Positions 1-64,000 of a stretch of DNA of 64,000 nucleotides are shown piece by piece. The stretch is from positions 246,490 to 310,489 of the forward strand of contig JAIYAT010000020.1 in NCBI GenBank assembly GCA_027488905.1. The letters run 5' to 3'. A program made the translations under genes and the position numbers. Numbering within the stretch: the first letter of the stretch is position 1; the number at the start of each line of letters is the position of its first letter. Source of the stretch: Bacteroidota bacterium (lineage in GTDB: Bacteria > Bacteroidota > Bacteroidia > UKL13-3). The notes beneath the pieces were generated by a model, which was given only the letters and a program-made list of their open reading frames with translations, was not told the DNA's origin and searched no databases.

Positions 1-3000
1 GAAACACCTGAAGCTTGTATAAAATTATTATCGCTTCCGGTTGTACTAGATATCCATTGATAAGTGAACACTCCTGAGGCACCTGTTGGTGTTGAACCCA
101 AAAGGCCAGAAGGTGCATTTCCACTACAAATAGTTTGGTTTGAACCAATTGTATTATTAGCAATTGGAGAAACTATTGTCATTTTAATTGCAGCACTCGT
201 ATTCGATGGACAAACGCCTGCAGATACCGCTCTTCTGTACCAAGTATCCGTAATTAAGGCTCCAGGAATAAAATCTTTATCTGTACTAGTCCCTGATGCG
301 TTTGTAAAACCTGACGACGGACCGCTAGTGCTTATTTCCCATTGGAATAGATATGTTCCATTTCCTCCAGAAGGAGTTGTACCTGTTAAAGAGAATGGAA
401 TAGTTCCATTTATAACATCTTGACTTGAGCTTATACTGTTATTTGAAATAATTGAATTAACAGTAATTTCTATTGCGGCAGAAGTATCAAAACCTCCACT
501 TGAACTAACCACACGCTTAAACCATGTGGTAGTAGTTCTCACCCCAGGATTGTAGCTTGAACCAATGTTAACGCCACTTGCAAATACAAAACCTGAAGAT
601 GCAGAAGTTGTGCTACTCAACCATCTATAACTAAAGGCCCCATTTCCACCTGCTGGGATAGTTCCAGTTAATTGTGTTGCAGTGCTTCCTGTGCATATGG
701 TCTGATTTGAACTTATAATGTTATTAGTGATTATAGGATTAACTGTAATTTCAATGATACCACTAGTATCACTTGGACATACACCAGCTGAAACTATCCT
801 TCTAAAGTAAGTTGTATCATTCAATACTCCAGGATAATAAACTCTATTGGTATTTGTACCAGTGGCTGAACCAAAGATTGAAGTTGGCGTTCTGCTAATC
901 CAAGCAAAACTATAAGTTCCATTTCCTCCTAAAGGAATTGAACCATTAATCGAATCTGCACTAAAACCTGTGATAATTTGCTGCGCACCAGTAATAGTAT
1001 TATTACTAATTAATGGATTTACAGTTACCAAAACCGAAGAAGAAGTATCACGGCATTGACCTGAAGTTACCAATCTTCTAAGCCATGTATTTTGTGTTAA
1101 GGTAAATGGATAGTTATAATCTTGCAATGAAGTAGTTCCAAAACTCACACTAAACCCAGAGGTAGCACTTGTTGTACTTCTCAACCATTGGTAATTATAA
1201 CTTGAATTACCACCAGTAGGAACAGAACCTGTAAATGCTGCAGGTATTGTTCCTGTGCAAATGGTTTGATTGCCCGAAACTGTATTATCCGCTAAACCAG
1301 GATTCAAGGTAAAAGTCATGGTATCTGTTTGGGCTCCTGGAACACAGCTTGTGGTGATATTACAGAAGTATTGTCCTTCTTGACCAGCAGCAGAAGAGAT
1401 AATAGTAAGTGTATCATTATCTACTCCGGCATAACTAGCACCATTTGAAAGGTTAACAAAAGTTGAGCATGAGTTGCATTTAAATAACCATTGATAATTT
1501 AACCCAGGACCGCTTGCGTTAGTTATAATTCTACTATTTGAACCGGTACATCCTGTTTGGCTTGCTAAGGTTGTATTGGTAACACCTAGTGGTTGATTTC
1601 CAATTTGGAACGCCCCTAATGCCGTTTGGCCATTTAAAACAAAATTTGTATTTGTTGGAGTACCAAAAGGTGTAATATTGGTACTCCAAGTTGAATTGGT
1701 ATACCTATAAGCAACATAAGTGGCAGGAGTTACACCTGCATCATTATCTCCAGCTCCATAAGTAAAGTTGGCATTATAAGTTAATGGTAAAACTGTGTTT
1801 GAACCAAATTCAAAATACCTATTTACAGAGGCATTCGCATTTAAACAGGTTAAATCAATTTCCGGATGATCACCTGCAACAGACTTCCATTTTGCATAAC
1901 CCGCTGTAGATACAGTTGGATAGGTTAGAGTTATTGGCGCGTATTGAACGCCAGTACCTGTGAAGAAAGTTTGTGCTACATTAGCACCTGTTGCAAAATA
2001 ACGCTCTAAATAACCATCCACAAAACCATTGGTTCTGCTAATAGCCGACCCATTGAGCATGGTTATTTTTCCTGTAGTTGCAAACCTACCATTGGTTAAT
2101 ATTAAACTACCAGAAAAAGATAAACTATCTATAGTTGAAGTTATAACCGCACCTGAAACCGTATTATTAATAGTAATGTTTCTGGTGTTTGCGGATGGCA
2201 TTTGAAACACACCTGTGCTACCTACAATATTAACGGTATATTCTTCATACTCCCCAAAACTAACTGCCATAGTTGGGCCAGTGATTGTGCCTTCATTACA
2301 AAGCACCCTCATACGAGTATTTCCACTAATAGCAGTAATAGGCACGGTAAAGGTTCCAGATTGAGTATGATTTCCAGCAACAATTCCACCTAAATGTATT
2401 TGTTCACCAGCATCTGTAAATACCCCATTTTGATTATAATCAATCCAAATTGCCATGGCATTTTGCCAGCTTCCACCTGTTTGAATTGAAGAAACAGAAA
2501 AACCATGTAAAACCCCAGCATTAAGGTTATACGGACCGTAACCGGTAAAGTTTGAATAAGAACCTGTAACGCTGCCACTACCAGCGACTCCTATAGTACC
2601 TGACAAACTATTAACTGCTGTAGTATTATTTAAAATAGTGGTTGCCCCTTGTGTAATTGTAATATTCCCTACATCTTCATCTGAAGTTGGATTTGAAACT
2701 GAAGGAGGTAAACTATATGGAGATGGCCCTCTAGGTACTAAATTCCTAAATACACCAGTTCCACTGATAGTTTGAGAGCTTTGTGGCACAAATATACCAG
2801 CACTTCCAAGCAATAGCGGTGATAAACCCTCATTTGTTAAAATACCATTATTAACGATATTACCACCCACCTCAAAAGGTACTGCAACCGAATTAACATG
2901 CCTAAATTCTGATCCAGAATTAATGGTTAAATTTCCTTTAATGTATGTACCATAAATGGTGGAGTTACCAGCAGAAGTTGCTCCAAAACGGTTAAGGCCA

Positions 3001-6000
3001 TTTCCTCCATTTACTACTAAATTCTGCAAAGGACAATTGTTTGAAAAAGCCCCATAGGTTTCAACTGCAAATCCACTAGCTATACCAGGAGTAGTGCTAA
3101 TGCCATCTCCTAATTGAAAGGTATGGGTTCCAGAAAAACTTGTGTAAAAACTTTGTGTTTGGAAATAAATTGATTGGTTTGTAAGCGTTGCAGAGCTCAA
3201 GGATTCATGATGAGGATCCACAATTACAATAGAACCACCATTAAACAAACAACCATTGGATAAACTATTATGATTTAAATGAAACAATGGGTTACCACTT
3301 GCCACACTGGTACTAGCTACACCAGAATTTCCATCTATGGTAATCACACCACCTGTTTGTACAAATGGCCCTTGTATTACCATGTTACCATTGATATTTA
3401 AGCTACCACCACTTATGGAATCTCTGCTAGTAGAACTAGAGGATACAAGAAAGCGACTAAAATTATTTCCCAAACCAACATTTACGGTACCACCAGTTTG
3501 TTTGTATGCACCACCATTGTTAATAGTTAATCCTATTAAACTTCCACCAATTAGGTTAGATGTTCCGCTATTTATTTCAAATGCACCTGTTAAGCTAAGA
3601 TTGGCCGCATTAAGTGTAGCTCCATTTATTATTATTGATGAGCCTGCATTGGAAGTAATACCTCCAAAAACACTAAGTGTATTTGAATTTGCTATTAATA
3701 TTCCTCCTGAATTTAGGGTCAAACTAAATGCACCAAAAGAAGTACCACCTACTAAATTAACTGTATGAGAAATGGTAACATTATTGAGTTCAGTTGGAAC
3801 CGTATTTGTATTCCAAATGGTTGGATCAGCCCAATTACCATTTGCTATCGTAAAAATTGGAGTTATTGAATTAAAGTTAGAAACATGACCCGCAAAATAA
3901 TGTGTGTTTGCAAGCTCAGTTAAACTCGAAAATGCTCTTTGAGCTTGCGGATTTGCTGCAGTACCAGTTCCACTTATATGCAAACCACTTACCGATGAGG
4001 CCTGCATAATTCTTAGATCTGATATTGTATTTACGATATTTGGCAAACTATCTCCCCTTAGGGCAAGATTTATATTTATACCTGATGCAATTGCTAAAGC
4101 TGCCGCGCCATTTGCATTTGCTGTGCCTACTGTCCATGATGCATTTCCTTGGTTATTGATAGGATATCCATTATCTATAACTAGGGTAATTGGACTTATG
4201 CCAGTTCCAAAATTATGAGAAGCCTCAAAAATACCACCTGCAGAAAGTGCTGATGCTGTTGAGCTATAAAGAAACAAATGACGCAGATAATTACCATTAA
4301 AAAATGGAAAGTGCCCTGGAGAACCAGTAAAAGCAGATGTTGGGAAATTGCTTGTGCTCATCCAACGCCTAAATTTACCTGTAGTGCTTGTAAAACCACC
4401 AGCGCTCCAAGATAATGTTCCGGTAAGCGTAGTGGTGCTATCGCCTAGTGTTAAATTATTTGTACCTAGATTTACTCTATTAACTACACCTGATGTTGTT
4501 GAAAAAGAGATGTTATTTATAACCCTTAATCCATCAACCTCCCAATTAATTCCTGCTAGATTACTATTAAAAAACGAAACATTTAAGAGATTACCTCTTC
4601 CAAGCATGGCTAAGCCATTTGTAGCTGTTGTAGCAGGATTTATATTTACAATTGCACCAGTTCCAGTGCCACCGCTAAGTGTTACAGGGCTTGTAGGTAG
4701 AACAGAATAATCACCATTAGTGAAGTGCACCCAATTATTTATTCCACCTGAACCATCAACTCCAGTAACTAAAATTTGAGCTTGAGTGCTGGCTGTTCCA
4801 CCAGTGAATGTTAAGGTATCTCCAATCATATAACCTGTTCCAGCAACAGAAGTAGATGTTACTCTAAAAGCCCTTGTAGTAAATAGACCAGTACCTGATA
4901 ACGTTTGAGAGAGGGCAGATAAATTGCCTGTACCTCTTCTAAAATTAAGTGATGCTCCTCCAACCATGGCACCATTATTTTCAAAGTTTCCAGAAATATT
5001 TAAGGCAACTCCTGCTGCATCAACACCCATAAATCTTAGTTCCGAACCAGCATTTATGGTTAAATTTGTAGCACTTAGATTGCCAAAAGGTGATGAAGAA
5101 ATTGATCCCACATTTACAAACCTTCTGCTCGCATTACCACCATTTATGATGACATTACCCAAAACATGGTTGCTTGACATATTCACTTGAAAACCGCCCG
5201 CATGCCCACTTGCTTGGGTACTACTTCCATCGCCAAACCTTAAAGTATTACCTACCCATTCGTTAGCAATGGTTGCAGAAGAGGTAAATGCAAAACCAGT
5301 TCCATGCTGTAACAATGGATCAACAATGGTTATAGTTCCACCATTTACAGTTCCACCTAGCGTTGTTGCCACATTAAACACATTTAAATTTGGCGCCAAA
5401 GAAGTTGCAATCACCCCAGAGTTAGGGTCGATATTCATGTTACCGCCGCTCATATTAAATGTACCACCTGCAAAAGCGATGTTTCCATTGATGTTAAAAG
5501 TTCCACCTGTTTGGGTTAAAGTAGCACCTGCTTGGTGATTCACCAAACGATCACCACCTCCAGCAGGACCTAAAGTAACAACACCAGCAGTTATATTTAA
5601 CAAACCATTATTTGGAATTAAAATACCAGATTGTGTACCTCCTCCAATGGTTACATTTGCTCCAGTTAGGTTTACACTACCAGATGCTGTAAGAGAAGCC
5701 GTAATGTTCAAATCATTTGCTGGGGCATTTAAAGTTGCACCATTTTGAACATTTAAACTTATGATGTTTGAATTAGTATTTAGCGCAACAGTGTGCCCAG
5801 ATTTTATTTTTACATTATCATTTGTACCCGGAATTGAAGTACCGCCATCCCAAATGGCAGGGTCATTCCAATTACCAGAAGCAATAGTTACACGCTCAAA
5901 TAAATTGGTAACATTTGCCCCAATTCTAAAGGTGTTATTTAAATCAGCTTGACTAGCTAATAACCTATTGGCCTGCGGCTGTGTAGCCACTAATCCAGAA

Positions 6001-9000
6001 CCTGATGCATAAGTTCCAGGAGCCGCAGTAGCAGCTAAAGTAATACTTATATCTGCTGGTGAAGGAGGAGCTAAAAGCCCGTATCCAAAGATTCTAATAC
6101 TTACTGCACCTGTTGAAACTAGTCCGCCTCCTGTGCTTACTTGCCAAGTTCCGCTTGTTACTCGATTTATACTTAATGGACCATCTGTAAATGCTGTTAC
6201 TGTATTTAAGCCTGCGGTTGGCGTATGAACTACAGAAACATATCCGCCGGTGGTAACAGAACTAGCCAAAGGCCAGAAGAATCCAAAATAACGCACATCC
6301 GAATTTGTACCTACTGGACATAATCCGCCAAATGCATTTGGAATATTAGGTGCCGCATTGGCCTGAATCCAACGTGTAACTGCACCTGTAGTTTTAACCC
6401 TAGCCCCAATTGAAAAAGACGGGAAACCTGGATTTACAGATGGAGTTGCAGTGGTAAGTGGATCTCTAAAACCATGGGCAAAATTATTTGATCCAAAATC
6501 AATTAAACTTGAACCTAAAGTTAATGAACTAGAAACGGTATTAAAATTATTTGCCGCATTCACCTGCCCTGAAACTGCAGCCATATTAATACCGTTTGCA
6601 TTGCTATTGGCTATGGTTAAATTAGTAAACATTGCCACTGGTATTGGACTGATTACAGAAGAGCATGTTTGGCTCAAACCTGAACCACCATTCATAACAT
6701 GTGCTGAGGTATTGTCATAAGAACCTGTTAAAGCACCCATATTCGAAACAAAACCTCCAGTTACATTTCCGCTGCTTACACTTGTAACATAAAATTCAAT
6801 TGGTGAGCCTGAAGTTCCACTTGGTTGAATTTGAAGTATATCTCCCACCGCATAACCAGTGCCACTAGCAAAACCGCTGATGGAAGGTATAGAATTCCTA
6901 AATGTTCCAGAACCAGTTACATTTTGTGCTAAACTGTTTATTGCACCAGACAATGAGAAACTCAATGTTCCAGTATTAATCATCTCGCCATCGTTAATGA
7001 GATTTCCAGCTAAACCCAAAGTTCCTGAATTTCTCAACTGACTTCCAGCTGATATGGTAATATTATTTCTTACCCAAAGAATACTTGTGTTAATAACGCG
7101 TCTGTTTAATGTATTACCTGAGTTAATTATTAAATTTCCAATTCGAACCCCTGAAGTTGAAATATTAAAACCAAAATCAGCAGTTAAATTCGTTCCATTA
7201 AAGGCCGCTTGAGTGGAACTTGATCCATCTCCAAAAGTTAAATTTAGGTTTGGCCAAACAAAATTGACACCTCCCAAAAATTGAAAGGCATTTCCTGAGG
7301 TACCAATAGGTGGATCGATAATATTTAAATTACCACCAACCACATTCACCGCACCTGTAGTTCCAATTAAACATAAGGTATTTCCCGAAGTAACACTATT
7401 TGCAATACTTCCATCATTGCCATCAACATTAATTGTGCCTGATAAAAACGTAAAAGCTGAATTTGCAGCATTTGCAACTGTCATTCTTCCATTGACGTTT
7501 AAAGTAGCACCATCAATTAATAAACTTCCATTTGCATCTAATAAACTGTTGTTTAATGACCCAATAGTAAGCGTATTTCCAGTTGCATTTAAGGCACCAC
7601 CTGTGTTAATTGTTAAGTTATTACAAGAGGCTGAAGTGGGCAAGGTAGTATTTAAAGCAACGGTGTGACCTTCTTGAATAATTACATTTTCTGAGGCAGT
7701 AGGAACAGAATTGGCCAACCAAGTGGCAGGCGTATTCCAATTTCCACTAGCAGCTGTAACTGAAGCTAAATCGGTATTTGGCGCACAAATGGACCAACTG
7801 TTAATTAAACCAGCAAATGGTATAAATGACCTATTTGCCTGTATCGTTGTAGTAGTACCTGTACCATTAGATAATGAACCTGGCGCTATTAATCCTGTGC
7901 TTAAACACATAGATGTGGTAGTTATATTAGAAGGTAAAACAGCCATATTGCCTTGAATCCTTGTAGTGAGTGTTGGACCAGCAGTATAGGTTATAGCAGT
8001 TGGCATTGTAATTACCCAATCAGATTTGGTTACCCTATTATAAATATTTGTCTCTACGAAGCCAGGCGTAGTTGTGATTCCAGCGGTATCAAAATGTTGT
8101 GCCGAATAAATACCCGGTGTAGTTACAGAAGGAGTTGCACTATAAGCAAATGTAAAATACCTATGTCTGAACCCACTTTGGGCAACCATCGGAAATACGC
8201 CTAAACTTGGAGACCCCCCACTTGCAACGATGGCAGTTGGGAAAGAGGTAGTACCAGTGCCTGGCGAAGCAACAGTAGTAACAGATAATGAGGAAATTAC
8301 TCTTCTAAAACTACCAGTGGTATTTATAAAACCTCCTAATGCAGTTGTAGAAGGTGTTGCCCACGCCAATAAGCCACCATGCATGGTTGGCGCTGTGGTT
8401 ATGTTTAAAGTTCTTCCTAATATAAAATTGTTTTCATCTAATTTTACAATACCATTAACTAAAGATAATCTTTCAATCACCAAATTATTTATATCCCATT
8501 CAATTGGATTCACAACTGGCAATTGTGTAGAGTTTCCAGATTGTGACCCAACAACTAAAGCAGAAATATGAGCTGTTCTATTTAAATAGGTAAATGTAGT
8601 TATCGAAGCACCTGTGCCACTACCTCCACTAATTGCGAATGGAGAAATTGGTAAGGTAGTGTAATCTCTTCCTGGATCTGAAATTCCCCAACTCCCTATT
8701 CCACCAGTTGCTGTTATACTCGCAACAAAAAGACGAATTGGACTTGCTGAGGTTCCATTGGTAATAGTAATTACATCACCTACTTGATAATTAGCTCCAG
8801 CATTCCAACCTGTTGGAATGGCCGATAGTTGATTTGACCAATTACCTGTTCCACTTATAGTTTGATTGAAAATTGAAGCAACTTCTGTGGTTCCTGAAAG
8901 CATCGCTAATTTGATTCCACCCTCAGTCAAAATAGTACTAGGTGTTGTCGTTTGCAAGGTGGTAATTAATCCGTTATTAACTAAATTACCTGCCACCGTG

Positions 9001-12000
9001 ATACTTTCAGAAAAAGTACTAGTTTGACGCAACTCTGAATTTGCATTAACTGTTAAATTAATACATTCAAAACCTGAAGAAGAGCCTGTAGGAGTGGTAC
9101 AAAAACGAGCTCCATTGCTGGTATTCCCAATATTTTGACCGTTAATTATAAGGTTTCCCAACATCAACCTTCCAGAACTAATAAAAGTTCCAATATTAAA
9201 TCCAGGCGTTGCACCAGATTTATTTAAACCTGTAGTTCCTCCAATCACCAATGTATTTCCCGCCCAAACATTACTTGGTGATGAAGACCTATAGGCAAAA
9301 CTATATATAGATGTATTTGTATTTAAAAAATGTGGATCCACAATTGTAATGGTTCCCCCGTTTACAAGAACAGTTCCTGTGCTAAAGTTACCTAAAGTAG
9401 CATGACCAATAGAGAATAAATCTACAGTATTGAGCACACTGCCACTTGCTGTTCCATTGTTACCATCAATATTTATAAACCCGCCTCCCATTACAAATGA
9501 AGCTCCATTTAAAATGGCCATGTTTCCATTTACATTAATGGTTGCTGTGTTAGAAATATTTAATGAACCAGAAACTAAAAATGAGCGATTGCCTCCACCA
9601 TTTGGACCAATGTATAACGAATCTGAGCTAGCATTTAATACTCCTCCATTGTTTATAGTTAAGTTATTCGCAAAATAAGGTTGTACACCTCCAGAAAGCC
9701 CAATGGTATGTCCACTTTGGATAATAACATTTTGATTAGAATTTGGAACAAGCCCAGTAGACCATGTACTTGGATTTCCCCAATCTCCTGAAGCGATAGA
9801 GGTAACAGTAGTAACTTCTGAACCATAGTTGGCATTTTGAGCTGCCATGTAAAAGGATGACAAGAGAGCAGAAATTGTTGGCACCCTTAATCTATTAGCC
9901 ACTGGGTTAGCAGATGATGTTCCAGTTCCTACGCCAACAAATCCTACCAAAGTTCTACCATCTGGTCCAGATAAGGTAACATCTACTAAAGAATTAATTG
10001 TTTGCAAAGCATTTGAACCCTGAATTCTCAAACTAACGTTTTGGCCAGAAGCCAACACTGGTGTGTTTGAAGGGGAAGAAATACTCCAGTTACAATTGGT
10101 TCTGCGATGCAATACCATATGTCTCCAAATTCTATGTGTACCTATTCCAGTTCCGGTCCAAGTAAGTGCAGTTCCACCTCTTGTGGCAGAAATCTGAATA
10201 GTGTTACCCGCAACACTTACTACATAATAATTGGAATTTGAAGTTAAGCCCGTTGGCAAAGTACCACCACTTCTTAACCTTACAGTATCTCCTACTACCA
10301 ATGGATAATCTGCCATGCTAGAAACCACAATATTTGGAGACGTAATGGTAGTTACCTGAAATGATGTGGTATCCAATTGATTAGGTTCAATTGGTGTTTG
10401 GGTAAGATTAGAGGTTCCTGTTGTAGCATCATGTTGCACCCCAATTAACCCTCCTGTACTTAGTGCTGTGGCCGAACTAAAATACAACCAAACATGCCTA
10501 TTGGTAAGAGGGGCACCCATTGGAAAATGACCTACACTGCCATTGAAAGCAGAGGTTGGCAGCCCTGAAGTTGGAAACCACCTGTAAAACAACCCTGACG
10601 AATTAGTTATGATATTTCCTGCCGAATAGCTGTAAGAACCTGGTGTGGCAACAGCAGTTCCTAAGGTTAAATCATTTGCGCCAAGGGTAATATCACCACT
10701 TGTCATGGTAAGTGTATCTACAACTAATGATTTAGACAAGGTAACACCTAGAGGATTATTCACTAAAAACCTTCTTAAATTTAGGCTTGACCCAACTGGA
10801 ACTTCATTGCCAGTCCCCATTGAAATTGCATTTCTGCTTTGAATATATTGCAAATGCATGTTTCCAGCAGAAACGTTAAAGGTTGGTGTTGAATTAAACG
10901 TTCCTGCGTCAAAATTTGTTAACCCCGACCCAACAATTACAAAAGGATTGTGTCCTGGTAAAGACCTGCCAATTGTTAGCACATTACCAGAACCCATGCT
11001 TACATTTCCAAAACTTAATTGAACCTGCGTAAAAGTTAGATTTTTGTTTAAAGTTACCCCAGAAAGATTAGCTACTTGTAACCCAAAAATATTCTCTATA
11101 TCCCCTAAACCTCCAACTTGTTGTTGACCCGATAAGCCGTCTAAAATTAAGGTACCTAATAATGAGGTAGTATTTCCAGGCTCAGCGCCCATTAATTTTC
11201 CTCCTGCGGCAATGTTGATATTACCTCTCACAGATAAGTTAAAGCCTGTAGTTGCATTTCCAGTAAACAAGTATCCATTAGATTCTATAGTTAAATTGTT
11301 TTGAACCAAAGAAGCGCCAGTTAATCTTGCCATCCTAGAAGGAAAAGCATCCACCCTATTGTTTATTACTAAATTCCAAACTGGAAATCCTAGGTTCAAA
11401 CCGAAACCACAGTTATTGGCAAATGGCCCTCCAGTTTGAGTACTTATAGCATCTCCAATTTGAAGCGTACCTCCAGTAATTACCTTACTACCTCCTGCTG
11501 GCAAAGCAACTGTAGTTAAACCTGCCACAGGTATTGGATTGCGAATAAGGATTGTCCCTCCTGTCCATAAAACGGTTTGTAATGAACCTAAAGAAAATTG
11601 ATTAAATGAAGTGTTACTGGCAACCAATGGATTGGCATCATCAATATTAATCGTTCCACCAGTCATAGTAAACATAACACTTGTAGCATTAGAGTTACCC
11701 CAAAGTAAGCCGGCATAACAGTTTAAAGTTCCACCATTGATAACTAGCGCTGCACTTGAACCATTTGAAAAAATAATATCTGTATTTCCCCCAGAACCAT
11801 AGGTAAAAGTTCCTGCATCAATCCTAAGTTCACCAGAAATATTACTCTGGCCGCCATTAGAAGCAGTAAAAGGTGTATTTTGAGAAATTAACGCATTTGG
11901 GTGATTAATCCATAAGCGGCCTGCTGCTCCTACCATAGAAACTGATCCAGCATAAGGAAAAACGGTAATACCCACATTAACTTTTATAGTTCCAGCATTG

Positions 12001-13694
12001 ATATTTAATTTGTTTTGTGAACCAACTGCCGGAGCAATTGTAAAAATTGAATTCAATTCATAGGTAGGATTTAAGTCTCTGTGTAAGGCCACATTTCCTT
12101 TTGTAAAGGTTAAAGAAAAGAAATCCATTGTTCCTGTCCCACTCAGTTGGCCATTTAAATAACCATTTACAGTAAGACTAACCCCCCCAGAGGTGTTTAA
12201 GTCTAAGTTTCCATTAACCGTAATATTGCCTTCGTTCATGGCTAAACCAGAAGCTCCACCAACGGTCAAAGCATGTGTGGTAAGACTTCCTGCCCCAGCT
12301 GTAAAGGATCCTCCTGAGTTAACTATTAAATTGCCATTTACTGTTAAAGATGCAGTTACGGCTTCAGAATATTCCAAAGTTCCACTAACGGTAAGATTTC
12401 TACAATTTAAATTGCTATTGTCTAAAGTAACACCTGAACCTGCTGGAATAATAACATTCTCTAAGTTTGTTGGCACAACCCCGCCTACCCATGTAGTGCT
12501 GCTCGACCAAAATCCACCCAAGGCTGTTGCCGTAATGGTGCTTCCTCCAAGTGTGATGGCATTTCCAGTAGCAGCAACAGAACTATAAGATTCCTTCCTA
12601 GCATAAACCTGCCAATGGTAGGTAGTTCCTGCTCGTAAAGGAGCTACATTTAAAGTATTAAGGGTATTAGTATTTGCCAAAACAGAAGTAAACCAAGAGT
12701 AAGAAGCTCCGGCATTGTCTGAAATATAAATATCAAATCCTGTTTCGTTATTAGAATTATCATTCCATTGCAAAAACATCCCGTCTGAAGAAATCCCAGT
12801 CAATACCAAATTAGTTGGAGATGCAGGCTCAACTGGTGTAAAACGATAAAACCTTCTATTTGGATCGGCACTGCTACTTAAACTGCTTATTGGCCCTGAG
12901 GTTGAACGTGAAAAAGAAAAAGGTGTTAAATTTGGCGGATTAACTTGCTCTGTATGTGAAGTTATATCAATTAATTTTTGAATAGTTGCTGTAGCAGTAT
13001 TAAAACCAACTATGAAATTACCCAATCCATTTAAGTTGTCAACAAACATATTCCCATACACATATTCAACAACTCCAGTGCGCTCATACAAACGCAATTG
13101 CCATGTACTTAAATTAGATGAATTTATGGTGGTTGAATTTTGTGATAAACGCATATTTTGAAATTCAACCACTAAACATCTATTTGGAAAAGATCCTATT
13201 AATTTACTGTGAATTTTTCCATTGCTTGCAGGCCCCATTCCACTGATTAAACCACCCGCACTGCTAACTCCAAATGGAGACAAGGTATTTGTTATAGTGC
13301 CATAAAAATTTGTTGGTGCTGGCACATTAAACCCCAATTGAACAATACCAGCTTGGTTAAGACCTAACTGGTTAATTTTCGTCCCCATAAAATAGAAGTC
13401 GAATCCTATATTTACCACTGGTGAAGAAGCGGCTGTTCTGCCACCCTCAACCAATGTGGTAGTTCCAGATGTCATATCAACCGCGTTCGAATTCATGTCT
13501 AAACCCAAAGAACCATTATTATTGGTGCTGTAGGAATAATTAACAAGATTTGCTTGACCCCAAACTTGCGTGAAAGAAATTAACAGCATGGCAATAAGCA
13601 AAACAAAAGAATGCCATTTTCGAAAATCTGCTCGAGAAGTAGGGCTTAAAATGCTAGCATGAACTAATGGGAATTGCCAATTAAGTTTAGCCAT
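1..13694 (-). CDS. Giant secreted/cell-surface repeat protein (partial; C-terminus lies beyond the window start). Over 4,560 codons. It has an N-terminal signal peptide and an FN3-like domain, followed by very long Gly/Thr/Asn/Ser-rich beta-strand repeats
   Basis: The minus-strand ATG is at 13692-13694 (MAKLNWQFPLVHASILSPTSRADFRKWHSFVLLIAMLLISFTQVWGQ...). The ORF track shows no minus-strand stop-terminated ORF anywhere in 1-14122, so this frame stays open to position 1. Hand translation near 12600-12720 gives GFDIYISDNAGASYSWF...LRAGTTYHWQVYA, which is FN3-like. Every listed plus-strand ORF in 64-12588 is an antisense artefact of the repeats. Confidence 0.7.
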   Translation of the reverse strand, partial: MAKLNWQFPLVHASILSPTSRADFRKWHSFVLLIAMLLISFTQVWGQANLVNYSYSTNNNGSLGLDMNSNAVDMTSGTTTLVEGGRTAASSPVVNIGFDFYFMGTKINQLGLNQAGIVQLGFNVPAPTNFYGTITNTLSPFGVSSAGGLISGMGPASNGKIHSKLIGSFPNRCLVVEFQNMRLSQNSTTINSSNLSTWQLRLYERTGVVEYVYGNMFVDNLNGLGNFIVGFNTATATIQKLIDITSHTEQVNPPNLTPFSFSRSTSGPISSLSSSADPNRRFYRFTPVEPASPTNLVLTGISSDGMFLQWNDNSNNETGFDIYISDNAGASYSWFTSVLANTNTLNTLNVAPLRAGTTYHWQVYARKESYSSVAATGNAITLGGSTITATALGGFWSSSTTWVGGVVPTNLENVIIPAGSGVTLDNSNLNCRNLTVSGTLEYSEAVTASLTVNGNLIVNSGGSFTAGAGSLTTHALTVGGASGLAMNEGNITVNGNLDLNTSGGVSLTVNGYLNGQLSGTGTMDFFSLTFTKGNVALHRDLNPTYELNSIFTIAPAVGSQNKLNINAGTIKVNVGITVFPYAGSVSMVGAAGRLWINHPNALISQNTPFTASNGGQSNISGELRIDAGTFTYGSGGNTDIIFSNGSSAALVINGGTLNCYAGLLWGNSNATSVMFTMTGGTINIDDANPLVASNTSFNQFSLGSLQTVLWTGGTILIRNPIPVAGLTTVALPAGGSKVITGGTLQIGDAISTQTGGPFANNCGFGLNLGFPVWNLVINNRVDAFPSRMARLTGASLVQNNLTIESNGYLFTGNATTGFNLSVRGNINIAAGGKLMGAEPGNTTSLLGTLILDGLSGQQQVGGLGDIENIFGLQVANLSGVTLNKNLTFTQVQLSFGNVSMGSGNVLTIGRSLPGHNPFVIVGSGLTNFDAGTFNSTPTFNVSAGNMHLQYIQSRNAISMGTGNEVPVGSSLNLRRFLVNNPLGVTLSKSLVVDTLTMTSGDITLGANDLTLGTAVATPGSYSYSAGNIITNSSGLFYRWFPTSGLPTSAFNGSVGHFPMGAPLTNRHVWLYFSSATALSTGGLIGVQHDATTGTSNLTQTPIEPNQLDTTSFQVTTITSPNIVVSSMADYPLVVGDTVRLRSGGTLPTGLTSNSNYYVVSVAGNTIQISATRGGTALTWTGTGIGTHRIWRHMVLHRRTNCNWSISSPSNTPVLASGQNVSLRIQGSNALQTINSLVDVTLSGPDGRTLVGFVGVGTGTSSANPVANRLRVPTISALLSSFYMAAQNANYGSEVTTVTSIASGDWGNPSTWSTGLVPNSNQNVIIQSGHTIGLSGGVQPYFANNLTINNGGVLNASSDSLYIGPNGGGNRSFLVSGSLNISNTATINVNGNMAILNGASFVMGGGFINIDGNNGTASGSVLNTVDLFSIGHATLGNFSTGTVLVNGGTITIVDPHFLNTNTSIYSFAYRSSSPSNVWAGNTLVIGGTTGLNKSGATPGFNIGTFISSGRLMLGNLIINGQNIGNTSNGARFCTTPTGSSSGFECINLTVNANSELRQTSTFSESITVAGNLVNNGLITTLQTTTPSTILTEGGIKLAMLSGTTEVASIFNQTISGTGNWSNQLSAIPTGWNAGANYQVGDVITITNGTSASPIRLFVASITATGGIGSWGISDPGRDYTTLPISPFAISGGSGTGASITTFTYLNRTAHISALVVGSQSGNSTQLPVVNPIEWDINNLVIERLSLVNGIVKLDENNFILGRTLNITTAPTMHGGLLAWATPSTTALGGFINTTGSFRRVISSLSVTTVASPGTGTTSFPTAIVASGGSPSLGVFPMVAQSGFRHRYFTFAYSATPSVTTPGIYSAQHFDTAGITTTPGFVETNIYNRVTKSDWVITMPTAITYTAGPTLTTRIQGNMAVLPSNITTTSMCLSTGLIAPGSLSNGTGTTTTIQANRSFIPFAGLINSWSICAPNTDLASVTAASGNWNTPATWLANSVPTASENVIIQEGHTVALNTTLPTSASCNNLTINTGGALNATGNTLTIGSLNNSLLDANGSLLIDGATLNVNGRMTVANAANSAFTFLSGTINVDGNDGSIANSVTSGNTLCLIGTTGAVNVVGGNLNIIDPPIGTSGNAFQFLGGVNFVWPNLNLTFGDGSSSTQAAFNGTNLTADFGFNISTSGVRIGNLIINSGNTLNRRVINTSILWVRNNITISAGSQLRNSGTLGLAGNLINDGEMINTGTLSFSLSGAINSLAQNVTGSGTFRNSIPSISGFASGTGYAVGDILQIQPSGTSGSPIEFYVTSVSSGNVTGGFVSNMGALTGSYDNTSAHVMNGGSGLSQTCSSVISPIPVAMFTNLTIANSNANGINMAAVSGQVNAANNFNTVSSSLTLGSSLIDFGSNNFAHGFRDPLTTATPSVNPGFPSFSIGARVKTTGAVTRWIQANAAPNIPNAFGGLCPVGTNSDVRYFGFFWPLASSVTTGGYVSVVHTPTAGLNTVTAFTDGPLSINRVTSGTWQVSTGGGLVSTGAVSIRIFGYGLLAPPSPADISITLAATAAPGTYASGSGLVATQPQANRLLASQADLNNTFRIGANVTNLFERVTIASGNWNDPAIWDGGTSIPGTNDNVKIKSGHTVALNTNSNIISLNVQNGATLNAPANDLNITASLTASGSVNLTGANVTIGGGTQSGILIPNNGLLNITAGVVTLGPAGGGDRLVNHQAGATLTQTGGTFNINGNIAFAGGTFNMSGGNMNIDPNSGVIATSLAPNLNVFNVATTLGGTVNGGTITIVDPLLQHGTGFAFTSSATIANEWVGNTLRFGDGSSTQASGHAGGFQVNMSSNHVLGNVIINGGNASRRFVNVGSISSSPFGNLSATNLTINAGSELRFMGVDAAGVALNISGNFENNGAMVGGASLNFRRGTGNLSALSQTLSGTGLFTTRAFRVTSTSVAGTGYMIGDTLTFTGGTASTQAQILVTGVDGSGGINNWVHFTNGDYSVLPTSPVTLSGGTGTGAIVNINPATTATNGLAMLGRGNLLNVSFFNSNLAGINWEVDGLRVINNISFSTTSGVVNRVNLGTNNLTLGDSTTTLTGTLSWSAGGFTSTTGKFRRWMSTSNFPTSAFTGSPGHFPFFNGNYLRHLFLYSSTASALSAGGIFEASHNFGTGISPITLVIDNGYPINNQGNASWTVGTANANGAAALAIASGININLALRGDSLPNIVNTISDLRIMQASSVSGLHISGTGTAANPQAQRAFSSLTELANTHYFAGHVSNFNSITPIFTIANGNWADPTIWNTNTVPTELNNVTISHTVNLVGGTSFGAFSLTLNSGGILIANSNTLSVFGGITSNAGSSIIINGATLNAANLSLTGAFEINSGTSNLIGGSLIGLTINNGGAYKQTGGTVNVGLGNNFSRFLVSSSSTSRDSISGGSLNINGNMVIQGPFVQTGGVITIDGNSGVASTSVASGNPLFHLNHNSLSNGCLFNGGSIVIVDPHHESLSSATLTNQSIYFQTQSFYTSFSGTHTFQLGDGISTTPGIASGFAVETYGAFSNNCPLQNLVVNGGNGLNRFGATSAGNSTIYGTYIKGNLTINSGSEFRHVNSVAVPFEVGGNIVNNGILTNEGLSPLLLGSAGIFVPQSSQTISGTGVFRNLVPRGPSPYSLPPSVSNPTSDEDVGNITITQGATTILNNTTAVNSLSGTIGVAGSGSVTGSYSNFTGYGPYNLNAGVLHGFSVSSIQTGGSWQNAMAIWIDYNQNGVFTDAGEQIHLGGIVAGNHTQSGTFTVPITAISGNTRMRVLCNEGTITGPTMAVSFGEYEEYTVNIVGSTGVFQMPSANTRNITINNTVSGAVITSTIDSLSFSGSLILTNGRFATTGKITMLNGSAISRTNGFVDGYLERYFATGANVAQTFFTGTGVQYAPITLTYPTVSTAGYAKWKSVAGDHPEIDLTCLNANASVNRYFEFGSNTVLPLTYNANFTYGAGDNDAGVTPATYVAYRYTNSTWSTNITPFGTPTNTNFVLNGQTALGAFQIGNQPLGVTNTTLASQTGCTGSNSRIITNASGPGLNYQWLFKCNSCSTFVNLSNGASYAGVDNDTLTIISSAAGQEGQYFCNITTSCVPGAQTDTMTFTLNPGLADNTVSGNQTICTGTIPAAFTGSVPTGGNSSYNYQWLRSTTSATSGFSVSFGTTSLQDYNYPFTLTQNTWLRRLVTSGQCRDTSSSVLVTVNPLISNNTITGAQQIITGFSADSINGSIPLGGNGTYSFAWISRTPTSIFGSATGTNTNRVYYPGVLNDTTYFRRIVSAGVCPSDTSGIIEITVNPIITNNIISSNQTICTGSTATQLTGTIPAGGNGAFSYRWLSSTTSASSGFVFASGVNIGSSYNPGVRTTTTWFKRVVSSSGGFDTSAAIEITVNSIISNNSISSSQDVINGTIPFSLTGTTPSGGNGTYLFQWEISTSGPSSGFTNASGTSTDKDFIPGALITDTWYRRAVSAGVCPSNTSAAIKMTIVSPIANNTIGSNQTICSGNAPSGLLGSTPTGASGVFTYQWISSTTGSDNNFIQASGV

Positions 13695-14122
13695 TTGATT
13701 GTTATAGCTGAATGACTCTTTTAACTTTTTGAGATTAAAAAAGTGATGCAACCTAACATTACTAACTCTTGAATTTTGATGATTCATATAGGTTTGATTT
13801 AGTTAATTTTCTATTTCAAACCAGGCAATAAGATTCCCAGAAGCCCTAAAGCTAAATTGATTATCAAGATTTTATGTAAAATCTACTTAAATGTTTAAAT
13901 CAATTGTAAAGTTCTCTCGATAGGCGTCTTTTCTCTTTATTGTCTAGTTTTTTGATATATGAACATAAAGAAGGTCAAGAACTTTGACAACTACTTAACA
14001 ACCTAACAATTAGTAGAATTATGCGAATGGCATAAAATACTCTGTTAACAATTACTTTACTTACTTAAAATACTAAATATTTTCTTAATTCAAGTTAAAA
14101 TGAAATTAAAATTAGGTAATTT

Positions 14123-15040
14123 TTAAGAATCCAACTCCCAAAGCATCACATTTTTATCATCACTAACTGATAAAAATTTATCTTTTGACATCCAGGCAAT
14201 TTTGTTGATAGAATTTACATGCGCTTGATGCCGCTGCTTGTCCATAACCCTTACCAATTCAAAGCTTTCAGCATCCCATATCTTAATGGTTTTATCCATG
14301 CTAGAAGTTAAAAATAGATTATAAACAGGATTAAATGCGATGGAATGTACATGCAAATTATGCGCTGCTACCGAATTTACTAAGGAAAAGCCATTCTTTA
14401 CATCCCAAAAATTTAACATTGCATCTCTTCCACCACTTAACAAAAAATCTCCTTTTAAATCGAAGGCTAAAGAAAAGACTGAATTGCTGTGCGCTGCAAT
14501 TTTGGGTTGAACCAAATGTAAATCTTCATCATATACATAAATATGAAAATCGCTTGAACCCAATGCCATCAAACCTTTGCTAGGATGAATAGCAATGCAC
14601 CTGATACTTTTATTGGATAAGGTTATTAACCTTTCAAATGCTAAACTTTGCGAGTCATACAAACTTATGCTTCCATCTCCCCCGGCCACAATCACACTAT
14701 TCCCCCACTTTTTGATATCAAAAACACCTCTGGTATGCGTAGTGAGTAGCTTCAATTCTGCTTTGTTTTGCAAATCTATCACATGCAAATTCCCTGATGC
14801 CGCGCCAATCCACAAATAATTGGATCCTTCATCATAAAACAAACTATAAACAGGCTCGGTTAATTTGGCAATCAAACGCCCCTGATTGGGTTCAGCTTCA
14901 CTCCAAGCAATCACCATTCCATCAGCAGCTCCTGAATAAATTAGGTTTTGCTTTGTATTTATTCCTAAAGCATAAATACTACCTGTGTGACCACTAAAAT
15001 TTATTAGCCTTCTGGCATTTATTCTATTCTTTGTTTGCAT
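14123..15040 (-). CDS. WD40-repeat protein
   Basis: 305 aa with recurring ...IAWS / KIWD / NFWD / MLWE dipeptide-terminated repeats typical of WD40 beta-propellers. Confidence 0.6.
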   Translation of the reverse strand: MQTKNRINARRLINFSGHTGSIYALGINTKQNLIYSGAADGMVIAWSEAEPNQGRLIAKLTEPVYSLFYDEGSNYLWIGAASGNLHVIDLQNKAELKLLTTHTRGVFDIKKWGNSVIVAGGDGSISLYDSQSLAFERLITLSNKSIRCIAIHPSKGLMALGSSDFHIYVYDEDLHLVQPKIAAHSNSVFSLAFDLKGDFLLSGGRDAMLNFWDVKNGFSLVNSVAAHNLHVHSIAFNPVYNLFLTSSMDKTIKIWDAESFELVRVMDKQRHQAHVNSINKIAWMSKDKFLSVSDDKNVMLWELDS

Positions 15041-15082
15041 CTTGGTTCAAAAATGAGTTTTAATTTTTAAACTTGCAGTAAG

Positions 15083-15739
15083 ATGCCTTTAATTGACCAA
15101 ATATTAATTAGTGAAAATAACCTTATTGCAATTTGGCATATTACGGAGTCTACAGAAGATTTAAAACTTCAGCTAACAGAACAATATTCGGAAGCCGAAA
15201 AAGAAACGCGGATTAACGGAGCAAACGCAATGCATTGGCTTGCAAGCAGATGTTTAATTCAAGAGGTCTTTAGAGGAAATAAATTAAGGTTAGAAAAAGA
15301 CAATAACAACCATCCTACACTTTACGTAAACAATGTCAAATGGCATATTTCAATTACGCATGCTGCGGATAAAGCTGGAATTTATATTAGTAAAAACAAG
15401 CAAATTGGTATCGATTTAGAGCTTGTAGATGCTAGAATTCTTAGGGTCAGCCCAAAATTTATGAACGAAAAAGAACTTGAATTTGCTGGAAACCCTAATC
15501 AAGTTGCAGAGATGACCCTCATTTGGAGTGCCAAAGAATCTTTATATAAGCTGTATAATAAAAAAGAACTCGATTTTAAAAACCACTTAGTCATCGAGCC
15601 TTTTAATTCGGTTCAAACCGAAAAATTCTTTATAGGGAATATTCTAAAAGATTATATCCACAGAAAACAGAAAATACATTTTAAATTTTATGAGCAAGTT
15701 GTGCTCACTTATACTTCAGAAGACGATGCAGAAAATTGA
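15083..15739 (+). CDS. 4'-phosphopantetheinyl transferase (Sfp-type)
   Basis: Carries the PPTase signature motifs QIGIDLELVD (G-x-D-x-E) and WSAKESLYK (W/F-S-x-KE-S-x-x-K). Confidence 0.6.
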   Translation: MPLIDQILISENNLIAIWHITESTEDLKLQLTEQYSEAEKETRINGANAMHWLASRCLIQEVFRGNKLRLEKDNNNHPTLYVNNVKWHISITHAADKAGIYISKNKQIGIDLELVDARILRVSPKFMNEKELEFAGNPNQVAEMTLIWSAKESLYKLYNKKELDFKNHLVIEPFNSVQTEKFFIGNILKDYIHRKQKIHFKFYEQVVLTYTSEDDAEN

Positions 15740-16133
15740 ACATATTGGCATAGCCGTAGCAAATGCTGAAAAATCTATCGACTTGTTTAACAAGCTTTTC
15801 AACACCACACCCTACAAAACAGAACCTGTAGAAAGCGAATATGTTAACACCATCTTTTATCAAATTGGACCTAACAAAATCGAACTTTTGGAAGCCACCA
15901 ATGCCCAAAGCACAATTGCTAAGTTTATTGAAAAAAAAGGAGAAGGCATTCACCATATTGCATTTGCGGTTGAAGACATTTATGCAGAACTCAAAAGACT
16001 AAAGGAAGAAGGTTTTACCTTAATTCATGAAACGCCAAAAAAAGGTGCTGATAATAAACTTATTGCTTTTGTGCACCCTAAAGACACAAATGGTGTGTTA
16101 ATAGAATTATGTCAAGAAATCCCTAGCCTTTAA
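15723..16133 (+). CDS. Methylmalonyl-CoA epimerase-like VOC (glyoxalase) family protein
   Basis: MQKIEHIGIAVANAEKSIDLF...GEGIHHIAFAVEDIYAELKRLKEEGF...NGVLIELCQE, the typical MCE/VOC fold signature. The likely start is the internal Met at 15723 of ORF 15690..16133, slightly overlapping the PPTase stop. Confidence 0.65.
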   Translation, partial: TMQKIEHIGIAVANAEKSIDLFNKLFNTTPYKTEPVESEYVNTIFYQIGPNKIELLEATNAQSTIAKFIEKKGEGIHHIAFAVEDIYAELKRLKEEGFTLIHETPKKGADNKLIAFVHPKDTNGVLIELCQEIPSL

Positions 16134-16447
16134 TACCTAAGTTCGTCTAACAAACTTCTAAATTCATTTTTTGTCTTAGTGTCCTTGCTGTTTTTTAAAA
16201 TTTCTAATCCTTTTTCTAAAAAATTACAGGCTTTTTCGGTTTGACCCAAATTTGAGTAAACCATAGCTATCTGGTAAAGTGTAGCTACATGTTCAGTATT
16301 GATTTCCAACGTTTTATTGAACCAAATTAGGGCATTTTCGGTATTTGAATCTCCCAAATATTCCAAAGCAATGGCATAAGTTAGGAAAGTATCTACCTTA
16401 TTTTCCTCGAACATTTGTAAGAGTTTTGCTAATCGTTCTTGGTTCAT
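16130..16447 (-). CDS. Tetratricopeptide-repeat protein
   Basis: 105 aa with TPR-like A/L/Y helical repeats (ALEYLGDSNTENALIWFNKTLEIN..., YQIAMVYSNLGQTEKACNFLEKGLEI). Confidence 0.5.
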   Translation of the reverse strand: MNQERLAKLLQMFEENKVDTFLTYAIALEYLGDSNTENALIWFNKTLEINTEHVATLYQIAMVYSNLGQTEKACNFLEKGLEILKNSKDTKTKNEFRSLLDELRY

Positions 16448-16543
16448 TTCAGATTCTTAAATATTGGATTATTTTTGCGCACCCAAAACTAATAGAATCT
16501 TAGGGCTTAAAAAAAACCTAAGGCAACTAAATCTGAAAAGAAT

Positions 16544-17281
16544 ATGAAAGTACTGGTTTGTATCAGCAATGTTCCCGACACTACCACCAAGGTAACATTC
16601 ACAGAAAACAACACAAAATTTAACACACAAGGTGTTCAATTTATCATCAATCCGTATGATGAATTAGCGCTTACCAAAGCACTAGAATTAACAGAGAAAT
16701 CTGGCGGAACGGTTACTGCTATTAATGTTGGCTTAGCAGATGCTGAACCTAGCATTAGAAAAGCCTTAGCCATTGGTGCACATGATGCAGTTAGAATAAA
16801 TGCAGAGCCTGTAGATGCCTTTTTTGTGGCTGCAGAAATTGCCAATTATGCAAAAAATGAGAATTTCGACCTTATCCTAGCTGGTCGCGAAAGCATTGAT
16901 TACAATGGTGGTTTAGTTGCTGGCTTATTAGCAGAAATGTTAAATATGCCTAGTGTAAACGTAATTACTGCAATTGAAGTTAATGGAGATACTGTAAGCT
17001 TAGAAAGAGATATTGATGGCGGAAGAGAGAAACTAGAATGTAAACTTCCATTGGTAGTTAGCGCTCAAAAAGAATTAACAGAACCAAGAATTCCAAATAT
17101 GCGTGGCATTATGGCAGCGCGCACCAAGCCTTTAAAAGTAGTAGAAGCTAACACAGCGCAAGCAAACTCACAAACCTTAAGCTTTGAATTGCCAGCAGCA
17201 AAAGGAGCTTGTAAAATGATCTCAGTTGAAGAAGCTGGGAAATTAATAGAATTGCTTCACTCAGAAGCCAAAGTAATTTAA
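16544..17281 (+). CDS. etfB: Electron transfer flavoprotein beta subunit
   Basis: MKVLVCISNVPDTTTKV...INPYDELALTKALEL...DLILAGRESIDYNGG, the canonical EtfB pattern, immediately followed by etfA. Confidence 0.85.
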   Translation: MKVLVCISNVPDTTTKVTFTENNTKFNTQGVQFIINPYDELALTKALELTEKSGGTVTAINVGLADAEPSIRKALAIGAHDAVRINAEPVDAFFVAAEIANYAKNENFDLILAGRESIDYNGGLVAGLLAEMLNMPSVNVITAIEVNGDTVSLERDIDGGREKLECKLPLVVSAQKELTEPRIPNMRGIMAARTKPLKVVEANTAQANSQTLSFELPAAKGACKMISVEEAGKLIELLHSEAKVI

Positions 17282-17298
17282 AGCATAAAATATCGAAT

Positions 17299-18267
17299 AT
17301 GAACATATTAGTATTTGCAGAAAATCAAGAAGGAAACTTCAAAAAATCTGTCTTTGAAGCCATTTCTTTCGCAAGCCAAATAAGCGAAGGAAAAGTAATG
17401 GTTGCCTCTATAGGCAAAGTTGACGAGGCTAAATTAGCCGAGTTAGGAAAATATGGCGCCAACAAAGTTTACCATTACCAACAAGAATATTTAAATCAAT
17501 TCAATGGCGAGTTATATAGCAAAGTAATTGCCCATGCTGCTAAATCTTGTAATGCAGATGTCATTGTTATTTCCAATACTTATAGTGGTAAAATGGTTGC
17601 GCCTCGCGTTGCTGCGCAACTAAATGCAGGGATAGCCTCAGGCGTTATCTCTTTACCGGATACCCAAGCTGGTTTTAAAGTTAGAAGAAGCGTATTTTCT
17701 GGAAAAGCATTTGCTGATGTTGCCATTAACACCTCAGTAAAAGTACTTGCAATTACACCAAATTCTTTCACAATAAATGAAATTGACAATACCTGTTCTG
17801 TAGAAGCAGCTGATGCTGGCTTAAATGCTACAGATGCCAAAACTAAATCTATTGAAATTGCTAGGGCCAGTGGAAAAATTCCATTGACAGAAGCAGAATT
17901 AGTGGTTAGCGCTGGCAGAGGAATGAAAGGTCCTGAAAATTGGAACTTAGTTGAAGAATTGGCCGATATTCTTGGAGCAGCCACTGCTTGTTCTAAACCC
18001 GTAAGTGACATGCATTGGAGACCGCATAGCGAACATGTTGGTCAAACTGGTATTACCATTAAGCCTAACTTGTATATTGCCATTGGTATCAGTGGTGCTA
18101 TTCAACACCTTGCTGGTGTTAGCTCAAGTAAGGTAATTGTTGCCATCAACAAAGATCCAGAAGCACCTTTCTTTAAGGCTGCAGATTATGGCATAATTGG
18201 AGATGCCTTCGAAATCTTACCTAAAATAACTGAGGCAGCAAAAGCTTTCAAATCTCAGCAGGCATAA
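17299..18267 (+). CDS. etfA: Electron transfer flavoprotein alpha subunit
   Basis: 322 aa. The C-terminal FAD-binding region (VSAGRGMKGPENW...AIGISGAIQHLAGV...) is typical of EtfA. The gene is operonic with etfB. Confidence 0.85.
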   Translation: MNILVFAENQEGNFKKSVFEAISFASQISEGKVMVASIGKVDEAKLAELGKYGANKVYHYQQEYLNQFNGELYSKVIAHAAKSCNADVIVISNTYSGKMVAPRVAAQLNAGIASGVISLPDTQAGFKVRRSVFSGKAFADVAINTSVKVLAITPNSFTINEIDNTCSVEAADAGLNATDAKTKSIEIARASGKIPLTEAELVVSAGRGMKGPENWNLVEELADILGAATACSKPVSDMHWRPHSEHVGQTGITIKPNLYIAIGISGAIQHLAGVSSSKVIVAINKDPEAPFFKAADYGIIGDAFEILPKITEAAKAFKSQQA

Positions 18268-18283
18268 GCTGAAATCCTTATTA

Positions 18284-18314
18284 AAACGGCTGTACTGAAG
18301 TGCAGCCGTTTTTG
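18284..18314 (+). terminator. Rho-independent terminator after etfA
   Basis: aacggctgtactgaagtgcagccgtttttgttt: a GC stem (with one G-U wobble) followed by a T-run. Confidence 0.55.
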
Positions 18315-18424
18315 TTTATTTGACTTCAAATCAATTTAATTTTCTGGCCAAAACATTTTTGGGATAACTTGTGCTTGGTTCGTCGTTCTATTTTACTTAA
18401 TTCGTTATCCCAAAAAAAAATTGA

Positions 18425-19015
18425 ATGAATAGGGTAAAACTTAGCGTAGCAGCTGTAAGCACTGGTCAAACCAGTGGCTCATACACACTTATACTAGCTG
18501 AAGAAAACAGCAATAGGAAACTTCCTGTTGTAATTGGAAGCTTTGAAGCCCAAGCCATAGCCTTAGAAATTGAAAAAGTGGTTCCTTTTAGGCCAATGAC
18601 CCACGACTTATTTATTAACTTCTTTGGTCTTTTTGATATAACCATGCATGAAGTGGTTATCTATAATTTACTTGAAGGTGTTTTCCATGCCAAAATGGTA
18701 TGCGAATTTCAAGGTGAAATTAAAGAATTAGACGCTAGAACCTCCGATGCAATTGCCTTAGCCGTTCGGTTTAAATGCCCTATTTATACTTATGAGGACA
18801 TTATGGACGCAGCTTCTGTAGAATTTAATGATGAATTACATGAAGCCACCGAAGCACCGGCTCAAAAACCAAAAAGCAAACCAGCCGAAGAACCAAGAGA
18901 ATACACCAAAATGACCCTCGAACAATTGCATACCTTACTTGAAAAAGCCCTCTCAGTGGAAGATTATATTAAGGCTGCAAAAATTAGGGATGAGATTCAA
19001 CGGAGACAAAAATAA
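18425..19015 (+). CDS. Bifunctional nuclease (DUF151) family protein with a C-terminal UVR domain
   Basis: ...LPVVIGSFEAQAIALEIE... core typical of DUF151. The C-terminus MTLEQLHTLLEKALSVEDYIKAAKIRDEIQRRQK resembles a UvrB/UvrC interaction (UVR) motif. Confidence 0.6.
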   Translation: MNRVKLSVAAVSTGQTSGSYTLILAEENSNRKLPVVIGSFEAQAIALEIEKVVPFRPMTHDLFINFFGLFDITMHEVVIYNLLEGVFHAKMVCEFQGEIKELDARTSDAIALAVRFKCPIYTYEDIMDAASVEFNDELHEATEAPAQKPKSKPAEEPREYTKMTLEQLHTLLEKALSVEDYIKAAKIRDEIQRRQK

Positions 19016-19017
19016 TT

Positions 19018-20298
19018 ATGGAAAACACTACTGGTTTCATTGGCATTGCGGTTATTCTTGGAATAGCATTTTTACTTTCTAATAACCGTAAAGCCATAAA
19101 TTATAGATTGGTAGTTAGCGGCCTTGCCTTACAAACAGGTTTGGCACTTTTTATTCTTAAAACTAAAATTGGTTCAAACATCTTCTCTTATTTAGGTAAT
19201 AAAATAGAACTTCTCCTCAAACTTGCAGATAAAGGTGGTGAATTTGTGTTTGGTGGACTCATGAAACCAGAATTATTAAAGCCCATTTTTGGCGACCAAT
19301 ACAGTTTTCTGTTTATGTTCAAAATTATGCCTACTATTATTTTTGTGGCAGTTTTGGTGAGCATGGCTTATCACATTGGGTTGATGCAAATCATTGTTTC
19401 TTTCTTTGCTAGAATTGTACATTTCTTAATGCGAGTGAGCGGCAGTGAAGCACTTTCTAATGTTGCAAGTGCTTTTGTTGGGCAGGTTGAAGCGCAAATT
19501 ATGATTAAACCCTACCTAAATACCATGACCATGAGCGAACTTTTAGCCAGCATGAGTGGCAGTATGGCTTGTATTGCTGGAGGGGTTATGGCTGTTTATA
19601 TTTCTATGGGAGTCCCTGCTCCATACCTACTTGCAGCTAGCATTATGGCCGCGCCAGGCGCTTTGGTAATTTCTAAAATTGTTTGGCCAGAAACTGAAGA
19701 ATCGCCAACTAAAGGCGATATTAAACTTGAAGTAAAAAAATCTCATGCCAATCTGCTAGATGCTATAAGTCATGGCGCTTCTGATGGATTAAAAATATCA
19801 CTCAACGTTATAGCCATGTTAATTGGATTCATCGCCATCATCGCTTTAGCAGACGTAATTCTTGGGAAAGTAGGCACTATTTTGGCCGGAATTGGACTAT
19901 CACTCGATTTTGTTGGCATACAAATGGCTTCCTTAAGCCTAGACCAAATCTTTGGAAGCTTCTTTTCTATGTTCGCATGGGCAATGGGGGTTCCTCAGCA
20001 AGATATTCAAACCGTAGGCTCACTTATGGGAAACAAGTTGGTCATAAATGAATTTGTAGCGTATGCTAAGTTAACACCTATGATTAGTGCTGGCTCATTA
20101 GCCCCAAAATCAGTGGTAATTGCTAGCTTTGCTTTGTGCGGGTTTGCTAATTTTAGCTCTATTGCCATTCAGGTAGGTGGCATTGGAGAACTTGCACCTT
20201 CAAGGCGTGCCGACCTAGCCAAGCTTGGATTTAAAGCGCTTATATGTGGTACTTTGGCTTCTTACCTGAGTGCTACACTTGCAGGCATTATGATGTAA
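19018..20298 (+). CDS. nupC: Concentrative nucleoside transporter, NupC family
   Basis: 426 aa polytopic membrane protein. The N-terminus GFIGIAVILGIAFLLSNNRKAINYRLVVSGLALQ and the overall organisation match the CNT/NupC family. Confidence 0.75.
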   Translation: MENTTGFIGIAVILGIAFLLSNNRKAINYRLVVSGLALQTGLALFILKTKIGSNIFSYLGNKIELLLKLADKGGEFVFGGLMKPELLKPIFGDQYSFLFMFKIMPTIIFVAVLVSMAYHIGLMQIIVSFFARIVHFLMRVSGSEALSNVASAFVGQVEAQIMIKPYLNTMTMSELLASMSGSMACIAGGVMAVYISMGVPAPYLLAASIMAAPGALVISKIVWPETEESPTKGDIKLEVKKSHANLLDAISHGASDGLKISLNVIAMLIGFIAIIALADVILGKVGTILAGIGLSLDFVGIQMASLSLDQIFGSFFSMFAWAMGVPQQDIQTVGSLMGNKLVINEFVAYAKLTPMISAGSLAPKSVVIASFALCGFANFSSIAIQVGGIGELAPSRRADLAKLGFKALICGTLASYLSATLAGIMM

Positions 20299-20304
20299 TT
20301 TTAA

Positions 20305-20775
20305 TTAATTGAGTGTCGGAAATTCTGATTCACTAACATACTTATCATGCTCATTTAAAGAAAACAATAAATGAGACAAGCCATTGCTGATAAATAAATA
20401 TGGTACTTTAAAAACAGTGTTATACGTGCAAACCTGTATTAAAGTTTCAGTTGTTAAAGCCACTTCTGGCGCCTTACACTCGATTAACATGAATGGCTTT
20501 GATTGCTTGTCAAAAACTAAAACATCAAATCGCTTGCGTTTAGTATTGTAAACCAAACTTCTTTCTACCGCAATTAAACTTGCAGCAAAGTTTTTGGTTT
20601 GAACCAAAAAGGCTAACACATGCTGACGCACCCATTCCTCTGGCGTTAATACAACCCACTTTCTTCGAAATGCATCATAAATCTTTAAACTATCTTCTTT
20701 GCGTTCAATCCTAAATTCATAGCTGGGAAAGTTCAACTGCATGAAACAACTATTTAATAATGGCAAAATTGCCAC
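20305..20775 (-). CDS. Stand-alone type I restriction enzyme HsdR N-terminal-domain-like protein (PD-(D/E)xK fold)
   Basis: 156 aa; ...FDVLVFDKQSKPFMLIECKAP... resembles the HsdR_N-type nuclease core. No cognate M/S genes lie adjacent. Confidence 0.45.
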   Translation of the reverse strand: MAILPLLNSCFMQLNFPSYEFRIERKEDSLKIYDAFRRKWVVLTPEEWVRQHVLAFLVQTKNFAASLIAVERSLVYNTKRKRFDVLVFDKQSKPFMLIECKAPEVALTTETLIQVCTYNTVFKVPYLFISNGLSHLLFSLNEHDKYVSESEFPTLN

Positions 20776-22852
20776 TTTGAACCTCGCCCGACTTTAAGTC
20801 TTTTACAGTAAATAAATACACTCCCGATGAAAGTTGTGTTTTGCTATCACTTAGCAAATCCCAAGCATGTTCTCCTCCACTCATGGTGGTTTTCTCTGCA
20901 TTGCCAAATGTGCTAGACCAACCCACATTGTCGCCGGCATAGGTATCAGATTGGTGGTTCAAAGTTGCTACTAAATCTCCACTAGCAGAATAAATATGAA
21001 TTTCGCAACGAGCAGGTAAATTATTAAAATACAGTTTTCTTGTTCTAGAGGTATTTCCATCCCAAGCGGCTGTAGTGCTATACGGATTTGGATAAACCCC
21101 TACTTTTTTCGCATTCGCGCCAAAGTTATTGACTGAAGTTCCAGGGAAAACACGGTTCTCATTTTCAGTAAAAGAGGACTCTAAAGGGTCAACTGAAATT
21201 CTTTTATCACCTTCGTCAATTGCTGTAACAACAATCAAATATTGCCACCCATTAGACAAGTTATTAAGGGTGTATTTGTAATAATATTTAGTGGTATCCC
21301 CCTCAAAAGTTACTGGCTTTTCTAGTGCAATTGCAGTAAAACCATTGTTGAACCCAACATCATTTCCAGCAGAATCCCATTGACCAATTCGATTTGCATC
21401 ATCAATCAGGTTCAGATTTAAATCATCTCCAATATTGGTTCTGTACAAACGATACCCTTCAAAATCCAAAGTTCTAGAAATTGGGTCAACCGAATACTCG
21501 GCAGACTTATCCCAAAAAACTTCAATTTTACTATCACTAGCGATAATCTTAGTTTTAGGTGAATTTGGAGGTTCAGACAATAGATATCTGTCTAGTTTTC
21601 CGTTTTGGTTCAAATCTAAAGCTGGATCATATGTACCATCTTCATTAACATCTTCCCCTAAAAAGGTACTTCGAGTTCTTTTAAAAGCTGCTAATAATTC
21701 TGCCTCAGATGCTGGCGTTGTTATAATGTAATTGCTATTGCTTGGAAGTTTAGAAATGGGTTCCTTTTGTTTTGCACAAACAAAAGCAATGGTATAGTTA
21801 AAGGATTCTCCAGGCTCAACACTTACCAATGGCCCATTAGAAAGCAATTGCAACCAATTTGCAGGTGTTCCTACAATGGGTCCATCAGCAGCATACAAGA
21901 TGCTTGAATCAATATTGGTGCTTAATTTTAGGTATCTTTCTTGCTCAGTGCCTGGTGTATTCCAAGGAGAGGCAATAGAATTAAAATTCCAAAAATTAAA
22001 ATTACACTTTGGTGCTGGAAGTCCGGCCTTGATGAACGTATCTGGTTTATTTGGATTAAAAAACATGCCTCTCCAATCCATTCCTAAAAACTGAATTGCG
22101 CCATAAGACTTAGTAAAATCAATATCATCCCCAAAACTTTGATAAGCATAAAAAGACATGTAATCTTTACTTATGCCATTTCTACCCTTGTTAAAGAAAG
22201 CTGTACCAGCATCGCGGGTATAATTTACATTGCGCACCACCATATCTGCAAAAGCTCCTAAATAAACTGAATCCCAGCGATTTTGAGAAGAATTGGTAAT
22301 TTTAAAATTACAAATCACAAAGAAATCAGCAAAGGGGAAGTTCCACGAATAAGTCTCAAGTTCGACAACCGCACCAAGCGGATTTTGGTGACCAGAAATT
22401 GGGATGGAAGTGCCAGGAATTACCACAAAAGAATCTGTAAAACTCATTATTAAATCTTGGTGAGAAGTAGCACTACTCGAGAAATTACTACTATTTGGAA
22501 GTTTAGACCGCTCTTTAATAGTACTTGTTTGTGTAAATTCAAAACCTTGTCCACCTGTACTATATCCAGCGCTTGCATCTACAGAACTGGTGCTCACACG
22601 CATTTGTCCATTTACCAAAGCGCCAATCCAAATGCCAGCTTCAAATAAATGTTCAATGCCAGAACCGCGAGGGAAAGCTAAGGAAGGCGGACCTTGGGTA
22701 TTGCTTCTAACTGTTGGTCTACCAAAAGTTGCATAATTATTAATGGTAAGACCAATTCTACCAACATTGGTGAAACGGCTTTGTGCAGGTACCTGCGAAA
22801 TGGCTACAAACGAAATGATTGCCAAAAATATGGTGATAAAGAATCTGGTCAT
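20750..22852 (-). CDS. Secreted protein with a T9SS C-terminal sorting domain
   Basis: Signal peptide MTRFFITIFLAIISFVAISQ. The C-terminus ...YPNPYSTTAAW...GVYLFTVKDLKSGEVQSGNFAIIK is a T9SS type-A CTD pattern. Confidence 0.6.
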   Translation of the reverse strand: MTRFFITIFLAIISFVAISQVPAQSRFTNVGRIGLTINNYATFGRPTVRSNTQGPPSLAFPRGSGIEHLFEAGIWIGALVNGQMRVSTSSVDASAGYSTGGQGFEFTQTSTIKERSKLPNSSNFSSSATSHQDLIMSFTDSFVVIPGTSIPISGHQNPLGAVVELETYSWNFPFADFFVICNFKITNSSQNRWDSVYLGAFADMVVRNVNYTRDAGTAFFNKGRNGISKDYMSFYAYQSFGDDIDFTKSYGAIQFLGMDWRGMFFNPNKPDTFIKAGLPAPKCNFNFWNFNSIASPWNTPGTEQERYLKLSTNIDSSILYAADGPIVGTPANWLQLLSNGPLVSVEPGESFNYTIAFVCAKQKEPISKLPSNSNYIITTPASEAELLAAFKRTRSTFLGEDVNEDGTYDPALDLNQNGKLDRYLLSEPPNSPKTKIIASDSKIEVFWDKSAEYSVDPISRTLDFEGYRLYRTNIGDDLNLNLIDDANRIGQWDSAGNDVGFNNGFTAIALEKPVTFEGDTTKYYYKYTLNNLSNGWQYLIVVTAIDEGDKRISVDPLESSFTENENRVFPGTSVNNFGANAKKVGVYPNPYSTTAAWDGNTSRTRKLYFNNLPARCEIHIYSASGDLVATLNHQSDTYAGDNVGWSSTFGNAEKTTMSGGEHAWDLLSDSKTQLSSGVYLFTVKDLKSGEVQSGNFAIIK

Positions 22853-23023
22853 AATGAATTACAAATATGGTATAATCTAGGCATTTGCTTCAAAAAATTA
22901 GTGTTAACAAATATTTTTCTAATGAAACCTGGCTTTCAACTTTAACTCAATATTAATTCGATGTAAAATCCACTAACATAAAAAATAAAGCTTTATTTTT
23001 GAACCGCAAAAAAAACCATTTGT

Positions 23024-25477
23024 ATGAAAAAATTTCTTCTAAGTTTAGGCCTTGGCTCACTTGGATTCTTGGCACAAGCACAAAATCCTTATCCAATTGT
23101 TCCTATTCAAACCGTTCAGTTTGTAAATGACGCAAAACTTTCGGCAACATTCCCTAATGATTCAGCAGATTACGTAAATCCTATTTTTAACAATGCTACC
23201 TATACAGACACTGTTAGATTTGATGGATATGTAATGTTTGACCCAAGGTTTTATGGCCTTAGTACATCTAGAAAAGCGACTGTTTTAATGACTGATACAG
23301 TTAGCGGACCTTGGAAAGGTGTTGAGGTTATGTGTGAACCTGCAGGAACCGGCAGAAATTTGGCCACTTTAATTAATGAAACTAAGTTTTATGATAACCT
23401 AAAGCCAGGCACTAAGGTTAGAGTAACAGGCGTAATACGCACCTTTAGAGGTACCCCGCCTGCTGGGACCAGACAAGGTCAAAGTCAAGTAAACATGATT
23501 GCCGCCAATCCTTTATGGGAAAATGGCGTTGAATTACAAGACCTAAATTCTTATAAAGTTCGTCCTGTTGAGTTGAAAATTGATTCTTTAATGACTGGTA
23601 ACGCAAGTTCAGGACAGGTTCAACAAAAAGTTAAAGGTGAAAAATGGGAAGGTTCTTATGTAGAATTAAAGAATGTCACCGTATTTTCAAGAACTCCAAG
23701 CGGAAGCCGTTTTTTCTGGAGCGTTGCAGATGACCAAGGTAATGCCATTGACGTAGGTGATTTCTCAGGTTGGTTCAGAAATGATAATAATACAGATTCA
23801 GTATTGCCTGCGGGTAGGTTCACACCGCCATTAATTGGCACAAGAATCAGCTACATTAGAGGTATTATTGTAGAAAGTGCTATTTCTGGACAGTATCGTT
23901 TTACAATTAATCCTTTGATGCCAAATGATCTTGGACCAAGTGCCTATACACCACCAACCGTTGCTAGCCGTGAGCGCACACCAGTGAATGCAAAGTCAAC
24001 AGACTCAGTTGCTGTTTTGGTGAAAATTAGCCAAGGTACTACCCGAGTGAGCAATGTTAAGTTGTTTCATACCATTGGATATACTTCAACTACTTTTGAT
24101 TCAATCACTTTAACAAGAAACACTTTCCCTAATGATACCATGATTTGGTTTGGTTATATTCCTGCTAGACCCAATAATTCAGTAGTTAAATATTTTATTC
24201 GTCCAACAGATATCAATGGTTCATTTACCAACTCTCCAGACGCATTTGGTACATTTAATGCCTATAGAGTTAACGATAATGGCATTAAAACCATTCAAGA
24301 TTTACAATTCTCTCCTTATCCAAACAACCAAACTATTTGGAACAATGATTCAATCACTGGAGTTGATATTAGAGGCGTAGTTACTGCTACCAATATGGTT
24401 CAAGGAACTACCAATATATTAACCGTTCAAAACGGTAATAGCTTAAATAGTGCAATCATTGTAAACAGAAGACCAAATGATGCAACTACTTCTTGGAGAG
24501 TTGGCGATTCAGTTTCAATTACAGGATTCAGAATAATTGAAAGTTTTGGTATGACTACTTTAAACAATGTACAAGGTAATGTTATCAATGGAAACGGAAC
24601 CATGCCAGCATTTGTAAATGTAAACATTGATACCATTGCTGCAATTTCTGCTAGTGCAACCCGTCGTCCAGAGCTTGCACCTTACGAAGGAATGTTAATG
24701 AAATTCGATAATGTTTTTGTAGTAAACACAAATGCAGATGCACCTTCAAACTTTGGAGAATTTGTGATAAACACAGACAAAACAAAGACTACAGGTTTAC
24801 GCATCGATGATATCAGCACACGTTTACCAGATAATTTTAACACTAACTTAGTGTTGGGTCAAACCATGAGCAAAGTTCAAGGTATTTTAACCTTAACCTT
24901 TAGCAACTGGAAATTACAGCCAAGAGATAGCAACGACTTAGACTTTAGCGGTGCACCAGATACAGAAAAACCAGTAATTACCTTAAAAGGTAAAAACCCA
25001 GATTCAGTTTTAGTTAATACTATGTATACAGAAGCTGGTGCAACTGCAATAGATAACAAAGACGGAGATATCAGCAGCAGCATCGTAATTACAGGAACTG
25101 TAGATAATACTAAATTGGGCACTTATACTTTAACCTATAAAGCTACAGACAAAGCTGGTAATAGAGATTCAATTACAAGAACCGTAATTGTTTATTCGTC
25201 AGTAGGTGTTAACGAAAACGAATTGGTATTTTCTCAAACTAGTATTTACCCTAACCCTGCTACAGACAATATTAATGTTAGTGTTAAAGGAATCAAAACA
25301 TTGCCATTAACAGTTTCATTAATGGATATTAGCGGAAGAACTTTAAGCAGCGAAACATATAACAGCGCTTCGGTTCAAACCACTATTAATACAACTGAAT
25401 TACAAAATGGTATTTATTTTATTCAATTAAGCAGCAATGCAGGCAGTAAAACTGTTAAAGTATTAGTTAGCAAATAA
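23024..25477 (+). CDS. Large secreted protein with an Ig-like (DUF5011-like) domain and a T9SS C-terminal sorting domain
   Basis: Signal peptide MKKFLLSLGLGSLGFLAQAQ. ...ITLKGKNPDSVLVNTMYTEAGATAIDNKDGDISSSIVITGTVDNTKLGTYTLTYKATDKAGN is Ig-like. The C-terminus ...SIYPNPATDNINVSVKG...GIYFIQLSSNAGSKTVKVLVSK is a T9SS CTD. Confidence 0.65.
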   Translation: MKKFLLSLGLGSLGFLAQAQNPYPIVPIQTVQFVNDAKLSATFPNDSADYVNPIFNNATYTDTVRFDGYVMFDPRFYGLSTSRKATVLMTDTVSGPWKGVEVMCEPAGTGRNLATLINETKFYDNLKPGTKVRVTGVIRTFRGTPPAGTRQGQSQVNMIAANPLWENGVELQDLNSYKVRPVELKIDSLMTGNASSGQVQQKVKGEKWEGSYVELKNVTVFSRTPSGSRFFWSVADDQGNAIDVGDFSGWFRNDNNTDSVLPAGRFTPPLIGTRISYIRGIIVESAISGQYRFTINPLMPNDLGPSAYTPPTVASRERTPVNAKSTDSVAVLVKISQGTTRVSNVKLFHTIGYTSTTFDSITLTRNTFPNDTMIWFGYIPARPNNSVVKYFIRPTDINGSFTNSPDAFGTFNAYRVNDNGIKTIQDLQFSPYPNNQTIWNNDSITGVDIRGVVTATNMVQGTTNILTVQNGNSLNSAIIVNRRPNDATTSWRVGDSVSITGFRIIESFGMTTLNNVQGNVINGNGTMPAFVNVNIDTIAAISASATRRPELAPYEGMLMKFDNVFVVNTNADAPSNFGEFVINTDKTKTTGLRIDDISTRLPDNFNTNLVLGQTMSKVQGILTLTFSNWKLQPRDSNDLDFSGAPDTEKPVITLKGKNPDSVLVNTMYTEAGATAIDNKDGDISSSIVITGTVDNTKLGTYTLTYKATDKAGNRDSITRTVIVYSSVGVNENELVFSQTSIYPNPATDNINVSVKGIKTLPLTVSLMDISGRTLSSETYNSASVQTTINTTELQNGIYFIQLSSNAGSKTVKVLVSK

Positions 25478-25512
25478 TCTTTCGGGTTGAACCAAAAGGT
25501 TTTCAGTATAGA

Positions 25513-25541
25513 AAGGCCCCGCTTCGCGGGGCCTTTTTTGT
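25513..25541 (+). terminator. Rho-independent terminator
   Basis: aggccccgcttcgcggggccttttttg: a perfect 8-bp GC stem with a ttcg loop followed by a T-run, directly after the 23024..25477 CDS. Confidence 0.8.
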
Positions 25542-25643
25542 TGTAATTTATCCGTTTATAATCGGATAAAAACGTTTAGCATACGGCTACACATTTTAGG
25601 CAGTTTACATTTGACATACATTTTTAAACCTAAACAAAACCGT

Positions 25644-25994
25644 ATGACAAACCTCAGAAACAGTGTGCGCCTCATTGGCCACCTTGGGCAAAATCCAGAA
25701 ATCAAAACCACTGTAAATGGCAAAAAAGTAGCAAACTTTTCCTTAGCCACCAACGAAACCTACACCAATGCCGATGGCAAAAAAGTAAGTGAAGCCATGT
25801 GGCACCTTATTGTTGCTTGGGGAAAACAAGCAGAATTCTCTGAGAAATACCTTGAAAAAGGCAAGGAAGTTGCCATTGAAGGAAAACTCTCCGTAAGAGA
25901 TTATGTAGATAAAAATGGCAATAAGAAATATGTAACCGAAATTGTAGTAAACGATATCCTAATGATAGGCGCAAAAGATAAAAAAGCCTCCTGA
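25644..25994 (+). CDS. ssb: Single-stranded DNA-binding protein
   Basis: MTNLRNSVRLIGHLGQNPEIKTTVNGKKVANFSLATNETYTNADGKKVSEAMWHLIVAWGKQAE..., the classic SSB OB-fold N-terminus. The start was chosen at the internal Met of ORF 25611..25994. Confidence 0.8.
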   Translation: MTNLRNSVRLIGHLGQNPEIKTTVNGKKVANFSLATNETYTNADGKKVSEAMWHLIVAWGKQAEFSEKYLEKGKEVAIEGKLSVRDYVDKNGNKKYVTEIVVNDILMIGAKDKKAS

Positions 25995-26207
25995 AAACCA
26001 ACACCTGCAAAACCGATTTCTCATTCATTTGAGAAGTTGGTTTTTGTTATTTATTTTAACATTTATTGGATATTTAAATATACATTTTTTCACATATAAT
26101 TGCTTTTCAATATTTTAAACTTGGTATAACTTGTGGATAGTATTATAAACCAAGGGTAAAAATAACCCCTAAAGCAAACTAAATTTGAAACATAAAATCA
26201 GAAGAAA

Positions 26208-27239
26208 ATGAGTGTAGACGCAAAAGAAAAATTGAAGGCCCTGCAGCTAACAATTGATAAGCTAGATAAAACCTATGGTAAGGGAACTGTAATGCGCATG
26301 AGCGATCAAAAGGTAGTTGATATTGAAGCCTTATCAACTGGCTCGCTATCCTTAGATGTTGCCTTAGGAATTGGTGGTTACCCACAAGGTAGAATCATTG
26401 AAATATACGGACCAGAATCTTCTGGTAAAACAACCTTGTCTATGCATGCCATTGCAGAAGCTCAGAAAAAAGGTGGCATTGCAGCATTTGTGGATGCAGA
26501 GCATGCTTTCGATAGAAACTATGCAGAAAAATTAGGGATAGACATCGAAAACCTTATCATCTCTCAGCCAGACGATGGTGAACAAGCACTTGAAATTGCA
26601 GATGCCTTAATTCGCTCTGGTGCAATTGATATTATTGTGATTGACTCAGTAGCTGCATTGGTACCTAAAGCCGAATTAGAAGGTGATATGGGTGAAAGCA
26701 AAATGGGTTTACAAGCAAGGTTGATGAGTCAAGCCCTTAGAAAACTTACGGGTACCATCAATAAAACTGGTTGTATCTGCATTTTCATTAACCAATTGCG
26801 TGATAAGATTGGTGTTATGTTTGGCAGCCCAGAAACCACTACAGGGGGTAATGCCTTAAAGTTTTATTCTTCTGTTCGTTTAGACATTCGTCGTATTGGT
26901 CAAATTAAAGATGGAATGGATATTATTGGTAACAGAACAAAAGTGAAGGTTGCCAAAAACAAAGTTGCACCGCCATTTAGAACCGTAGAATTTGATATCA
27001 TCTACGGAGAGGGTATTTCAAAATTAGGCGAGATAATTGACTTAGGTGTGGACTTAGAAATCATTAAAAAATCTGGTTCATGGTTTAGCTACAATGAAAC
27101 CAAATTAGGGCAAGGTAGAGATGCCGTTAAACAACTGCTAACCGATAACCCAGAGTTATGCCAAGAAATTGAAGGCTTAATAAGGGCTAAAGCTGCTGGA
27201 GGAGAAATCTTTAAATCTAAAGCAGGCGATGCCGAATAA
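26208..27239 (+). CDS. recA: Recombinase RecA
   Basis: ...[26 protein letters not shown]... (Walker A) and [37 protein letters not shown] are unmistakable RecA signatures. Confidence 0.95.
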
Positions 27240-27261
27240 ATAAGATTCGATTGATTACAAA

Positions 27262-27296
27262 AAAGCGGCTTTCTCCAAGGAGAAAGCCGCTTTTCA
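27262..27296. terminator. Bidirectional rho-independent terminator between convergent recA and the yceI-like gene
   Basis: aagcggctttctccaaggagaaagccgctttt: a 12-bp perfect stem with flanking T/A runs. Confidence 0.75.
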
Positions 27297-27327
27297 TTTA
27301 TATGATTCCGATTATTCCGATTGAAAA

Positions 27328-27870
27328 CTAACCCTTTTTAACCAACAACATATCAACTTTCACATCGATTTCTTCAGCAATTTTTGCCGTAACAACTGTT
27401 GGCACTGTAATTTTATGATCGGCTACCTTTACTTTGAAGTTACTCACCAATTGAATTTTACCATCCTTTATAGTTAAAGTTCCAGCAATGGTTCTGTTTT
27501 GTTCTACACCATGTATATTTAAAATTCCAGTTGCAGTAACCGCATATTCTCCATCTTTGGTGTAATCAATTTTCTCATTGATTTTACCTTTGAAAGTACT
27601 CTTTGGATTTTTATCGCTTTCCATGTACTTCTCGTTAAAGTGCTCTTGCATGAGTTTATTCTCAAATTCAAAAGACATATTAGTTATAGCGATTGCTATG
27701 TCATTGGTCTCAGCTCTTAACACAGCTAATACGGTTGTGTTTTCTGCTTTGATATCTTCAATGGGTGTCTTAGAAAAAAATCCAACTTTGCCACCTGCAG
27801 TTGAATACATTTGGGCATTGGCTAAAAATCCTAATCCAACCATTGCCATACTTAACATTACTTTTTTCAT
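27328..27870 (-). CDS. YceI-like periplasmic/lipid-binding protein
   Basis: 180 aa with a signal peptide and typical YceI-family length and beta-rich composition (...KVGFFSKTPIEDIKAENTTVLAVL...). Confidence 0.55.
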   Translation of the reverse strand: MKKVMLSMAMVGLGFLANAQMYSTAGGKVGFFSKTPIEDIKAENTTVLAVLRAETNDIAIAITNMSFEFENKLMQEHFNEKYMESDKNPKSTFKGKINEKIDYTKDGEYAVTATGILNIHGVEQNRTIAGTLTIKDGKIQLVSNFKVKVADHKITVPTVVTAKIAEEIDVKVDMLLVKKG

Positions 27871-27989
27871 ATTTTTTACTTTTTACCAATAATTTTATTG
27901 GCGTGTATAATTTTAATTGTGAACTATTGAACCATAATGATGCCAAATTTAAATAAACTTAAATTAACTCATTTGGTTCAAACCGAAAC

Positions 27990-28889
27990 CTACTTTTTCT
28001 TTTTATCAAATGAAAAAGTACGTGCAATATTAAACCCTAAACGCACACCGCCATTAGACCAACTGCTTACTGTTTCTGTAACCATGTGTTGCTCCAACAT
28101 GCCGCGTCCATTGCTAACCATTAACTGAAACACATGTCCTCCTGTTTCAATGTCAAATCCAGCGGCAAGGTAGTTGTAGCGCTTATTGCCTTCTATAGAT
28201 AATTTATCTTTGCCATTTAGCATTGGGTAATACTCAAAATTAAATCTGAAACTTCTGTTCAATTTTATACTCCCTCCCATTCCTAAAGAGAAAATAGTAT
28301 TTGGGTCGTCTATTAATCTTACCAAATTATAATGAACAATAGTGGGTGCAAGTTGCAAACTCAAATTGTCTCCCATTTTGCGAGCTATAATCATTTGATT
28401 GAAATACGACATGCGAGAGGTGAAATAATTGTTGCGGTCTGGATTGACCCATGTAAGCGTATTGACTGCTAAATTTCCATAATAATTAAGCGTAATGGGT
28501 ACACCTCCTTTACCTTTACTTTGCTTTAGCAGTTTTACTTTTAAGTTAGCATCATAAGATTTACCTACAGAACTTCTGGCAAAGCCAAGTTGAATGCGGT
28601 CTGTGAGGCCATAATCAAAAACCAGTCTTATGTTGGCTTGATCCAAACCCCAAAGTTCGTAAGCCCCGCCATTGATTTCACCAAAACGATGAAGAATAAC
28701 AAAGTTAAGATGCTTTTTAGCTAAATGCTCATTGCTTTGCCCGTTTAGAACACGCGTTGATTTAAAGGTAGCAAAAACAGGTACAGGCTTAGACGGATTA
28801 TCATTTTCGAGCATTTGCAATAAATCATCTTGAGCAGATGATAAAAATCCAATCATTAGCAAACTTATAGTGAGTAGTATTCTTTTCAT
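27990..28889 (-). CDS. Hypothetical outer-membrane beta-barrel-like protein
   Basis: Signal peptide MKRILLTISLLMIGFLSSAQ. Alternating hydrophobic beta-strand pattern and a C-terminal aromatic residue (…RTFSF…). Last gene of the minus-strand CxxCH cluster. Confidence 0.35.
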   Translation of the reverse strand: MKRILLTISLLMIGFLSSAQDDLLQMLENDNPSKPVPVFATFKSTRVLNGQSNEHLAKKHLNFVILHRFGEINGGAYELWGLDQANIRLVFDYGLTDRIQLGFARSSVGKSYDANLKVKLLKQSKGKGGVPITLNYYGNLAVNTLTWVNPDRNNYFTSRMSYFNQMIIARKMGDNLSLQLAPTIVHYNLVRLIDDPNTIFSLGMGGSIKLNRSFRFNFEYYPMLNGKDKLSIEGNKRYNYLAAGFDIETGGHVFQLMVSNGRGMLEQHMVTETVSSWSNGGVRLGFNIARTFSFDKKKK

Positions 28890-28894
28890 AACGT

Positions 28895-29230
28895 TTAATT
28901 ATTAGGTGCTCCAGCGTCGAGCCAACGTTTCAACTTTGCCAAATCTGTGGCACCTAAAGCACCTGAAGGTGGCATGTCCTTTTTTACTAAAACCCGATTG
29001 TTAAATTTCCCATTGTCAACCACCGTTTTTAGTCCGCTATAAGTCATGTAAGAAGCGTGGCAACTTGCACCGCATTTAGCGTCTAGTAAGGGTTTAACAA
29101 AAGCCGAGTAAGTTACAGCAGTGGTGTCTGTATTGTTAAATTCATTTGGATACAATAGTTCTTCTTTGTCTTTGTAACAAGATTGAAGAAAGGCCAAAAG
29201 AACAAATACTGATATTAATTTATATTTCAT
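28895..29230 (-). CDS. Small secreted c-type cytochrome-like protein (PSCyt1-like motif)
   Basis: Signal peptide. CGASCH (CxxCH) followed by ...KKDMPP...LAKLKRWLDAGAPN, which matches the CxxCH...MPP...W(I/L)xxGA arrangement of planctomycete-type cytochrome c domains. Confidence 0.45.
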   Translation of the reverse strand: MKYKLISVFVLLAFLQSCYKDKEELLYPNEFNNTDTTAVTYSAFVKPLLDAKCGASCHASYMTYSGLKTVVDNGKFNNRVLVKKDMPPSGALGATDLAKLKRWLDAGAPNN

Positions 29231-29232
29231 AT

Positions 29233-29697
29233 TTAATCGATACTTAATTGCGGTGTTGAAACGCCATGACAGCTATTGCAGCTTCCACCATTAAAGGCAG
29301 AACCCATGGAAATAGTTTTATCATTTAAAGTGATGCTTGGGTAGGCACCACCCTTAAAATTTAGAATTTGATTGGTGTAAAAATTACCCAAATCATCCGC
29401 AACAAGGCGTTTGATTAAGTTGCCTTGGCGGCCTGGTTTTTCCCAAATTTCGACAATGGCATTTTTTTGAGGCCTTCCATTTGACTGAAAGGTGGTTCCT
29501 GAAATGGTCCACCAGCCAGCTTGTTCTGCTTCATTTCCATTCACATTATGGCAACTTCCACAATTCCTTCCAGCATTATGACTTTCATCTCCACCAAGTT
29601 CAGACTCTTTAGGATTGGCTTGGAGTTCTTCAAAATGTGAACAGGAAATCCAAAACATGATGGTTAAGAAACTAATTAGAACAGTTATATATTTCAT
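29233..29697 (-). CDS. Lipoprotein with two CxxCH haem-binding motifs
   Basis: The likely start is MKYITVLISFLTIMFWISC (lipobox-like). Motifs CGSCHN and CNSCHG. Confidence 0.4.
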   Translation of the reverse strand: MKYITVLISFLTIMFWISCSHFEELQANPKESELGGDESHNAGRNCGSCHNVNGNEAEQAGWWTISGTTFQSNGRPQKNAIVEIWEKPGRQGNLIKRLVADDLGNFYTNQILNFKGGAYPSITLNDKTISMGSAFNGGSCNSCHGVSTPQLSID

Positions 29698-29699
29698 AT

Positions 29700-30404
29700 T
29701 TATTGAGGACAAGCATTTGCGGCCCAAAGTTGCAAGATTCTTTTGTTACACGCATTTAATGGTGTTCCGCCTTTTGGCATTGTTCCACCTAAAACACTTC
29801 CTACCACATTTCCATTAAGTGTAAATTGTTTGGCACTGGCATAAGTATCTAATATCACATTTCCACTAGAATTGTTAGCATTATGACAACCTACACAATT
29901 TGCGGTAAGCAACTTACTAACTTGCTTGGTGTAGGTAACATTTAGTGTATCGCAGCTACTTGAATTACAATCTACTTTTTTAGCTCCTTGGTTTATCCAT
30001 TTTGCAATAAGTGCAATTTGTGTAGCACTTAATTTTGCATTTGGTGGAGGTGGCATTATTTTATCTGGCTTTGTTTCTGTTATTACTTCATACAATTCAC
30101 TTTTCCCAGGATTGAATGGTGTAATTCTGCCAGAAGCCATTACATTGGTATAAGAATTTAATATAATTCCTTCGGCGGCAGTGCCAGAATCATGGCATCC
30201 ACTCATGGCGCAATTAGAATTTAAAATGGGTAATATGTCTTTGTCAAAATAGACAATGTTGGAGTCACAAGGTGTGGGATTATTATTCCCCGTAGTATCT
30301 GTTGGCTTAGTGGTTGGGTTAACAATTTCTGTTTTGTGTTGACAGGCTTCCAGAATAACTAAAAAGCCGAAAACTGTGAGTGTTATGAGTAGTAAATTTT
30401 TCAT
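29700..30404 (-). CDS. Lipoprotein with a PSCyt1-like cytochrome c domain plus a second CxxCH
   Basis: MKNLLLITLTVFGFLVILEAC.... ...SGCHDSG...ELYEVITETKPDKIMPPPPNAKLSATQIALIAKWINQGA is a PSCyt1-like signature. A second motif CVGCHN is present. Confidence 0.45.
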   Translation of the reverse strand: MKNLLLITLTVFGFLVILEACQHKTEIVNPTTKPTDTTGNNNPTPCDSNIVYFDKDILPILNSNCAMSGCHDSGTAAEGIILNSYTNVMASGRITPFNPGKSELYEVITETKPDKIMPPPPNAKLSATQIALIAKWINQGAKKVDCNSSSCDTLNVTYTKQVSKLLTANCVGCHNANNSSGNVILDTYASAKQFTLNGNVVGSVLGGTMPKGGTPLNACNKRILQLWAANACPQ

Positions 30405-30607
30405 TATTTAAATATTATTAATACTTAATTGAGTGTTGTGATTATAAAGGATATCGACCCTATTTCAAATTTTCTGATGCTATTGATAATTTTCTAATAT
30501 GTATATCGATATTAAGAACTTACGTCAAAGTTAATGAGATTAGGAAAAAAAATAACTGATTAAAAACATAAAATCGAAGCTATTCAATTGTTTCAAACCA
30601 AAACCTC

Positions 30608-31342
30608 CTAATTATTAAACTTACTGGCGTTGATAAATTCGTTTAATTCTTTGCAATCAGATTTTCCAAGTAAGCTTTTGTTTCCTTCCCAAAGTGCTTT
30701 CCCCTGATAAATAAAAACAATATGGTCGCCCATGTCAAATACACTTTTGATATCATGTGAATTGATGATGGTGGTAATATTGTATTCCTCTGTAATTTCT
30801 AAGATTAACTCGTCTATCACTCTAGAGGTAATAGGATCAAGTCCGCTATTGGGTTCATCACAAAACAAGTATTTAGGATTTAGCGCAATGGCACGGGCAA
30901 TGCCCACACGCTTCTTCATCCCACCACTGATATTAGAAGGAAATAGCTTATTTACATTTTCTAATCGTACCCTTTGTAAACAAAAATTAACACGTTCCTG
31001 TATTTCTGCTGCAGATTTTTGAGTAAACATTTGCAGCGGGAATGCCACATTATCCTCCACAGAAAGCGAATCAAACAAGGCCCCACCCTGAAACAACATT
31101 CCGATTTCTTGCCTAAGGTCTTTTTTTGCCTGATAGTCTAATTTTAAAAAGTCGCGCTTATCAAAACTTATACTGCCTGATTCGGGAGTTAACAAGCCCA
31201 CCATGCATTTCATTAAAACACTTTTTCCGCCCCCGCTTGCTCCTATCACAAAGCTACATTTACCTGGTTCAAATTTGGCCGAAATTCTATCTAGAACCTT
31301 TTTACCATTGAACTCCTTAACTATACTGCCAATTTCTATCAT
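30608..31342 (-). CDS. mlaF: ABC transporter ATP-binding protein, MlaF-like
   Basis: Walker A GASGGGKS, ABC signature ISGGMKKRVGIARA, Walker B LFCDEP. 244 aa, adjacent to the MlaE-like permease. Confidence 0.8.
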   Translation of the reverse strand: MIEIGSIVKEFNGKKVLDRISAKFEPGKCSFVIGASGGGKSVLMKCMVGLLTPESGSISFDKRDFLKLDYQAKKDLRQEIGMLFQGGALFDSLSVEDNVAFPLQMFTQKSAAEIQERVNFCLQRVRLENVNKLFPSNISGGMKKRVGIARAIALNPKYLFCDEPNSGLDPITSRVIDELILEITEEYNITTIINSHDIKSVFDMGDHIVFIYQGKALWEGNKSLLGKSDCKELNEFINASKFNN

Positions 31343-32112
31343 TATTTATAAAGCATTAATTGGGTGAGGATATAGTCAAAAAAGATGATAGCAATGCAGC
31401 TTTGAACCACTGCCTTGGTGCTGGCAGAACCTACTTCTAAAGCACCTCCTTGGGTTTGATAACCATGATACGCTGAAATGGAGGAAATTAAAAAGGCAGA
31501 AGTAACGGCTTTTGTTAAGGCATGCGTTACGTAAAATCCATCAAAGGTTTCTCTTAAGCCAGCTACATAAACATCTACCGAAACTATTTGGGTAAAAAAG
31601 CAGGAAATTCCCCCTCCCAAGTTTGATAAAAACATACTGTAAGTTACCAAAGCGGGTATAGCAAACAAAGCCGCTAAAATCTTAGGTAAACCTACATAGT
31701 TTGCAGAATTCAATCCCATAATTTCTAGTGCATCTATTTGTTCACTTACCTTCATGGTGCCAATCTCAGAGGCAATGTTTGAACCAATTTTACCAGCCAT
31801 TACCAAAGCTGTAATCGTAGGCGAAAACTCCAAAATATTGGCATCCCTAACAATTCTACCTAAAATGGTCATTGGCACCAAACTGCCTTGCAGCTGACTT
31901 CCAAACTGAATTACGGCTACTGCTCCTATAAAAACCGAGATTATAGAAACAATGCCAAAGGAGTCGTTACCCATTTTATAAACCTCTGTTAACAGGGCTC
32001 TCCTAAACATTTTACCTTTATCTGGAACCCTAAAGCAAGATCTCAGAAAAAGTAAATAGCTACCAAAAAACTCCAAAAATTTCATGGTCGAAATATACCT
32101 GATTCGCTGCAA
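31342..32112 (-). CDS. mlaE: ABC transporter permease, MlaE-like
   Basis: 256 aa polytopic permease of MlaE size and topology, translationally coupled to the MlaF-like ATPase. Confidence 0.7.
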   Translation of the reverse strand: MQRIRYISTMKFLEFFGSYLLFLRSCFRVPDKGKMFRRALLTEVYKMGNDSFGIVSIISVFIGAVAVIQFGSQLQGSLVPMTILGRIVRDANILEFSPTITALVMAGKIGSNIASEIGTMKVSEQIDALEIMGLNSANYVGLPKILAALFAIPALVTYSMFLSNLGGGISCFFTQIVSVDVYVAGLRETFDGFYVTHALTKAVTSAFLISSISAYHGYQTQGGALEVGSASTKAVVQSCIAIIFFDYILTQLMLYK

Positions 32113-32184
32113 ACTTCAAGAACCTTTGCCAAATTTGATTAATTTAGTGAACTCAAATAAAAAAGATAAATTTGCCCAATACTC

Positions 32185-32904
32185 ATGGATAAAAAACAGC
32201 ACCCAGCCTTGTTAATCACAGGTTGCACCAAAGGAATTGGCTTAGCAATTGTTAAAGAATTTGCCGCAAAAGGCTTTAATATCGCGGGTTGCGCCAGAAA
32301 TACGCAAGACCTATCAGACCTATATATTAGCCTTTCTACCCAATATTCCTCACAACATTTCTTAATGGAAACCTGCGATGCAGCCAATATTGATGAACTT
32401 AAACAATTTGCAGCCGACGCCCTAAAAGAATTTGGCAGCATTGAGGTTTTAATTAACAATGCCGGACTTTTTGAACCAGGAAACATTTTAGATGAACCCG
32501 AAGGTCAATTTGAAAAGCTATGGCAGGTAAATCTCACTTCTGCTTATCATATGTGCCGCGCAGTGGTGCCAAGCATGGTTCAAAATAAAAATGGCCATGT
32601 ATTTAATATTTGCTCAGTTGCAAGTATCAAAGCATACCCCAACGGCGGCTCCTATAGTATCAGTAAATTTGGTTTGTTCGGTTTGAACCAAACCCTTCGG
32701 GAAGAAGTTAAGCAGCACAATGTTCGCGTAACTGCCATTTTACCCGGAGCTACTTACACCCAAAGTTGGGCCTCCTCAGACATGCCCGAAGAACGCTTTA
32801 TGACCGCAGAAGACATTGCCAAAATTGTTTGGAGTAGTTATGAACTTTCTGAAAGATCAAATGTTGAACAAATTATTATCAGACCCATGCTTGGGGATAT
32901 TTAG
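32185..32904 (+). CDS. Short-chain dehydrogenase/reductase (SDR)
   Basis: N-terminal TGCTKGIGLAI (TGxxxGIG Rossmann). NNAG motif (LINNAG). Catalytic S...YxxxK (YSISKFG). Confidence 0.8.
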   Translation: MDKKQHPALLITGCTKGIGLAIVKEFAAKGFNIAGCARNTQDLSDLYISLSTQYSSQHFLMETCDAANIDELKQFAADALKEFGSIEVLINNAGLFEPGNILDEPEGQFEKLWQVNLTSAYHMCRAVVPSMVQNKNGHVFNICSVASIKAYPNGGSYSISKFGLFGLNQTLREEVKQHNVRVTAILPGATYTQSWASSDMPEERFMTAEDIAKIVWSSYELSERSNVEQIIIRPMLGDI

Positions 32905-32918
32905 AGAAATTTAACCAA

Positions 32919-34877
32919 ATGAATCAACTACCATTATTTACAGATAGCCTAGTAAAGTACCAAAGGAGAAAAACCATTACTGCTCAAATTGGCGATTTAG
33001 CTTTGGGCAGTGAACACCCCATTAGAATACAAAGCATGACCACCACAGATACCATGGATACTGATGGGTCTGTTGCGCAAATCATTAGAATGGTTGAAGC
33101 AGGTTGTGAGTTGGTAAGGCTTACTGCTCCTAGTATCAAAGAAGCTCAAAACTTAGTAGCCATAAAAAAATCTCTTCATGATAAAGGTATCTATGTTCCT
33201 TTAGTGGCAGATATTCATTTTACACCAAATGCAGCAGAATTGGCAGCACGCATTGTAGAAAAAGTAAGAATCAACCCTGGGAACTACGCAGATAAGAAGA
33301 AGTTTCAAGTGATAGATTATACAGATGCCGATTACCAAGCAGAAATAGAACGCATCAGAGAAAAGTTTATTCCGCTTGTAAAAATTTGTAAAGAATATGG
33401 CACTGCCATGCGCATTGGCACTAACCATGGTTCACTTAGCGACCGTATTCTAAGTAAATACGGCGATACGCCGCTTGGCATGGTAGAAAGTGCCATGGAA
33501 TTTTTGAGAATCTGCGAAGACGAAGGTTATAAAAACATAGTGCTTTCTATGAAGGCCAGTAACCCGCAAGTAATGGTTCAGGCCTATCGGCTTTTGGTTC
33601 AAACCATGAACCTAAACAACATGCATTACCCTTTGCACTTGGGCGTAACAGAAGCGGGAGATGGCGATGATGGTCGAATTAAATCTGCTTTAGGAATTGG
33701 CGCTTTGTTGGAAGATGGCATTGGGGACACTATCCGGGTTTCGTTAACAGAAGACCCAGAATTTGAAGTACCCGTAGCCCAACGATTAGCCAACCGATAT
33801 ACTAACAGGGCAAATCATGCAGTGATTCAGCCTGCATCAACCCTTTTCGAAAAAGAACCACAATTATTCTATAGCTACCAAAAAAGACAAACCAAAGAAG
33901 TTTATAATTTTGGCGCAGGACATGTGCCAAGGGTAATTGCCAATTTTAGCGAATCGCCATTAAAACATGAAGATTTAGCAAAGGTAGGATTTGAGTATTT
34001 ACCAGAAACCGATAAGTGGAGCATGTCTGAATTGGGTGCCGATTTTGTTTATTTGGGCAATAAGGCGTGTGAGTTTATGCTTCCGGTTGGACTAAAAGCT
34101 ATTTATGATTTAGGAACTTGGCAATTACAAACAGACAAAACCAATGCCTTTCCATTGGTTACGTTGGACGAATTTAAAACTGGAAATGCCTTTTCAAGTA
34201 CCTTAAACTTTCTACATTTAAACACATCAGACTTTTCATCAACCGATTGGGTTCAAAAAGTAAAAAGTCTTTCTTCTTTCGTTTTGATCCTAGAAAGTCA
34301 TCATGAGGCGGCAATGCCAGATTTACGAAATGCCTTTGCTTTACTGAAAGAAAATGAAATCAACTTACCCGTGGTGATTGCTTTGAATGAAAACCATGGA
34401 AATTCGGCAATATCTCTTGATTTAACAATGTTATACAGTTCAACTGATTTGGGCAGCTTGTTAATTGATGGCATGGGAGACGGTGTGTTTTTTATGAAAA
34501 GTACACAAGATAAAAAACGCTTAAATGATATTTCTTTTGGTATTCTTCAAGCTGCAAGAGTAAGAATAAGCAAAACTGAATACATCAGTTGCCCTAGCTG
34601 CGGCCGCACTTTATTTGATTTGCAGGAAACCACTGCCATGATTAGGAAAAGAACAGACCATTTAAAAGGCGTAAAAATTGCCATCATGGGTTGTATTGTG
34701 AACGGCCCAGGAGAAATGGCAGATGCAGATTATGGTTATGTAGGTTCAGGCGTTGGAAAAATCACTTTGTATAAAGGAAAAGAAGTGGTAAAGAAATCGG
34801 TAAATGCAGGTGAAGCAGTGGATGAGCTAATAGAATTGATAAAATCTGATGGAAATTGGGTAGAAACTAAAAACTAA
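32919..34877 (+). CDS. ispG: 4-hydroxy-3-methylbut-2-enyl diphosphate synthase (long-form GcpE/IspG)
   Basis: ...IQSMTTTDTMDT...VRLTAPS...HFTPNAA...RINPGNY N-terminal TIM-barrel signature. C-terminal SCPSCGRT...GCIVNGPGE [4Fe-4S] cluster motif. 652 aa with the central insertion typical of Bacteroidota. Confidence 0.9.
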   Translation: MNQLPLFTDSLVKYQRRKTITAQIGDLALGSEHPIRIQSMTTTDTMDTDGSVAQIIRMVEAGCELVRLTAPSIKEAQNLVAIKKSLHDKGIYVPLVADIHFTPNAAELAARIVEKVRINPGNYADKKKFQVIDYTDADYQAEIERIREKFIPLVKICKEYGTAMRIGTNHGSLSDRILSKYGDTPLGMVESAMEFLRICEDEGYKNIVLSMKASNPQVMVQAYRLLVQTMNLNNMHYPLHLGVTEAGDGDDGRIKSALGIGALLEDGIGDTIRVSLTEDPEFEVPVAQRLANRYTNRANHAVIQPASTLFEKEPQLFYSYQKRQTKEVYNFGAGHVPRVIANFSESPLKHEDLAKVGFEYLPETDKWSMSELGADFVYLGNKACEFMLPVGLKAIYDLGTWQLQTDKTNAFPLVTLDEFKTGNAFSSTLNFLHLNTSDFSSTDWVQKVKSLSSFVLILESHHEAAMPDLRNAFALLKENEINLPVVIALNENHGNSAISLDLTMLYSSTDLGSLLIDGMGDGVFFMKSTQDKKRLNDISFGILQAARVRISKTEYISCPSCGRTLFDLQETTAMIRKRTDHLKGVKIAIMGCIVNGPGEMADADYGYVGSGVGKITLYKGKEVVKKSVNAGEAVDELIELIKSDGNWVETKN

Positions 34878-34962
34878 AGCAACCCTTTTAAGAAATAATG
34901 TGACTAAATTGTATATTCGTGTGAAAGAACTATTTTCGTAAACTTAAAATTCTTCAATAAAA

Positions 34963-36351
34963 ATGAAAAAACTGTTACTATCAGCTATTGCCGCTCTATC
35001 TATTGGAAGTGCTGCTATGGCTCAAAAAATTGACAACCGCAGTGATATTCGTCACAAAGCGGAAAATGTCTATGCAAATCCTTTCAAAAACAGCACCTCG
35101 AATAAAGGTGGAGAACCTGTTTCTGCGTGGTACTCAACCATAGACTTGATTCAAAAAAGTAATGTAGGTACCGCTTTACAAGGGTATGTAGATTTCATGG
35201 TTCATGACTCTTTAAACAAATTTGTAGAAGACGACGGAACTATTCGTTATGGCGGAACAACCTCTATTGGTCATATTTTTGACCCTAAAGATGATTTAAT
35301 CGAATTAACAGATAACCCTAATAACAGATTGTCTCGTTTCAATAGTTACAAGTTAGATAGTATTGCTTTCCGTTATTTATATGTTCGTAACGTAGATAGA
35401 GTTCCTGATGGAATGGGTGGAGACAGACCAGTTGTTGATACTGTTTTTATAACCTATTGGAGAACTAATCAAATAAGCAGAGGTTCTTTGGTAAACCAAC
35501 AAGGTCAAACAGTTGGTATTTTTGCTAGACCTGCTGGAGCTTGGAATTTCAGCAAACGTTTACCTTCTGGATATATTGACATTGATACTGTTTTGCTTTC
35601 TTCAGGTGCAAATGGAATCATGGATACTACTAGAGCTAATAATAACAATGGTTTTGAAAATTCATGGCCAAGTAAAGTTGCTTCTTTTAAAGCACCTAAT
35701 GGCATTAACATTAATGCAGGAAGTGGCACAAGTCAAGATCTTTTAGTAGGATTTGCCTTTACCTTCAAATCTGGTATTCCTGCTGTTGTAGGACAAGATA
35801 CTGCAGTATTCATTTACCAATTAGACCCAGCAACTGCGCCAGCAGGCATGCGCAGAAATAACTATTTTGGTTATGGTTTATTCTTAAATGAAGGTGCAAT
35901 TGGTTATGAAAGTCAATACTATAATACTCCTTTAATGGCCTTAAAAGGACCTTCTTATTCAACTCAGAATTCTTGGGCTGGTTACATCCCTGGACAAGCT
36001 TTCAACCAAGAACGTTTTGCTGAAACTTATTTCCATATTACTGTTGATACTTCTAATGGTAAGCCAGGTGTTGGCTTAACAGAAAATGCAGGTGTAAGTA
36101 TCTTAAGTGTATATCCTAACCCAACTTCAACAAGCGCAACTGTTGCATTCGAAGTTGCAAAAGCTGGTGAGGTAGAAGTTACTTTGGTTAACCTATTGGG
36201 TCAAACCGTAAAATCTTTTGACTACGGTAAAGTAACCAATGGCAAATACGAATTGAAAATGGATTTGAACAATTTAAATGCAGGTATTTACATGGTTAAT
36301 GTAAAAGTTGCTGGTTCAGAAACAACTCAAAAATTAGTTATCACTAAATAA
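34963..36351 (+). CDS. Secreted protein with a T9SS C-terminal sorting domain
   Basis: Signal peptide MKKLLLSAIAALSIGSAAMAQ. The C-terminus ...SVYPNPTSTSATVAFEV...GIYMVNVKVAGSETTQKLVITK is a T9SS CTD. Confidence 0.6.
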   Translation: MKKLLLSAIAALSIGSAAMAQKIDNRSDIRHKAENVYANPFKNSTSNKGGEPVSAWYSTIDLIQKSNVGTALQGYVDFMVHDSLNKFVEDDGTIRYGGTTSIGHIFDPKDDLIELTDNPNNRLSRFNSYKLDSIAFRYLYVRNVDRVPDGMGGDRPVVDTVFITYWRTNQISRGSLVNQQGQTVGIFARPAGAWNFSKRLPSGYIDIDTVLLSSGANGIMDTTRANNNNGFENSWPSKVASFKAPNGININAGSGTSQDLLVGFAFTFKSGIPAVVGQDTAVFIYQLDPATAPAGMRRNNYFGYGLFLNEGAIGYESQYYNTPLMALKGPSYSTQNSWAGYIPGQAFNQERFAETYFHITVDTSNGKPGVGLTENAGVSILSVYPNPTSTSATVAFEVAKAGEVEVTLVNLLGQTVKSFDYGKVTNGKYELKMDLNNLNAGIYMVNVKVAGSETTQKLVITK

Positions 36352-36370
36352 TTAATATTCTAATTTAAAA

Positions 36371-36409
36371 AGCCTGCCATAAATATTTATGGCAGGCTTT
36401 TTTTTGCAT
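36371..36409 (+). terminator. Rho-independent terminator
   Basis: aagcctgccataaatatttatggcaggcttttttttg: a 15-bp stem followed by a T-run. Confidence 0.75.
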
Positions 36410-36582
36410 ATACATTTGCAATAATTTGCTCTAATTATATGGATTAGATGAGCATGTATCCACAAGTAAATGAGCATAATTTAATTTGGCAAAATTCAGG
36501 CATAAGCTCAACTTTGTAGAGTAATTACTAAAACTTAAAGTAATTAGAGTTAACTGAACCATAGAAAAATATAGCCATAGAT

Positions 36583-36774
36583 ATGAAAAAAATGATTAGA
36601 ATTTTTGCAATTGCTTTGTTCTTGCAAATTCCTTTAGTATTAAGCGCTCAACCTGGATTTGAGGATGATGTTGATGATGTTCCATTGGATGGAGGTATTT
36701 CAGTTCTTTTAATGGCAGGTGCTGCTTATGGTGCTAAGAAAATATATCAATCTAAGCAGCTTAAAAACAACTAA
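36583..36774 (+). CDS. Small secreted protein with a PEP-CTERM / GlyGly-CTERM-like tripartite C-terminus
   Basis: 63 aa made of signal peptide (MKKMIRIFAIALFLQIPLVLSAQ), acidic linker (EDDVDDVPLDGG), TM helix (ISVLLMAGAAYGA) and basic tail (KKIYQSKQLKNN). Its own terminator lies at 36796-36830. Confidence 0.35.
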   Translation: MKKMIRIFAIALFLQIPLVLSAQPGFEDDVDDVPLDGGISVLLMAGAAYGAKKIYQSKQLKNN

Positions 36775-36962
36775 TTAAAAAAAATTGCTCTAAAAGAGAA
36801 TAGCTTAGAGAGTTATTCTCTTTTTTTTGGCCTATTTTCAAATTATGCTGATTGTTAAGGTTAAGTAGAATCAAAGTTTTAAACACATTCAATTTGTCTA
36901 TTGTAGCAAAAATAAAAGAACTTAAGCTAGGAGCTTTTCCTTTCATAAATATTCTATTATTT

Positions 36963-38087
36963 ATGGTTTTTATTTTAGGTGCAAACTTCATTGCCCTTGC
37001 TCAAAACATATCTAATAAATTAGAGCAACTCAAAAACAAACCCATTTATAAGGAGATAATTTCTGATGACACTTCTGGTGCACCAAAATTCCTAATCTAC
37101 CCTACTATCGCATACACACCAGAAACTAAATGGGAAATTGGTATTTTTAACTTGTTTTTGTTTCACGCTAAAAGAAATTATCAAAACCGTCTTAATGAAA
37201 TTAACACCTTTACTTTTGTTACTACACAAAAGCAATACGGTTTTTGGCTAGACCACGCAATTTATACAGATAAAGACAATTGGTTCTTTTTAGGCAAAGG
37301 GCGCTTTCAATATTTCCCTTTAAAATATTACGGAATTGGGCCCAATTCACCCAAAAAATATACTGTTGTAAGCAATGGTAGCTTGCAGGTGAGGGAGAGA
37401 ATTCTTCGTAAAATTAAAGAAAACTTTTATGCTGGAGTAGAATTTGACCATCAGCGGATCTTTAATGTATCATTTAATTTAGATAACAGCAAAACTAACT
37501 TTGATTTCCCAGTAGGTGCTAGCGGTTCCGCTAATACAGGCATTGGACTTGGCATAGTTTACGACGATAGGAAAAACGTCTTAAATGTGCGCAAGGGAAT
37601 GTTTGCAGAATTGGCTTACCTAGAATATTCGAAACTACTTTTTAGCGATATCCCCTTCCGCTCTTTTCAATATGATATTAGATATTTTAGAAAAGGATTT
37701 TCAAAGAACCAAGTCTTCGCAGTACAAAGCAATGGTATGACCAATTTGGGGAATGTACCCTTTAACCAATTGGCACTTATGGGCGGCGAAAGCATGATGC
37801 GTGGCTATTACCTTGGCAGATTTAGAGACAAAACCATGATTAACCTACAAGCAGAATACCGCTTTTTGCCACTTCCTTTTTCTAAAACTGTTGGTGCCGC
37901 TATTTTTGCCTCTATTGGGAATGTAGCTGAAACACCTGGTTCAATAAAACTTTCAACCACAAAATTTGCTGGTGGTGCTGGACTTAAATACCTTGTTTTT
38001 AAATCAAAAGATGTTTACGTAAGAGCTGATTTTGCATTTACCAATGAGGGCAATGGCATTTATTTATACATTGGTGAGGCCTTTTAA
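36963..38087 (+). CDS. Omp85/bacterial-surface-antigen (D15)-like outer-membrane beta-barrel protein
   Basis: ...GGESMMRGYYLGRFRDKTMINLQAEYRF...AGGAGLKYLV...ADFAFTNEGNGIYLYIGEAF is a D15 beta-barrel signature. The start was placed at the Met preceding the signal peptide (MVFILGANFIALAQ); the ORF-track start of 36852 gives an implausibly long N-region. Confidence 0.45.
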   Translation: MVFILGANFIALAQNISNKLEQLKNKPIYKEIISDDTSGAPKFLIYPTIAYTPETKWEIGIFNLFLFHAKRNYQNRLNEINTFTFVTTQKQYGFWLDHAIYTDKDNWFFLGKGRFQYFPLKYYGIGPNSPKKYTVVSNGSLQVRERILRKIKENFYAGVEFDHQRIFNVSFNLDNSKTNFDFPVGASGSANTGIGLGIVYDDRKNVLNVRKGMFAELAYLEYSKLLFSDIPFRSFQYDIRYFRKGFSKNQVFAVQSNGMTNLGNVPFNQLALMGGESMMRGYYLGRFRDKTMINLQAEYRFLPLPFSKTVGAAIFASIGNVAETPGSIKLSTTKFAGGAGLKYLVFKSKDVYVRADFAFTNEGNGIYLYIGEAF

Positions 38088-38180
38088 CTAAGCTTGTTAG
38101 CCATAAAAAAAGGCCGATAAATATTATCGACCTTTTCAATTGAATTAGAATCTTAAACCAAAGCCTAAAGGCAAAATAAC

Positions 38181-39638
38181 TTAATCGAATGAAACAAGTG
38201 TAAGTCCTGCAGTAAAGGCTCTCACGTCAGGATTTCCATTGGATGTATTAAAGTAAGGTGTTAAATTATAATTGGCAAATGCCCTGAACCAACCATACCC
38301 AACTCTAACCGTGCCTGTAAGTCTAAATGGGTTGATATTATAATCATCTCTTATTTGTAGATTTTCGTTATATCCATTGGCAGTGCTTTCAAGACGCAAT
38401 TGTGATAATGCATTATAAGAACCTATAACTCCCGCCGCAAAATGAAATCCATTCTTTGACTTGGCTGTTCTTGGTGCAAACTTGAGCATCAATGGCACAC
38501 TGATATTGAAATTGTACATTCTATTTCTGGACATGGGCTTATATCCAGAATCGGCGCTTACTGTAGAGATGTTTGGAATCAAAATTCTTTCTGTGTTAAA
38601 TTCTAAGGTTTGAAATTCCATTCCCAATCCTGTAGTTAAAGCTAATTTGTTACGCACAATTTGTAAATCCTTTTCAAATAGGTTCAAACCGTAAAACCAA
38701 GATTTTGAGATATCTGTTTTTAGAAAATCATACTGGGTTGGAATTGCTTTGCCAAGTTGGTTGTCAGTTAAACCACCCATGCCTAATTCAAAGCCAGCAT
38801 ATACCCCTTTCATTTCTTTCTTTCTAGGCTTTCTTAGTTTACTCATGCCTTCCTCATCATCCTTTTCAATGATGATATCATCTCCTTGATCAATGATGAT
38901 AAACTTCTTTTTTCCAAAGGCAATTCGGGTTGTATCATCGTGATTTTCTCGCTCATCTTTCAAACTTTTACCAGTGGTTGCATCCACAATATTTGCCACA
39001 CCACTCACATTGATTTTTCTGGTTACTGGCTCTCCAGCATAACTTCCTTTTGAAGCACCAGAAGCATCAACATTTAATAGCTCCGAAGCATAAACTTCGA
39101 ACTGCGAAGCGCCAGAGGCCTCTAAATTAAACTGCTTGGTTTTTAAATCGGCAGCATACAATTTAGAAGCACCTGTAAGTTCAACATTAGCAGTATCCGC
39201 AATGCCAGTTAAGGTAACTTTTGAAACACCTGAGGATTCAATAATTAGTTTCTTTACTTCCAAATTCAGATTTACTTTTACCGAACCATTGCATTCAATC
39301 TCTAAGGTTTCACCTTTAATTACACTCCCCTTTTCGCTTGCAATACTCGCTGTGCCATTTAATTCTATTTGTTTTAGGTTCACAAAATAGATGAGCAATG
39401 GCTCAGAAGAAGAAGGCACATTCTTTTTTAACTCAATTTCTAACACCCCATTTTTAATTTCAAATTCATAGGCATTTAAGTCTTTTGAATGACTAGCCTT
39501 TGCTTTGTCGGAGGCTACTAATTTAACCTGAATTGGAACCTCCACTTCAATGGCGTTAAAATCTCCTAAGATAGCTTCTGTTTGTGCATTCGCTCCTAAT
39601 CCAAGTAGCAAAAGCAGCATTACTTTTATGTATTTCAT
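38181..39638 (-). CDS. Secreted DUF4097/DUF2807 (GIN-domain)-like beta-helical repeat protein with a C-terminal beta-barrel-like region
   Basis: Signal peptide MKYIKVMLLLLLGLGANAQ. Repeated ...SG(A/V)S... strands (LTGASKLYAADLKTKQFNLEASGASQFEVYASELLNVDASGASKG). Sits downstream of the ECF sigma/anti-sigma pair, the conserved Bacteroidota triad. Confidence 0.45.
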   Translation of the reverse strand: MKYIKVMLLLLLGLGANAQTEAILGDFNAIEVEVPIQVKLVASDKAKASHSKDLNAYEFEIKNGVLEIELKKNVPSSSEPLLIYFVNLKQIELNGTASIASEKGSVIKGETLEIECNGSVKVNLNLEVKKLIIESSGVSKVTLTGIADTANVELTGASKLYAADLKTKQFNLEASGASQFEVYASELLNVDASGASKGSYAGEPVTRKINVSGVANIVDATTGKSLKDERENHDDTTRIAFGKKKFIIIDQGDDIIIEKDDEEGMSKLRKPRKKEMKGVYAGFELGMGGLTDNQLGKAIPTQYDFLKTDISKSWFYGLNLFEKDLQIVRNKLALTTGLGMEFQTLEFNTERILIPNISTVSADSGYKPMSRNRMYNFNISVPLMLKFAPRTAKSKNGFHFAAGVIGSYNALSQLRLESTANGYNENLQIRDDYNINPFRLTGTVRVGYGWFRAFANYNLTPYFNTSNGNPDVRAFTAGLTLVSFD

Positions 39639-39649
39639 AATTTATATAT

Positions 39650-40687
39650 TTAATTTTTTTGGTAAGTCACGCGTTCATAGGAGAAGAACTTTGATACAAA
39701 TGCCACTCTTCTTCTCGGGTCATCTTCTTTGGCATAAGTCTCCATGCTTATGCCGGTGGTTTTATTAAGAATATCTAAGGCTAAATACCCTGCACCCCCT
39801 TTACTTATGGTATCAGCAGCAGCCAATGCTTGTGGAGGTATATTTCTCTTTACTTGCTGAACCAACCACTCACTTGGCTTTAAAAACTTTGGTGAAAGTA
39901 TAGGTTCAGCTACGATGGCATTCGCTAAGGTTGAAAGCGAAACCAATTCCAGTTCGGGCAAGGCTAACTTTACCGAACTTGCCTTTAAGCTTAATGGATT
40001 TATGCTATGCTGATTTAGTACTTCTGTTGAAACAATTAACTTCTCTATAGTTTGCGTGTTCGATTGCTGGCGCACCTTAGCGTCCTCGATGGTTTTCACT
40101 TGAGGATAGGTTTTCGGTTCACTAATCCTTGTAGGGCCTGTTTCTGAGTTAGTTGCTGCTAAAATAGGTTTTACCTCTTGCTGCTTTTTTAGCAGTACCC
40201 ATGAACCATATCCAAACAATAACAAGGTTGCTGCCAAGGTTATCCATTGCATAGGTAACAAGGCTATGCGCTTTCCATCTTTACGTTTGAGTTTGTCTTT
40301 CCCTTTAAATTCAATTTGCGAAGGCTGCAGTTTAGTAAGTTCAAACAAGGCATACGCCTTTTTAACAGCAGGTTGAATGGCAATTTCTCTTTCAACTTCT
40401 TTAACTTCTTGTGGCGTTAAATCACCTTCTATTAAGGCAATCAGTTGTGTTTCTTGGGCAGGCGTTAAGGTGTTAATTGCTTCCTTTTTCAGGTAAGAAA
40501 AATCCAGACTTGCATTACTTATTTCTAAAGCCAAATCGGCTTGAGATAATAAGTCAAATTCCGCCTTTATATGAGGATGCAAGGCAAGAAAATCCATTAA
40601 CAAAGCCGTTTCCGCTTCATTTAGCAAGCCTTCCAAATGGTTAATTAACCATTCCTCGTAGTTTGATAGGTTAGGTAAATTGCTCAT
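39650..40687 (-). CDS. Anti-sigma factor (single-pass membrane protein)
   Basis: 4-bp overlap with the upstream ECF sigma gene. One TM segment (WITLAATLLLFGYGSWVLL). Typical position and organisation. Confidence 0.55.
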   Translation of the reverse strand: MSNLPNLSNYEEWLINHLEGLLNEAETALLMDFLALHPHIKAEFDLLSQADLALEISNASLDFSYLKKEAINTLTPAQETQLIALIEGDLTPQEVKEVEREIAIQPAVKKAYALFELTKLQPSQIEFKGKDKLKRKDGKRIALLPMQWITLAATLLLFGYGSWVLLKKQQEVKPILAATNSETGPTRISEPKTYPQVKTIEDAKVRQQSNTQTIEKLIVSTEVLNQHSINPLSLKASSVKLALPELELVSLSTLANAIVAEPILSPKFLKPSEWLVQQVKRNIPPQALAAADTISKGGAGYLALDILNKTTGISMETYAKEDDPRRRVAFVSKFFSYERVTYQKN

Positions 40688-41169
40688 AAAACGTTTTCTA
40701 AACTCCCTAAATAATTCTTCATGGCCAACCTTGCGCGGTAGATATACACCTTTACCTGACTTTCATTTAAGCCGGTGATGTCCCCTATTTCTTCGTAGCT
40801 ATACCCTTCATAATCTCTCAACAACACAACATGTCTTTGTATATCACTTAAAGTCTCTAAGGCTTTATTTAATACCTTTTTCAAATCGGTGTATTTGTTT
40901 TCGGTTTGAACCAACTCCACATGATGGTCTTCCATCACAGCAGAATGTTTTTCCTTGCGAATTTTGTCAATCATGGTATGGTATCCTGCGGTAAACAAAT
41001 AGCTTTTCGACTTTTGAAAGTCTACCTGCTCTACCTTTAACCAAAGCTTTTCGAACGTATCTTGCACCACATCTCTAGCTGCATCATTATCCTTGAGGTT
41101 TTTCGCCACAAAGCGAAACAAACCATCAGCATATTGATCCACACAAGTATTATAATCGGCAACTGTCAT
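40684..41169 (-). CDS. RNA polymerase ECF-type sigma-70 factor
   Basis: Region 2 ...VVQDTFEKLWLK... and region 4 ...YEGYSYEEIGDITGLNESQVKVYIYRARLAMKNYL. 161 aa. Confidence 0.8.
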   Translation of the reverse strand: MTVADYNTCVDQYADGLFRFVAKNLKDNDAARDVVQDTFEKLWLKVEQVDFQKSKSYLFTAGYHTMIDKIRKEKHSAVMEDHHVELVQTENKYTDLKKVLNKALETLSDIQRHVVLLRDYEGYSYEEIGDITGLNESQVKVYIYRARLAMKNYLGSLENVL

Positions 41170-41252
41170 CTCTCGGGTTAAAGGGATTTGTGCATGTGAC
41201 GCACGAACTGAGGAGAATGTTACAAAAAATATTTAAGATTTTTAGGAAAAGC

Positions 41253-41339
41253 GCTTTTGGCTTCTGGCAGCTGGCTTCTGGCGGGTCTTTCAAAGCGCTT
41301 CTGGCTTCTGGCAGCTGGCCTCTGGCGGTTCTTTCACGT
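41253..41339. repeat. Two tandem copies of a ~43-bp repeat (GCGCTT(T/C)TGGCTTCTGGCAGCTGGC(T/C)TCTGGCGG(G/T)TCTTTCA)
   Basis: Direct reading of the sequence. Lies immediately 5' of the 22-bp array. Confidence 0.8.
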
Positions 41340-41351
41340 TATACCAAGCTC

Positions 41352-41670
41352 CTACCCAAATGGTGGGAAGCTACTACCCAAATGGTGGGGACCTACTACC
41401 CAAATGGTGGGAAGCTACTCCACAAGAGGTGGGAAGCTACTCCATAAATGGTGGGGACCTACTACCCAAATGGTGGGAAGCTACTACCCAAATGGTGGGG
41501 ACCTACTACCCAAATGGTGGGAAGCTACTACCCAAGTGGTGGGAAGCTACTACCCAAGTGGTGGGAAGCTACTACCCAAGTGGTGGGAAGCTACTACCCA
41601 AATGGTGGGAAGCTACTCCATAAGAGGTGGGGAGCTACTACCCAAATGGTGCGAAGCTACTCCACAAGAA
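41352..41670. repeat. Tandem array of about 14 copies of a 22-bp unit (consensus CTACTACCCAAATGGTGGGAAG). No spacers, non-coding
   Basis: Head-to-tail copies with variants (GGGAAG/GGGGAC; CCCAAATGG/CCCAAGTGG/CCACAAGAGG/CCATAAATGG). The period is not a multiple of 3, so all three plus frames read the same low-complexity peptides (ORFs 41190..41854 are artefacts). Confidence 0.9.
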
Positions 41671-41973
41671 GTTTAGAGCAAGAGGGAGGAGAAAGAGTGC
41701 TTCTGGCCACTGGCAGCTAGCATCTAGCAGCCATAGAGCAAAGCCCCCGGTCGCCGAACAGAGTCCCGGTCGCCGAGCGGAGCCGAGGCGCCGAGCACAT
41801 AGAAAGAGAAGGAGAAAGAGAAAGAGTGTTATAGAAAGAGCAAGAGTACATTAATACCCAGCACGACGCCAACTGCCAAAAGCCAAACGCTAATAGCTAA
41901 TAGCTAACCGCCAGCAAATTTGGTATTCTAAAATAAACCCCATAACTTGTACTACCCTTAAATTTCTTTAGCA

Positions 41974-42486
41974 ATGAACGATAAAATTACCCTAGACCGC
42001 ATTAAATTAATGCATCCCTTGCTTCGCGCAGAAGTAACAGAAATGTACCATGAAATTTGTTTGGCCTTAACTGGCAAAGCCATTTGCAGGTTTGCGTATA
42101 CCCTAAGAACCTTTAAAGAGCAAGACGAATTATTTGCCATTGGCCGAACCAAGCCCGGCAAAAAAGTTACCAATGCCAAAGGAGGCCAAAGCTACCATAA
42201 CTATGGCTTGGCGTTTGACATTGTATTGTTAGTAGACACCAAAGGAAATGGCAAGTTCGACAAGGCGAGTTGGGAAACCAATGTAGACTTTGACCGCGAT
42301 GGCCGAGCAGATTGGCATGAAGTAGTTAGCATCTGCAAACGCTATGGCTGGGAATGGGGTGGCGACTGGAAATTCACCGACCTCCCACACTTCCAAAAAA
42401 CCATGGGAAAATCTGTCGTGCAATTAAAACAGTTGTTAGATGCCGGTAAGTTAGCTGTCAAAAACACTACTTATCCTTTGTTATAA
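41974..42486 (+). CDS. Peptidase M15 (D-Ala-D-Ala carboxypeptidase / phage-endolysin-like L-Ala-D-Glu peptidase) family protein
   Basis: ...GQSYHNYGLAFDIVL... (S-x-H-x-x-G-x-A-x-D zinc site) and ...GWEWGGDWKFTDLPHFQ (D-x-x-H) are M15 metallopeptidase signatures. A terminator-like hairpin lies at 42516-42545. Confidence 0.65.
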   Translation: MNDKITLDRIKLMHPLLRAEVTEMYHEICLALTGKAICRFAYTLRTFKEQDELFAIGRTKPGKKVTNAKGGQSYHNYGLAFDIVLLVDTKGNGKFDKASWETNVDFDRDGRADWHEVVSICKRYGWEWGGDWKFTDLPHFQKTMGKSVVQLKQLLDAGKLAVKNTTYPLL

Positions 42487-42678
42487 TTAAGTATAAAAGC
42501 GCTTTGGGGTGGGTTTGAACCGAGGCCAAACCTTTTACTTTTCACTTAAACAAAAAATACCCATTTATGGGTATAGATAGGTGAAGGGGATTGGGTAGGT
42601 TTGTTTAAATAAGTGATTTAGTTTTGGGTACTGAAGAGTTAAGGGCAAGCTTATTATTTTGCAACAAAAAAAACAAAA

Positions 42679-42930
42679 ATGAACATACATACCTTAAAGC
42701 TACTTCTCGAAAGTATGAGATACGAAATCAAGGATAGAAAATCCTATCTTGAATCTTTAAAAAAGCTTACTACAGAAAAAAGGGGAAATGCAACTAATGA
42801 TTCTTTACATCAAGAAGTTTTAGGAATAGTTAAAGATTTGGAAAATGAGCAATACTCATTTGAAGAGAAAGAAGAACTTGAAGCAATAAAATCCGAATTG
42901 ACTAAAATATTAAACAATAAAAACAAATGA
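42679..42930 (+). CDS. Small hypothetical coiled-coil protein
   Basis: 83 aa, charged and helical; immediately precedes and may be coupled to 42932..44659. Confidence 0.3.
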   Translation: MNIHTLKLLLESMRYEIKDRKSYLESLKKLTTEKRGNATNDSLHQEVLGIVKDLENEQYSFEEKEELEAIKSELTKILNNKNK

Positions 42931-42931
42931 A

Positions 42932-44659
42932 ATGAAAAATAAATTTTTACTATTTGCAATTTTGATAACCTTAGTTTCTGTAAGTAAATCCTACTCTCAA
43001 ACTAATTTATTTCTTCAAGACACAATTGTTTATTGTAATCAAGATAGCGCAAACATTCAATTAAGCGCTTCTTATAATCTTGTGGCTTGGGAAAAATTAG
43101 GTTCATCTGGATTAATATTAAATAATCAATTGATAGCACGTGAATCTGGCTTTTACTATGTAGCTGTGGCAGATTCCAATTTAGGTGATACAACAATTTG
43201 TTTTAGTACTTCTGACGTTTCTATGTCAGCATTGGTAAATGTACCAATTGGTTATATTATTACAAATGTAATTGCAGGTTATTATGGTACGCCAATCTCA
43301 AATTGCAGTAATCCGCTTCCTGGCTCTTGTCACTTTGATGCGACAAATATTATTAAGAAGGGATTTGTAGGAAAAAAAAGCTTTCAATATTACCAAGGTT
43401 TACATCCAGACATGTGCACAGGTATAGTAAAATCATTATATGTTAAGTTAAGGTGTATGAAATTTATTCAAGATTCAATTTATATCTCGTTAATAAAACA
43501 ACCAACGATTTATTCTCAAATTCCTGATACTATAATTTGTTCTAATAGCAAAGTTTCATTAACATTACCTGCCTTAATTTGTGATACGACTTTTATACCT
43601 GTCGATACGCTAAATCTATCTGTTACATCAAATAATGATGTCTATTCTATATCTACAAAATCTGGTAGGTTATACCAAATAAAAGTATCAAATGCGGTTT
43701 CCTATGGAGGAGGTTCGGGTAATCAAGCTGATGGAGCCTATATAAATATTACAGCTAGTCCACTTGAAAACATAACTTGGCGAATAAATGGAATGCAATT
43801 TGGCACCCTTCCTGATTTTCGACCGATTCCAAACGGTTATAACCCTTCCCACGAATATTACTTTTTTTTAATAGGAAATGGTGAACCATTTGTATTTAGA
43901 GCAAATGATTGTTGCTTAGGGGATAATTCTGGTCAATTTCAATTTGTTTTAAGCGAAGTATTGGTAAATGAACAATGTGACTTAAACTACATATGGTCTA
44001 ATGGCAATATTGGTAATTCTGCAACTTTAACTCCATCAAAGATTCCTTATATTGTATCATTAAGTAATGGTAGTAATATTTGCTCAATCGACACTTTTTT
44101 TGTTACTGCCGCCCAAAACTCAATTAATTCTCAACCTCAAAATCAAAGTGCTTTTATAAGCAATAGCGTTCTGTTTAAAGTAGCGTCTTCGGATTTAAAC
44201 GCCAATTTTCAATGGCAAACAGACCTAGGTGTTGGTTTTCAAAATTTGAATAGTGTTGGACAATACACCGGAACAACAAACGACACACTAACTGTTTCTT
44301 ACATTACGATGAGTAATAACAATCAACCTTTTCGGTGTATAGTTACTTCTGGTCCTTGTTATGACACATCAAACGTTGCTTTTTTAACTGTGAACAACAA
44401 AGTGGGTATATACGAAAACTCAAAAGACAATTTATTCTCTGTGTTTCCAAATCCTGCTCAAAGCGTAATTAATGTAAAGGCAGATAACAAACTTATTGGT
44501 GAAGTTTATTCCATTTATGATACCATAGGAAGAGTTGTCTTGACTGGAAAACTCAACAATCAAAACACAACAATAGAATTATGGAATTTATCAGGAGGGC
44601 TTTATTTGTTAAGTGTTGGAGAAAATACGAAGAAGTCAATTAAATTATTTAAGGAATAA
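42932..44659 (+). CDS. Secreted protein with a T9SS C-terminal sorting domain
   Basis: Signal peptide MKNKFLLFAILITLVSVSKSYSQ. The C-terminus ...SVFPNPAQSVINVKADNKLIGEVYSIYDTIGRVV...GGLYLLSVGENTKKSIKLFKE is a T9SS CTD. Confidence 0.6.
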   Translation: MKNKFLLFAILITLVSVSKSYSQTNLFLQDTIVYCNQDSANIQLSASYNLVAWEKLGSSGLILNNQLIARESGFYYVAVADSNLGDTTICFSTSDVSMSALVNVPIGYIITNVIAGYYGTPISNCSNPLPGSCHFDATNIIKKGFVGKKSFQYYQGLHPDMCTGIVKSLYVKLRCMKFIQDSIYISLIKQPTIYSQIPDTIICSNSKVSLTLPALICDTTFIPVDTLNLSVTSNNDVYSISTKSGRLYQIKVSNAVSYGGGSGNQADGAYINITASPLENITWRINGMQFGTLPDFRPIPNGYNPSHEYYFFLIGNGEPFVFRANDCCLGDNSGQFQFVLSEVLVNEQCDLNYIWSNGNIGNSATLTPSKIPYIVSLSNGSNICSIDTFFVTAAQNSINSQPQNQSAFISNSVLFKVASSDLNANFQWQTDLGVGFQNLNSVGQYTGTTNDTLTVSYITMSNNNQPFRCIVTSGPCYDTSNVAFLTVNNKVGIYENSKDNLFSVFPNPAQSVINVKADNKLIGEVYSIYDTIGRVVLTGKLNNQNTTIELWNLSGGLYLLSVGENTKKSIKLFKE

Positions 44660-44671
44660 TTTTAAACGAAC

Positions 44672-45112
44672 ATGACATCAGAAGAACTTAGAAAAATTTT
44701 CAATCAAAAGAAACAGAAAATAGAAAGAACTGTTAGCAAGAAAGGAATCGTAAAAGAAAAACTTGTTGAAGGCTTCGAAAAAACAACTTTTGAAGAATTT
44801 CAAACTTGGTTTAAAATTTCTAAATATCAAGATGGTTGTAATTACTGCGGTACAAGTTCTATAAGCACACATAAGCTATTCAATGATGCTATTTCAGGTG
44901 CAAGACATAATTGGACTAGGGGAGGAAAAAGAGGAAAAAGACTTGAATTAGACAGAGTTGATCCCTCCAAAAAATATGATGAACTTCAAAATCTTGTATG
45001 GTGTTGCTATTGGTGTAATAATGCCAAATCAAACTTTTTCACTAAAGTTGAATTTGAACCAATTGCAAAGGAGATTGGAAAAGCAATAAAGAAAATGATA
45101 GAACAGCATTGA
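44672..45112 (+). CDS. HNH endonuclease-like protein
   Basis: CNYCG...H...N...WCCYWCNNAKSN: two Cys pairs flanking His/Asn in an HNH-like zinc-finger arrangement. Sits at the left edge of the defence island. Confidence 0.5.
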   Translation: MTSEELRKIFNQKKQKIERTVSKKGIVKEKLVEGFEKTTFEEFQTWFKISKYQDGCNYCGTSSISTHKLFNDAISGARHNWTRGGKRGKRLELDRVDPSKKYDELQNLVWCCYWCNNAKSNFFTKVEFEPIAKEIGKAIKKMIEQH

Positions 45113-45271
45113 GACAGAAAATCAGCCAATAACAATAATAATAAATTGTCTATTCAACAACTTGTATACCCAATTGAGATAAAAAACCTGCCTAAGTTAA
45201 CCCCAATAACCACCAGTAGCCAACATATCTACAATAATTCGTATTTTGCTGCAAAGAATTTGAACGAATAA

Positions 45272-47683
45272 ATGATAGATAAAAAGTCCCTTTCTGAAAG
45301 AGATATATGCACCAAGTTTATTACCCCTGCGGTTGAGAAAGCGGGATGGAATAGACTGACGCAGTTATTGGAGGAAGTTTCGTTCACGGATGGAAAAATT
45401 TATGTGAGAGGTAAACTGACTGCAAGAGGAAATAAAAAACGAGCCGATTATATTCTGTATTACAAACCCAATATTCCTATTGCCATCATTGAGGCCAAAG
45501 ACAACAAGCATTCTGTTAGAGCGGGTATTCAACAGGCTTTGGATTATGCTCAAATACTTGATATCCCTTGTGTTTTTAGTAGCAATGGGGATGGCTTTTT
45601 GTTTCACGACCGTACCGCTACAGATGGTAATATTGAAACTGAAATTGGCTTAGATGATTTTCCAAGTCCCGAACAACTTTGGGAGAAATACAAAATTTAC
45701 AAAGGCATCGCAACGCCATCCGCTGAAAAGATTGCTTCACAAGATTATTATTTTGATGGTTCAAACCGAAAACCAAGATACTACCAACAAATTGCAGTAA
45801 ACAGAACTGTGGAAGCCATTGCCAACGGACAAAATCGTATTATTTTGGTAATGGCAACAGGTACTGGAAAAACTTATACTGCTTTTCAAATCATTCACAG
45901 ACTTTGGAAAAGTGGTGCAAAAAAACGCATTCTGTTTTTGGCCGACCGTAACGCATTAATTGACCAGACTCGCAGAGGCGACTTTAAACATTTTAAGGAT
46001 AAAATGACGGTGGTAAAGCACCGACAAATTGATAAGAGCTATGAAATCTATTTGGCATTATACCAAGGCTTATCTGGTACTGATGAGGATGCAAATGTGT
46101 ACAAACAATTTTCACCAGACTTCTTTGACTTGATTGTTATTGACGAGTGCCACCGAGGAAGTGCAAAGGAAGACAGCAGTTGGAGAGAAATTTTATCCTA
46201 TTTCAAAAACGCAACACATATTGGTTTAACTGCTACGCCAAAAGAAACCAAAGAAACAAGCAATACAGAATATTTTGGCGACCCAGTTTATACTTATTCC
46301 TTAAAACAAGGAATTGACGATGGTTTCCTTGCTCCCTATCGCGTAGTTAGAATTGGATTGAATATAGATGCTGAGGGTTGGCGTCCCGACCAAGGTAAAA
46401 CAGATAAAGATGGAAACGAAGTTGAAGATAGGGTTTATAACCGCAAGGACTTTGACCGAAATTTAGTAATAGAAGAACGCACAGAATTGGTTGCAAAAAA
46501 ACTCACTGAGTTCTTAAAAGGCTATGATCGTTTTGCAAAAACCATTGTGTTTTGTGTAGACATTGACCATGCTGAACGCATGCGAACGGCTTTGGCCAAA
46601 CATAATGCTGATTTGGTGGCAGAGAATTACAAGTATGTCATGCAAATTACAGGCGACAATGATGAAGGCAAACGAGAATTAGATAACTTCATCAACCCCG
46701 AAGAAAAATATCCTGTGATTGCCACTACCTCTGAATTAATGACAACAGGTGTGGATGCACAAACCTGTAAAGTAATTGTATTGGATGCCAATATCAATTC
46801 AATGACCAAGTTCAAACAAATCATTGGCAGAGGCACTCGCATCAATGAAGAATATGGTAAGCTTTATTTCACCATTCTTGATTTTAGAAACGCAACCGAT
46901 TTGTTTGCCGACAAAGATTTTGATGGTGACCCAATTCGTGTAAAGCCTGTTTCGCAAGACGAAGATTTATCATTGGTAGTAATTGAAGAAGAAGAAAATT
47001 CAGTAACCGTTTTAGACGAAGCCACAGGTGAGGAAGTGGTATTTGAAAAAGTTAAAATCCGCTATCCAGATGGCTCACCACTTGATGGAAATTGGGTAGC
47101 AAGAGATAAAAAGGGTTATAGAGAAAAAGTGTATGTAAACGGTGTGGATGTATCTGTTTTGGTGAGCCGTGAAATGTATTTCGACCAACACGGTAAACCC
47201 ATCACAAGCAGTTTAAAAGACCATACCAAAGATATTATCAAAGAAAAGTTTGCTTCGCTCGACGACTTTTTAAATAAGTGGAATTCCACCGACCGCAAAG
47301 AAGCCATCATTGCAGAATTGCAAGAACAAGGAGTAATGGTAGAACCCTTGTATGATGCCGTAAATAAAGAAGTGGATTTGTTTGATTTGATTTGTCATGT
47401 GGCTTTTGACCAACCCCCATTAACAAGGAGAGAAAGAGCCAACAACGTAAAGAAGCGAAACTACTTTACCAAATATGGCGAACAGGCCAAAAAAGTATTG
47501 GAAGCCTTATTAGATAAATATGCTGATGAAGGCATTACCAATATTGAAAATATAGAAGTGTTAAGAATTAATCCATTTGATTCTTTTGGATCACCTTTGG
47601 AAATCATCAACGAGTTCGGAAGTAAACAAAATTACTTTGCTGCCATCAAAGAACTGGAGACAGAACTATACAAACAGGCCTAA
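45272..47683 (+). CDS. hsdR: Type I restriction enzyme R subunit (short form, 803 aa)
   Basis: N-terminal PD-(D/E)xK nuclease region (ADYILYY...IAIIEAKD). SF2 helicase motifs (MATGTGKT Walker A; VIDECHR DEAH box; GLTATP motif III; later TTSELMTTGVD/QIIGRGTR motifs V/VI). Confidence 0.85.
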   Translation: MIDKKSLSERDICTKFITPAVEKAGWNRLTQLLEEVSFTDGKIYVRGKLTARGNKKRADYILYYKPNIPIAIIEAKDNKHSVRAGIQQALDYAQILDIPCVFSSNGDGFLFHDRTATDGNIETEIGLDDFPSPEQLWEKYKIYKGIATPSAEKIASQDYYFDGSNRKPRYYQQIAVNRTVEAIANGQNRIILVMATGTGKTYTAFQIIHRLWKSGAKKRILFLADRNALIDQTRRGDFKHFKDKMTVVKHRQIDKSYEIYLALYQGLSGTDEDANVYKQFSPDFFDLIVIDECHRGSAKEDSSWREILSYFKNATHIGLTATPKETKETSNTEYFGDPVYTYSLKQGIDDGFLAPYRVVRIGLNIDAEGWRPDQGKTDKDGNEVEDRVYNRKDFDRNLVIEERTELVAKKLTEFLKGYDRFAKTIVFCVDIDHAERMRTALAKHNADLVAENYKYVMQITGDNDEGKRELDNFINPEEKYPVIATTSELMTTGVDAQTCKVIVLDANINSMTKFKQIIGRGTRINEEYGKLYFTILDFRNATDLFADKDFDGDPIRVKPVSQDEDLSLVVIEEEENSVTVLDEATGEEVVFEKVKIRYPDGSPLDGNWVARDKKGYREKVYVNGVDVSVLVSREMYFDQHGKPITSSLKDHTKDIIKEKFASLDDFLNKWNSTDRKEAIIAELQEQGVMVEPLYDAVNKEVDLFDLICHVAFDQPPLTRRERANNVKKRNYFTKYGEQAKKVLEALLDKYADEGITNIENIEVLRINPFDSFGSPLEIINEFGSKQNYFAAIKELETELYKQA

Positions 47684-47749
47684 ATAAGGTTAATAATCCC
47701 TCAAAATGAAATTTGCAATTATCAAATCTGATTATATATTTGCCATCAA

Positions 47750-47800
47750 CATGCTCACCCCGCTTCCCGTAGAACAGCGCGCTCAGGGTGAGCTTTTTAT
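47750..47800 (+). terminator. Rho-independent terminator between hsdR and the Abi gene
   Basis: gctcaccccgcttcccgtagaacagcgcgctcagggtgagctttttattttt: a stem gctcaccc/gggtgagc followed by a T-run. Confidence 0.65.
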
Positions 47801-47812
47801 TTTTATAGAGGT

Positions 47813-48709
47813 ATGAGTAAAATTAACTACAATAAGCCTCCTCTTTCCTATACAGATCAAATTATCCAGCTAAAACAGCGTGGACTAATTATTAGCAACG
47901 AGCCTAAAGCACTTCACTTACTTGAGAATATCAGTTACTATAGGCTAAGTGGATATTGGTTTCCCCTTCTAGCTGATAAATTTGCTCATCAGTTCAAACC
48001 TAATTCCACTATTGAAACAGCTTTTAATTTATACTGTTTTGACAGAGAATTGCGTCAACTAATGCTTGCCGAAACTGAAAAAATTGAAGTGGCCATCCGA
48101 GCCAAATTGAGTTACGTTTTTTCGCATGCAAACGGCCCTTTTTGGTTTCAGAACCCAACTAATTTCACTAATCCTGGGAAGCATGCTACCTCATTTGCTA
48201 AAATTGAAGAGGAGTTTCAACGAAGTGATGAAGAGTTTATACATGCCTTTAAGGCAAAATACAATAATCCAATACCTCCCAGTTGGATGACATTGGAAAT
48301 AACATCATTTGGCACCTTATCCATTTTGTACAAGAACCTGAGACCTACCCATCAAAAGCGAGAAATTGCGCACTATTTTGGGTTGCCAGATAAAGTTTTT
48401 GAAACCTGGATTCACAGCATCGTTTACCTTCGTAATGTGTGTGCACACCACACCCGTTTGTGGAATAGAGCCATGAGTATTCAACCACAAATCCCAAGAT
48501 CACCGAGAAAACAATGGTTAAATAATGTAAATGTAGCTAATAACAGAACTTATTTTATTTTAAGTATGGTCGCCTATTTATTGCAAACCATAAATCCAAA
48601 CAATCGGTTTACTGATAAATTTAAAGCGCTTTTACACAAATATCCAAACGTAGATACCAGAGCACTAGGCTTCCCAATTGACTGGGAAAATGAACCACTT
48701 TGGAAGTAA
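47813..48709 (+). CDS. Abi_2 (AbiD/AbiF-like) abortive-infection family protein
   Basis: ...LENISYYRLSGYWFP... and ...YLRNVCAHHTRLWN match the conserved Abi_2-family motifs. Inserted between hsdR and hsdM. Confidence 0.7.
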   Translation: MSKINYNKPPLSYTDQIIQLKQRGLIISNEPKALHLLENISYYRLSGYWFPLLADKFAHQFKPNSTIETAFNLYCFDRELRQLMLAETEKIEVAIRAKLSYVFSHANGPFWFQNPTNFTNPGKHATSFAKIEEEFQRSDEEFIHAFKAKYNNPIPPSWMTLEITSFGTLSILYKNLRPTHQKREIAHYFGLPDKVFETWIHSIVYLRNVCAHHTRLWNRAMSIQPQIPRSPRKQWLNNVNVANNRTYFILSMVAYLLQTINPNNRFTDKFKALLHKYPNVDTRALGFPIDWENEPLWK

Positions 48710-48721
48710 CAAACAAATCAT

Positions 48722-50158
48722 ATGAGCAACATATCAGGCATCATAAAAAGCATTCAAAACATCATGTGGCAAGACACTGGCTTAAATGGCGATGCACAAC
48801 GCATTGAGCAATTGGGCTGGATGCTTTTTTTGAAAATATTTTCGGACAAAGACAAAGAATTAGAGTTACTAGACGACAAATACACCTCCCCCATCCCTGA
48901 TAAATTTCATTGGGTAAAAGAAAAAGGAAATTGGGCAGGTGATGATGAAGGAATGACAGGCGATGAATTGTTGGAGTTTGTAGACAGACAATTGTTTCCT
49001 GCCCTGCGCAATTTGGATTTGAGCACAGGGAACCAACGTGCAGTGATCGTACGAGAGGTTTTTGAAGGCAATAACAACTATATGAAAAGCGGCATCAACA
49101 TTCGCAAGGTGTTGAACAAGCTCAACGAAATTGATTTTAACATTGCCAAAGACCGCCATGCTTTTGGCGAATTGTATGAAACCATTTTAAAGGAATTGCA
49201 AAGTGCTGGAAAAAGTGGTGAGTTTTATACGCCACGTGCCATTACGCAGTTCATTACCGAAACCATAAATCCACAATTGGGTGAAAAAGTATTGGACCCT
49301 GCTTGCGGAACGGGCGGCTATTTGACTTGTGCCATTGAGCATTTAAAGAAACAAGCCAAAAATGTGCAAGAACGCAAAAGCATTGAAGACAATATTGCAG
49401 GTTGGGAATACAAACCTTTACCCTATCTGCTGGCAACAACCAATCTCATTTTACACGACATAGAAATACCCAACATCAAATTTGGCGATGCCTTAGACCA
49501 ACCCTTGAGTAACTTTACCGAAAAGCATCGGGTAAATGTAATATTGGCAAATCCACCATTTGGTGGCATTGTAGCCAATAACAACGAAACTAATTTCCCA
49601 CAAACGTATCGTACCAAGGAAAGTGCCGACTTGTTTTTGATCCTAATGATTCATTTACTAAAACAAGATGGACGAGCAGGAATTGTATTGCCCGATGGCA
49701 GTTTAACAGGCGATGGCGTAAAGCAACGCATTCGCCAAAAATTATTGGAAGATTGCAACCTGCATACCATTATCCGTTTGCCTAATTCTGTGTTTCAGCC
49801 TTATGCAATGGTGGCTACCAACTTATTATTTTTTGACAAAGGTTTGCCCACCAAAGACATTTGGTACTATGAGCACCGCATGCCTGAAGGTTACAAATCC
49901 TACAACAAAACAAGACCCATACAAGCCAAAGAGTTTGAACCCATAACCCAATGGTGGAACAAGCGCACCGAAAGCGATATTGCCTGGAAAGTAAATATTA
50001 AAACCATCATCCAAAGAGGCTATGATTTGGATATAAAAAACCCAACCAAACCCGAAGAGGAAAAGGAATACAACAGTGCCGAATTGATGGAAATGCTACA
50101 CACTTCATTTGAGAAAAGTAATTTCTTGTTGAACCAATTAAAACAAGCGGTGAAATGA
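48722..50158 (+). CDS. hsdM: Type I restriction-modification N6-adenine DNA methyltransferase subunit
   Basis: N-terminal HsdM domain (IMWQDTGLNGDAQRIEQLGWMLFLKIF). SAM-binding LDPACGTGG. Catalytic ILANPPFG. Confidence 0.9.
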   Translation: MSNISGIIKSIQNIMWQDTGLNGDAQRIEQLGWMLFLKIFSDKDKELELLDDKYTSPIPDKFHWVKEKGNWAGDDEGMTGDELLEFVDRQLFPALRNLDLSTGNQRAVIVREVFEGNNNYMKSGINIRKVLNKLNEIDFNIAKDRHAFGELYETILKELQSAGKSGEFYTPRAITQFITETINPQLGEKVLDPACGTGGYLTCAIEHLKKQAKNVQERKSIEDNIAGWEYKPLPYLLATTNLILHDIEIPNIKFGDALDQPLSNFTEKHRVNVILANPPFGGIVANNNETNFPQTYRTKESADLFLILMIHLLKQDGRAGIVLPDGSLTGDGVKQRIRQKLLEDCNLHTIIRLPNSVFQPYAMVATNLLFFDKGLPTKDIWYYEHRMPEGYKSYNKTRPIQAKEFEPITQWWNKRTESDIAWKVNIKTIIQRGYDLDIKNPTKPEEEKEYNSAELMEMLHTSFEKSNFLLNQLKQAVK

Positions 50159-51462
50159 GATTAGAATTTATTGAATTGCCTTTTCTCAGTTTAGGAACAT
50201 CAGGCAAGATTAGAACAGGTTCTGGCTTTAATTCTAGTGATTTTACAACTGAGGGAGTTCCCCTTATAAAAATTGGCAATATCAAAAACAACTTAATAGA
50301 TATCAATGATTGCTCATTTATTTCAGAAAACAAGAAGAAAATAAACTTAACCAAAGAAGATGATTTGTTAATTGCAATGCGAGGAGCCACAAGTGGTAAA
50401 CTTGGTATTGTTTCTAGCCAATTTGCTGACTGCTTTTATGTTGGAAGTATTGGTAATCTTGGAAAAATAAATGAAAAATTGATTTATCGTCCATTTATAA
50501 AATATATTGAACAACAATTATATGATATATTAAAGACCGAAGCAAAAGGAACTGCTACTCCAATGGTTTCAATTGGAATGTTAGAAAAATTCAAATTAAT
50601 TATTCCCAAAACGAAGGAACAACAAGAATATTTATTTGAACTTCTTGAAAGCAGAAAAAGACAAGTTGGCAAACTCTCCACCGAACTCACCCACCAACTC
50701 ACCCTCGTAAAAAAGCTCCGACAGCAATTATTGCAAGATGCAGTGCAAGGCCGTTTCGACTTCGCTCAGGGACCAGAGGAAGACGAACCAGCAAGTGAAT
50801 TGCTAAAAAAGATAAAAGCCGCCCTTCGACAAGCTCAGGGTACGAAAAAAATTAAAGAACTACCACCCATCAAACCCGAAGAAATTCCATTTGAAATACC
50901 TGAAAATTGGGTATGGTGTAGGTTGGGGGAGATAATCACACTAATATCTGGTCAAGACCTAACTCCTTCTGAGTACTCTGACAAAGACAATTTCGGTCTA
51001 CCTTATGTCACAGGTGCAAGTAATTTAGATAAGGGTAATGTAATTTTAAATAGATGGACGAATAATCCAAAATCAATTGCAATTGAAAGTGATTTATTAT
51101 TGACATGTAAAGGTTCAGGTGTTGGGAAAATGGCGATATTAAAAGAGAAGAAGGTGCATATTGCCCGACAAATAATGGCTCTACGAAGTAGCTTCATACC
51201 AAATGAATTTTTAAAAACCTTTTTGGAACTACAGGTTGAAAACTTCAGAGGGAAAGCTAAAAGCTTAATTCCTGGTATTGATAGAGATATTGTATTGACT
51301 TTAACATTTCCGCTTCCTCCATTAGCCGAACAACACCGCATCGTTCAAAAATTAGATGAATTGATGCAGTATTGCAATGAGATGGAAGCAAGCATCAAAC
51401 AAAGCCAAGCGCAAAATGAGAAGTTATTGCAACAGGTTTTGAGGGAGGCGTTGAGGAAATAA
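50155..51462 (+). CDS. hsdS: Type I restriction-modification specificity subunit
   Basis: 4-bp overlap with hsdM. Two target-recognition domains separated by conserved helical spacers (…LVKKLRQQLLQDAVQG… and C-terminal …LAEQHRIVQKLDELM…QVLREALRK). Confidence 0.85.
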   Translation: MRLEFIELPFLSLGTSGKIRTGSGFNSSDFTTEGVPLIKIGNIKNNLIDINDCSFISENKKKINLTKEDDLLIAMRGATSGKLGIVSSQFADCFYVGSIGNLGKINEKLIYRPFIKYIEQQLYDILKTEAKGTATPMVSIGMLEKFKLIIPKTKEQQEYLFELLESRKRQVGKLSTELTHQLTLVKKLRQQLLQDAVQGRFDFAQGPEEDEPASELLKKIKAALRQAQGTKKIKELPPIKPEEIPFEIPENWVWCRLGEIITLISGQDLTPSEYSDKDNFGLPYVTGASNLDKGNVILNRWTNNPKSIAIESDLLLTCKGSGVGKMAILKEKKVHIARQIMALRSSFIPNEFLKTFLELQVENFRGKAKSLIPGIDRDIVLTLTFPLPPLAEQHRIVQKLDELMQYCNEMEASIKQSQAQNEKLLQQVLREALRK

Positions 51463-51486
51463 CCAGTTGAGGTTTAAAAAAAATAT

Positions 51487-52092
51487 ATGCCAATATCAGT
51501 TCAAAAATTAGAAGACACCTTTCAATTAAAATATTTAAAAAGTATTAAATGGGGGAGCACATTTGTTGAAAATAAAAATGGTGTCTATATTATATCTTCG
51601 AGTAAAGACAAAGATTTCTTACCTAAGCATGATGTTGAGATTGTTATCAATGATAAACAGATTGATTTATGGTTAGCTAATGCACCAAACATACTTCTAA
51701 ATGAAAAGACACCTTCCAAAACAGATTTAATAAATCAGCTAAAGAATTTTTGGTTACCTGATGAAACAATACTTTATATAGGAAAAGCTGAAAAGCAAAC
51801 ATTATCAGAAAGAATAGGTCAGTTCTTCAATCATAAATTTGGCAAAAAAAGCCCTCATAAAGGTGGTTATTGGTTAAAACTTTTAAAAAATATAAATGAC
51901 CTTAACATTCATCTATATGAAACTAAGGAATCCCACATTATTGAAGAAGAAATCTTAAAAAAGTTTATAGAACAAGTCTCGGAACCAACAAAATTAAAAT
52001 TAATTGATAAGAACTTATATTTACCATTTGCAAATTTGCAATTACGCTCTGGAGTAATTAAATCACATGGACTTAAATATCATTACCAATGA
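51487..52092 (+). CDS. Hypothetical protein (possible divergent GIY-YIG-like nuclease)
   Basis: 201 aa, 25 bp after hsdS. Carries GVYIIS ... ILYIGKAEKQTLSERIGQFFNH, reminiscent of GIY ... YIG-x-NLxxRlxxH, but the GIY-YIG spacing is much longer than canonical, so this is weak. Confidence 0.3.
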   Translation: MPISVQKLEDTFQLKYLKSIKWGSTFVENKNGVYIISSSKDKDFLPKHDVEIVINDKQIDLWLANAPNILLNEKTPSKTDLINQLKNFWLPDETILYIGKAEKQTLSERIGQFFNHKFGKKSPHKGGYWLKLLKNINDLNIHLYETKESHIIEEEILKKFIEQVSEPTKLKLIDKNLYLPFANLQLRSGVIKSHGLKYHYQ

Positions 52093-52181
52093 AATGTATA
52101 AAATGTAAAATAAAGTGAAACAGAAATTAATAGGAATTGCCTGAGTTTACAAAAGTGGAGTTGACAAAATAAAAATAGCCT

Positions 52182-53279
52182 ATGAATAATAAACAAGCAA
52201 ACATATGTTTTTTATTGGGAGCCGGAGCTAGCTACCAGGCCTTGCCAGTTGTAAATGAGATTCCTAGAGAACTAGAAAAGATGATGGAATTTATTGTGAT
52301 TTTTGAGTTAAACAAATCTGCTCTAACCTATGATCCAATAAGAGACCAGTTAAATAATTTTTATTCAAAGTTAGAAGAAATAAAAAAGCACAGTTCTATA
52401 GATACATTAGCAAGGAAGTATTGGCTAAAAAGAGAAACATGTGAACATGGTACAAGCGAATATGTTTATTGGAATAAAGAATATGAATACATCAAAAGGA
52501 TTATAAGTTGTTTATTAACCTACCGTCGCTTAACTATAACTACATTATCTGATAATTTTTCAAATGAAATTACAACATTTGATAACAAGCAAAGGATGGC
52601 CTTTAAGCTTGATCCAAGATATGATAGTTTATTGGCATCTATACTAACCCCTAAGTTGCGCTTGCCAGAAAACATTAGCATTATATCTTGGAATTATGAT
52701 TTACAATTAGAACAGGCCTTTTCCTTTTATGAAGGCCAATCCGATTTAATTGAAGTTGGAAAGAAATTAAACATAGGTTACGAAACCCATGAGGAAAGTT
52801 CAATTATTAAATTAAATGGAACTGCTTGGTTTAATCCAGCAGGTTCAATACAGGCGTTTTATGAATACAACACAGAATCACATAACGTATTTTGGAATGC
52901 ATTAAAAGATTCTCACGATCCTAACATAAAAACAGGGATTAAGTTTTCTTGGGAACAGGACGAAATAATTTCACATTATAGAGAACTTGCAGCAAAAAAA
53001 ATAACTGAGGCAGACTTTGTTATTGTAATTGGGTATTCTTTTCCAATTTTTAATAGAGAAACAGATATTCAAATATTTTCAAAATTACCATCAAGTGCTA
53101 AATTAATCATACAAGGTCCTGAAGAACAAGGAAACAGAATTGTGAGTCAAATGGACAGTATTAAGAAAGGTTTGAGTAAAAAAACGAGTGTCGTTTCCAA
53201 CCTTGACCAATTTTACTTACCTAACGAATATTGGCAACCAAATAACTTGAGTTCAGCTAAAATCTATTCAGTTTTTTAA
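52182..53279 (+). CDS. SIR2-like (SIR2_2 / PF13289-type) domain protein, candidate NADase defence effector
   Basis: N-terminal ICFLLGAGASYQA (xLGAGAS NAD-binding). IISWNYDLQLEQAF (NYD motif). C-terminal DFVIVIGYSFPIFN (IGYS motif). At the position of the usual KLHGS catalytic His the sequence reads KLNGT. Confidence 0.6.
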   Translation: MNNKQANICFLLGAGASYQALPVVNEIPRELEKMMEFIVIFELNKSALTYDPIRDQLNNFYSKLEEIKKHSSIDTLARKYWLKRETCEHGTSEYVYWNKEYEYIKRIISCLLTYRRLTITTLSDNFSNEITTFDNKQRMAFKLDPRYDSLLASILTPKLRLPENISIISWNYDLQLEQAFSFYEGQSDLIEVGKKLNIGYETHEESSIIKLNGTAWFNPAGSIQAFYEYNTESHNVFWNALKDSHDPNIKTGIKFSWEQDEIISHYRELAAKKITEADFVIVIGYSFPIFNRETDIQIFSKLPSSAKLIIQGPEEQGNRIVSQMDSIKKGLSKKTSVVSNLDQFYLPNEYWQPNNLSSAKIYSVF

Positions 53280-53395
53280 GATTCAATTTAAGTTAAATTA
53301 ATAGAATTTATATATTCTAAGGAAATACAAGAAACAATTTCATTGATAGTAGTTAATTTAGCGAAAAATATTAGAAATGGAAATAGATTTATAAA

Positions 53396-53740
53396 GATAT
53401 TGGGGGCAGAGGGTCGAAATGTTACGTTTTGCAAAATTTTACCACGTCTAGGAAATACGCTAGCTGGGAAAGTCAATACTATTTTCCAAATTTTCCTGTA
53501 AAGGAAACAATGAGGAAAGTGTTATCAACAGATTAATAACTGTTGAAGCCTTGAAGTTGTGTTTGCGGATGTATTTTCTGAGCATATATAATGTGTTTAT
53601 GGATTTAAGTACAAAGATAACAATTTCTATACCTGAATTGAGTAGCGTTGCCTCCCTTATAAAAGGGTTAAAGCTTCGACAGAGCATGTACATTTCAAAC
53701 CTGCTACATACTATTTTACTAGTATCTGCCCCCTTTTTTT
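53396..53740 (+). ncRNA. Candidate structured ncRNA (retron msr/msd-like or DRT-associated) between the SIR2 and RT genes
   Basis: A ~470-bp non-coding gap. The GC-rich 9-nt inverted repeat GGGGGCAGA (53402-53410) / TCTGCCCCC (53725-53733) brackets ~315 nt and ends 18 nt before the RT start codon, like retron a1/a2 repeats. Internal hairpins include ttttcctgtaaaggaaa and cccttataaaaggg. The small ORFs 53288..53742 look spurious. Confidence 0.3.
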
Positions 53741-53751
53741 AACTTGATAAA

Positions 53752-55275
53752 ATGGAATTAGAAAAGTGGTTTAAAACAAAAAAGTATCCTCATATAGGTT
53801 TACCAATAACAATCAAAGATTATTATTGGGTAAAAGAATATGTTGAAAATTTTGATAAAGTTCGATGCCATAGTTTTCTTCCATTAATACATAAAATTAT
53901 TTTACAAAGAAGATTCAGAGCAGACAATTCTTTACCAGATAGAAACCCAAGTGGAAAGAGGAAAAGATTTATTGACAAGCCAAAAGTTCGAGATATTTTC
54001 TTCGCTTCACATTTAGATTCTTTAGTATTTTCAAAGTACAACGAAATATTGGCAACTGCATATGAAAGTTATATTGAAAATAAGAATTTCAATGAATCTG
54101 TAGTTGCATACCGAAAAATTTCAATTTCAAAGGGTTCTGAAAATAATAAATGCAACATTGATTTTGCAAAAACTACTTTTGAATTTATTCAAAAGAACAA
54201 TACAAAAAATCTTACTGCTATTGTTTCAGACGTTACTGATTTTTTCCCAAGTCTGAATCATAAAATCTTAAAAAAACAATGGACAAGTGTTTTAAACGAA
54301 ACTACTTTACCCAAAGACCATTATAATATATTTAAGGCTATAACTAATATCAAATACATTGAAGGCGACCAGTTATTTGAAAGTTATGGCAAAACTATGA
54401 TTGTTGAAAATGGTGTTCCAAACTCTTCAACTAAAACTACTTTTAAAAGGAAGGAAATAAAAAGTAGTAAACATTTTAAAGAAAAAAATTCCGTTGCTTA
54501 TTGTGAAAAGGATGAATTCCTAAAGAACAATTTAAATTTAATTAAATCAAAAAACAACATAGTTGGAATACCTCAAGGAAGTCCAATCAGTGCAACATTG
54601 GCAAATATCTATATGTTGGAGTTTGATCAAGAAATATTTGATATTGTTTCTTCAATTGGTGGATTTTACCAAAGATATAGTGATGATTTAATTATTATTT
54701 GTGAGCAACAATTTGAAGATGATATTATTAAACTAATCAGAGATAAAATTGATAACCTTGTTGATTTGAAAATAGAACCAAAAAAGACTAAGATCTTTCG
54801 TTTTGAGGAAGTAAAAGGTAAATTTATTGGATTTGAAATTGATGAAAAAACTAAAGCACCAAATCATAATAAAACACTGGCTTATTTAGGATTCTCATTT
54901 GACGGACAAAGGGTTTTGATAAAAACTTCTGGTTTTTCAAAGTTCTATAGAGCAATGAAAAGCTCGTTTAAAAAATCAACTTCTTTAGCAATACATAGTA
55001 AAAATCCCGACAGAAGTTTATTCAAGTCAAGGCTATACAAGCGATTTACCCATAGAGGAGCAAAACGAAAACTTATTTATAGACCATCAAAGGCAGACAA
55101 AAAAGTTTATGAAAAAACGAAAGAGTATTATTGGGGAAATTATCTTAGCTATATAAACAAAGCAAATGAATCAATGAAATCAATAAACGGTGACAATATT
55201 ATCAAAAGGCAAAGCAGAAAGTTTTGGAAGAAATTTAATGACTTAATGAAATTTCATGAATCAAGACTTAAATAA
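53752..55275 (+). CDS. Reverse transcriptase (defence-associated / retron-like RT)
   Basis: RT motif 1-2 RKRFIDKPKVRDIFFASHLDSLV. Motif 3 AIVSDVTDFFPSLNH. Motif 4 GIPQGSPISATLANIYMLEFD. Motif 5 YQRYSDDLIIIC (YxDD). Motifs 6/7 LKIEPKKTKIFRF. About 90 aa insertion between motifs 3 and 4. C-terminal ~140 aa extension. Confidence 0.85.
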   Translation: MELEKWFKTKKYPHIGLPITIKDYYWVKEYVENFDKVRCHSFLPLIHKIILQRRFRADNSLPDRNPSGKRKRFIDKPKVRDIFFASHLDSLVFSKYNEILATAYESYIENKNFNESVVAYRKISISKGSENNKCNIDFAKTTFEFIQKNNTKNLTAIVSDVTDFFPSLNHKILKKQWTSVLNETTLPKDHYNIFKAITNIKYIEGDQLFESYGKTMIVENGVPNSSTKTTFKRKEIKSSKHFKEKNSVAYCEKDEFLKNNLNLIKSKNNIVGIPQGSPISATLANIYMLEFDQEIFDIVSSIGGFYQRYSDDLIIICEQQFEDDIIKLIRDKIDNLVDLKIEPKKTKIFRFEEVKGKFIGFEIDEKTKAPNHNKTLAYLGFSFDGQRVLIKTSGFSKFYRAMKSSFKKSTSLAIHSKNPDRSLFKSRLYKRFTHRGAKRKLIYRPSKADKKVYEKTKEYYWGNYLSYINKANESMKSINGDNIIKRQSRKFWKKFNDLMKFHESRLK

Positions 55276-55468
55276 AGTGCCAATGCCAAAGCCATACATT
55301 TGCAAACCACAAAAGCCAGCCTTAATGCCAAAGCAACAAGGTAACGTACTCCTTCCCAACCGCAATACAGGATAAATTGAAGGCGAGTCTTTAATAAAAC
55401 CTGAAAGTATTGTAGTTGAATTAAAAAAAATAATATTTAAATTCATTACTTGCAATTTTTTATTTCTT

Positions 55469-56116
55469 TTGATTTTAAATCCTCATTATAATAAAGCAAT
55501 GACAAACAGGTCAGAAACCCTATGGGATAAGTCAAATATCTCCTTACTAAATTACCAAAAATTCATCAACAAAAAAGCAGATAAGTACCAACTTACAATT
55601 ATAGATTTGTTTTACATTTCTAACTTTAAAGGTGGGAATTCTACCATCAATGAAAGTGAAGAATTGATAAATAAGAAATTATTAAAATATAGTGAGCAAA
55701 TGAGGGAAATAGATAGTGATTTTGGTTCAACGCACCTTAAAGAACTTTCTAATGAATCACTGAATTCATTATGCAGGCAGGCAAAAGATATTCTGAAGAA
55801 TGGAGATGAAAATGATTTTGCCATAGATGGCTTTAAATCTTCCTTTATCGCTACTTTATTGCATGTGTATTTCCCAAATTTACTGCCAATACTAGATAGA
55901 AGGCTTTTGATAAACCTTGGTTTGGTAGAAGGAAGTGACCTAAACAATGCAAGACAAGTAAAAAATATTGGTGAATTTTACGAAAGGCTGATTAGGAAAT
56001 TTTACGATATCCAAGTTCAATCAGATAAATCAATTAGAGAAATTGATAGAGAATTTTTTATTATACAATTGCCAGATTGGGCAACAAAACCTAACAACTC
56101 AAAAAATGATGAATGA
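55469..56116 (+). CDS. Hypothetical protein downstream of the RT
   Basis: 215 aa, very AT-rich ORF with no recognisable motifs. Possible accessory component of the RT locus. Confidence 0.35.
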   Translation: MILNPHYNKAMTNRSETLWDKSNISLLNYQKFINKKADKYQLTIIDLFYISNFKGGNSTINESEELINKKLLKYSEQMREIDSDFGSTHLKELSNESLNSLCRQAKDILKNGDENDFAIDGFKSSFIATLLHVYFPNLLPILDRRLLINLGLVEGSDLNNARQVKNIGEFYERLIRKFYDIQVQSDKSIREIDREFFIIQLPDWATKPNNSKNDE

Positions 56117-56399
56117 TTACAGGAAGTTTTTATTAGAAGCTATCAAAGGACTTAAAGAGTCGCAGGAACTAATTTTTTCCAATGCCATTAACGTGGCAAT
56201 GAGTAGCGAGATGAAAGAATACGATGAACTTTTTGAATTGGGCGATAAATATGTATTTGACATCAAACAATTTGAAGATTCAAAAGATGCCAATGTTCAA
56301 CATTTAGTTACTTTGGTTAAATCTTTAAATTCGACATGTGATTCAATTATTAATATTAATGCGATCACAGATGAGGAACTTGAATCGATTGAAGAATAA
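56105..56399 (+). CDS. Small hypothetical acidic protein
   Basis: The likely start is MMNDYRKFLLEAIKG, overlapping the upstream stop by 11 nt (translational coupling). Internal start of ORF 56043..56399. Confidence 0.3.
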
Positions 56400-56420
56400 T
56401 TTTAATTGAAAACCTTAAAT

Positions 56421-56712
56421 AATGCCCCAGCGGGGCAACCTGTTTGTAGAACCGAAATAATCACAATTTAATTAGCTCCGTAGGAGCGACCTGTTAATAA
56501 TTACCAACAAACAGAACGCTCCTATAGAGCTGTAAAAGCAATAATTTATAATATGCCCCATCGGGGCTAATTGTTTGTAGAACCGAATCAATCACAATTT
56601 AATTAGCTCCATAGGAGCGGCCTGTTAATAATCCCCAATAAACAGAACGCTCCTATGGAGCTTTGTTTAAATACAAATCCTTTCCTACAAACAGGATGCT
56701 CCTATGGAGCTT
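56421..56712. repeat. Two tandem ~113-bp hairpin-rich repeat units (56421-56532 and 56552-56665) plus a partial third (56681-56712)
   Basis: The units are about 85% identical. Each contains the GC hairpins gcccc(a/t)(g/t)cggggc and (a/c)gctcc(g/a)taggagc(g) / cgctcctat(a/g)gagc, and the inverted pair ctgtttgtag...caaacag. Confidence 0.85.
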
Positions 56713-56923
56713 TTAAAAACGCATCTTACACGGTTTATTACCTATTGTTTCAGCCCACAACCACCCCAAAACCTTTGGTAGAAACTGTTTGGTTCAAACA
56801 AATTGGCGCTTTAGCTTTTCACATTTCTATGATTTAATTTTCAGGTTTTTAGGACAGTGAGAGGAGCGGTTTTAGCAATCTAGCTTAATTTGCATTAGGG
56901 GCAATTGTAAGAAGTCCATGGTC

Positions 56924-56993
56924 GATAGTCGATAGTCCATGGTAGCAGTGAATTGAACTATCGTCTATGGACTATCGACTATTGTCTATTGAC
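56924..56993. repeat. ~70-bp imperfect palindrome with internal direct repeats (tcgatag x2)
   Basis: gtccatggtcgatagtcgatagtccatggtagcag...ctatcgtctatggactatcgactattg: about 18 bp of the arms are exactly complementary (atggactatcgactat). Confidence 0.7.
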
Positions 56994-57257
56994 TTTGGTA
57001 CCATTTATTTTACAAAAAGGTTCTTTCAAAAATATGACCGTACCATTGATCAAATGGTGCAAGCCGCCAGAAGTGGCAAGCAAAATATTGTTGAAGCTAG
57101 CATGGCCTCTTGCACGTCTAAAGAAATGGAAATAAAATAAGCTAAACAAATAGTGACCAATGCGACTGCGGCGCAGTGGTGGCCACAGTCCCTAGAATTA
57201 GAAAACTACCAAAACTAATTAGCACGTAATAATAAGCAAAAAAAATAAACCCCCACC

Positions 57258-60200
57258 CTATTTCACCTCATACACCACAAACTTAATGCGCTCTTGGCTG
57301 CCTTCTTTTGTGGTAAGGGTTAGCATATAGTTACCTGCTTTTAGGTGGCCTAGCTCGAAGTTTTGGCTTTGGTTCAACCCGAAATACTTATTGCCTTCCC
57401 AAGCTAACCTACCCGCAATATCATAAACTGCCAATTTACAATCTCCAAGTTCATTTAGTGCCTTCACATAAAAGCTTCCGTCATTTGGGTTAGGATACAA
57501 TTGTAATCCTTGTTGCGCAAGGGCTTGGTTCAAGCCAACCGGATTAGGATTACAAATTGAATCGTCTACTACTTTTACCACCAAACTAAATGAATCGCGG
57601 CAACCCGCATCCGAAACACTGGTTAAGGTTACTTTGTAATTACCCACCTGATTATACTTTTTACCATAAATGGAAGTGTTCAAAACATCTGTGTTTCCAT
57701 CTCCAAAATCCCAAGTGGTGCCATTGATAAATCCTGAACCTATGAGGTAAGAAGCATTTACAAAATTATAGTTTTGAGTAAGCAAACATTCTACGGTATC
57801 TAAGGTTACAAAGCGCGAAACTGGTTTTGGTTTACCTGTATTATTTACTTGTAAAAACAAGGTATCAGAAATACTGCTGCAACCTTTTGCATCAATTGCG
57901 GCCAATACTACCGGGAAATTACCCGTAAAGGCATAGGCATGAAATACACTCGAATTTTTAACCAAAGGGGTTGAATACCCATCCCCAAAATCCCATAAAT
58001 ACTCAACGGCATTCGAACTTAAGGCATTAAATCTATATCCAGTATTACAAGGTGCACCCGTTTGTAAGGTAAAGGTAATGGCAGCACCCGGACCAGATTG
58101 GTCAATCACATTAATGTTTTTGCTAATCAACCTGCGACATCCATTGCTTAAGGCAACTTCTAACACAACTGGGAATACTCCGCCATTCTTATAAGTATGA
58201 CTAACATCGGTTGCAATGGAATCCTTACCATCTCCAAAAGTCCAAAAGTAGGAAGCGTTTAAGGTCGACTCGAAACTCAAGTTGGGTTCAAACTGAACTG
58301 TTTTAACACATGGCAATTGTGTGGCAACAAAATCTCCATTAACATCAGAGATGATAAAATTGGAAGAGAAGGTATCTGAACACAAGTTTTCAACTGCAAC
58401 TACTTTTAAGGTATGTTTTCCTTCACTTAAGCCATTTAAAACAAATGAGGTTCCTAACACTTGTGGGGCATTATTGTCTAAAATAAAATAAGTGTCTGTC
58501 ATGCCTGTACTTAAATTTACAAGCTGCCTGCTGTTTGAGCAAGTATCTGTAATGGCTAAACTAAAATCTGCTTTAGGACCATCAAAACCATACAAGGTAT
58601 CTAAAGAAGATAAAGAAGAACACAAGCCTTTTTTGGTTACCAATAACTGAACATACCCCGTATCTGTTTTGTCAAAGGCTACTCTTTGAACCCTCGTGCT
58701 GGAGTCTGTCCAATATTTTCTGTCTCCTAACCATAAGTAGGTGTAATCAGCGCCATTAACTAAAGGTGTGAGTGTAAATACATTTTGGCAATTGTTGGCT
58801 TGAACCAAGAAAGATGAATTGGGAGAATTAACAATTTCAATATTCTCTTGATACGTAAAAGTATCATTGATGGTAAGGCTAACTGCATAAACACCATCTG
58901 CTGCATACGTGTGTGAAGGAGAAGCTAAATTTGAAGTATCCCCATCTCCAAAGCGCCATTTGTAGGAAGTGGCTAGTATGGATGAATCTAAAAATTGAAC
59001 TGTTCTGTTGTTACAATTAAAACCCGTTACGTTAAAATTTGCTACCGGAATAGGCAATACTTCTATATTGGCAATGGCAGTATCCATGCAACCTGTAGAA
59101 CCTACCACGGCCAACATAACTTGGTATTTCCCAGGATTTGCAAACCTCCTATTAAAGACAAAAGAGTTTACCGAATCAATGGTACCATCCCCAAACAACC
59201 AACGATTAGAAACTACCCAACCAATGCCCAAAGAAGAACTGTTATTTAAGAAGTTAAAAGAATGGTCCACAAAATTTTGAATAGGGTCATTTGGCAAGAA
59301 AGAAGCAATTGGACCATAACTGCCAAATGGTAAGTTGATAGTTCTGGAAACCGTGCTGATACAACCATTTTTATTAGCAATTAAAATCACCGCTAAATCT
59401 CCTGTATCAGAAAATGTTTTAACAGGGCTCAAACGATTGTCGGATGTACCATCAGGGAAATTCCAAGTAAAGCGCATGGCGGTATCTGCGGCGCTTAAAT
59501 TGCTAAACTTAATTCTATTGCTGCAAGAATTTGGTGCAATGCCATAGGTAAAATCTATTGGCAATTGGGTTGAACCAAGTCCGGCAACAATAGGCTTCTT
59601 AATACTAACCGCACAACCACTTTCTGAGGTAGTGGTTAGAATTACGGTATCCACTCCAGGATTGATAAAATTAAACACTGGATTGGTAGCATTTGAACCT
59701 CCTTTTATGGGCGAACCAAACTGCCAAGCATAACTCATTCTAGCCAAAACATTGGTAGTGGAGAGGTTTTGAAAACTCACTAATTGATTGCAATTACTTG
59801 CTATAAATTCAAAATTTGGGGTAGGTATAGAAATATTAATAACATCTGCAACGGTATCTGCGCAATTGCCATTGTACACCGCCATTCTAATTAAATGGTA
59901 ACCAAAAGAAAGGTTATTAAGTGCAGCACTAGCACCTATTGAAACATAAGGCGCACCATCTAAACTATACGTATAAGATAACAAGCCAGGACTACTTAAG
60001 TTATTTATCACCCTGTTAGTAGAGCAATAGGTTTGCCCCACAGGAGGAACAACCTCAAAAGCTGCTGTGGCAGAAGGCACAAAAACAGCCGCATTAAAGG
60101 TTAAGGGAGTTGCATTGATTGGGCATCTTCCATTAGAGGCAACTTGAAGGGTAACGGTTTTTAATCCAGCACTACTATAACCCCTGCTGGGCACCCTGAG

Positions 60201-63200
60201 GAAAGTGTCACTTCCAAAACTGCCACTTGAAAATCCCCAATGGTAGTTGTATTGATTACTAATTGGCGCGCCAAAAAATGAATATACATTGTCACATGCC
60301 GCAACCGCAGATAGTGTTCCAACTACTGGCGTGGTAGCAACCGTAACCATTCTTTCACTGGAATCGGTTCCGTTAATGATTAACCTAACCCTGTAAATGC
60401 TATCCTTTGCATAAAGATGGGCTGGGCTGGCCAAGGTGGAAGAATCGCCATCGCCAAAATACCATTTGTAGGAAACCACCAAGGTGGAAGAATCTCTAAA
60501 TTGAACCAAGCGATTGCTGCAGGCGTTTTGAACAAAACCAAATTTTGAGGATACCACTGGGTAAACATTGATATTGGCTGTATAAGTATCTATGCAACCT
60601 AAGGTATTGGTTGCGCTTAAAGAGATTAAGTAATTGCCTGGAGAAGCGTACCTTTTGTCGTAGATAGAGCTGTTAGTTGAATCTAAAGTTCCATCTCCTA
60701 AATTCCATTTATACTTAATGTTCCAAGCATTATTCCCTAAGTGTGAACTGGTATTTACAAAAGAAAAATTGTGATTATTTATAGGCATGCTCACTTGGTT
60801 CAAACTAAACCTTGCGGCTGGACCAAAAGCGCCAGAATCTATTTGAATGATTTTAGTGGCAGTAGAACTACAACTACCATTGCTAACCGTTAGGTTAACT
60901 GTATAGGTTCCTAACTTAGCAAAACCATGTATTGGGTTTGCGAGGTTACTAGTAGTGGTATCGCCAAAATCCCAAGCATAAGAGAACCCAGTACCCGTGG
61001 TATTGGTAAATTGAATGATGCTTTTACAGGTTGTGCTTGCCAGACTAGTGTTAAAACTAGCATTTGGACCAGTACCCGTTCCCACCACAACTCTTCTTCC
61101 AATGGTGGCAGAACAACCACTAGTACTGGTTAAGGTTAAGAAGGCAGAATCTGCTCCCGAAACCCCAAAGTTAAAACTTGCATTTGGCGTATTGGCAGTT
61201 CCTTTGAGTGGTCTCCCAAAAAACCATTGGTAGCTTAACGCACCATTGTCTGTGCTAGAAGAGGTGGTTAAAAAATTAACTTGTTGGTTGCAAGAACTAG
61301 GAATTGCAATAAAGGATGGTATTGGAGCGCTAATGGTGAAAGGGAAATAAAGGGTATCAGAACAAAAGCTTTTGCTGCCCACCACCTGAATGAGGTGAGT
61401 GCCTGGTGTAAGTGCATTAACCGTGTCTAGGGCATTCAAAGTATCGAAAGGGCCATTGTCTATGCGCCACAAATAAAGGTTTGCGCCTACCCCATCGTTT
61501 CTAATGATTCGCGTTGTTGCACATAAGTTGTTATTTGGTGCATACACAACGGCTTTGGTAGAAAATCCATTTGGAGCGATGGTGGGTGTAAAAATAAGTT
61601 GCGAAGGAGAAATAGGACATTTGCCCTTATTGAAAACTGTTAGTGCTACACCCGTTGGGCCAGGCGTAGTATAGGAGCGTGTCGGAATTCTAAGGGTGGT
61701 ATCACTGCCTGTTCCGCCCGTAAATTGCCAATGATAGGTATAATTGTTTCCAGCAGGTGCGCCAAAGAAATTATATTCATAAGCACAATTTACTTGGTAA
61801 CTGATAGCAGCAACAGGCGCATGATTAATAATCTCGATGTTTTTACCCGCGGTAAGGTTTCCATTGATGGTGAGTTTAACCAAATAAATAGAATCTTTTA
61901 AATAGGTATGCACGGGGTTTCTTTGGGTTGAGGTATCGCCATCGCCAAACTCCCAAAGCCAAGAACCAGCAAAGTAAGAAGAATCTAAAAATTGAATGGT
62001 TCTGTTATTGCAACTAGGCGCTTGAAACCCAAACCTTGCATATACGTTTGGTTCAACCCGAACCCCTTTGTAAATAGTGTCTTTGCAACCCAAATTGTTG
62101 GTGGCAATTAAACGTACCCAATAATTTCCAGTATCAGGATACACTTTGTTATAGACAAAAGTATTGCTCGAAAAACTTCCATCGCCAAACTCCCATTGGT
62201 AATTGCTATTAAAGCCTGCACCGAGGTGTTTGCTGCTATTGGCAAAATCAAAAGATTGATTGGTGAAAAGTTGCGTATCTTGGTTAATACTAAAATTAGC
62301 AAACGGTCCTCTGGCTGCAGAATCTACCCTTATGGTTTGCAAGGAAGCGGTTGTACAAGTGCCATTGAAAGCGTATAAAATCACCAAGTAATTTCCAGTA
62401 TCTGCATAAGATTTAGCAGGATGGGTTGAAGTGCTAAAGGTGCTATCCCCAAAGTTCCATAAGTAAGAAGTAGCGCCATTGCTAGAAGTATTGGTAAATT
62501 GAATACGATTGTTACAAGGCTGATTGGCCTGCCAAACAAAGGATGGATTTGGTGTGGTGCCATTGCTTATGCTGATGGCTTTTCGGACGGTATTTGAACA
62601 GCCATTTGCGGCAGTTACAGTCAACGTAACCGTATCAATACCTCCGCTTCCAAAATTAAACAAAGGGTTAGGCAAAGTAGAAGTACCTTTTTGGGGTGAA
62701 CCAAAAGTCCAAAGGTAACTCAATGCTAAAGGCTCTTCGGCAAATGAGGTATTGGTAAATTGAACCGTGGCATTACACGTGCTCGCTTGCTCGTTAAAGG
62801 CAGCCGTGGTATTAGAAATCACAAAACTTGTTACCGCGGTATCAAAGCAAATTCCATTGTGTGCGGCTAAACGTAGGTGGTAAGTTCCTTTACTTAATCC
62901 ATTTAAATTGAAAGACGCAGTAATGGGTAAAAACGGACCGCCATTTACACTTAAAGTATAAGCAGATAGGCCGCTGCTGCTTGTATTGGTTATAATTCTA
63001 CTATTAGAACAAAAGTTATTTCCTGGTGCACTCACTGCAATTCCTGCTACCACAATTGGGGCATAAAGGTTCGGTTTGAACCTAAGCGCATTTGAAGCAA
63101 CTGAACAACGATTACCAGCCGTAAGGATAAGTTGTACTTGAGCTGTATCAGCAAGGAGATATTTTCGCGTGGCAAGTCTTGAGGAAGAATCAGAACCCGG

Positions 63201-64000
63201 CAATCCACCATTAAATATCCAACGATAAGAATAATAACTGCCAGAAGGAGCCCCATTAAAGGTATATTGAAAATTACAATCGGTGCTAGCGGTAAGACTT
63301 GGTGCAGTTGGGGTTGCAAAAACTGATATACTTCTAGTTGTTGCTATGGTTCCATTGATGGTTAAACTTACCAAGTACACAGAATCTTTAGAATAGGTTT
63401 TAGTAGGATTCTTTAAAGTAGAAGTAGTACCATCCCCAAAATTCCAGAGGTAAGTAGTTGCAATAAGAGAAGAATCATAGAATTGAACCGTACGGTTGCT
63501 ACAAGAATTGAGGTTGAACCCATACCTAGGCAAGGGCGTATTTACCACTAACATGGAATAACTTTGTTGCACCAAGCAAGTTGGCGAAGCCATTCCTTGA
63601 ACTGTAAAAAAGTAATTGCCTGTGGTATTGCTCGTTCCTGAAATTGCGCCAGTACTTGGATTTATAAGTAAACCCGTTGGCAGCGCACCCGAGGAAATGC
63701 TCCAAGAAAGCTGACTTAATTGTGGGGCATTTAAGTTAAAGTTATAAGGAATTCCGGCCACAGCATCATGCACGTAATTGGGTTGAATGCTTAAGCCATC
63801 ACAAGAAACCGAAGCTACTAATGGCACAATGACATCTGCAGCACCGGATGATTTTATGGTTGCTGTGCCATTGATGATACCGCCATTTGTATTTGAAAAA
63901 CATCTAACATAAATGGTTTGGTTTACGATACCACTTATCGGTGAGATGTTCAACGTATCGGTAAAACCAAAATCTCGGTTCAAGGATATTTGAAAACCAG
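57258..64000 (-). CDS. Giant PKD-repeat cell-surface protein with a T9SS C-terminal sorting domain (partial; N-terminus lies beyond the window end)
   Basis: At least ten PKD-type repeats with the W/Y-x-FGDG-x-x-S core (WNFGDGTTS, WEFGDGDTS, WDFGDGNTD, ...). The C-terminus LYPNPNDGSFYVKALNELGDCKLAVYDIAGRLAWEG...GNYMLTLTTKEGSQERIKFVVYEVK is a T9SS CTD. The ORF is open to position 64000. Confidence 0.8.
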   Translation of the reverse strand, partial: GFQISLNRDFGFTDTLNISPISGIVNQTIYVRCFSNTNGGIINGTATIKSSGAADVIVPLVASVSCDGLSIQPNYVHDAVAGIPYNFNLNAPQLSQLSWSISSGALPTGLLINPSTGAISGTSNTTGNYFFTVQGMASPTCLVQQSYSMLVVNTPLPRYGFNLNSCSNRTVQFYDSSLIATTYLWNFGDGTTSTLKNPTKTYSKDSVYLVSLTINGTIATTRSISVFATPTAPSLTASTDCNFQYTFNGAPSGSYYSYRWIFNGGLPGSDSSSRLATRKYLLADTAQVQLILTAGNRCSVASNALRFKPNLYAPIVVAGIAVSAPGNNFCSNSRIITNTSSSGLSAYTLSVNGGPFLPITASFNLNGLSKGTYHLRLAAHNGICFDTAVTSFVISNTTAAFNEQASTCNATVQFTNTSFAEEPLALSYLWTFGSPQKGTSTLPNPLFNFGSGGIDTVTLTVTAANGCSNTVRKAISISNGTTPNPSFVWQANQPCNNRIQFTNTSSNGATSYLWNFGDSTFSTSTHPAKSYADTGNYLVILYAFNGTCTTASLQTIRVDSAARGPFANFSINQDTQLFTNQSFDFANSSKHLGAGFNSNYQWEFGDGSFSSNTFVYNKVYPDTGNYWVRLIATNNLGCKDTIYKGVRVEPNVYARFGFQAPSCNNRTIQFLDSSYFAGSWLWEFGDGDTSTQRNPVHTYLKDSIYLVKLTINGNLTAGKNIEIINHAPVAAISYQVNCAYEYNFFGAPAGNNYTYHWQFTGGTGSDTTLRIPTRSYTTPGPTGVALTVFNKGKCPISPSQLIFTPTIAPNGFSTKAVVYAPNNNLCATTRIIRNDGVGANLYLWRIDNGPFDTLNALDTVNALTPGTHLIQVVGSKSFCSDTLYFPFTISAPIPSFIAIPSSCNQQVNFLTTSSSTDNGALSYQWFFGRPLKGTANTPNASFNFGVSGADSAFLTLTSTSGCSATIGRRVVVGTGTGPNASFNTSLASTTCKSIIQFTNTTGTGFSYAWDFGDTTTSNLANPIHGFAKLGTYTVNLTVSNGSCSSTATKIIQIDSGAFGPAARFSLNQVSMPINNHNFSFVNTSSHLGNNAWNIKYKWNLGDGTLDSTNSSIYDKRYASPGNYLISLSATNTLGCIDTYTANINVYPVVSSKFGFVQNACSNRLVQFRDSSTLVVSYKWYFGDGDSSTLASPAHLYAKDSIYRVRLIINGTDSSERMVTVATTPVVGTLSAVAACDNVYSFFGAPISNQYNYHWGFSSGSFGSDTFLRVPSRGYSSAGLKTVTLQVASNGRCPINATPLTFNAAVFVPSATAAFEVVPPVGQTYCSTNRVINNLSSPGLLSYTYSLDGAPYVSIGASAALNNLSFGYHLIRMAVYNGNCADTVADVINISIPTPNFEFIASNCNQLVSFQNLSTTNVLARMSYAWQFGSPIKGGSNATNPVFNFINPGVDTVILTTTSESGCAVSIKKPIVAGLGSTQLPIDFTYGIAPNSCSNRIKFSNLSAADTAMRFTWNFPDGTSDNRLSPVKTFSDTGDLAVILIANKNGCISTVSRTINLPFGSYGPIASFLPNDPIQNFVDHSFNFLNNSSSLGIGWVVSNRWLFGDGTIDSVNSFVFNRRFANPGKYQVMLAVVGSTGCMDTAIANIEVLPIPVANFNVTGFNCNNRTVQFLDSSILATSYKWRFGDGDTSNLASPSHTYAADGVYAVSLTINDTFTYQENIEIVNSPNSSFLVQANNCQNVFTLTPLVNGADYTYLWLGDRKYWTDSSTRVQRVAFDKTDTGYVQLLVTKKGLCSSLSSLDTLYGFDGPKADFSLAITDTCSNSRQLVNLSTGMTDTYFILDNNAPQVLGTSFVLNGLSEGKHTLKVVAVENLCSDTFSSNFIISDVNGDFVATQLPCVKTVQFEPNLSFESTLNASYFWTFGDGKDSIATDVSHTYKNGGVFPVVLEVALSNGCRRLISKNINVIDQSGPGAAITFTLQTGAPCNTGYRFNALSSNAVEYLWDFGDGYSTPLVKNSSVFHAYAFTGNFPVVLAAIDAKGCSSISDTLFLQVNNTGKPKPVSRFVTLDTVECLLTQNYNFVNASYLIGSGFINGTTWDFGDGNTDVLNTSIYGKKYNQVGNYKVTLTSVSDAGCRDSFSLVVKVVDDSICNPNPVGLNQALAQQGLQLYPNPNDGSFYVKALNELGDCKLAVYDIAGRLAWEGNKYFGLNQSQNFELGHLKAGNYMLTLTTKEGSQERIKFVVYEVK

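Follow-up and report, generated by a model that had tools for sequence, protein, structure and literature searches.

A probable DRT2 antiviral retroelement of a Bacteroidota lineage, with a probably independent SIR2-like gene beside it, behind a type I restriction-modification operon

In a window of 64,000 nucleotides from a Bacteroidota bacterium (the whole stretch of DNA analyzed here), positions 53403-55275 very probably hold, in complete form, a DRT2 antiviral retroelement (UG2, class 2 UG/Abi) of a Bacteroidota lineage, to which the adjacent SIR2-like gene is an independent neighbor. The locus is a lineage-adapted member of the known DRT2 system and no new architecture of SIR2 plus reverse transcriptase (RT). 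Family membership, the structured and conserved RNA, the geometry of repeats, frame, promoter, start and stop, and the absent SIR2-RT linkage were computed here; cDNA concatenation, phage triggering and Neo toxicity would hold at this locus by analogy with the literature.

The three elements considered are collinear on the plus strand, as a first, sequence-only reading of this DNA had described: a SIR2-like ORF of 365 aa (52182-53279), a gap of 472 nt (53280-53751), and an RT ORF of 507 aa (53752-55275). That reading was also right in placing them in the AT-richest part of the window, the GC content being 0.29-0.30 at 52-56 kb versus 0.34-0.43 elsewhere, and in a defense island after a type I restriction-modification (R-M) and Abi cluster. 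This cluster is a plus-strand operon (45272-51462) that comprises hsdR (45272-47683), an embedded AbiD (47813-48709), hsdM (48722-50158) and hsdS (50155-51462), all on the plus strand and named from Pfam and PADLOC matches and from the Pfam annotation of 100%-identical contigs. Sequence identical to the locus was recovered from several metagenomes. Next comes a plus-strand ORF of 201 aa (51487-52092) with weak GIY-YIG similarity (Pfam E=0.01, below the cut-off), for which PADLOC and NCBIfam searches and tblastn against 78 RT loci and 83 SIR2-like loci gave no matches. It is a neighbor whose presence is not conserved alongside DRT2 or the SIR2-like family.

The active site of the RT, a YSDD box already recognized in the sequence-only reading (Y309-S310-D311-D312), is invariant in 18 homologues, and in Pfam the protein matches RVT_1 only (E=3.7e-14). 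Within PADLOC, the Drt2 models PDLC03757 (E=1.8e-138) and PDLC02173 (E=5.5e-91) are followed by RT_UG17 as the next-best class (1e-24). Moreover, a PDB search returns the solved Klebsiella structure 9c0i, "Antiviral reverse transcriptase Drt2", with E=1.6e-49 over residues 5-444. The NCBIfam Drt2 model gives 339 bits, under its equivalog cut-off of 390 bits, and in comparison with the Klebsiella Drt2 the protein shows one insertion and a C-terminal extension of ~60 aa. By sequence, the protein encoded at 53752-55275 is a reverse transcriptase of DRT2 (UG2), which is the described UG/DRT class that the sequence-only reading had allowed for; of its "retron/DRT-like" module, the DRT part is retained and the retron part is dropped. 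There is a negligible chance that this is the RT of a different retroelement (retron, group II intron, DGR or other DRT class), the gap then being msr/msd, intron RNA or a template repeat. Generic RT motifs do match retron, group II and CRISPR-associated RT models weakly (E=1e-11 to 1e-18), but the Drt2 models outscore all of these by more than 100 orders of magnitude, the retron St85 model reaches 60 bits against a cut-off of 235, and no intron or retron RNA was found in the gap by Rfam. A group II intron or DGR, named earlier as a refuting outcome, is not supported either: the group II RT model gives 70 bits against a cut-off of 300 bits, and the only direct repeat near the locus, an intergenic tandem hairpin repeat at 56415-56662, is not a TR/VR pair because the differences between its copies are not adenine-specific.

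The gap itself had been called a non-coding stretch of ~470 bp. It is indeed structured, folding with z=-3.9 versus shuffles, although it is not ORF-free, since stop-free stretches of 276 nt run on both strands, and these prove to be of significance. Conservation, alignment and RNAalifold delimit within it a DRT2 ncRNA of ~330 nt (~53403-53732, plus strand), 67-89% identical at the nucleotide level to the stretch that precedes the RT in 38 other loci or genomes, and with no matching family in Rfam. In the alignment of 39 sequences, 96.2% of the cells of the RNAalifold structure are paired and 18 pairs carry compensatory changes, versus 36-50% of cells paired in slid controls; the plus strand is the folded strand, because G-U pairs are conserved. 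The RNA is closed by an outer stem (GGGGCAG at 53403-53409 with CTGCCCC at 53726-53732) and a second long-range stem (53412-53430 with 53681-53701), and a T-run follows, the RT start codon lying 19 nt beyond 53732. Just 5' of the template, a hairpin (53442-53467, helices 3 and 4) is 97-100% paired, with a pair (110:119) that alternates between A-U and G-C in 19 of the 39 sequences; it can be likened, by position only, to the "5' handle" of Klebsiella DRT2 (PMC12039810). Besides the GTAGC and GCTAC segments, the 3' scaffold (53633-53732) contains a hairpin at 53646-53678 and the 3' arm of each closing stem, and it is the best-conserved part of the ncRNA, with helices 9 and 10 supported in the same alignment; identity averages 79% outside the template and 71% within it. 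The two invariant segments, whose columns never vary, could form a putative pseudoknot.

The predicted template, equivalent to one neo repeat unit, spans 53476-53628 on the plus strand (153 nt, 51 codons). It is bracketed by two direct repeats that would be the analogue of ACA-1 and ACA-2: ATAC-1 (53476-53479) belongs to the template, and ATAC-2 (53629-53632) follows immediately on its 3' side. Neither repeat varies in any of the 39 sequences (39/39). The distance between them is 147, 150, 153, 156 or 159 nt, a multiple of 3 in every one of the 39, and 13 more distant loci obey the same rule with units of 141, 144 or 150 nt, giving 52 sequences in all and seven length classes (141-159 nt); nearly all other ATAC occurrences, taken as an internal control, fail it. 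Also, one frame of the reverse-complement concatemer is free of stops in 39/39 sequences, as it is across all 52, whereas in shuffles a given frame is stop-free in 1.8%. The resulting neo ORF (53476-53628, minus strand) is antisense to the ncRNA, in agreement with the neo mRNA of published DRT2 (PMC11100668), and becomes endless only once concatenated head-to-tail. Its unit at this locus reads MLRKYIRKHNFKASTVINLLITLSSLFPLQENLENSIEIVIFVLKSINTLY and is hydrophobic (GRAVY +0.41; L or I at 16 of 51 residues). Codon-position variability in neo revealed no significant protein-level selection (p=0.2).

At the predicted repeat junction of the concatemer (…GGAAAATAGTAT / AGAAATTGTTATC…), two promoter halves are brought together. 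The first, a -7 box TATCTTTG (53612-53619, minus strand) lying within the repeat at 9 nt from the junction, fits the Bacteroidota sigma-A consensus TAnnTTTG at position -12..-5 (PMC9723704; PMC2483708). It is found at the equal position in 34/39 homologues, the other five being without a perfect box, and is the single TAnnTTTG on the minus strand of 53200-53800; none occurs on the plus strand of 52000-53800. The second, a -33 element TTTG (53487-53490, minus strand), precedes the junction by 15 nt in 38/39 sequences. In chromosomal order this TTTG is misplaced, standing ~125 nt beyond the -7 box and not ahead of it, whereas after concatenation it is 20 nt upstream, with its G at -33. The pattern TTTG-N19-21-TAnnTTTG occurs three times on both strands of the window (128 kb), with 2.98 expected by chance, and is absent from the linear gap. 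Only at the repeat junction do the halves take the correct spacing, in a geometry that fits the published sigma-A boxes. The strict composite promoter is absent from the clade at 47-50% identity. An in-frame ATG (53583-53585, minus strand) occupies unit position 43 in 36/39 sequences and is displaced by a few nt but kept in frame in L026, L030 and L033, so that it is present in 39/39. The leader from the predicted transcription start would measure ~22 nt, the median 5' UTR in a flavobacterium being 24 nt (PMC9723704). Finally, a TAG (53460-53462, minus strand) 13 nt past the template boundary closes the neo frame after 41 codons in the unrearranged chromosome; TAA or TAG stands at this exact position in 37/39 sequences and survives the A-U/G-C covariation of the 5' hairpin (CTA versus TTA).

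Because the published hallmarks of neo synthesis are present, this DRT2 carries its own effector, and the proposal of an anti-phage DRT module made of RT and structured ncRNA is well supported, as an assignment from sequence, by the leading Drt2 match, the 18 compensatory pairs and these hallmarks. By analogy with the Klebsiella system, the RT would bind the ncRNA and copy the 153-nt template from its 3' end to ATAC-1, where the cDNA 3' end (GTAT) would re-pair with ATAC-2 and copying would restart, as rolling-circle reverse transcription. Phage-triggered second-strand synthesis would then yield repeat junctions that join TTTG and TATCTTTG over a 20-nt spacer into a promoter for the host's own Bacteroidota sigma-A, and transcription would give an mRNA with an ATG and stop-free repeats of 51 codons. 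The hydrophobic, repetitive Neo product would halt growth, as abortive infection. In its chromosomal form, the frame is promoter-poor and closed after 41 codons.

Several observations weigh against the DRT2 reading: the sub-cut-off NCBIfam score, the insertion and extension of the RT, ATAC in place of ACA, the absence of significant selection on Neo, the imperfect or missing promoter in some homologues, and one distant contig in which a SIR2-like gene, a gap and DRT2 stand in the same order. Also on this side, a scan of 51842-54173 found no plus-strand promoter for the ncRNA, which must therefore be expressed by read-through or from a non-canonical start. The 1.5 kb upstream of the ncRNA lack a canonical promoter, the place directly after hsdS that relatives keep has been lost, ATAC-1 reads ATACT and not ATACC, and ~7-10 nt are inserted near the ncRNA 3' end. 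These features would suit a DRT2 copy that has decayed or fallen silent, its expression lost behind inserted genes. However, this is highly improbable, for the RT ORF, YSDD, all helices, both ATAC repeats, the stop-free frame, the -33 and -7 boxes, the ATG and the closing stop are intact, and the identical copies in metagenomes also speak against it.

As in the Klebsiella DRT2, whose neo mechanism is published (PMC11100668; Wilkinson et al. 2024, PMC12039810), a same-family RT-only protein lies downstream of a structured ncRNA on one strand, the template sits between a 5' hairpin and a 3' scaffold with a short direct repeat at its flanks, the unit length is divisible by 3, and a stop-free ORF runs antisense to the ncRNA. 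Moreover, in both systems the genome carries the promoter halves in permuted order and only a repeat junction joins them, an in-frame start codon comes next, and within the ncRNA conservation is lowest in the template. The differences are a longer RT (507 versus 425 aa, here under the NCBIfam equivalog cut-off), a repeat of ATAC(C) instead of ACA, a unit of 141-159 nt (153 at this locus) versus 111-129 nt, and a reconstituted sigma-A promoter of Bacteroidota type (-33 TTTG and -7 TAnnTTTG) versus sigma-70 -35/-10 boxes. Also, unlike published DRT2, neo lacks a Shine-Dalgarno sequence, a pair of long-range 5'-3' helices closes off the ncRNA, and the element, known here from its sequence, is often embedded in type I R-M operons. 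The arrangement resembles the single-gene UG2 of Mestre et al. (bioRxiv 10.1101/2021.12.02.470933), with its upstream group-specific ncRNA; the accessory genes listed there for UG2 variants are YodC and YodC-WYL, with no SIR2 partner, and none is supported here.

The 365-aa protein had been placed in the SIR2_2 family. Its motifs GAGAS (13-17), NYD (171-173) and IGYSF (283-287) are invariant across 39 family members. However, it does not match Pfam SIR2_2, and its family profile has no match among PDB sequences, so that the SIR2 assignment rests on weak PADLOC matches (best 5.8e-8) and on the fold. The AF2 model (pLDDT 89.8) has only SIR2 proteins as its best Foldseek PDB matches, the SIR2 of SIR2-HerA first (8uae_F, E=4e-7), then CobB and sirtuins; by its predicted structure the protein has a SIR2 fold. 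Like the effectors ThsA of Thoeris, DSR1/2, SIR2-HerA and SIR2-pAgo, it combines a SIR2 Rossmann fold with a GAGAS loop and an N-x-D motif. Unlike them, it has neither a partner gene (ThsB/TIR, HerA, pAgo) nor an extra sensor domain, it is barely detected by sequence models, and it carries Asn, in a KLNGT motif common to its whole family, at the place where motif spacing leads one to expect the conserved catalytic His of sirtuins. Its family is widespread and stand-alone, and occurs in varied defense contexts, often behind methyltransferase genes.

An arrangement of three parts with SIR2 as effector was the central proposal of the sequence-only reading, and the co-occurrence that it put forward as a check mostly fails. 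A SIR2-like homologue occurs within 7 kb of none of the 78 related RT loci; the three closest SIR2-like homologues (72%, 47% and 44% identity) follow type I R-M genes and have no RT, and an RT is found in only 1 of ~40 further SIR2-like loci with enough downstream sequence. This one, L084/L085, is a distant metagenomic contig that runs from type III res/mod through a SIR2-like gene at 31% identity and a gap of 495 nt to a Drt2 RT at 30% identity (PADLOC 7.4e-129), and the nearest relatives of its SIR2-like gene with downstream sequence (L083, L130) have no RT. At the locus itself, the relic of an hsdS 3' end (its final 10 codons plus the stop, RKILEMEIDL*; 53362-53394, plus strand), with stop codons ahead, separates the SIR2-like gene from the ncRNA and shows that the juxtaposition is secondary. 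This relic is homologous to the C-termini (NKILENEIDK*) of genuine hsdS genes in L001, L002 and L007, which stop ~10 nt short of the ncRNA, and is unlike the end of the window's own hsdS (LREALRK*). The SIR2-like protein as effector or obligatory partner of the RT and ncRNA, in a three-part NAD+-depleting system that answers an infection signal given by the RT product, is therefore very unlikely. Collinearity on one strand, the SIR2 fold and the second, highly diverged case in L084/L085 speak for it, as does the lack of any canonical promoter or terminator found between the two genes, which are for this reason probably co-transcribed. On the other hand, DRT2 needs no protein effector because its ncRNA encodes one, with each neo hallmark intact here, and the family-wide Asn is also adverse. 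Since both genes independently favor the 3' ends of R-M operons, occasional adjacency is expected, and L084/L085 fits this preference. From these sequence comparisons, the SIR2-like gene would be an independent neighbor, neither RT effector nor part of DRT2.

A functional tie to R-M can also be considered. In PrrC-EcoprrI, the classic functional case of a defense gene embedded in a type I R-M operon, dependence on R-M was shown; for DRT2 and the SIR2-like gene, which like AbiD ride on hsd operons, it is only a hypothesis. DRT2 (perhaps with the SIR2-like gene and AbiD) would then be a second-line module of the operon, driven by the operon promoter, with the ncRNA as operon 3' end and failed or inhibited restriction as trigger, as for PrrC. 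This coupling is compatible with the core DRT2 mechanism. In its favor, 26 RT loci have hsdM upstream on the same strand, Methylase_S (Pfam) is found in 16/74 immediate upstream neighbors and N6_Mtase in 20/70 next neighbors, hsdS ends ~10 nt before the ncRNA in the window's subclade, hsdS and hsdR flank DRT2 in the 47-50% identity clade, and the sole full Bacteroidota promoter upstream of the ncRNA (47712-47742) lies within the R-M operon stretch. Nonetheless, it is unlikely: ~60% of RT loci have no R-M genes adjacent, the Klebsiella DRT2 functions alone in E. coli, and defense-gene clustering around R-M operons, a general property of defense islands, needs no functional link. Mestre et al. 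(10.1101/2021.12.02.470933) used operonization with type I R-M as a sign of defense association. Under the preferred reading of an autonomous DRT2, the SIR2-like gene, the 201-aa ORF and AbiD would be independent passengers on one type I R-M operon, the genomic setting in which DRT2 and the SIR2-like gene each recur.

The RT encoded at 53752-55275 on the + strand (507 aa, YSDD box, Pfam RVT_1) matches the PADLOC Drt2 model with E=1.8e-138 and a second Drt2 model with 5.5e-91, the next-best RT class being found at 1e-24 and the retron, group II, and Cas-associated RT models at 1e-11 to 1e-18. Its best match in the PDB is the Klebsiella "Antiviral reverse transcriptase Drt2" (9c0i and others; E=1.6e-49, residues 5-444), with group II and retron RTs behind the Drt2 entries at 1e-6. 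Against the NCBIfam equivalog NF041746 "Drt2", it scores 339.1 bits, under the curated cut-off of 390 bits, and it is because of this score that the homologues are publicly named only "reverse transcriptase domain-containing protein." The Drt2 scores together with the value below the equivalog cut-off therefore point to a divergent member: as placed by profile and PDB scores, the window RT belongs to the wider DRT2/UG2 family, outside the narrow Klebsiella-type equivalog. The family is large, with 1113 matches at E≤1e-10, the named ones being mostly from Bacteroidota. Pfam gives RVT_1 alone, with no extra effector domain in the window RT, and the two segments that the Klebsiella enzyme lacks, an insertion and a C-terminal extension, have no family match in Pfam, PDB, or NCBIfam. 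The sequence-only reading had taken an RT with a YSDD catalytic box beside an ncRNA for a defense RT; this was right, and the PADLOC and PDB matches give the class as DRT2/UG2.

Other RT classes were considered and rejected. The retron RT models reach just E=1e-11 to 1e-16, and an ncRNA does lie upstream of the RT, but with the template geometry of DRT2 and no conserved effector gene. For a group II intron, the RT model gives 70 bits against a cut-off of 300 bits, and no Rfam match was obtained. A diversity-generating retroelement (DGR) would call for a TR/VR pair, and the sole nearby repeat, a tandem hairpin-rich intergenic element downstream of a 118-aa ORF (56415-56531 and 56546-56662; two copies, 87% identical, 131-nt spacing), differs between copies in a way that is not adenine-specific and is therefore no such pair. 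Thus, neither a group II intron nor a DGR, the two placements that had been named as evidence against a defense module, is supported.

In the DRT2 systems described so far, an RT and an upstream ncRNA operate without a protein effector. A template segment within the ncRNA is reverse-transcribed again and again by the RT, with re-priming at the flanking ACA repeats; a double-stranded concatemeric cDNA forms upon phage infection, and the repeat junction builds a promoter. The neo gene is a stop-free antisense ORF with a unit divisible by 3, whose product arrests growth (PMC11100668; PMC12039810). Tang et al. pointed out that Neo is hard to annotate when DRT2 clades are divergent, and that different mechanisms could be at work there.

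The ORFs, their collinearity on the + strand, and the 472-nt gap between the SIR2-like gene and the RT were confirmed as first described. A comparison of 78 loci with RT relatives (38-85% identity), taken from species-representative genomes, reveals that ~53365-53751 within the gap retains 67-89% nucleotide identity in 38 of them, matching or exceeding protein conservation, the first 85 nt 3' of the SIR2-like stop codon being without conservation among those loci. An alignment of 39 ncRNA sequences folds into 10 helices on the + strand, including an outer closing stem (53403-53409 with 53726-53732), a long-range stem of 16 pairs (53412-53430 with 53681-53701), and hairpins directly 5' of the template and at the 3' side. 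In this structure, 96.2% of cells are paired and compensatory changes occur in 18 pairs, with a covariation score of 0.225; slid-partner controls give 36-50% paired and 0.04-0.09, and the observed values were reached in 0 of 500 shuffles. The conservation of G-U pairs indicates that the + strand is the folded RNA. A permissive Rfam search of 51-57.3 kb detected nothing in the gap and only chance miRNA-like matches on the downstream repeat, which are explained by the tandem hairpin element at 56415-56662. Hence, the 38 loci, the pairing, and the compensatory changes substantiate the structured ncRNA suspected between the SIR2-like gene and the RT and, by structure and position, it is the DRT2 ncRNA, being conserved, immediately upstream of the RT, and on the same strand. 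Separately, six Logan contigs 100% identical to the window all stop at 53699, with variable left ends, and this position falls in the ultra-conserved 3' scaffold of the ncRNA. These ends likely correspond to an assembly-graph branch from a co-resident DRT2 locus with which at least 31 nt of scaffold are shared; alternatively, they may mark a polymorphism in the population. The exact locus occurs in the sequencing runs SRR35819077, SRR30952543/575/583/584/588/593, and SRR16126839.

The comparative data reveal the neo signature in this RNA. The ATAC(C) pair is invariant in 39/39 sequences, lying in the window at 53476-53479 and 53629-53632 with a spacing of 153 nt; over the whole set the spacing is 147, 150, 153, 156, or 159 nt, every time a multiple of 3. 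When the reverse complement of the unit is concatenated, the same frame is stop-free in all 39, and the other two frames carry 3-32 stops, except in two loci (L026 and L029), each with a second open frame. Moreover, a motif-anchored search added 13 distant loci, whose RTs have 40-50% identity; their units measure 141, 144, or 150 nt, and each is a multiple of 3 without stops, which brings the set to 52 sequences in 7 length classes. As an internal comparison, other ATAC occurrences nearby almost never yield an open frame, and shuffling of the window unit leaves a given frame open in 1.8% of cases. The sense-strand frame is open in the window and broken in 15 of 39 homologues, which identifies the antisense as the conserved strand, as published. 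Also as in Klebsiella DRT2, conservation is lower in the template than elsewhere in the RNA (mean identity 71% versus 79%), and short direct repeats surround it that would allow re-priming, although the repeat is ATAC here and ACA-1/ACA-2 in Klebsiella. The window Neo unit has a length of 51 residues and is hydrophobic, and third positions of the neo frame are not significantly more variable by codon-position entropy (p=0.2), so that maintenance of the frame is claimed and selection on amino acids is not.

This signature is recognizable by comparison alone, since a single-sequence scan for a repeat, a multiple of 3, and a stop-free frame is non-discriminating, returning dozens of candidates in the gaps of both the window and L084, a metagenomic locus with a similar gene order. 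In the clade with 47-50% RT identity, a column-pair search found nothing because of alignment gaps, and the motif-anchored search then succeeded. The members of this clade (L036, L040-L044, L046, L047, L049, and L063; RT at ~7001-8480) have neo units of 141-150 nt and lack the strict TTTG-N19-21-TAnnTTTG at the junction, so the promoter there may differ.

A promoter of the host phylum is reconstituted at the junction of the units. In the neo-sense concatemer, TTTG lies 15 nt ahead of the junction in 38/39 sequences and TAnnTTTG begins 9 nt past it in 34/39, the spacer to TTTG being 20 nt. Bacteroidota sigma-A recognizes a -7 box TAnnTTTG at -12 to -5 and a -33 element TTTG (PMC9723704; PMC2483708), and when these positions are applied to the window, the G of TTTG lands exactly at -33. 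On the chromosome, the two halves are ~125 nt apart in reversed order, and the window contains 3 copies of the composite motif, against 2.98 expected by chance, none of them in the linear gap. The junction promoter is of the host-phylum -33/-7 type instead of sigma-70. An in-frame ATG (53583-53585) occupies unit position 43 in 36 of the 39 sequences, being in frame and shifted by a few nucleotides in the other 3, and the predicted neo leader is ~22 nt, the median leader in a flavobacterium being 24 nt (PMC9723704). In 37/39 sequences an in-frame TAA/TAG is located exactly 13 nt outside the template boundary, within the 5' hairpin, where it is retained despite A-U/G-C covariation. Because of this closing stop, the chromosomal copy can specify ~41 residues at most, and only concatenation makes the frame endless. 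The junction, in which 5'-ATTTGGAAAATAGTAT is followed by AGAAATTGTTATCTTTG-3', is absent from the chromosome; a search of IMG/VR contigs and of the 169 fetched loci gave no match, which fits a product that the genome does not encode. By analogy with the Klebsiella work, the RT would concatenate cDNA by rolling-circle reverse transcription, phage would trigger the double-stranded concatemer at this locus, and the Neo product would be toxic or growth-arresting.

The SIR2-like ORF (52182-53279, + strand) encodes a single-domain protein of 365 aa that is barely detected by sequence models (Pfam, PADLOC, and NCBIfam). A PDB sequence search with the family profile gave no SIR2 match, so a fold comparison was needed. 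The AF2 model (pLDDT 89.8) has only SIR2 proteins as top PDB matches in Foldseek, the best being the SIR2 of SIR2-HerA (E=4e-7; modest TM scores of ~0.4-0.58 across the matches), and GAGAS, NYD, and IGYSF are invariant in 39 homologues. According to the model, the protein adopts the Rossmann-type fold of SIR2, including the GxGxS loop and the N-x-D motif. A KLNGT motif is also invariant in the family, at what we take to be the position expected for the "HG" catalytic His of sirtuins and SIR2_2 proteins; from motif spacing, Asn apparently stands in place of this His. Thoeris, DSR, SIR2-HerA, and pAgo-SIR2 were rejected because ThsB, HerA, pAgo, or a DSR C-terminal domain is absent, and the ORFs neighboring the gene have no PADLOC match. 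The stand-alone SIR2-fold family extends to at least 545 metagenomic stretches, with invariant GAGAS, D..RY, SWNYDxQxE, KLNGT, and IGYSFPxFN, its members often lying after DNA methyltransferase genes; over the wider family the neighbors are heterogeneous, with a modest excess of DNA methyltransferases. It may represent an uncharacterized single-gene defense family with altered chemistry.

A SIR2 effector in an unnamed three-part architecture, as first proposed, did not hold up: the RT is of the known DRT2 family, and tblastn of the SIR2-like protein against the 78 RT loci with 7-kb flanks gave no match, so that co-occurrence with this RT clade is 0/78. Pfam scans of RT neighbors, upstream and downstream, show no recurrent SIR2, and the UG2 accessory genes reported by Mestre et al. 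are YodC-type, with no SIR2 among them (10.1101/2021.12.02.470933). The nearest SIR2-like homologues (72%, 47%, and 44% identity) each close a type I R-M operon on its 3' side, and none has an RT in its vicinity. Among 80 metagenomic SIR2-like loci, an RT is downstream only in L084 and L085, one very distant contig assembled twice, in the order type III res, mod, SIR2-like gene (31% identity), 495-nt gap, and Drt2 RT (30% identity to the window RT; PADLOC Drt2 7.4e-129). There, the module spans 6992-10177 with the gene order and orientation of the window, and its gap has long antisense open stretches in which neo limits are not delimitable without homologues. None of the nearest relatives of the L084 SIR2-like gene with downstream sequence has an RT after it. 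In our reading, the adjacency in the window and in L084 reflects two passengers, both favoring R-M operon ends, that sometimes meet, and the only real link between the SIR2-like gene and DRT2 would be transcriptional and not mechanistic.

Three further ORFs, of 201, 215, and 118 aa, were rejected as parts of the system because they have no homologue in related loci and no family matches. The last two overlap downstream of the RT (55469-56116 and 56043-56399, + strand), have no Pfam, PADLOC, or NCBIfam match, lack homologues in all related loci, and follow a -7 box at 55295; they may represent another orphan gene pair of the island. Also, the five closest RT relatives possess a conserved ORF of 96-112 aa that overlaps the RT stop codon by 17 nt (L001 8505-8795, L002 8505-8807, L004 8499-8837, L007 8101-8406, and L038 8505-8795), with no Pfam match and no counterpart in the window. 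Beyond these, 57258-63983 on the - strand encodes a 2241-aa PKD-repeat protein whose C-terminus resembles a T9SS sorting domain; this protein, the relatives, and the type of promoter jointly assign the window to Bacteroidota.

Regarding the setting, a defense island following a type I R-M/Abi cluster in the most AT-rich part of the window was correctly recognized: 52-56 kb has the lowest GC (0.29-0.30), and hsdR, AbiD (Abi_2 3.4e-58; PADLOC AbiD 4.6e-81), hsdM, and hsdS lie upstream of the SIR2-like region. This embedding recurs among the relatives, with hsdM preceding the RT in the same orientation in 26/78 loci, Methylase_S as the immediate upstream neighbor of DRT2 in 16/74, and N6_Mtase as the next in 20/70. 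In the 47-50% clade, DRT2 sits in the type I R-M operon between hsdM-hsdS and hsdR, and in the closest RT relatives (L001, L002, and L007), hsdS ends ~10 nt before the ncRNA. The window preserves a relic of such an hsdS at 53362-53394 (+ strand), where RKILEMEIDL and a stop codon correspond to NKILENEIDK and a stop codon in the relatives; stop codons precede it, and it is unlike the terminus of the window's own hsdS. The ancestral order was therefore hsdS-ncRNA-RT, the SIR2-like/DRT2 junction being secondary.

A sigma-70 promoter and terminator scan was discarded, its counts being equal to those of shuffles and its model irrelevant to Bacteroidota. The only complete + strand Bacteroidota promoter upstream of the ncRNA is TTTG-N19-TATATTTG at 47712-47742, just before AbiD, which likely drives a long AbiD-hsdM-hsdS-201aa-SIR2-like-ncRNA-RT transcript. 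Since no + strand -7 box occurs between 51842 and 54173, the ncRNA is probably processed from the operon read-through transcript. Perturbed NAD/nucleotide pools have been suggested by Wilkinson et al. as a possible DRT2 trigger (PMC12039810). A speculative and rather improbable extension is that DRT2, possibly with the SIR2-like protein and AbiD, forms a second layer of the R-M system, in which the ncRNA is the 3' end of the hsd transcript, neo synthesis is permitted once restriction has been overcome or inhibited, and the SIR2-like protein could add to this via NAD/nucleotide pools. If true, both independent arrangements of R-M, SIR2-like gene, and DRT2 would be explained.

Taken at the level of sequence, the locus belongs to the known DRT2 family, of which it is a lineage-adapted member; it is not a new SIR2 and RT system and should not be presented as such. 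Its distinctive features are the ATAC repeats, the units of 141-159 nt, a junction promoter of host type, the closing stop, and the embedding in an R-M operon. The published mechanism would thereby be extended to a clade not resolved before, as far as checked, although a 2026 preprint, [quoted passage not shown] which mentions DRT2 and terms beginning with Bacteroid, may already describe the ncRNA and neo of this clade. For annotation, the rules offered are the ATAC…ATACCTGA distance modulo 3, the stop-free antisense frame, and the closing stop 13 nt outside the template. Moreover, R-M operon ends appear as a common landing site for unrelated defense genes, yielding misleading "architectures," which calls for caution in guilt-by-association discovery from adjacency at these ends. 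Finally, in this Bacteroidota clade, whose RTs have 38-85% identity, the neo logic remains intact, with the junction promoter in the host -33/-7 form. This finding supports the view that gene synthesis by rolling-circle reverse transcription is general, and it predicts that such systems would be silent for neo in E. coli, their testing needing a Bacteroidota host.

Follow-up and report, generated by a model that had tools for sequence, protein, structure and literature searches.

Upstream of a reverse transcriptase (RT) gene in the window (the whole 64,000-nt stretch of Bacteroidota DNA that was analysed), a GC-rich sequence and its reverse complement bracket a non-coding region with a G+C content of 31%. 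This arrangement raises the question of whether the pair represents the a1/a2 repeats of a retron or the ends of another kind of RT-associated RNA. The sequence-only reading drew the retron analogy and mentioned as an alternative that several DRTs require an upstream structured ncRNA. As set out below, this alternative is the correct one, in that the structured ncRNA belongs to the downstream RT; the locus is probably a Bacteroidota member of the DRT2 system described in 2024, equipped with host-adapted signals, and not a retron.

Judged by its sequence, the RT belongs to the DRT2/UG2 family and is not a retron RT. It matches the PADLOC Drt2 models with E-values of 1.8e-138 and 5.5e-91 and aligns over residues 5-444 with the KpnDRT2 cryo-EM chains in the PDB (9c0i/9lje; E ~1e-49, best 1.6e-49), whereas the best retron RT models reach E 4.6e-11 (PADLOC) and 3e-6 (PDB). 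The active-site residues Y309, S310, D311, and D312 are invariant in 15 homologues. The locus consists of a single RT gene and a conserved ncRNA immediately upstream on the same strand, with no obligatory partner gene: across 79 related loci, no effector or other neighbour gene is conserved with the RT, and the genes neighbouring it in the window are absent from all 79. The gene upstream differs in every related locus, and a block of 335 nt always accompanies the RT. From the 5' arm of the repeat to the RT start, this block shows a mean column identity of 72% in the 38 most closely related loci, and the DNA upstream of the 5' arm is unrelated from locus to locus. A cmscan search of positions 52000-57500 against Rfam (E <= 1) gave no match in 53280-53751. 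One protein encoded in the neighbourhood contains a T9SS sorting domain, in line with a Bacteroidota host.

The exact inverted repeat described in the sequence-only reading is present (P1a in Table 1); its arms lie 314 nt apart, and the 3' arm ends 18 nt before the RT ATG at 53752. When the 472-nt spacer is dinucleotide-shuffled, a perfect 9-nt inverted repeat of any composition occurs in 58% of the shuffles; one with at least seven G/C occurs in 0 of 2000. Folding and covariation in orthologous loci, the checks proposed along with the original observation, both point to a long-range RNA helix around the non-coding region. The minimum free energy fold of 53396-53751 closes with P1a (z = -4.09, equalled by 0 of 100 shuffles), and a 5'/3' stem beside a T-run is found in 77 of the 79 related loci, with 41 different arm sequences. 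Closing stems of at least 8 bp are present in 68 of the 79 loci, compared with 9 of 79 after shuffling of the 5' region. Within the 38-locus clade, P1a occurs as at least eight different compensatory arm pairs, and the variants in homologues include GGGGTCAG/CTGACCCC, GGGGACAG/CTGTCCCC, GGGCCAG/CTGGCCC, GGGGCGGG/CTCGCCCC, GGGGGCAA/TTGCCCCC, GGAGGCAG/CTGCCTCC, and GGGTCGAG/CTCGACCC.

As part of a DRT2-template reading that we hold with good confidence overall, the inverted repeat would be the end-to-end closing helix of an ncRNA of ~335 nt (about 53402-53740). P1a would set and protect the ends of this RNA, hold the RT-binding scaffold together and, with the adjoining U-run, act as a long-range terminator-like signal that parts the ncRNA from the RT mRNA. 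A sigma-70 and local-terminator scan returned nothing useful, with no local terminator hairpin at the T7 run. A search upstream of the 5' arm found no TAnnTTTG or canonical promoter, but only the loosely conserved AAUAAAGAUUUU. We also considered that the U-run might pair with an A-rich segment downstream of AUACC-2 and discarded the idea, as this segment is not conserved (GAAUUG in the window).

Helices inside P1a were counted on MAFFT alignments of homologous loci. In the 38-locus alignment, the whole structure is 91% paired, compared with 36-44% when the partners are slid, and 14 pairs carry double changes, a value seen in 0 of 500 shuffles. P1b contains three pairs changed on both sides (GC/GU/AU 16/14/8; AU to GC; UA to CG) and appears as GGC/GCC and GAAC/GUUC in group E, a more distant set of loci with only 48% RT identity. 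GGUCGRAAU has a competing partner, AUUUCUAUACC, which contains AUACC-2 and would correspond to SL2 of Klebsiella. This pairing reaches 98-100% in the 38 loci without a single double change and is lost in group E, where P1b changes compensatorily, and we thus regard it as a by-product of similarity between two 3' sequences. In the 5' handle hairpin, pair 57/66 is split between AU (20 loci) and GC (18 loci). The two internal stem-loops pointed out earlier, UUUCC/GGAAA and CCCUU/AAGGG, correspond to template hairpin 1 and 3'-domain hairpin 1, and both are compensatory in homologues. Indels in the loop of the former measure 3, 6, or 9 nt; stems of the latter include CCCUU/AAGGG, GCUCU/AGAGU, GCCUU/AAGGC, and GCCAU/UUGGC, its low automatic pairing count (47%) being due to the alignment register. 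Four loci (L024, L025, L027, and L028) have an additional stem-loop within the loop of 3'-domain hairpin 2. Px crosses P1b and thereby creates a pseudoknot; five of its pairs are invariant and one is CG/UG/UA, which amounts to weak covariation support. The insertion behind the small lineage-specific hairpin is confined to the window, L033, and L042. By these counts, the handle hairpin, P1b, and three helices of the 3' domain are supported. In its predicted structure, the ncRNA follows the DRT2 plan, with the template lying between a handle hairpin on the 5' side and a pseudoknotted domain on the 3' side.

Table 1. Positions of the RNA, antisense, and protein-coding features within the window.
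Feature	Position	Strand	Remarks
P1a 5' arm, GGGGGCAGA	53402..53410	+	Terminal closing helix; compensatory variants in homologues
P1b 5' strand, GGU-C-GAAAUGU	53412..53422	+	Pairs with 53690-53701; 92% of cells paired
5' handle hairpin, CCA..CUAG / CUAG..UGG	53442..53467	+	93-100% paired; ends 8 nt before template
AUAC(C)-1	53476..53480	+	Template 5' boundary, proposed end of cDNA round; ATAC invariant in 38 loci
Proposed template	53476..53628	+	One 153-nt unit = 51 antisense codons; from repeat spacing and endless antisense frame
-33 element, TTTG	53487..53490	-	20 nt upstream of -7 element only once units are joined head to tail
Template hairpin 1, UUUCC-UGUAAA-GGAAA	53492..53507	+	Compensatory stems UUCAC/GUGAA, AAUUC/GAAUU
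Template hairpin 2, CAACAG-N8-CUGUUG	53526..53545	+	97% paired; closing pair CG, UA, UG, or GU
Template hairpin 3	53580..53598	+	93% paired; 3 pairs changed on both sides
Predicted neo start codon, ATG	53583..53585	-	Unit index 43
-7 element, TATCTTTG (TAnnTTTG)	53612..53619	-	9 nt inside unit
AUACC-2	53629..53633	+	Just 3' of template, 8 nt before Px; proposed re-annealing site for cDNA 3' end (..GTAT)
Px 5' strand, GUAGCG	53642..53647	+	Pairs with UGCUAC 53702-53707; 100% paired
3'-domain hairpin 1, CCCUU-AUAA-AAGGG	53654..53667	+	Stems vary in homologues
3'-domain hairpin 2, GCUU-CGACA-GAGC	53673..53685	+	98% paired
P1b 3' strand, ACAUUUC-AA-ACC	53690..53701	+	Pairs with 53412-53422
Px 3' strand, UGCUAC	53702..53707	+	Pairs with 53642-53647
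Lineage-specific small hairpin, AUACUA-UUUUAC-UAGUAU	53708..53725	+	From 9-nt insertion
P1a 3' arm, TCTGCCCCC = UCUGCCCCC	53725..53733	+	Exact reverse complement of 5' arm
T7 run	53734..53740	+	Adjoins 3' side of closing helix; likely ncRNA 3'-end/termination signal
DRT2 (UG2) reverse transcriptase	53752..55275	+	507 aa; YSDD active site intact

An unbiased scan recovered the pair of ATAC(C) direct repeats that delimits the proposed template. Their spacing (147, 150, 153, 156, or 159 nt) is a multiple of three in 38/38 close loci, and the frame antisense to the ncRNA, read through a head-to-tail concatemer, is free of stops in all of them. The same combination of multiple-of-three spacing and endless frame is found in 9/9 loci of group E, and groups B-D, which carry an ATTC repeat, have a multiple-of-three unit with a stop-less frame in 26 of 28 loci. 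ATACC-2 is invariant in the 38 loci and in group E; the first copy reads AUACC in most relatives and AUACU in the window, so that only 4 nt of microhomology are left there. The template boundaries rest on this 4-5-nt repeat and on the promoter geometry described below. Gap lengths follow the same rule, as all eight gap runs inside the template measure 3, 6, or 9 nt, compared with 1, 2, 15, or 16 nt outside it. The neo (-1) frame has 0.00 stops per unit, and the other frames have 0.55-6.5 (four of them 2.4-6.5). Variability at third codon positions is not significantly raised (entropy test, p = 0.19), which is unsurprising, as these bases take part in RNA hairpins and in the promoter as well. 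In these alignments, an antisense coding-type constraint between short direct repeats is recognizable as the signature of a DRT2 neo template, not of msr/msd.

Two further candidates emerged in this region and were rejected. Both strands of the window have a stretch of 276 nt without stops, but the plus frame is open in only 24 of the 38 loci; shuffled minus-frame codons predict an open plus frame in 20.3 loci (maximum 27), which makes it a by-product of the codon composition. As a pair of jump sites, we considered ATACTATTTT, a direct repeat of 10 nt (53476, 53708); its spacing of 232 nt is not a multiple of three, and its second copy lies within the insertion of the window, L033, and L042.

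If two units are placed head to tail on paper, the junction creates TTTG-N20-TAnnTTTG, the Bacteroidota -33/-7 promoter motif, identified here as a match to the published consensus and transcription start geometry (PMC2483708, PMC7366714, PMC6847099). TTG-N20-TAnnTTTG spans the junction exactly in 33 of 38 loci, and the other five have one mismatch in the -7 box. As a positive control, the same scan of a Photobacterium drt2 from the Klebsiella clade gave a single solution, TTGACA-N17-TATAAT across the junction. An in-frame ATG is conserved in all 38 loci (at index 43 in 36 of them), directly preceded in most by A-rich TAAA(T/A), and the complement of this predicted start codon sits inside template hairpin 3. 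For four repeats of the putative Neo product, single-sequence AlphaFold2 predicts an all-helical fold with two helices per repeat (pLDDT 72.5, pTM 0.46; the other four models, 34-52); when this model was compared with the PDB by Foldseek, no match fell below E 0.4. Direct observations comprise the helices and repeats, the multiple-of-three rule and endless frame, and the ATG together with the junction promoter motif.

Read by homology to and analogy with KpnDRT2, whose mechanism has been published (bioRxiv 10.1101/2024.05.08.593200; PMC12039810), these features make it likely that the ~335-nt ncRNA is both partner and template of the downstream DRT2 RT and is copied into a tandem-repeat neo gene. 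The RT would copy the template and, on reaching AUAC-1 beside the handle hairpin, the cDNA 3' end (...GTAT) would re-anneal to AUACC-2 beside the pseudoknot. Repeated rounds of such rolling-circle reverse transcription would produce a head-to-tail cDNA concatemer of 153-nt units, with an expected unit junction of ...AGTAT followed by AGAAATTG and an expected minus-strand junction of ...GAAAATAGTAT followed by AGAAATTGTTATC.... Upon phage infection, the second strand would be made, and each junction would build a sigma-ABfr promoter from the TTTG (-33) of one unit and the TATCTTTG (-7) of the next. Transcription would then begin ~22 nt before the conserved ATG and enter the stop-less 51-codon repeat (neo), whose alpha-helical product would arrest growth. 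Synthesis of the cDNA, template jumping, triggering by infection, toxicity of the product, and the function of the U-run are the parts of this scheme that we infer by analogy. Several points count against the DRT2 reading, among them the near-invariance of Px, the second repeat pair in the closest relatives discussed below, and that the ncRNA 3' end would be locked in P1a, yet it primes cDNA in Klebsiella. The GUAU before the 3' arm was considered as an RNA primer mimicking the cDNA end and rejected, since it is missing from L011, L015, L017, L019-L024, and others.

Among the rival explanations, a retron-like element, in which the repeats would act as a1/a2 around an msr-msd RNA and branched msDNA would be primed from a G that follows a1, appears extremely improbable. 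The inverted repeat does bracket an ncRNA with its 3' arm abutting the RT gene, but this a1/a2-like geometry is common to retrons and the present DRT2 ncRNA and is thus non-discriminating, and although the RT weakly resembles retron RTs (E 1e-11 in PADLOC, 3e-6 in PDB), its E-values favour DRT2 by over 120 orders of magnitude. A G run does follow the 5' repeat (53411-53413), as the sequence-only reading noted, but the priming role given to it does not hold: GGU 53412-53414 pairs with ACC 53699-53701, with G53412 and G53413 paired to C53701 and C53700 in the covarying P1b of 38/38 loci, and position 53411, between P1a and P1b, is G, T, or A, leaving no conserved unpaired branching G. A conserved effector gene is absent from the neighbourhood, and a retron has no role for a multiple-of-three rule, an antisense frame without stops, a promoter at the junction, or the ATG. 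The a1/a2 analogy is therefore abandoned, and because of the neo-template signature and these non-retron features, the expected product is concatemeric cDNA and not branched msDNA. It is unlikely, too, that a DRT2 ncRNA is present with other template boundaries or with a cDNA that acts untranslated. A 141-nt unit between CAATTTC (CAAUUUC in the RNA) repeats yields an endless frame and a TTG-N20-TAnnTTTG junction in L001, L002, L004, L005, L007, L009, L033, and L042; this solution is limited to the closest relatives and in the window lacks the -33 TTG, whereas the ATACC pair does not vary across 47 loci with RT identities as low as 48%. Translation is favoured by the ATG conservation and the stop-free frame of 38/38 loci.

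The block might also be a purely cis-regulatory leader, serving as a terminator or attenuator for the RT or as the terminator of the upstream SIR2-like gene, with an RNA that is no template. A GC-rich stem that lies 18 nt before the ATG and runs into T7 fits such a role, as does the lack of a visible separate RT promoter, but the stem spans 314 nt and is not local, the upstream gene changes from locus to locus while the 335-nt block stays with the RT, and a frame-preserving antisense constraint is not expected of a leader; we give this explanation very little weight. Even slimmer are the chances that the antisense strand holds an ordinary small-protein gene, expressed chromosomally with no reverse transcription involved; the candidates are a 77-aa ORF (53460-53693, minus strand) and 41 aa from the ATG at 53585. 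The former is present in the ORF list, and a minus strand stop-free for 276 nt occurs in 1.5% of shuffles. Outside the ATACC repeats, however, the open frame is lost in more distant loci and indels are not multiples of three; the -33 element comes into register only at the head-to-tail junction, and a linear gene has no need of the cyclic frame closure seen in 38/38 loci.

Returning to the DRT2-template reading, we lean, with some reserve, towards the broader proposal that Bacteroidota DRT2 synthesizes a gene from an RNA template just as the Klebsiella system does, but with all of its signals refitted to a different host. Taken jointly, these signals would be an AUACC jump site (AUUC in sister clades), a sigma-ABfr promoter present only at the cDNA junction, a start lacking a Shine-Dalgarno sequence, and a terminal helix with a U-run that sets the ncRNA 3' end. 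The original paper noted that Neo is not easily annotated in divergent clades; if the proposal is true, it would settle the published uncertainty as to whether such DRT2 clades make Neo, and the split-promoter trick would have evolved, or been adapted, independently in systems served by two quite different RNA polymerase holoenzymes. The template, jump repeats, endless ORF, and junction promoter motif can be read from sequence in 47 Bacteroidota loci with ATACC and in 26 with ATTC, and the presence of the phylum's own -33/-7 consensus at the junction suggests, with strong comparative support, that concatemer transcription is the selected function. For annotation, a GC-rich 5'/3' stem with a T-run just upstream of a UG2 RT marks ncRNA borders and not a retron. 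Exact coordinates are now at hand for experiments in Flavobacterium or Bacteroides.

Several known systems share parts of this organization. Like a Rho-independent terminator, the 3' end combines a G+C-rich helix with an immediate U-run, but the strands of the helix are 314 nt apart and the standard scan finds no local terminator. Retrons likewise bracket the ncRNA template of their RT with an inverted repeat whose 3' arm lies beside the RT, and both represent defence-associated reverse transcription. They differ in RT clade, and the present locus has neither a free branching G nor an effector gene; a retron copies its template once into branched msDNA, whereas repeated copying into a coding concatemer is proposed here. 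As in telomerase RNA and the DRT10 ncRNA (PMC12632851), a 5' helix bounds the template, a pseudoknot follows it, and realignment would use a short repeat; Wilkinson et al (PMC12039810) draw the telomerase comparison for DRT2. The likeness is conceptual only, with a template of 153 nt instead of a few and a protein-coding gene as the product.

The closest known system is DRT2/neo of Klebsiella pneumoniae (Tang et al, 2024, bioRxiv 10.1101/2024.05.08.593200; Wilkinson et al, 2024, PMC12039810). The two have in common the RT family, an ncRNA that immediately precedes the RT gene on its strand, the order of handle hairpin, template, and pseudoknotted 3' domain, and a short direct repeat on either side of the template, which includes the first copy. 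Both also have a unit that is a multiple of 3 nt, a stop-less ORF antisense to the ncRNA, and a promoter motif split across the repeat junction; the product may be alpha-helical here as well. In the Bacteroidota clade, the RT is ~80 aa longer than that of Klebsiella, and the predicted Neo repeat comprises 51 aa. The unit measures 144-159 nt (153 in the window), compared with 120 nt in Klebsiella, and the jump repeat is AUACC (4-5 nt) instead of ACA (ACA-1/ACA-2). The predicted neo start has an A-rich leader and no Shine-Dalgarno sequence, unlike its Klebsiella counterpart. A long-range 5'/3' helix and U-run close the RNA here, whereas a gammaproteobacterial relative ends in a local hairpin and U-run, and the motif assembled at the junction is TTTG-N20-TAnnTTTG in place of the sigma-70 elements TTGACA/TATAAT.

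The sequence-only reading had drawn attention to a GC-rich inverted repeat, GGGGGCAGA and its exact reverse complement TCTGCCCCC, that brackets AT-rich non-coding DNA upstream of a reverse transcriptase (RT) gene. The repeat, its spacer (314 nt between the arms; 31% G+C) and both internal hairpins named at that time were recovered (see the table), and the 3' arm is directly followed by T7. When the 472-nt intergenic region is dinucleotide-shuffled, a perfect 9-nt inverted repeat of any composition arises in 58% of cases; one with at least seven G/C arises in 0 of 2000. Folding of 53396-53751 yielded a minimum-free-energy structure that is closed by the inverted-repeat stem and beats all shuffles (z = -4.09).

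Coordinates of the features in the window
Feature	Position	Strand	Detail
AbiD/Abi_2 protein	47813-48709		
Type I HsdM	48722-50158		
Type I HsdS	50155-51462		
201-aa ORF	51487-52092		no match
365-aa protein	52182-53279		weak SIR2 similarity (Aga_SIR2, E 5.8e-8)
Inverted repeat (P1a)	53402-53410 with 53725-53733		closing helix
P1b	53412-53422 with 53690-53701	+	3 double-changed pairs
5' hairpin	53442-53467	+	one pair AU in 20 loci, GC in 18
predicted neo ORF stop, chromosomal arrangement	53462-53460	-	
ATAC(C) copies	53476 and 53629		
Site equivalent to CAATTTC pair	53480-53486 and 53621-53627		
ATACTATTTT direct repeat	53476-53485 and 53708-53717		spacing 232 nt, out of frame
Internal hairpins	53492-53507 and 53654-53667		
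predicted neo in-frame ATG	53585-53583	-	conserved in 38/38 loci
Px	53642-53647 with 53702-53707	+	GUAGCG/UGCUAC; paired in all, nearly invariant
RT ORF	53752-55275	+	507 codons, ATG at 53752
~131-nt tandem units and separate palindrome	56415-56718, 56912-56995		
2241-aa protein	57258-63983	-	12 PKD domains, C-terminal type-IX-secretion sorting domain

We aligned the upstream regions of 79 loci encoding RT relatives (40-85% identity). In the 38 loci with RT identity of at least 61%, the alignment extends over the whole stretch between the 5' arm and the RT start (mean column identity 72%), and the DNA 5' of the 5' arm is unrelated from locus to locus. The arms co-vary: the pair GGGGGCAG/CTGCCCCC of the window is replaced in homologues by GGGGTCAG/CTGACCCC, GGGGACAG/CTGTCCCC, GGGCCAG/CTGGCCC, GGGGCGGG/CTCGCCCC, GGGGGCAA/TTGCCCCC or GGAGGCAG/CTGCCTCC, and by GGGTCGAG/CTCGACCC in a nine-locus clade with 48% RT identity. 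More distant subclades carry quite different sequences (GGGCTGG/CCAGCCC, GGATTGAG/CTCAATCC, TATGGCTGG/CCAGCCATA and others) in the same position: the RT start lies about 300-366 nt further on, and a T-run follows immediately. A stem adjoining the T-run is present in 77 of the 79 loci, represented by 41 different arm pairs, and is at least 8 bp long in 68/79, compared with 9/79 when the 5' region is shuffled. The observation is confirmed, and the covariation behind it strongly supports a real long-range helix, here called P1a. Covariation of this kind was one of the checks that the sequence-only reading had proposed.

The same geometry had been likened to the a1/a2 repeats of retrons, with a defence RT (DRT) preceded by a structured ncRNA as the other option. 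The RT discriminates between the two: it matches PADLOC Drt2 models with E-values of 1.8e-138 and 5.5e-91, whereas its best match to the PADLOC retron RT models is only ~1e-11. Pfam reports RVT_1 alone. The best PDB matches, to the Klebsiella 'antiviral reverse transcriptase Drt2', are the cryo-EM chains 9c0i, 9lje and 9lv7 (E ~1e-49, residues 5-444), followed by group II intron and retron RTs at 1e-6. The retron interpretation is not supported; the interpretation as a DRT with a structured ncRNA is, and we identify the element as a DRT2 ncRNA. At E <= 1e-20 the RT has more than 1100 matches among database proteins, nearly all of the named ones belonging to Bacteroidota (Flavobacterium, Kordia, Polaribacter, Dyadobacter, Algoriella, Belliella). 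Some metagenome-assembled genomes with a Bacteroidota-type DRT2 (L002, L010, L042) bear the label Gammaproteobacteria, Variovorax paradoxus or Proteobacteria, probably through mis-binning or horizontal transfer.

Pair counting on A3, the alignment of the 38 close loci, found the proposed ncRNA structure to be 91% paired, compared with 36-44% when partners were slid, with 14 pairs changed on both sides, a value reached by 0/500 shuffles. Besides P1b, which becomes GGC/GCC and GAAC/GUUC in the clade with 48% RT identity, the 5' hairpin, three template-internal and two 3'-domain hairpins, and the helix Px are supported. Since P1b and the helix Px cross, the 3' domain is pseudoknotted. An Rfam search returned no family matching the ncRNA. 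Four loci (L024, L025, L027, L028) contain an extra 12-16-nt stem-loop (GGUU..AACC; A3 columns 302-317) in the loop of the second 3'-domain hairpin and 4-5 added nucleotides separating P1a from P1b, so the scaffold tolerates insertions there. Positions 53708-53717 lie in a 9-nt insertion common only to the window, L033 and L042, where a minimal loop is replaced by a 6-bp hairpin (ATACTA/TAGTAT).

In Klebsiella DRT2, a 120-nt template between two ACA triplets is copied repeatedly, and the antisense strand of the resulting concatemer carries a junction-split promoter and a stop-less ORF, neo (PMC12039810; bioRxiv 10.1101/2024.05.08.593200). In the window, the minus strand lacks stops over 53463-53738, an openness seen in 1.5% of shuffles, and two invariant copies of an ATAC(C) direct repeat lie 153 nt apart. 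Across the 38 loci this spacing is 147, 150, 153, 156 or 159 nt, a multiple of 3 in every case, and the same frame of the reverse-complemented, concatenated unit is stop-free in 38/38 (mean stops per unit, 0.00 in the neo frame versus 2.4-6.5 in four other frames). Within the template, the alignment shows eight distinct gap runs, each of 3, 6 or 9 nt; those in its flanks measure 1, 2, 5, 15, 16 nt and so on. The ATACC pair was found again by an unbiased scan that required a direct repeat of at least 4 nt, a junction promoter and a unit length divisible by 3 with no stop in the concatenated antisense frame. Run as a positive control on drt2 from a Photobacterium plasmid (RT 52% identical to that of Klebsiella), the scan gave a single answer, a 111-nt unit whose junction is spanned by a perfect TTGACA-N17-TATAAT. 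In this control locus (P. damselae pPHDD1, NZ_CP065043.1 92638-95237, annotated drt2; region of interest, positions 440-660), the AGAT repeats of the predicted template in the upstream ncRNA lie at 442 and 553, and the ncRNA ends in a local hairpin CCCAAAGGGA..TCCCTTTGGG, then TTTT.

The multiple-of-3 and endless-frame rule also holds in 9/9 loci of the clade with 48% RT identity (unit, 144 nt). Three further Bacteroidota subclades (groups B, C and D, within L035-L077; RT 43-49% identical) carry an ATTC..ATTC repeat ~225-245 nt before the RT start, spaced by 126-144 nt, mostly 129 and always a multiple of 3, with an endless antisense frame in 26/28 loci; their ncRNA 3' end differs (..GCCACGACC..). 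Only the closest relatives (L001, L002, L004, L005, L007, L009, L033, L042) also carry a CAATTTC direct repeat, with its copies 141 nt apart and overlapping the ATACC sites; it too would yield a unit that stays in frame and has TTG-N20-TAnnTTTG at its junction. The window additionally contains the perfect 10-nt direct repeat ATACTATTTT, use of which as a jump site would break the neo frame. A stop-free plus-strand ORF (53464-53739, 276 nt) is explained by minus-frame codon composition, being open in 24 loci versus 20.3 expected.

Joining two units creates the sequence ...ATTTGGAAAATAGTAT/AGAAATTGTTATCTTTG... (slash, junction), that is, TTTG, 20 nt and TATCTTTG. TTTG-N20-second element spans the junction in 33 of the 38 loci; in the remaining five, the second element has a single mismatch. 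In Bacteroidota, where sigma-70 boxes are non-functional, the consensus for the primary sigma factor is TTTG at -33 and TAnnTTTG at -7 (PMC2483708, PMC7366714, PMC6847099). Placing the G at -5 would put the transcription start at unit position 21, which is 22 nt upstream of the predicted neo ATG. An A-rich leader, in most loci with TAAA(T/A) ahead of the ATG, fits Flavobacteria initiation without a Shine-Dalgarno sequence. In the chromosomal arrangement, the -33 element is out of register and the ORF ends after 41 codons. The predicted Neo repeat is MLRKYIRKHNFKASTVINLLITLSSLFPLQENLENSIEIVIFVLKSINTLY, and all 38 loci encode different yet alignable versions. From a single sequence of four Neo repeats, AlphaFold predicts an entirely helical structure with two helices in each repeat (pLDDT 72.5); a structural search with this model gave no significant neighbour. 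Tang et al. described annotating Neo in divergent clades as 'more challenging' (bioRxiv 10.1101/2024.05.08.593200). For the present element, sequence alone could not make a fuller case for a Neo-type template.

Across the 79 loci, the RT is never accompanied by any of its neighbours from the window (the SIR2-like 365-aa protein, the 201-aa ORF and a downstream 215-aa ORF), so the system consists of ncRNA and RT. The window has this system within a defence island (47813-53279 upstream), beside AbiD and a type I restriction-modification system. The type-IX-secretion sorting domain that ends the neighbouring 2241-aa PKD-repeat protein identifies the host as a member of the Bacteroidota. Located 3' of the RT, a ~131-nt unit is present in two tandem copies (87% identical) and a third partial one; each of the two full copies contains a long hairpin (AGCTCCATAGGAGCG..CGCTCCTATGGAGCT), the source of weak miRNA-family Rfam matches. 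The same region contains a separate 29-31-nt palindrome made of GTCGATAGTC-like repeats.

P1a would tie the first nucleotides of the ncRNA to the last ones before the U-run. A scan for a local terminator hairpin found none, so P1a with the U-run is the sole terminator-like signal that separates ncRNA and RT gene. In Klebsiella, one promoter serves both ncRNA and RT, some step separates the two, and cDNA synthesis is primed by the ncRNA's own 3' end (bioRxiv 10.1101/2024.05.08.593200); given this primer, a helix fixing the 3' end would be expected to matter. Reverse transcription, template jumping, phage triggering and toxicity are inferred for this system by analogy with the Klebsiella work.

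Four features of this clade have, to our knowledge, not been described before: its jump repeat AUACC, a unit of 144-159 nt, a junction promoter of Bacteroidota type and the terminal long-range helix. The overall layout is the one that Wilkinson et al. (PMC12039810) give for the Klebsiella ncRNA: a handle hairpin at the 5' end, then a template that is held loosely, then a 3' region with an intricate, pseudoknotted fold. The RNA of a gammaproteobacterial relative ends in a local hairpin and U-run instead of the long-range 5'/3' closure; thus, this closure seems to be characteristic of the Bacteroidota RNAs.

What the first reader, a model, noticed from the sequence alone, without database searches (positions are those of the whole stretch)
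53752..55275. Atypical RT architecture: large insertion between RT motifs 3 and 4 plus a C-terminal extension
Motif 3 (DVTDFFPSLNH) and motif 4 (GIPQGSPISATLANIY) are separated by roughly 90 residues rich in K/N/S, far more than in typical retron RTs. About 140 residues follow the thumb-like LKIEPKKTKIFRF segment. At 507 aa the protein is larger than classic retron RTs (~320-400 aa) but lacks a fused nitrilase or primase-type domain seen in some DRTs. This suggests an unusual RT clade.
Basis: seen in the sequence. Interest (0 to 1): 0.5.

Follow-up and report, generated by a model that had tools for sequence, protein, structure and literature searches.

The report
Bacteroidota DRT2 reverse transcriptase defence system
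The "atypical" reverse transcriptase is a long-form member of the known DRT2 anti-phage family, and the DNA just upstream carries the family's structured RNA, whose template should be copied into a repeated, stop-free toxic gene with a Bacteroidota-type promoter.

Summary
There are 101 residues between motifs 3 and 4, and 156 residues after LKIEPKKTKIFRF. Both oddities are hallmarks of DRT2 (UG2) reverse transcriptases. In solved K. pneumoniae DRT2 the motif 3-4 stretch is already 79 residues, a fingers element that anchors the ncRNA, and the thumb is a long helical bundle. This protein adds only +22 and +27 residues there. PADLOC Drt2 scores 460 bits. A confident AlphaFold model matches 9c0i at TM 0.84, and about 500-aa forms are common in the family. 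The roughly 340 nt upstream (53402-53740) is a conserved, covariation-supported ncRNA. It holds a 153-nt template (53476-53628) bounded by repeated ATAC. In 33 of 33 related loci the unit length is a multiple of 3 and its antisense concatemer is stop-free in one frame. That frame has a conserved ATG, and 29 of 33 loci carry TTTG-N20-TAnnTTTG across the repeat junction. So this is DRT2 "neo" gene synthesis, adapted to Bacteroidota. It is not a new RT clade. The neo logic of this branch appears not to have been described. No wet-lab evidence exists here.

The parts
53752..55275 (+). DRT2-family reverse transcriptase, 507 aa, stand-alone (no fused effector domain)
   Evidence: ORF. PADLOC Drt2 PDLC03757 E=1.8e-138, 460.7 bits, residues 5-500. 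NCBIfam Drt2 339 bits, below the 390 cut-off. PDB best hits are KpnDRT2 9c0i/9lje, E about 1e-49. AlphaFold model pLDDT 87.6 matches 9c0i_A at E=3.2e-36, TM 0.84.
54229..54231 (+). Catalytic Asp D160 (motif 3), equivalent to KpnDRT2 D140
   Evidence: Alignment to 9c0i. Kpn triad D140/D269/D270 from PMC12596737. Invariant in 92 homologues.
54676..54687 (+). YSDD catalytic motif (residues 309-312), equivalent to Kpn YCDD 267-270
   Evidence: Y309 S310 D311 D312 invariant.
54262..54564 (+). Homologous to Kpn 151-229, which carries the ncRNA-anchoring loop B
   Evidence: 79 residues in Kpn, 101 here. Domain limits and loop B from PMC12596737. Confidently folded in model 2. No separate Pfam domain.
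54391..54420 (+). Branch-specific +10 residues (214-223) just before the loop-B equivalent (224-236). Predicted to extend it into a beta-hairpin (strands 215-221 and 229-235)
   Evidence: Global alignment, DSSP of model 2, Kpn loop B residues S195-I206. The function is inferred.
54919..55272 (+). Long helical bundle plus a lower-confidence hairpin at 440-460. Kpn equivalent is 335-425
   Evidence: No separate domain found.
53402..53740 (+). Conserved structured ncRNA upstream of the RT on the same strand (about 340 nt). The ends are inferred from conservation and the outer helix, not from mapped transcript ends
   Evidence: 67-89% nucleotide identity over about 340-420 nt in 32 loci. Alignments. 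67 pairs, 96.5% paired, 18 pairs with compensatory change against 7.5+-1.5 in shuffles (0/500) and 3-10 in slid controls. No Rfam family.
53402..53409 (+). Outer helix P1, 5' strand GGGGGCAG (pairs with 53726-53733)
   Evidence: Covarying variants GGGCCAG/CTGGCCC, GGGGTCAG/CTGACCCC, GGGGACAG/CTGTCCCC. Helix 1 (pair 12-364: GC 16, CG 8, AU 2, UA 2).
53726..53733 (+). Outer helix P1, 3' strand CTGCCCCC, followed by a T-run at 53734-53740
53412..53430 (+). Long-range helix P2, 5' strand (pairs with 53681-53701)
   Evidence: RNAalifold. 17 pairs, 98.2% paired, 4 with compensatory change.
53681..53701 (+). Long-range helix P2, 3' strand (conserved GCATGTACATT block)
53442..53468 (+). 5' hairpin upstream of the template (possible counterpart of the Kpn '5' handle')
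   Evidence: Helices 3 and 4 (pair 58-67: AU 17 / GC 16). The equivalence to the Kpn handle is inferred.
53476..53628 (+). Predicted template for rolling-circle reverse transcription, 153 nt (51 codons)
   Evidence: Bounded by repeated ATAC. Length 150/153/156/159 in 33 of 33 loci. The only repeat pair conserved in 33 of 33 in an unbiased scan. 5 of 5 indels are multiples of 3, against 0 of 6 and 5 of 16 in the scaffolds.
53476..53479 (+). ATAC-1, 5' end of the template (counterpart of Kpn ACA-1)
   Evidence: The jump itself is inferred.
53629..53632 (+). ATAC-2, just 3' of the template (counterpart of Kpn ACA-2), the proposed landing site of the cDNA 3' end
   Evidence: Inferred.
53476..53628 (-). 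neo proto-gene: the antisense of the template. As a concatemer it is a stop-free ORF of 51 codons per repeat (MLRKYIRKHNFKASTVINLLITLSSLFPLQENLENSIEIVIFVLKSINTLY)
   Evidence: Open in the same frame in 33 of 33 loci. 0 stops there, against 20-213 in the other five frames. 0 stops in the 14-15 codons upstream of the ATG, against 28 and 82 in the other antisense frames.
53583..53585 (-). Conserved neo start codon (ATG on the minus strand)
   Evidence: Present at the same position in 33 of 33 loci. A-rich, SD-less leader: A at -3 in 30 of 33, A at -11 to -13 in 31-33 of 33, as described for Bacteroidota (PMC7366714).
53487..53490 (-). -33 element TTTG, near the 3' end of the antisense repeat
   Evidence: Consensus from PMC7366714.
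53612..53619 (-). -7 element TATCTTTG (TAnnTTTG), near the 5' end of the antisense repeat. It comes to lie 20 nt downstream of the -33 element only across a repeat junction
   Evidence: TTTG-N20-TAnnTTTG across the junction in 29 of 33 loci, one-mismatch variants in the other 4.
53460..53462 (-). In-frame stop (TAG) 13 nt beyond the template. It ends the ORF in the linear genome and is excluded from the concatemer
   Evidence: Same position in 32 of 33 loci. Linear ORF 53460..53693.

Best explanation
This is a two-part DRT2-type anti-phage system: a stand-alone reverse transcriptase and a structured ncRNA of about 340 nt encoded just upstream on the same strand. Shown by computation: the RT belongs to the DRT2/UG2 family in sequence and predicted fold; the ncRNA is conserved and has a covariation-supported structure; its central 153 nt are bounded by a repeated ATAC; and their antisense concatemer is a conserved stop-free reading frame with a conserved ATG and a promoter that is only assembled across the repeat junction. 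Inferred by analogy with K. pneumoniae DRT2: the RT binds the ncRNA through its enlarged fingers element and long thumb. It copies the template, and the cDNA 3' end (GTAT) re-pairs with ATAC-2, so synthesis goes round and round to make concatemeric cDNA. Phage infection triggers second-strand synthesis. The double-stranded repeats are transcribed from the TTTG-N20-TAnnTTTG junction promoter. Translation of the never-ending ORF yields a basic, hydrophobic repetitive Neo protein (51 aa per repeat) that arrests the cell. They are modestly enlarged in a Bacteroidota branch that also has a longer ncRNA and template.
For: RT family: PADLOC Drt2 460.7 bits, E=1.8e-138, next family 85 bits; PDB phmmer best hit KpnDRT2, E about 1e-49, next 1.5e-6; model 2 (pLDDT 87.6) against 9c0i_A E=3.2e-36, TM 0.84, next 4e-11; catalytic D160 and YSDD invariant. 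Family traits: long thumb and fingers insertion that bind the ncRNA (PMC12039810; PMC12596737). ncRNA: conserved in 32 loci; 18 compensatory pairs against 7.5+-1.5 in shuffles, 0/500. Template and neo: ATAC-ATAC distance is a multiple of 3 and the antisense concatemer is open in one frame in 33 of 33 loci; only candidate conserved in all loci; indels 5 of 5 multiples of 3; 0 stops in the neo frame, including the part upstream of the ATG; conserved ATG and Bacteroidota-type leader. Junction promoter in 29 of 33 loci. More distant relatives show the same logic, with a sigma70 TTGACA-N17-TATAAT across the junction in Psychrobacter. Positive control: the same scan recovers the 111-nt period and junction promoter in an annotated Photobacterium drt2 locus, matching the 111-nt cDNA listed for a near-identical V. 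splendidus ncRNA in Tang et al. Table S1. No neighbouring gene is conserved with the RT.
Against: No experimental data exist for this branch. cDNA, concatemers, neo mRNA and Neo toxicity are all inferred. NCBIfam's Drt2 equivalog cut-off is not reached (339 against 390 bits). The jump motif is ATAC, not the ACA of KpnDRT2, and the exact jump point cannot be read from sequence. Codon-position signals are weak: entropy 0.32/0.34/0.38, synonymous fraction 0.27 against 0.21 and 0.18. The most conserved Neo residues overlap the promoter boxes and RNA helices, so protein-level selection is confounded. A pseudoknot, which is defining for the Kpn ncRNA, has only invariant candidate helices here. The -33 element is reported as not generally detectable in Flavobacterium (PMC7366714), so the -7 box alone might allow some expression from the linear locus. 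The ncRNA's own promoter and ends were not identified.
Confidence: 0.85

Rival explanations
1. The RT and ncRNA make repetitive or single-copy cDNA, but the DNA itself is the effector or signal (as in DRT9 poly-dA or DRT10 tandem repeats). The antisense open frame would then not be translated.
For: DRT9 is the second-best structural neighbour (E=4e-11). Protein-level selection signals on the neo frame are weak. Literature on DNA-product DRTs appears.
Against: There are 0 stops in one antisense frame over 33 loci, against 20-213 in the others. All template indels are multiples of 3. The ATG, the Bacteroidota-type leader and a junction-assembled promoter are conserved. None of these is needed for a DNA effector. 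The RT is far closer to DRT2 than to DRT9. No SLATT or other partner gene is conserved.
Confidence: 0.06
2. The antisense ORF is an ordinary small gene (about 41 aa, ATG at 53585 to TAG at 53460) expressed from the linear locus using the -7 box alone, for example a toxin controlled by the overlapping ncRNA. No rolling-circle step would be needed.
For: A linear ORF exists (53460..53693), with a conserved stop 13 nt beyond the template in 32 of 33 loci. The -33 element is said not to be generally detectable in Flavobacterium.
Against: The 14-15 codons upstream of the ATG would be untranslated leader, yet they have 0 in-frame stops in 33 loci, against 28 and 82 in the other frames. The distance between the ATAC repeats is kept a multiple of 3 in all loci, which a linear gene does not require. 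A full TTTG-N20-TAnnTTTG arises only at the junction. The adjacent RT is a DRT2.
Confidence: 0.05
3. It is a retron: the RT with an msr-msd RNA whose ends pair (a1/a2), producing msDNA that guards an effector.
For: The upstream ncRNA is closed by an outer helix (P1), which resembles a1/a2 pairing. Retron RT models do give weak hits, E 1e-11 to 1e-16.
Against: Retron models score 40-60 bits against 460 for Drt2. Retron structures are distant: E>=2.8e-4 by sequence and TM<=0.37 when normalised to the query. No effector gene is conserved next to the RT. The stop-free cyclic frame and junction promoter have no role in a retron.
Confidence: 0.02
4. It is a group II intron-type RT/maturase, or a degenerate remnant of one.
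For: Public records name some homologues 'reverse transcriptase/maturase family protein'. TIGR04416 gives a partial hit of 70 bits. Group II intron RTs are structural neighbours.
Against: TIGR04416 scores 70 bits against a 300 cut-off. No intron RNA domain was found by Rfam. Group II intron RT structures match at only about TM 0.4-0.5. There is no maturase X or endonuclease domain.
Confidence: 0.01

Closest known systems
KpnDRT2 (Klebsiella pneumoniae DRT2: RT plus 280-nt ncRNA; PDB 9c0i, 9c0j, 9lje; Tang et al. 2024 PMC11100668; Wilkinson et al. 2024 PMC12039810; PMC12596737)
   Same: Stand-alone UG2 RT with the same motif order, an enlarged fingers element between motifs 3 and 4 and a long helical thumb (36% identity; predicted fold TM 0.84). 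The ncRNA is upstream on the same strand. The template is bounded by a short direct repeat, and its length is a multiple of 3. The antisense concatemer is a stop-free ORF with an internal ATG. The promoter halves sit near the two ends of the repeat and are joined only at the junction. An in-frame stop lies just outside the template.
   Different: RT 507 against 425 aa: +22 in the fingers element next to anchoring loop B, +12 in a palm hairpin, +27 in the thumb, and smaller indels. ncRNA about 340 against 280 nt, closed by two long-range helices. Template 150-159 against 120 nt. Repeat motif ATAC against ACA. Junction promoter TTTG-N20-TAnnTTTG (Bacteroidota) against TTGACA/TATAAT (sigma70). 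No Shine-Dalgarno, A-rich leader instead. Neo repeat 50-53 aa, hydrophobic and basic, with no evident sequence similarity. Pseudoknot not demonstrated. Below the NCBIfam Drt2 cut-off.
Vibrio/Photobacterium DRT2 loci (Tang et al. Table S1; annotated drt2 on plasmid pPHDD1, L080)
   Same: The same scan used here recovers their 111-nt period, cyclic antisense ORF and junction promoter. This shows the window's features are of the same kind.
   Different: Proteobacterial sigma70 promoter, shorter template, RT of about 430 aa that passes NCBI's Drt2 naming.
DRT9 (UG28) RT-ncRNA systems (PDB 9ioa, 9vma, 9nlv)
   Same: ncRNA-guided defence RT of similar size (480-500 aa). Second-best structural neighbour.
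   Different: Foldseek E about 1e-8 to 1e-11 and TM about 0.4, against 3e-36 and 0.84 for DRT2. DRT9 makes protein-primed poly-dA and forms oligomers. No coding template.
DRT10 and telomerase (tandem-repeat synthesis from an internal RNA template)
   Same: Repeat-addition synthesis from a template flanked by an alignment sequence. The ATAC-1/ATAC-2 pair plays the role of the telomerase alignment region (analogy drawn for DRT2 in PMC12039810).
   Different: Repeat unit of 153 nt that encodes a protein, not a short repeat of the kind telomerase adds (4-8 nt). No SLATT partner. Telomerase structures match only weakly.
Retrons (e.g. Ec86)
   Same: RT with an upstream structured ncRNA whose ends pair.
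   Different: Much weaker sequence and fold match. No effector gene. The template carries a conserved cyclic ORF and a split promoter.

Membership tests
DRT2 (UG2) defence system | RT sequence belongs to the UG2/Drt2 family | tested here: met
   PADLOC Drt2 PDLC03757, 460.7 bits, E=1.8e-138, covering residues 5-500; second Drt2 model 303.8 bits; next family (UG17) 85 bits. Best PDB sequence hits are KpnDRT2, E about 1e-49.
DRT2 (UG2) defence system | Passes NCBIfam NF041746 'antiviral reverse transcriptase Drt2' equivalog cut-off (390 bits) | tested here: not met
   339.1 bits, end-to-end match (6-497 to 1-414 of 416) but below the cut-off. This explains the generic names in public records. 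The model is built on about 416-aa forms, and the shortfall fits the extra loops.
DRT2 (UG2) defence system | Right-hand RT fold with an enlarged fingers element between motifs 3 and 4 and a long, straight helical thumb | tested here: met
   Predicted only. Model pLDDT 87.6. Foldseek to 9c0i_A E=3.2e-36, TM 0.84 over the whole Kpn chain. Domain limits from PMC12596737.
DRT2 (UG2) defence system | Intact catalytic triad (Kpn D140, D269, D270; YxDD) | tested here: met
   D160 and YSDD 309-312, invariant in 92 homologues.
DRT2 (UG2) defence system | Single protein gene: no fused effector domain and no conserved partner protein | tested here: met
   Only RVT_1 in Pfam. Segments searched alone are empty. 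The 201-aa, SIR2-like and 215-aa neighbours are found beside the RT in 0 of 79 loci.
DRT2 (UG2) defence system | Conserved structured ncRNA immediately upstream of the RT, same strand | tested here: met
   (96.5% paired; 18 compensatory pairs; 0/500 shuffles reach this).
DRT2 (UG2) defence system | Template bounded by a short direct repeat (ACA-1/ACA-2 in KpnDRT2) allowing template jumping | tested here: inconclusive
   A repeated motif is conserved in 33 of 33 loci, but it is ATAC(C), not ACA. The functional equivalent is present and the literal motif is not. The jump itself cannot be tested here.
DRT2 (UG2) defence system | Repeat length a multiple of 3, with a stop-free antisense ORF across the junction (neo) | tested here: met
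   150/153/156/159 nt. Open in the same frame in 33 of 33 loci. 0 stops against 20-213 in the other frames. Indels 5 of 5 multiples of 3.
DRT2 (UG2) defence system | Promoter reconstituted across the cDNA repeat junction | tested here: met
   TTTG-N20-TAnnTTTG across the junction in 29 of 33 loci. It is of the host's promoter type, not sigma70 (consensus: PMC7366714). Activity was not tested.
DRT2 (UG2) defence system | Pseudoknot in the 3' scaffold wrapping the thumb | tested here: inconclusive
   Candidate helix 53642-47/53702-07 crosses P2 and is 100% paired but invariant (141/500 shuffles reach its covariation measures). A competing helix 53457-62/53643-48 is equally compatible.
DRT2 (UG2) defence system | Concatemeric cDNA, phage-triggered second strand, toxic Neo protein, phage defence | not testable with these tools
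   Needs experiments. See next steps.
Retron | Retron-clade RT, msr-msd with a1/a2 repeats and a priming G, plus a cognate effector | tested here: not met
   Retron RT models score 40-60 bits against 460 for Drt2. No conserved effector. The outer helix P1 is the only resemblance.
Group II intron RT/maturase | Passes TIGR04416, with intron RNA domains around the ORF | tested here: not met
   70 bits against a 300 cut-off. No group II intron RNA family in 51000-57500 even at E<=1.
DRT9 / DRT3 (other ncRNA-dependent DRTs) | RT of UG28 or UG3 clade | tested here: not met
   Drt3a models score 65 bits. DRT9 structures match at E about 1e-9 to 1e-11 and TM about 0.4.

The most novel reading that the evidence does not exclude
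This large, mostly Bacteroidota branch of about 505-515-aa RTs may be a distinct DRT2 subtype whose neo genes have not been annotated. Published pipelines relied on the KpnDRT2-like ncRNA model, ACA motifs and sigma70 boxes. Here rolling-circle gene synthesis would use a different jump motif (ATAC, and TATTTC in sister clades), a 50-53-codon repeat encoding a hydrophobic, basic Neo, and a junction promoter that switches between the Bacteroidota -33/-7 type and the sigma70 type according to host. That would show the split promoter is re-tuned each time the module changes phylum. The enlarged anchoring-loop hairpin and thumb would have co-evolved with the two extra long-range helices of the ncRNA.
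Probability: 0.55. Interest if true: 0.55.

Novelty: new member of a known kind. Interest (0 to 1): 0.38.

Why it matters
For the finding as written, this is mostly clarification. The odd-looking RT is a DRT2, and its two "anomalies" are the RNA-binding specialisations already seen in the solved K. pneumoniae structure. So no new RT class needs to be proposed. The added value lies upstream. De novo gene synthesis by DRT2 has been shown experimentally only in KpnDRT2-like (Proteobacterial) systems, and the authors reported that Neo annotation was harder in divergent clades. This locus and 32 relatives give a clean, testable neo prediction for a large Bacteroidota branch, including the genetically tractable Flavobacterium johnsoniae. 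They also suggest that the junction-split promoter follows the host's sigma-factor specificity. In addition, NCBI's Drt2 model under-calls this branch, so many DRT2 systems in Bacteroidota genomes are currently labelled only as generic reverse transcriptases.

Tried and rejected
1. Rfam at a permissive threshold over 51000-57500 found nothing in the ncRNA region. The only hits were two spurious miRNA matches to downstream hairpin repeats.
2. A blind scan of the spacer for cyclic ORFs was uninformative, because much of the spacer is open on both strands. A cyclic ORF alone is common: 12 of 133 in-frame repeat pairs in the control. Comparative data were needed.
3. A strict ACA-to-ACA search failed even on the Photobacterium control and was replaced by an unbiased microhomology scan.
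4. The first regular expression for the 3' motif was wrong and was fixed.
5. The first AlphaFold model, from 14 sequences, was poor (pLDDT 64.8, region 199-276 below 50). It was replaced by a 92-sequence model.
6. Codon-position entropy and synonymous fraction gave only weak support for coding. I do not lean on them.
7. Pseudoknot and basal-stem candidates are compatible but invariant, so they are left open.
8. No Bacteroidota-type promoter was recognised upstream of the ncRNA by eye. Its transcription start is unknown.
9. The neighbouring genes (201 aa with a weak GIY-YIG match, SIR2-like 365 aa, 215 aa) were tested as possible partners and rejected: 0 of 79 loci.
10. Searches of the papers and the held supplements for Bacteroidota DRT2 found nothing, but Table S1 is truncated in the held copy.
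11. An earlier count of 18 of 33 loci with an open sense frame was a miscount. The correct figure is 20 of 33.
Full report
OBSERVATION. The ORF 53752..55275 (+) encodes 507 aa starting at an ATG. DVTDFFPSLNH is at residues 160-170, GIPQGSPISATLANIY at 272-287, YSDD at 309-312 and LKIEPKKTKIFRF at 339-351. So 101 residues separate motifs 3 and 4, and 156 residues follow the LKIEPKK... segment. K/N/S enrichment of the spacer is mild in a gene of 27-31% GC. Pfam sees only RVT_1.

WHAT THE PROTEIN IS. PADLOC's Drt2 model matches residues 5-500 at 460.7 bits (E=1.8e-138). The next family scores 85 bits, and retron models score 40-60 bits. NCBIfam's Drt2 equivalog matches end to end but at 339 bits, below its 390 cut-off. 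This explains why public records call the homologues generic reverse transcriptases. The best solved relatives are the K. pneumoniae DRT2 entries 9c0i/9lje (E about 1e-49), while the next hit, a group II intron RT, is at 1.5e-6. A first AlphaFold model from 14 sequences was poor (pLDDT 64.8). A second from 92 sequences is confident (pLDDT 87.6, pTM 0.82). It matches 9c0i_A at E=3.2e-36 with TM 0.84 normalised to the Kpn chain, and the next hit (DRT9) is at 4e-11 with TM about 0.4.

THE TWO 'ANOMALIES' ARE FAMILY TRAITS. [quoted passage not shown] PMC12596737 gives the Kpn domain limits: fingers 1-131 and 146-233, palm 132-145 and 234-334, thumb 335-425, catalytic D140/D269/D270. In the alignment, Kpn D140 to G230 (GIPQG) spans 90 residues and window D160 to G272 spans 112. 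That leaves 79 against 101 residues between the motifs, so only +22 are specific to this protein. Kpn 'anchoring loop B' (S195-I206, contacting ncRNA stem-loops 2 and 4) aligns to window 224-236. A +10 insertion (214-223) lies just before it, and model 2 folds the region as a beta-hairpin, 215-221 with 229-235. The thumb is 118 residues (390-507) against 91 in Kpn. The total excess of 82 residues is spread over about ten small indels plus a longer C-terminus. Residues 171-271 and 390-507 searched alone hit no domain. The spacer has many invariant positions across 92 homologues, so it is a folded, selected element. The long form is not rare. There are 807 50%-identity clusters at E<=1e-30, and of the best 150, 87 are 490-560 aa while only 9 are 400-440 aa. 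Close relatives (63-85% identity, 505-515 aa) occur in Flavobacterium johnsoniae, Kordia, Polaribacter, Dyadobacter, Pedobacter and many metagenomes.

THE UPSTREAM ncRNA. DRT2 needs an ncRNA encoded upstream, so I examined the 472-nt spacer 53280-53751. About 340-420 nt directly upstream of the RT are conserved at 67-89% nucleotide identity in 32 loci. Rfam has no family for it. The alignment shows an outer helix, GGGGGCAG 53402-09 with CTGCCCCC 53726-33, with compensatory variants. It also shows a 17-pair long-range helix (53412-30 with 53681-701), a 5' hairpin (53442-68), hairpins inside the central region and a 3' scaffold. Over 67 pairs, 96.5% of cells are paired. 18 pairs show compensatory change, against 7.5+-1.5 in shuffles (0/500 reach 18) and 3-10 in slid controls. 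Two further helices are 99-100% compatible but invariant, so they remain undecided: a pseudoknot candidate 53642-47/53702-07 and a template-bracketing stem 53457-62/53643-48.

THE HIDDEN neo GENE. In KpnDRT2 a 120-nt template flanked by ACA is copied round and round. The antisense concatemer is a stop-free ORF, and the sigma70 -35 and -10 boxes sit near the two ends of the repeat and meet only at the junction (PMC11100668, PMC12039810). Here a repeated ATAC lies at 53476 and 53629, 153 nt apart. In all 33 sequences the ATAC-ATAC distance is 150, 153, 156 or 159 nt, and the antisense concatemer is open in the same frame. The sense strand is open in 20 of 33. In an unbiased scan of all repeat pairs of 3 nt or more, this is the only pair conserved in 33 of 33 loci. 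All 5 distinct indels inside the template are multiples of 3, against 0 of 6 in the 5' scaffold and 5 of 16 in the 3' scaffold. The neo frame has 0 stops over the 33 loci, against 20-213 in the other five frames. An in-frame ATG (complement of 53583-85) is conserved in all loci. Its leader is A-rich with no Shine-Dalgarno sequence: A at -3 in 30 of 33 and A at -11 to -13 in 31-33 of 33. This matches what is described for Bacteroidota mRNAs (PMC7366714). The antisense junction reads ...ATTTGGAAAATAGTAT|AGAAATTGTTATCTTTGTA.... That is TTTG-N20-TAnnTTTG, the Bacteroidota -33/-7 consensus, present in 29 of 33 loci with one-mismatch variants in the rest. The repeat encodes 50-53 aa, hydrophobic (GRAVY +0.4 to +1.5) and basic (net 0 to +5).

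CONTROLS AND RIVALS. The same scan applied to an annotated Photobacterium drt2 locus recovers a 111-nt unit with a cyclic antisense ORF and a junction TTGACA-N17-TATAAT. The period matches the 111-nt cDNA listed for a near-identical V. splendidus ncRNA in Tang et al. Table S1. There, 12 of 133 in-frame repeat pairs give a cyclic ORF by chance, so the argument rests on conservation, not on one sequence. A linear small-gene reading is disfavoured. The 14-15 codons upstream of the ATG, which would be leader in a linear gene, have 0 in-frame stops in 33 loci, against 28 and 82 in the other frames. A conserved stop lies 13 nt beyond the template in 32 of 33 loci. Weak points: codon-position signals are slight, and the most conserved Neo residues overlap the promoter boxes and helices. 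More distant relatives (37-50% identity) show the same logic with other motifs (ATACC 144 nt; TATTTC 150-153 nt). Two Psychrobacter loci rebuild a sigma70 TTGACA-N17-TATAAT across the junction, so the promoter type follows the host. None of the window's neighbouring ORFs recurs beside the RT (0 of 79 loci), so the system is the RT plus ncRNA alone.

COMPARISON WITH THE LITERATURE. Tang et al. built a tree of 2,116 DRT2 RTs. Their ncRNA model hit mainly the 539-member KpnDRT2-like subtree, and they state that Neo annotation in divergent clades 'was more challenging'. No Bacteroidota genus appears in the held part of their Table S1, which is truncated, nor in the Wilkinson supplements. A full-text search surfaced no paper combining DRT2 with Bacteroidota terms among the ranked results. 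So the RT family is known, and PADLOC's 502-position Drt2 profile already fits this length. The neo logic of this branch (ATAC motif, 51-codon repeat, Bacteroidota junction promoter) appears undescribed in the library I could search.

VERDICT. The finding is real but ordinary at the level claimed. It is a DRT2 RT whose fingers element and thumb are modestly enlarged, not a new RT clade. The locus is best read as a complete DRT2 system of a Bacteroidota branch, lodged in a defence island: HsdR 45272-47683, Abi_2 47813-48709, HsdM, HsdS, a SIR2-like gene, then the ncRNA and RT. All mechanistic steps beyond sequence and predicted structure are inferred from KpnDRT2.

Noticed in passing
window 45272-53279: The RT sits in a defence island. 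It contains a type I R-M system, HsdR (45272-47683), HsdM (48722-50158) and HsdS (50155-51462), with an Abi_2 (AbiD/F-like) gene (47813-48709) inserted between hsdR and hsdM. These are followed by a 201-aa ORF with a weak GIY-YIG match (51487-52092) and a 365-aa SIR2-like protein (52182-53279; PADLOC Aga_SIR2 5.8e-8).
   Followed up: partly
loci L001-L079 versus window 48722-51462: HsdM homologues lie within 4 kb upstream of the RT in 25 of 79 related loci, and HsdS in 15 of 79, although the immediate neighbours differ. DRT2-type modules seem to lodge repeatedly beside type I R-M operons in Bacteroidota.
   Followed up: partly
window 56415-56720: There are two tandem copies of a 117-nt unit (131-nt spacing, 87% identical) carrying hairpins built on GCTCCATAGGAGCG. 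This gives 5 matches in the window against 0 expected, all in this stretch. They produced spurious miRNA hits in Rfam. The element may be REP- or MITE-like and sits at the edge of the island.
   Followed up: partly
window 56912-56995: Imperfect palindrome with 29-31-nt arms (77-86% complementary) made of GTCGATA/GTCCAT repeats, in the spacer before the giant surface protein gene. Its function is unknown.
   Followed up: no
window 57258-63983 (-) and 42932-44659 (+): A surface protein of more than 2241 aa with PKD/He_PIG repeats (2638 aa on the Logan contig) and a 575-aa protein with a Por_Secre_tail (T9SS sorting domain). Together with the closest RT relatives, these point to a Bacteroidota host (Chitinophagales/Flavobacteriales-like).
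   Followed up: partly
window 55469-56116 (+): A 215-aa ORF directly downstream of the RT has no family match in Pfam, PADLOC or NCBIfam, and no homologue beside the RT in 79 loci. It may be an unrelated, uncharacterised island gene.
   Followed up: partly
window 53710-53725: A 9-nt insertion (ATACTATTT) in the 3' tail of the ncRNA is present only in the window, L028 and L037. It creates a small local hairpin (ATACTA/TAGTAT) just before the outer-helix 3' strand.
   Followed up: no
loci L040, L049 (Psychrobacter), L065 (Moraxella), L044 (Carnobacterium): Long-form DRT2 relatives (about 40% identity) occur outside Bacteroidota. The two Psychrobacter loci have a sigma70 -10 box (TAT|AAT or TATA|AT) formed exactly across the predicted repeat junction.
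   Followed up: partly
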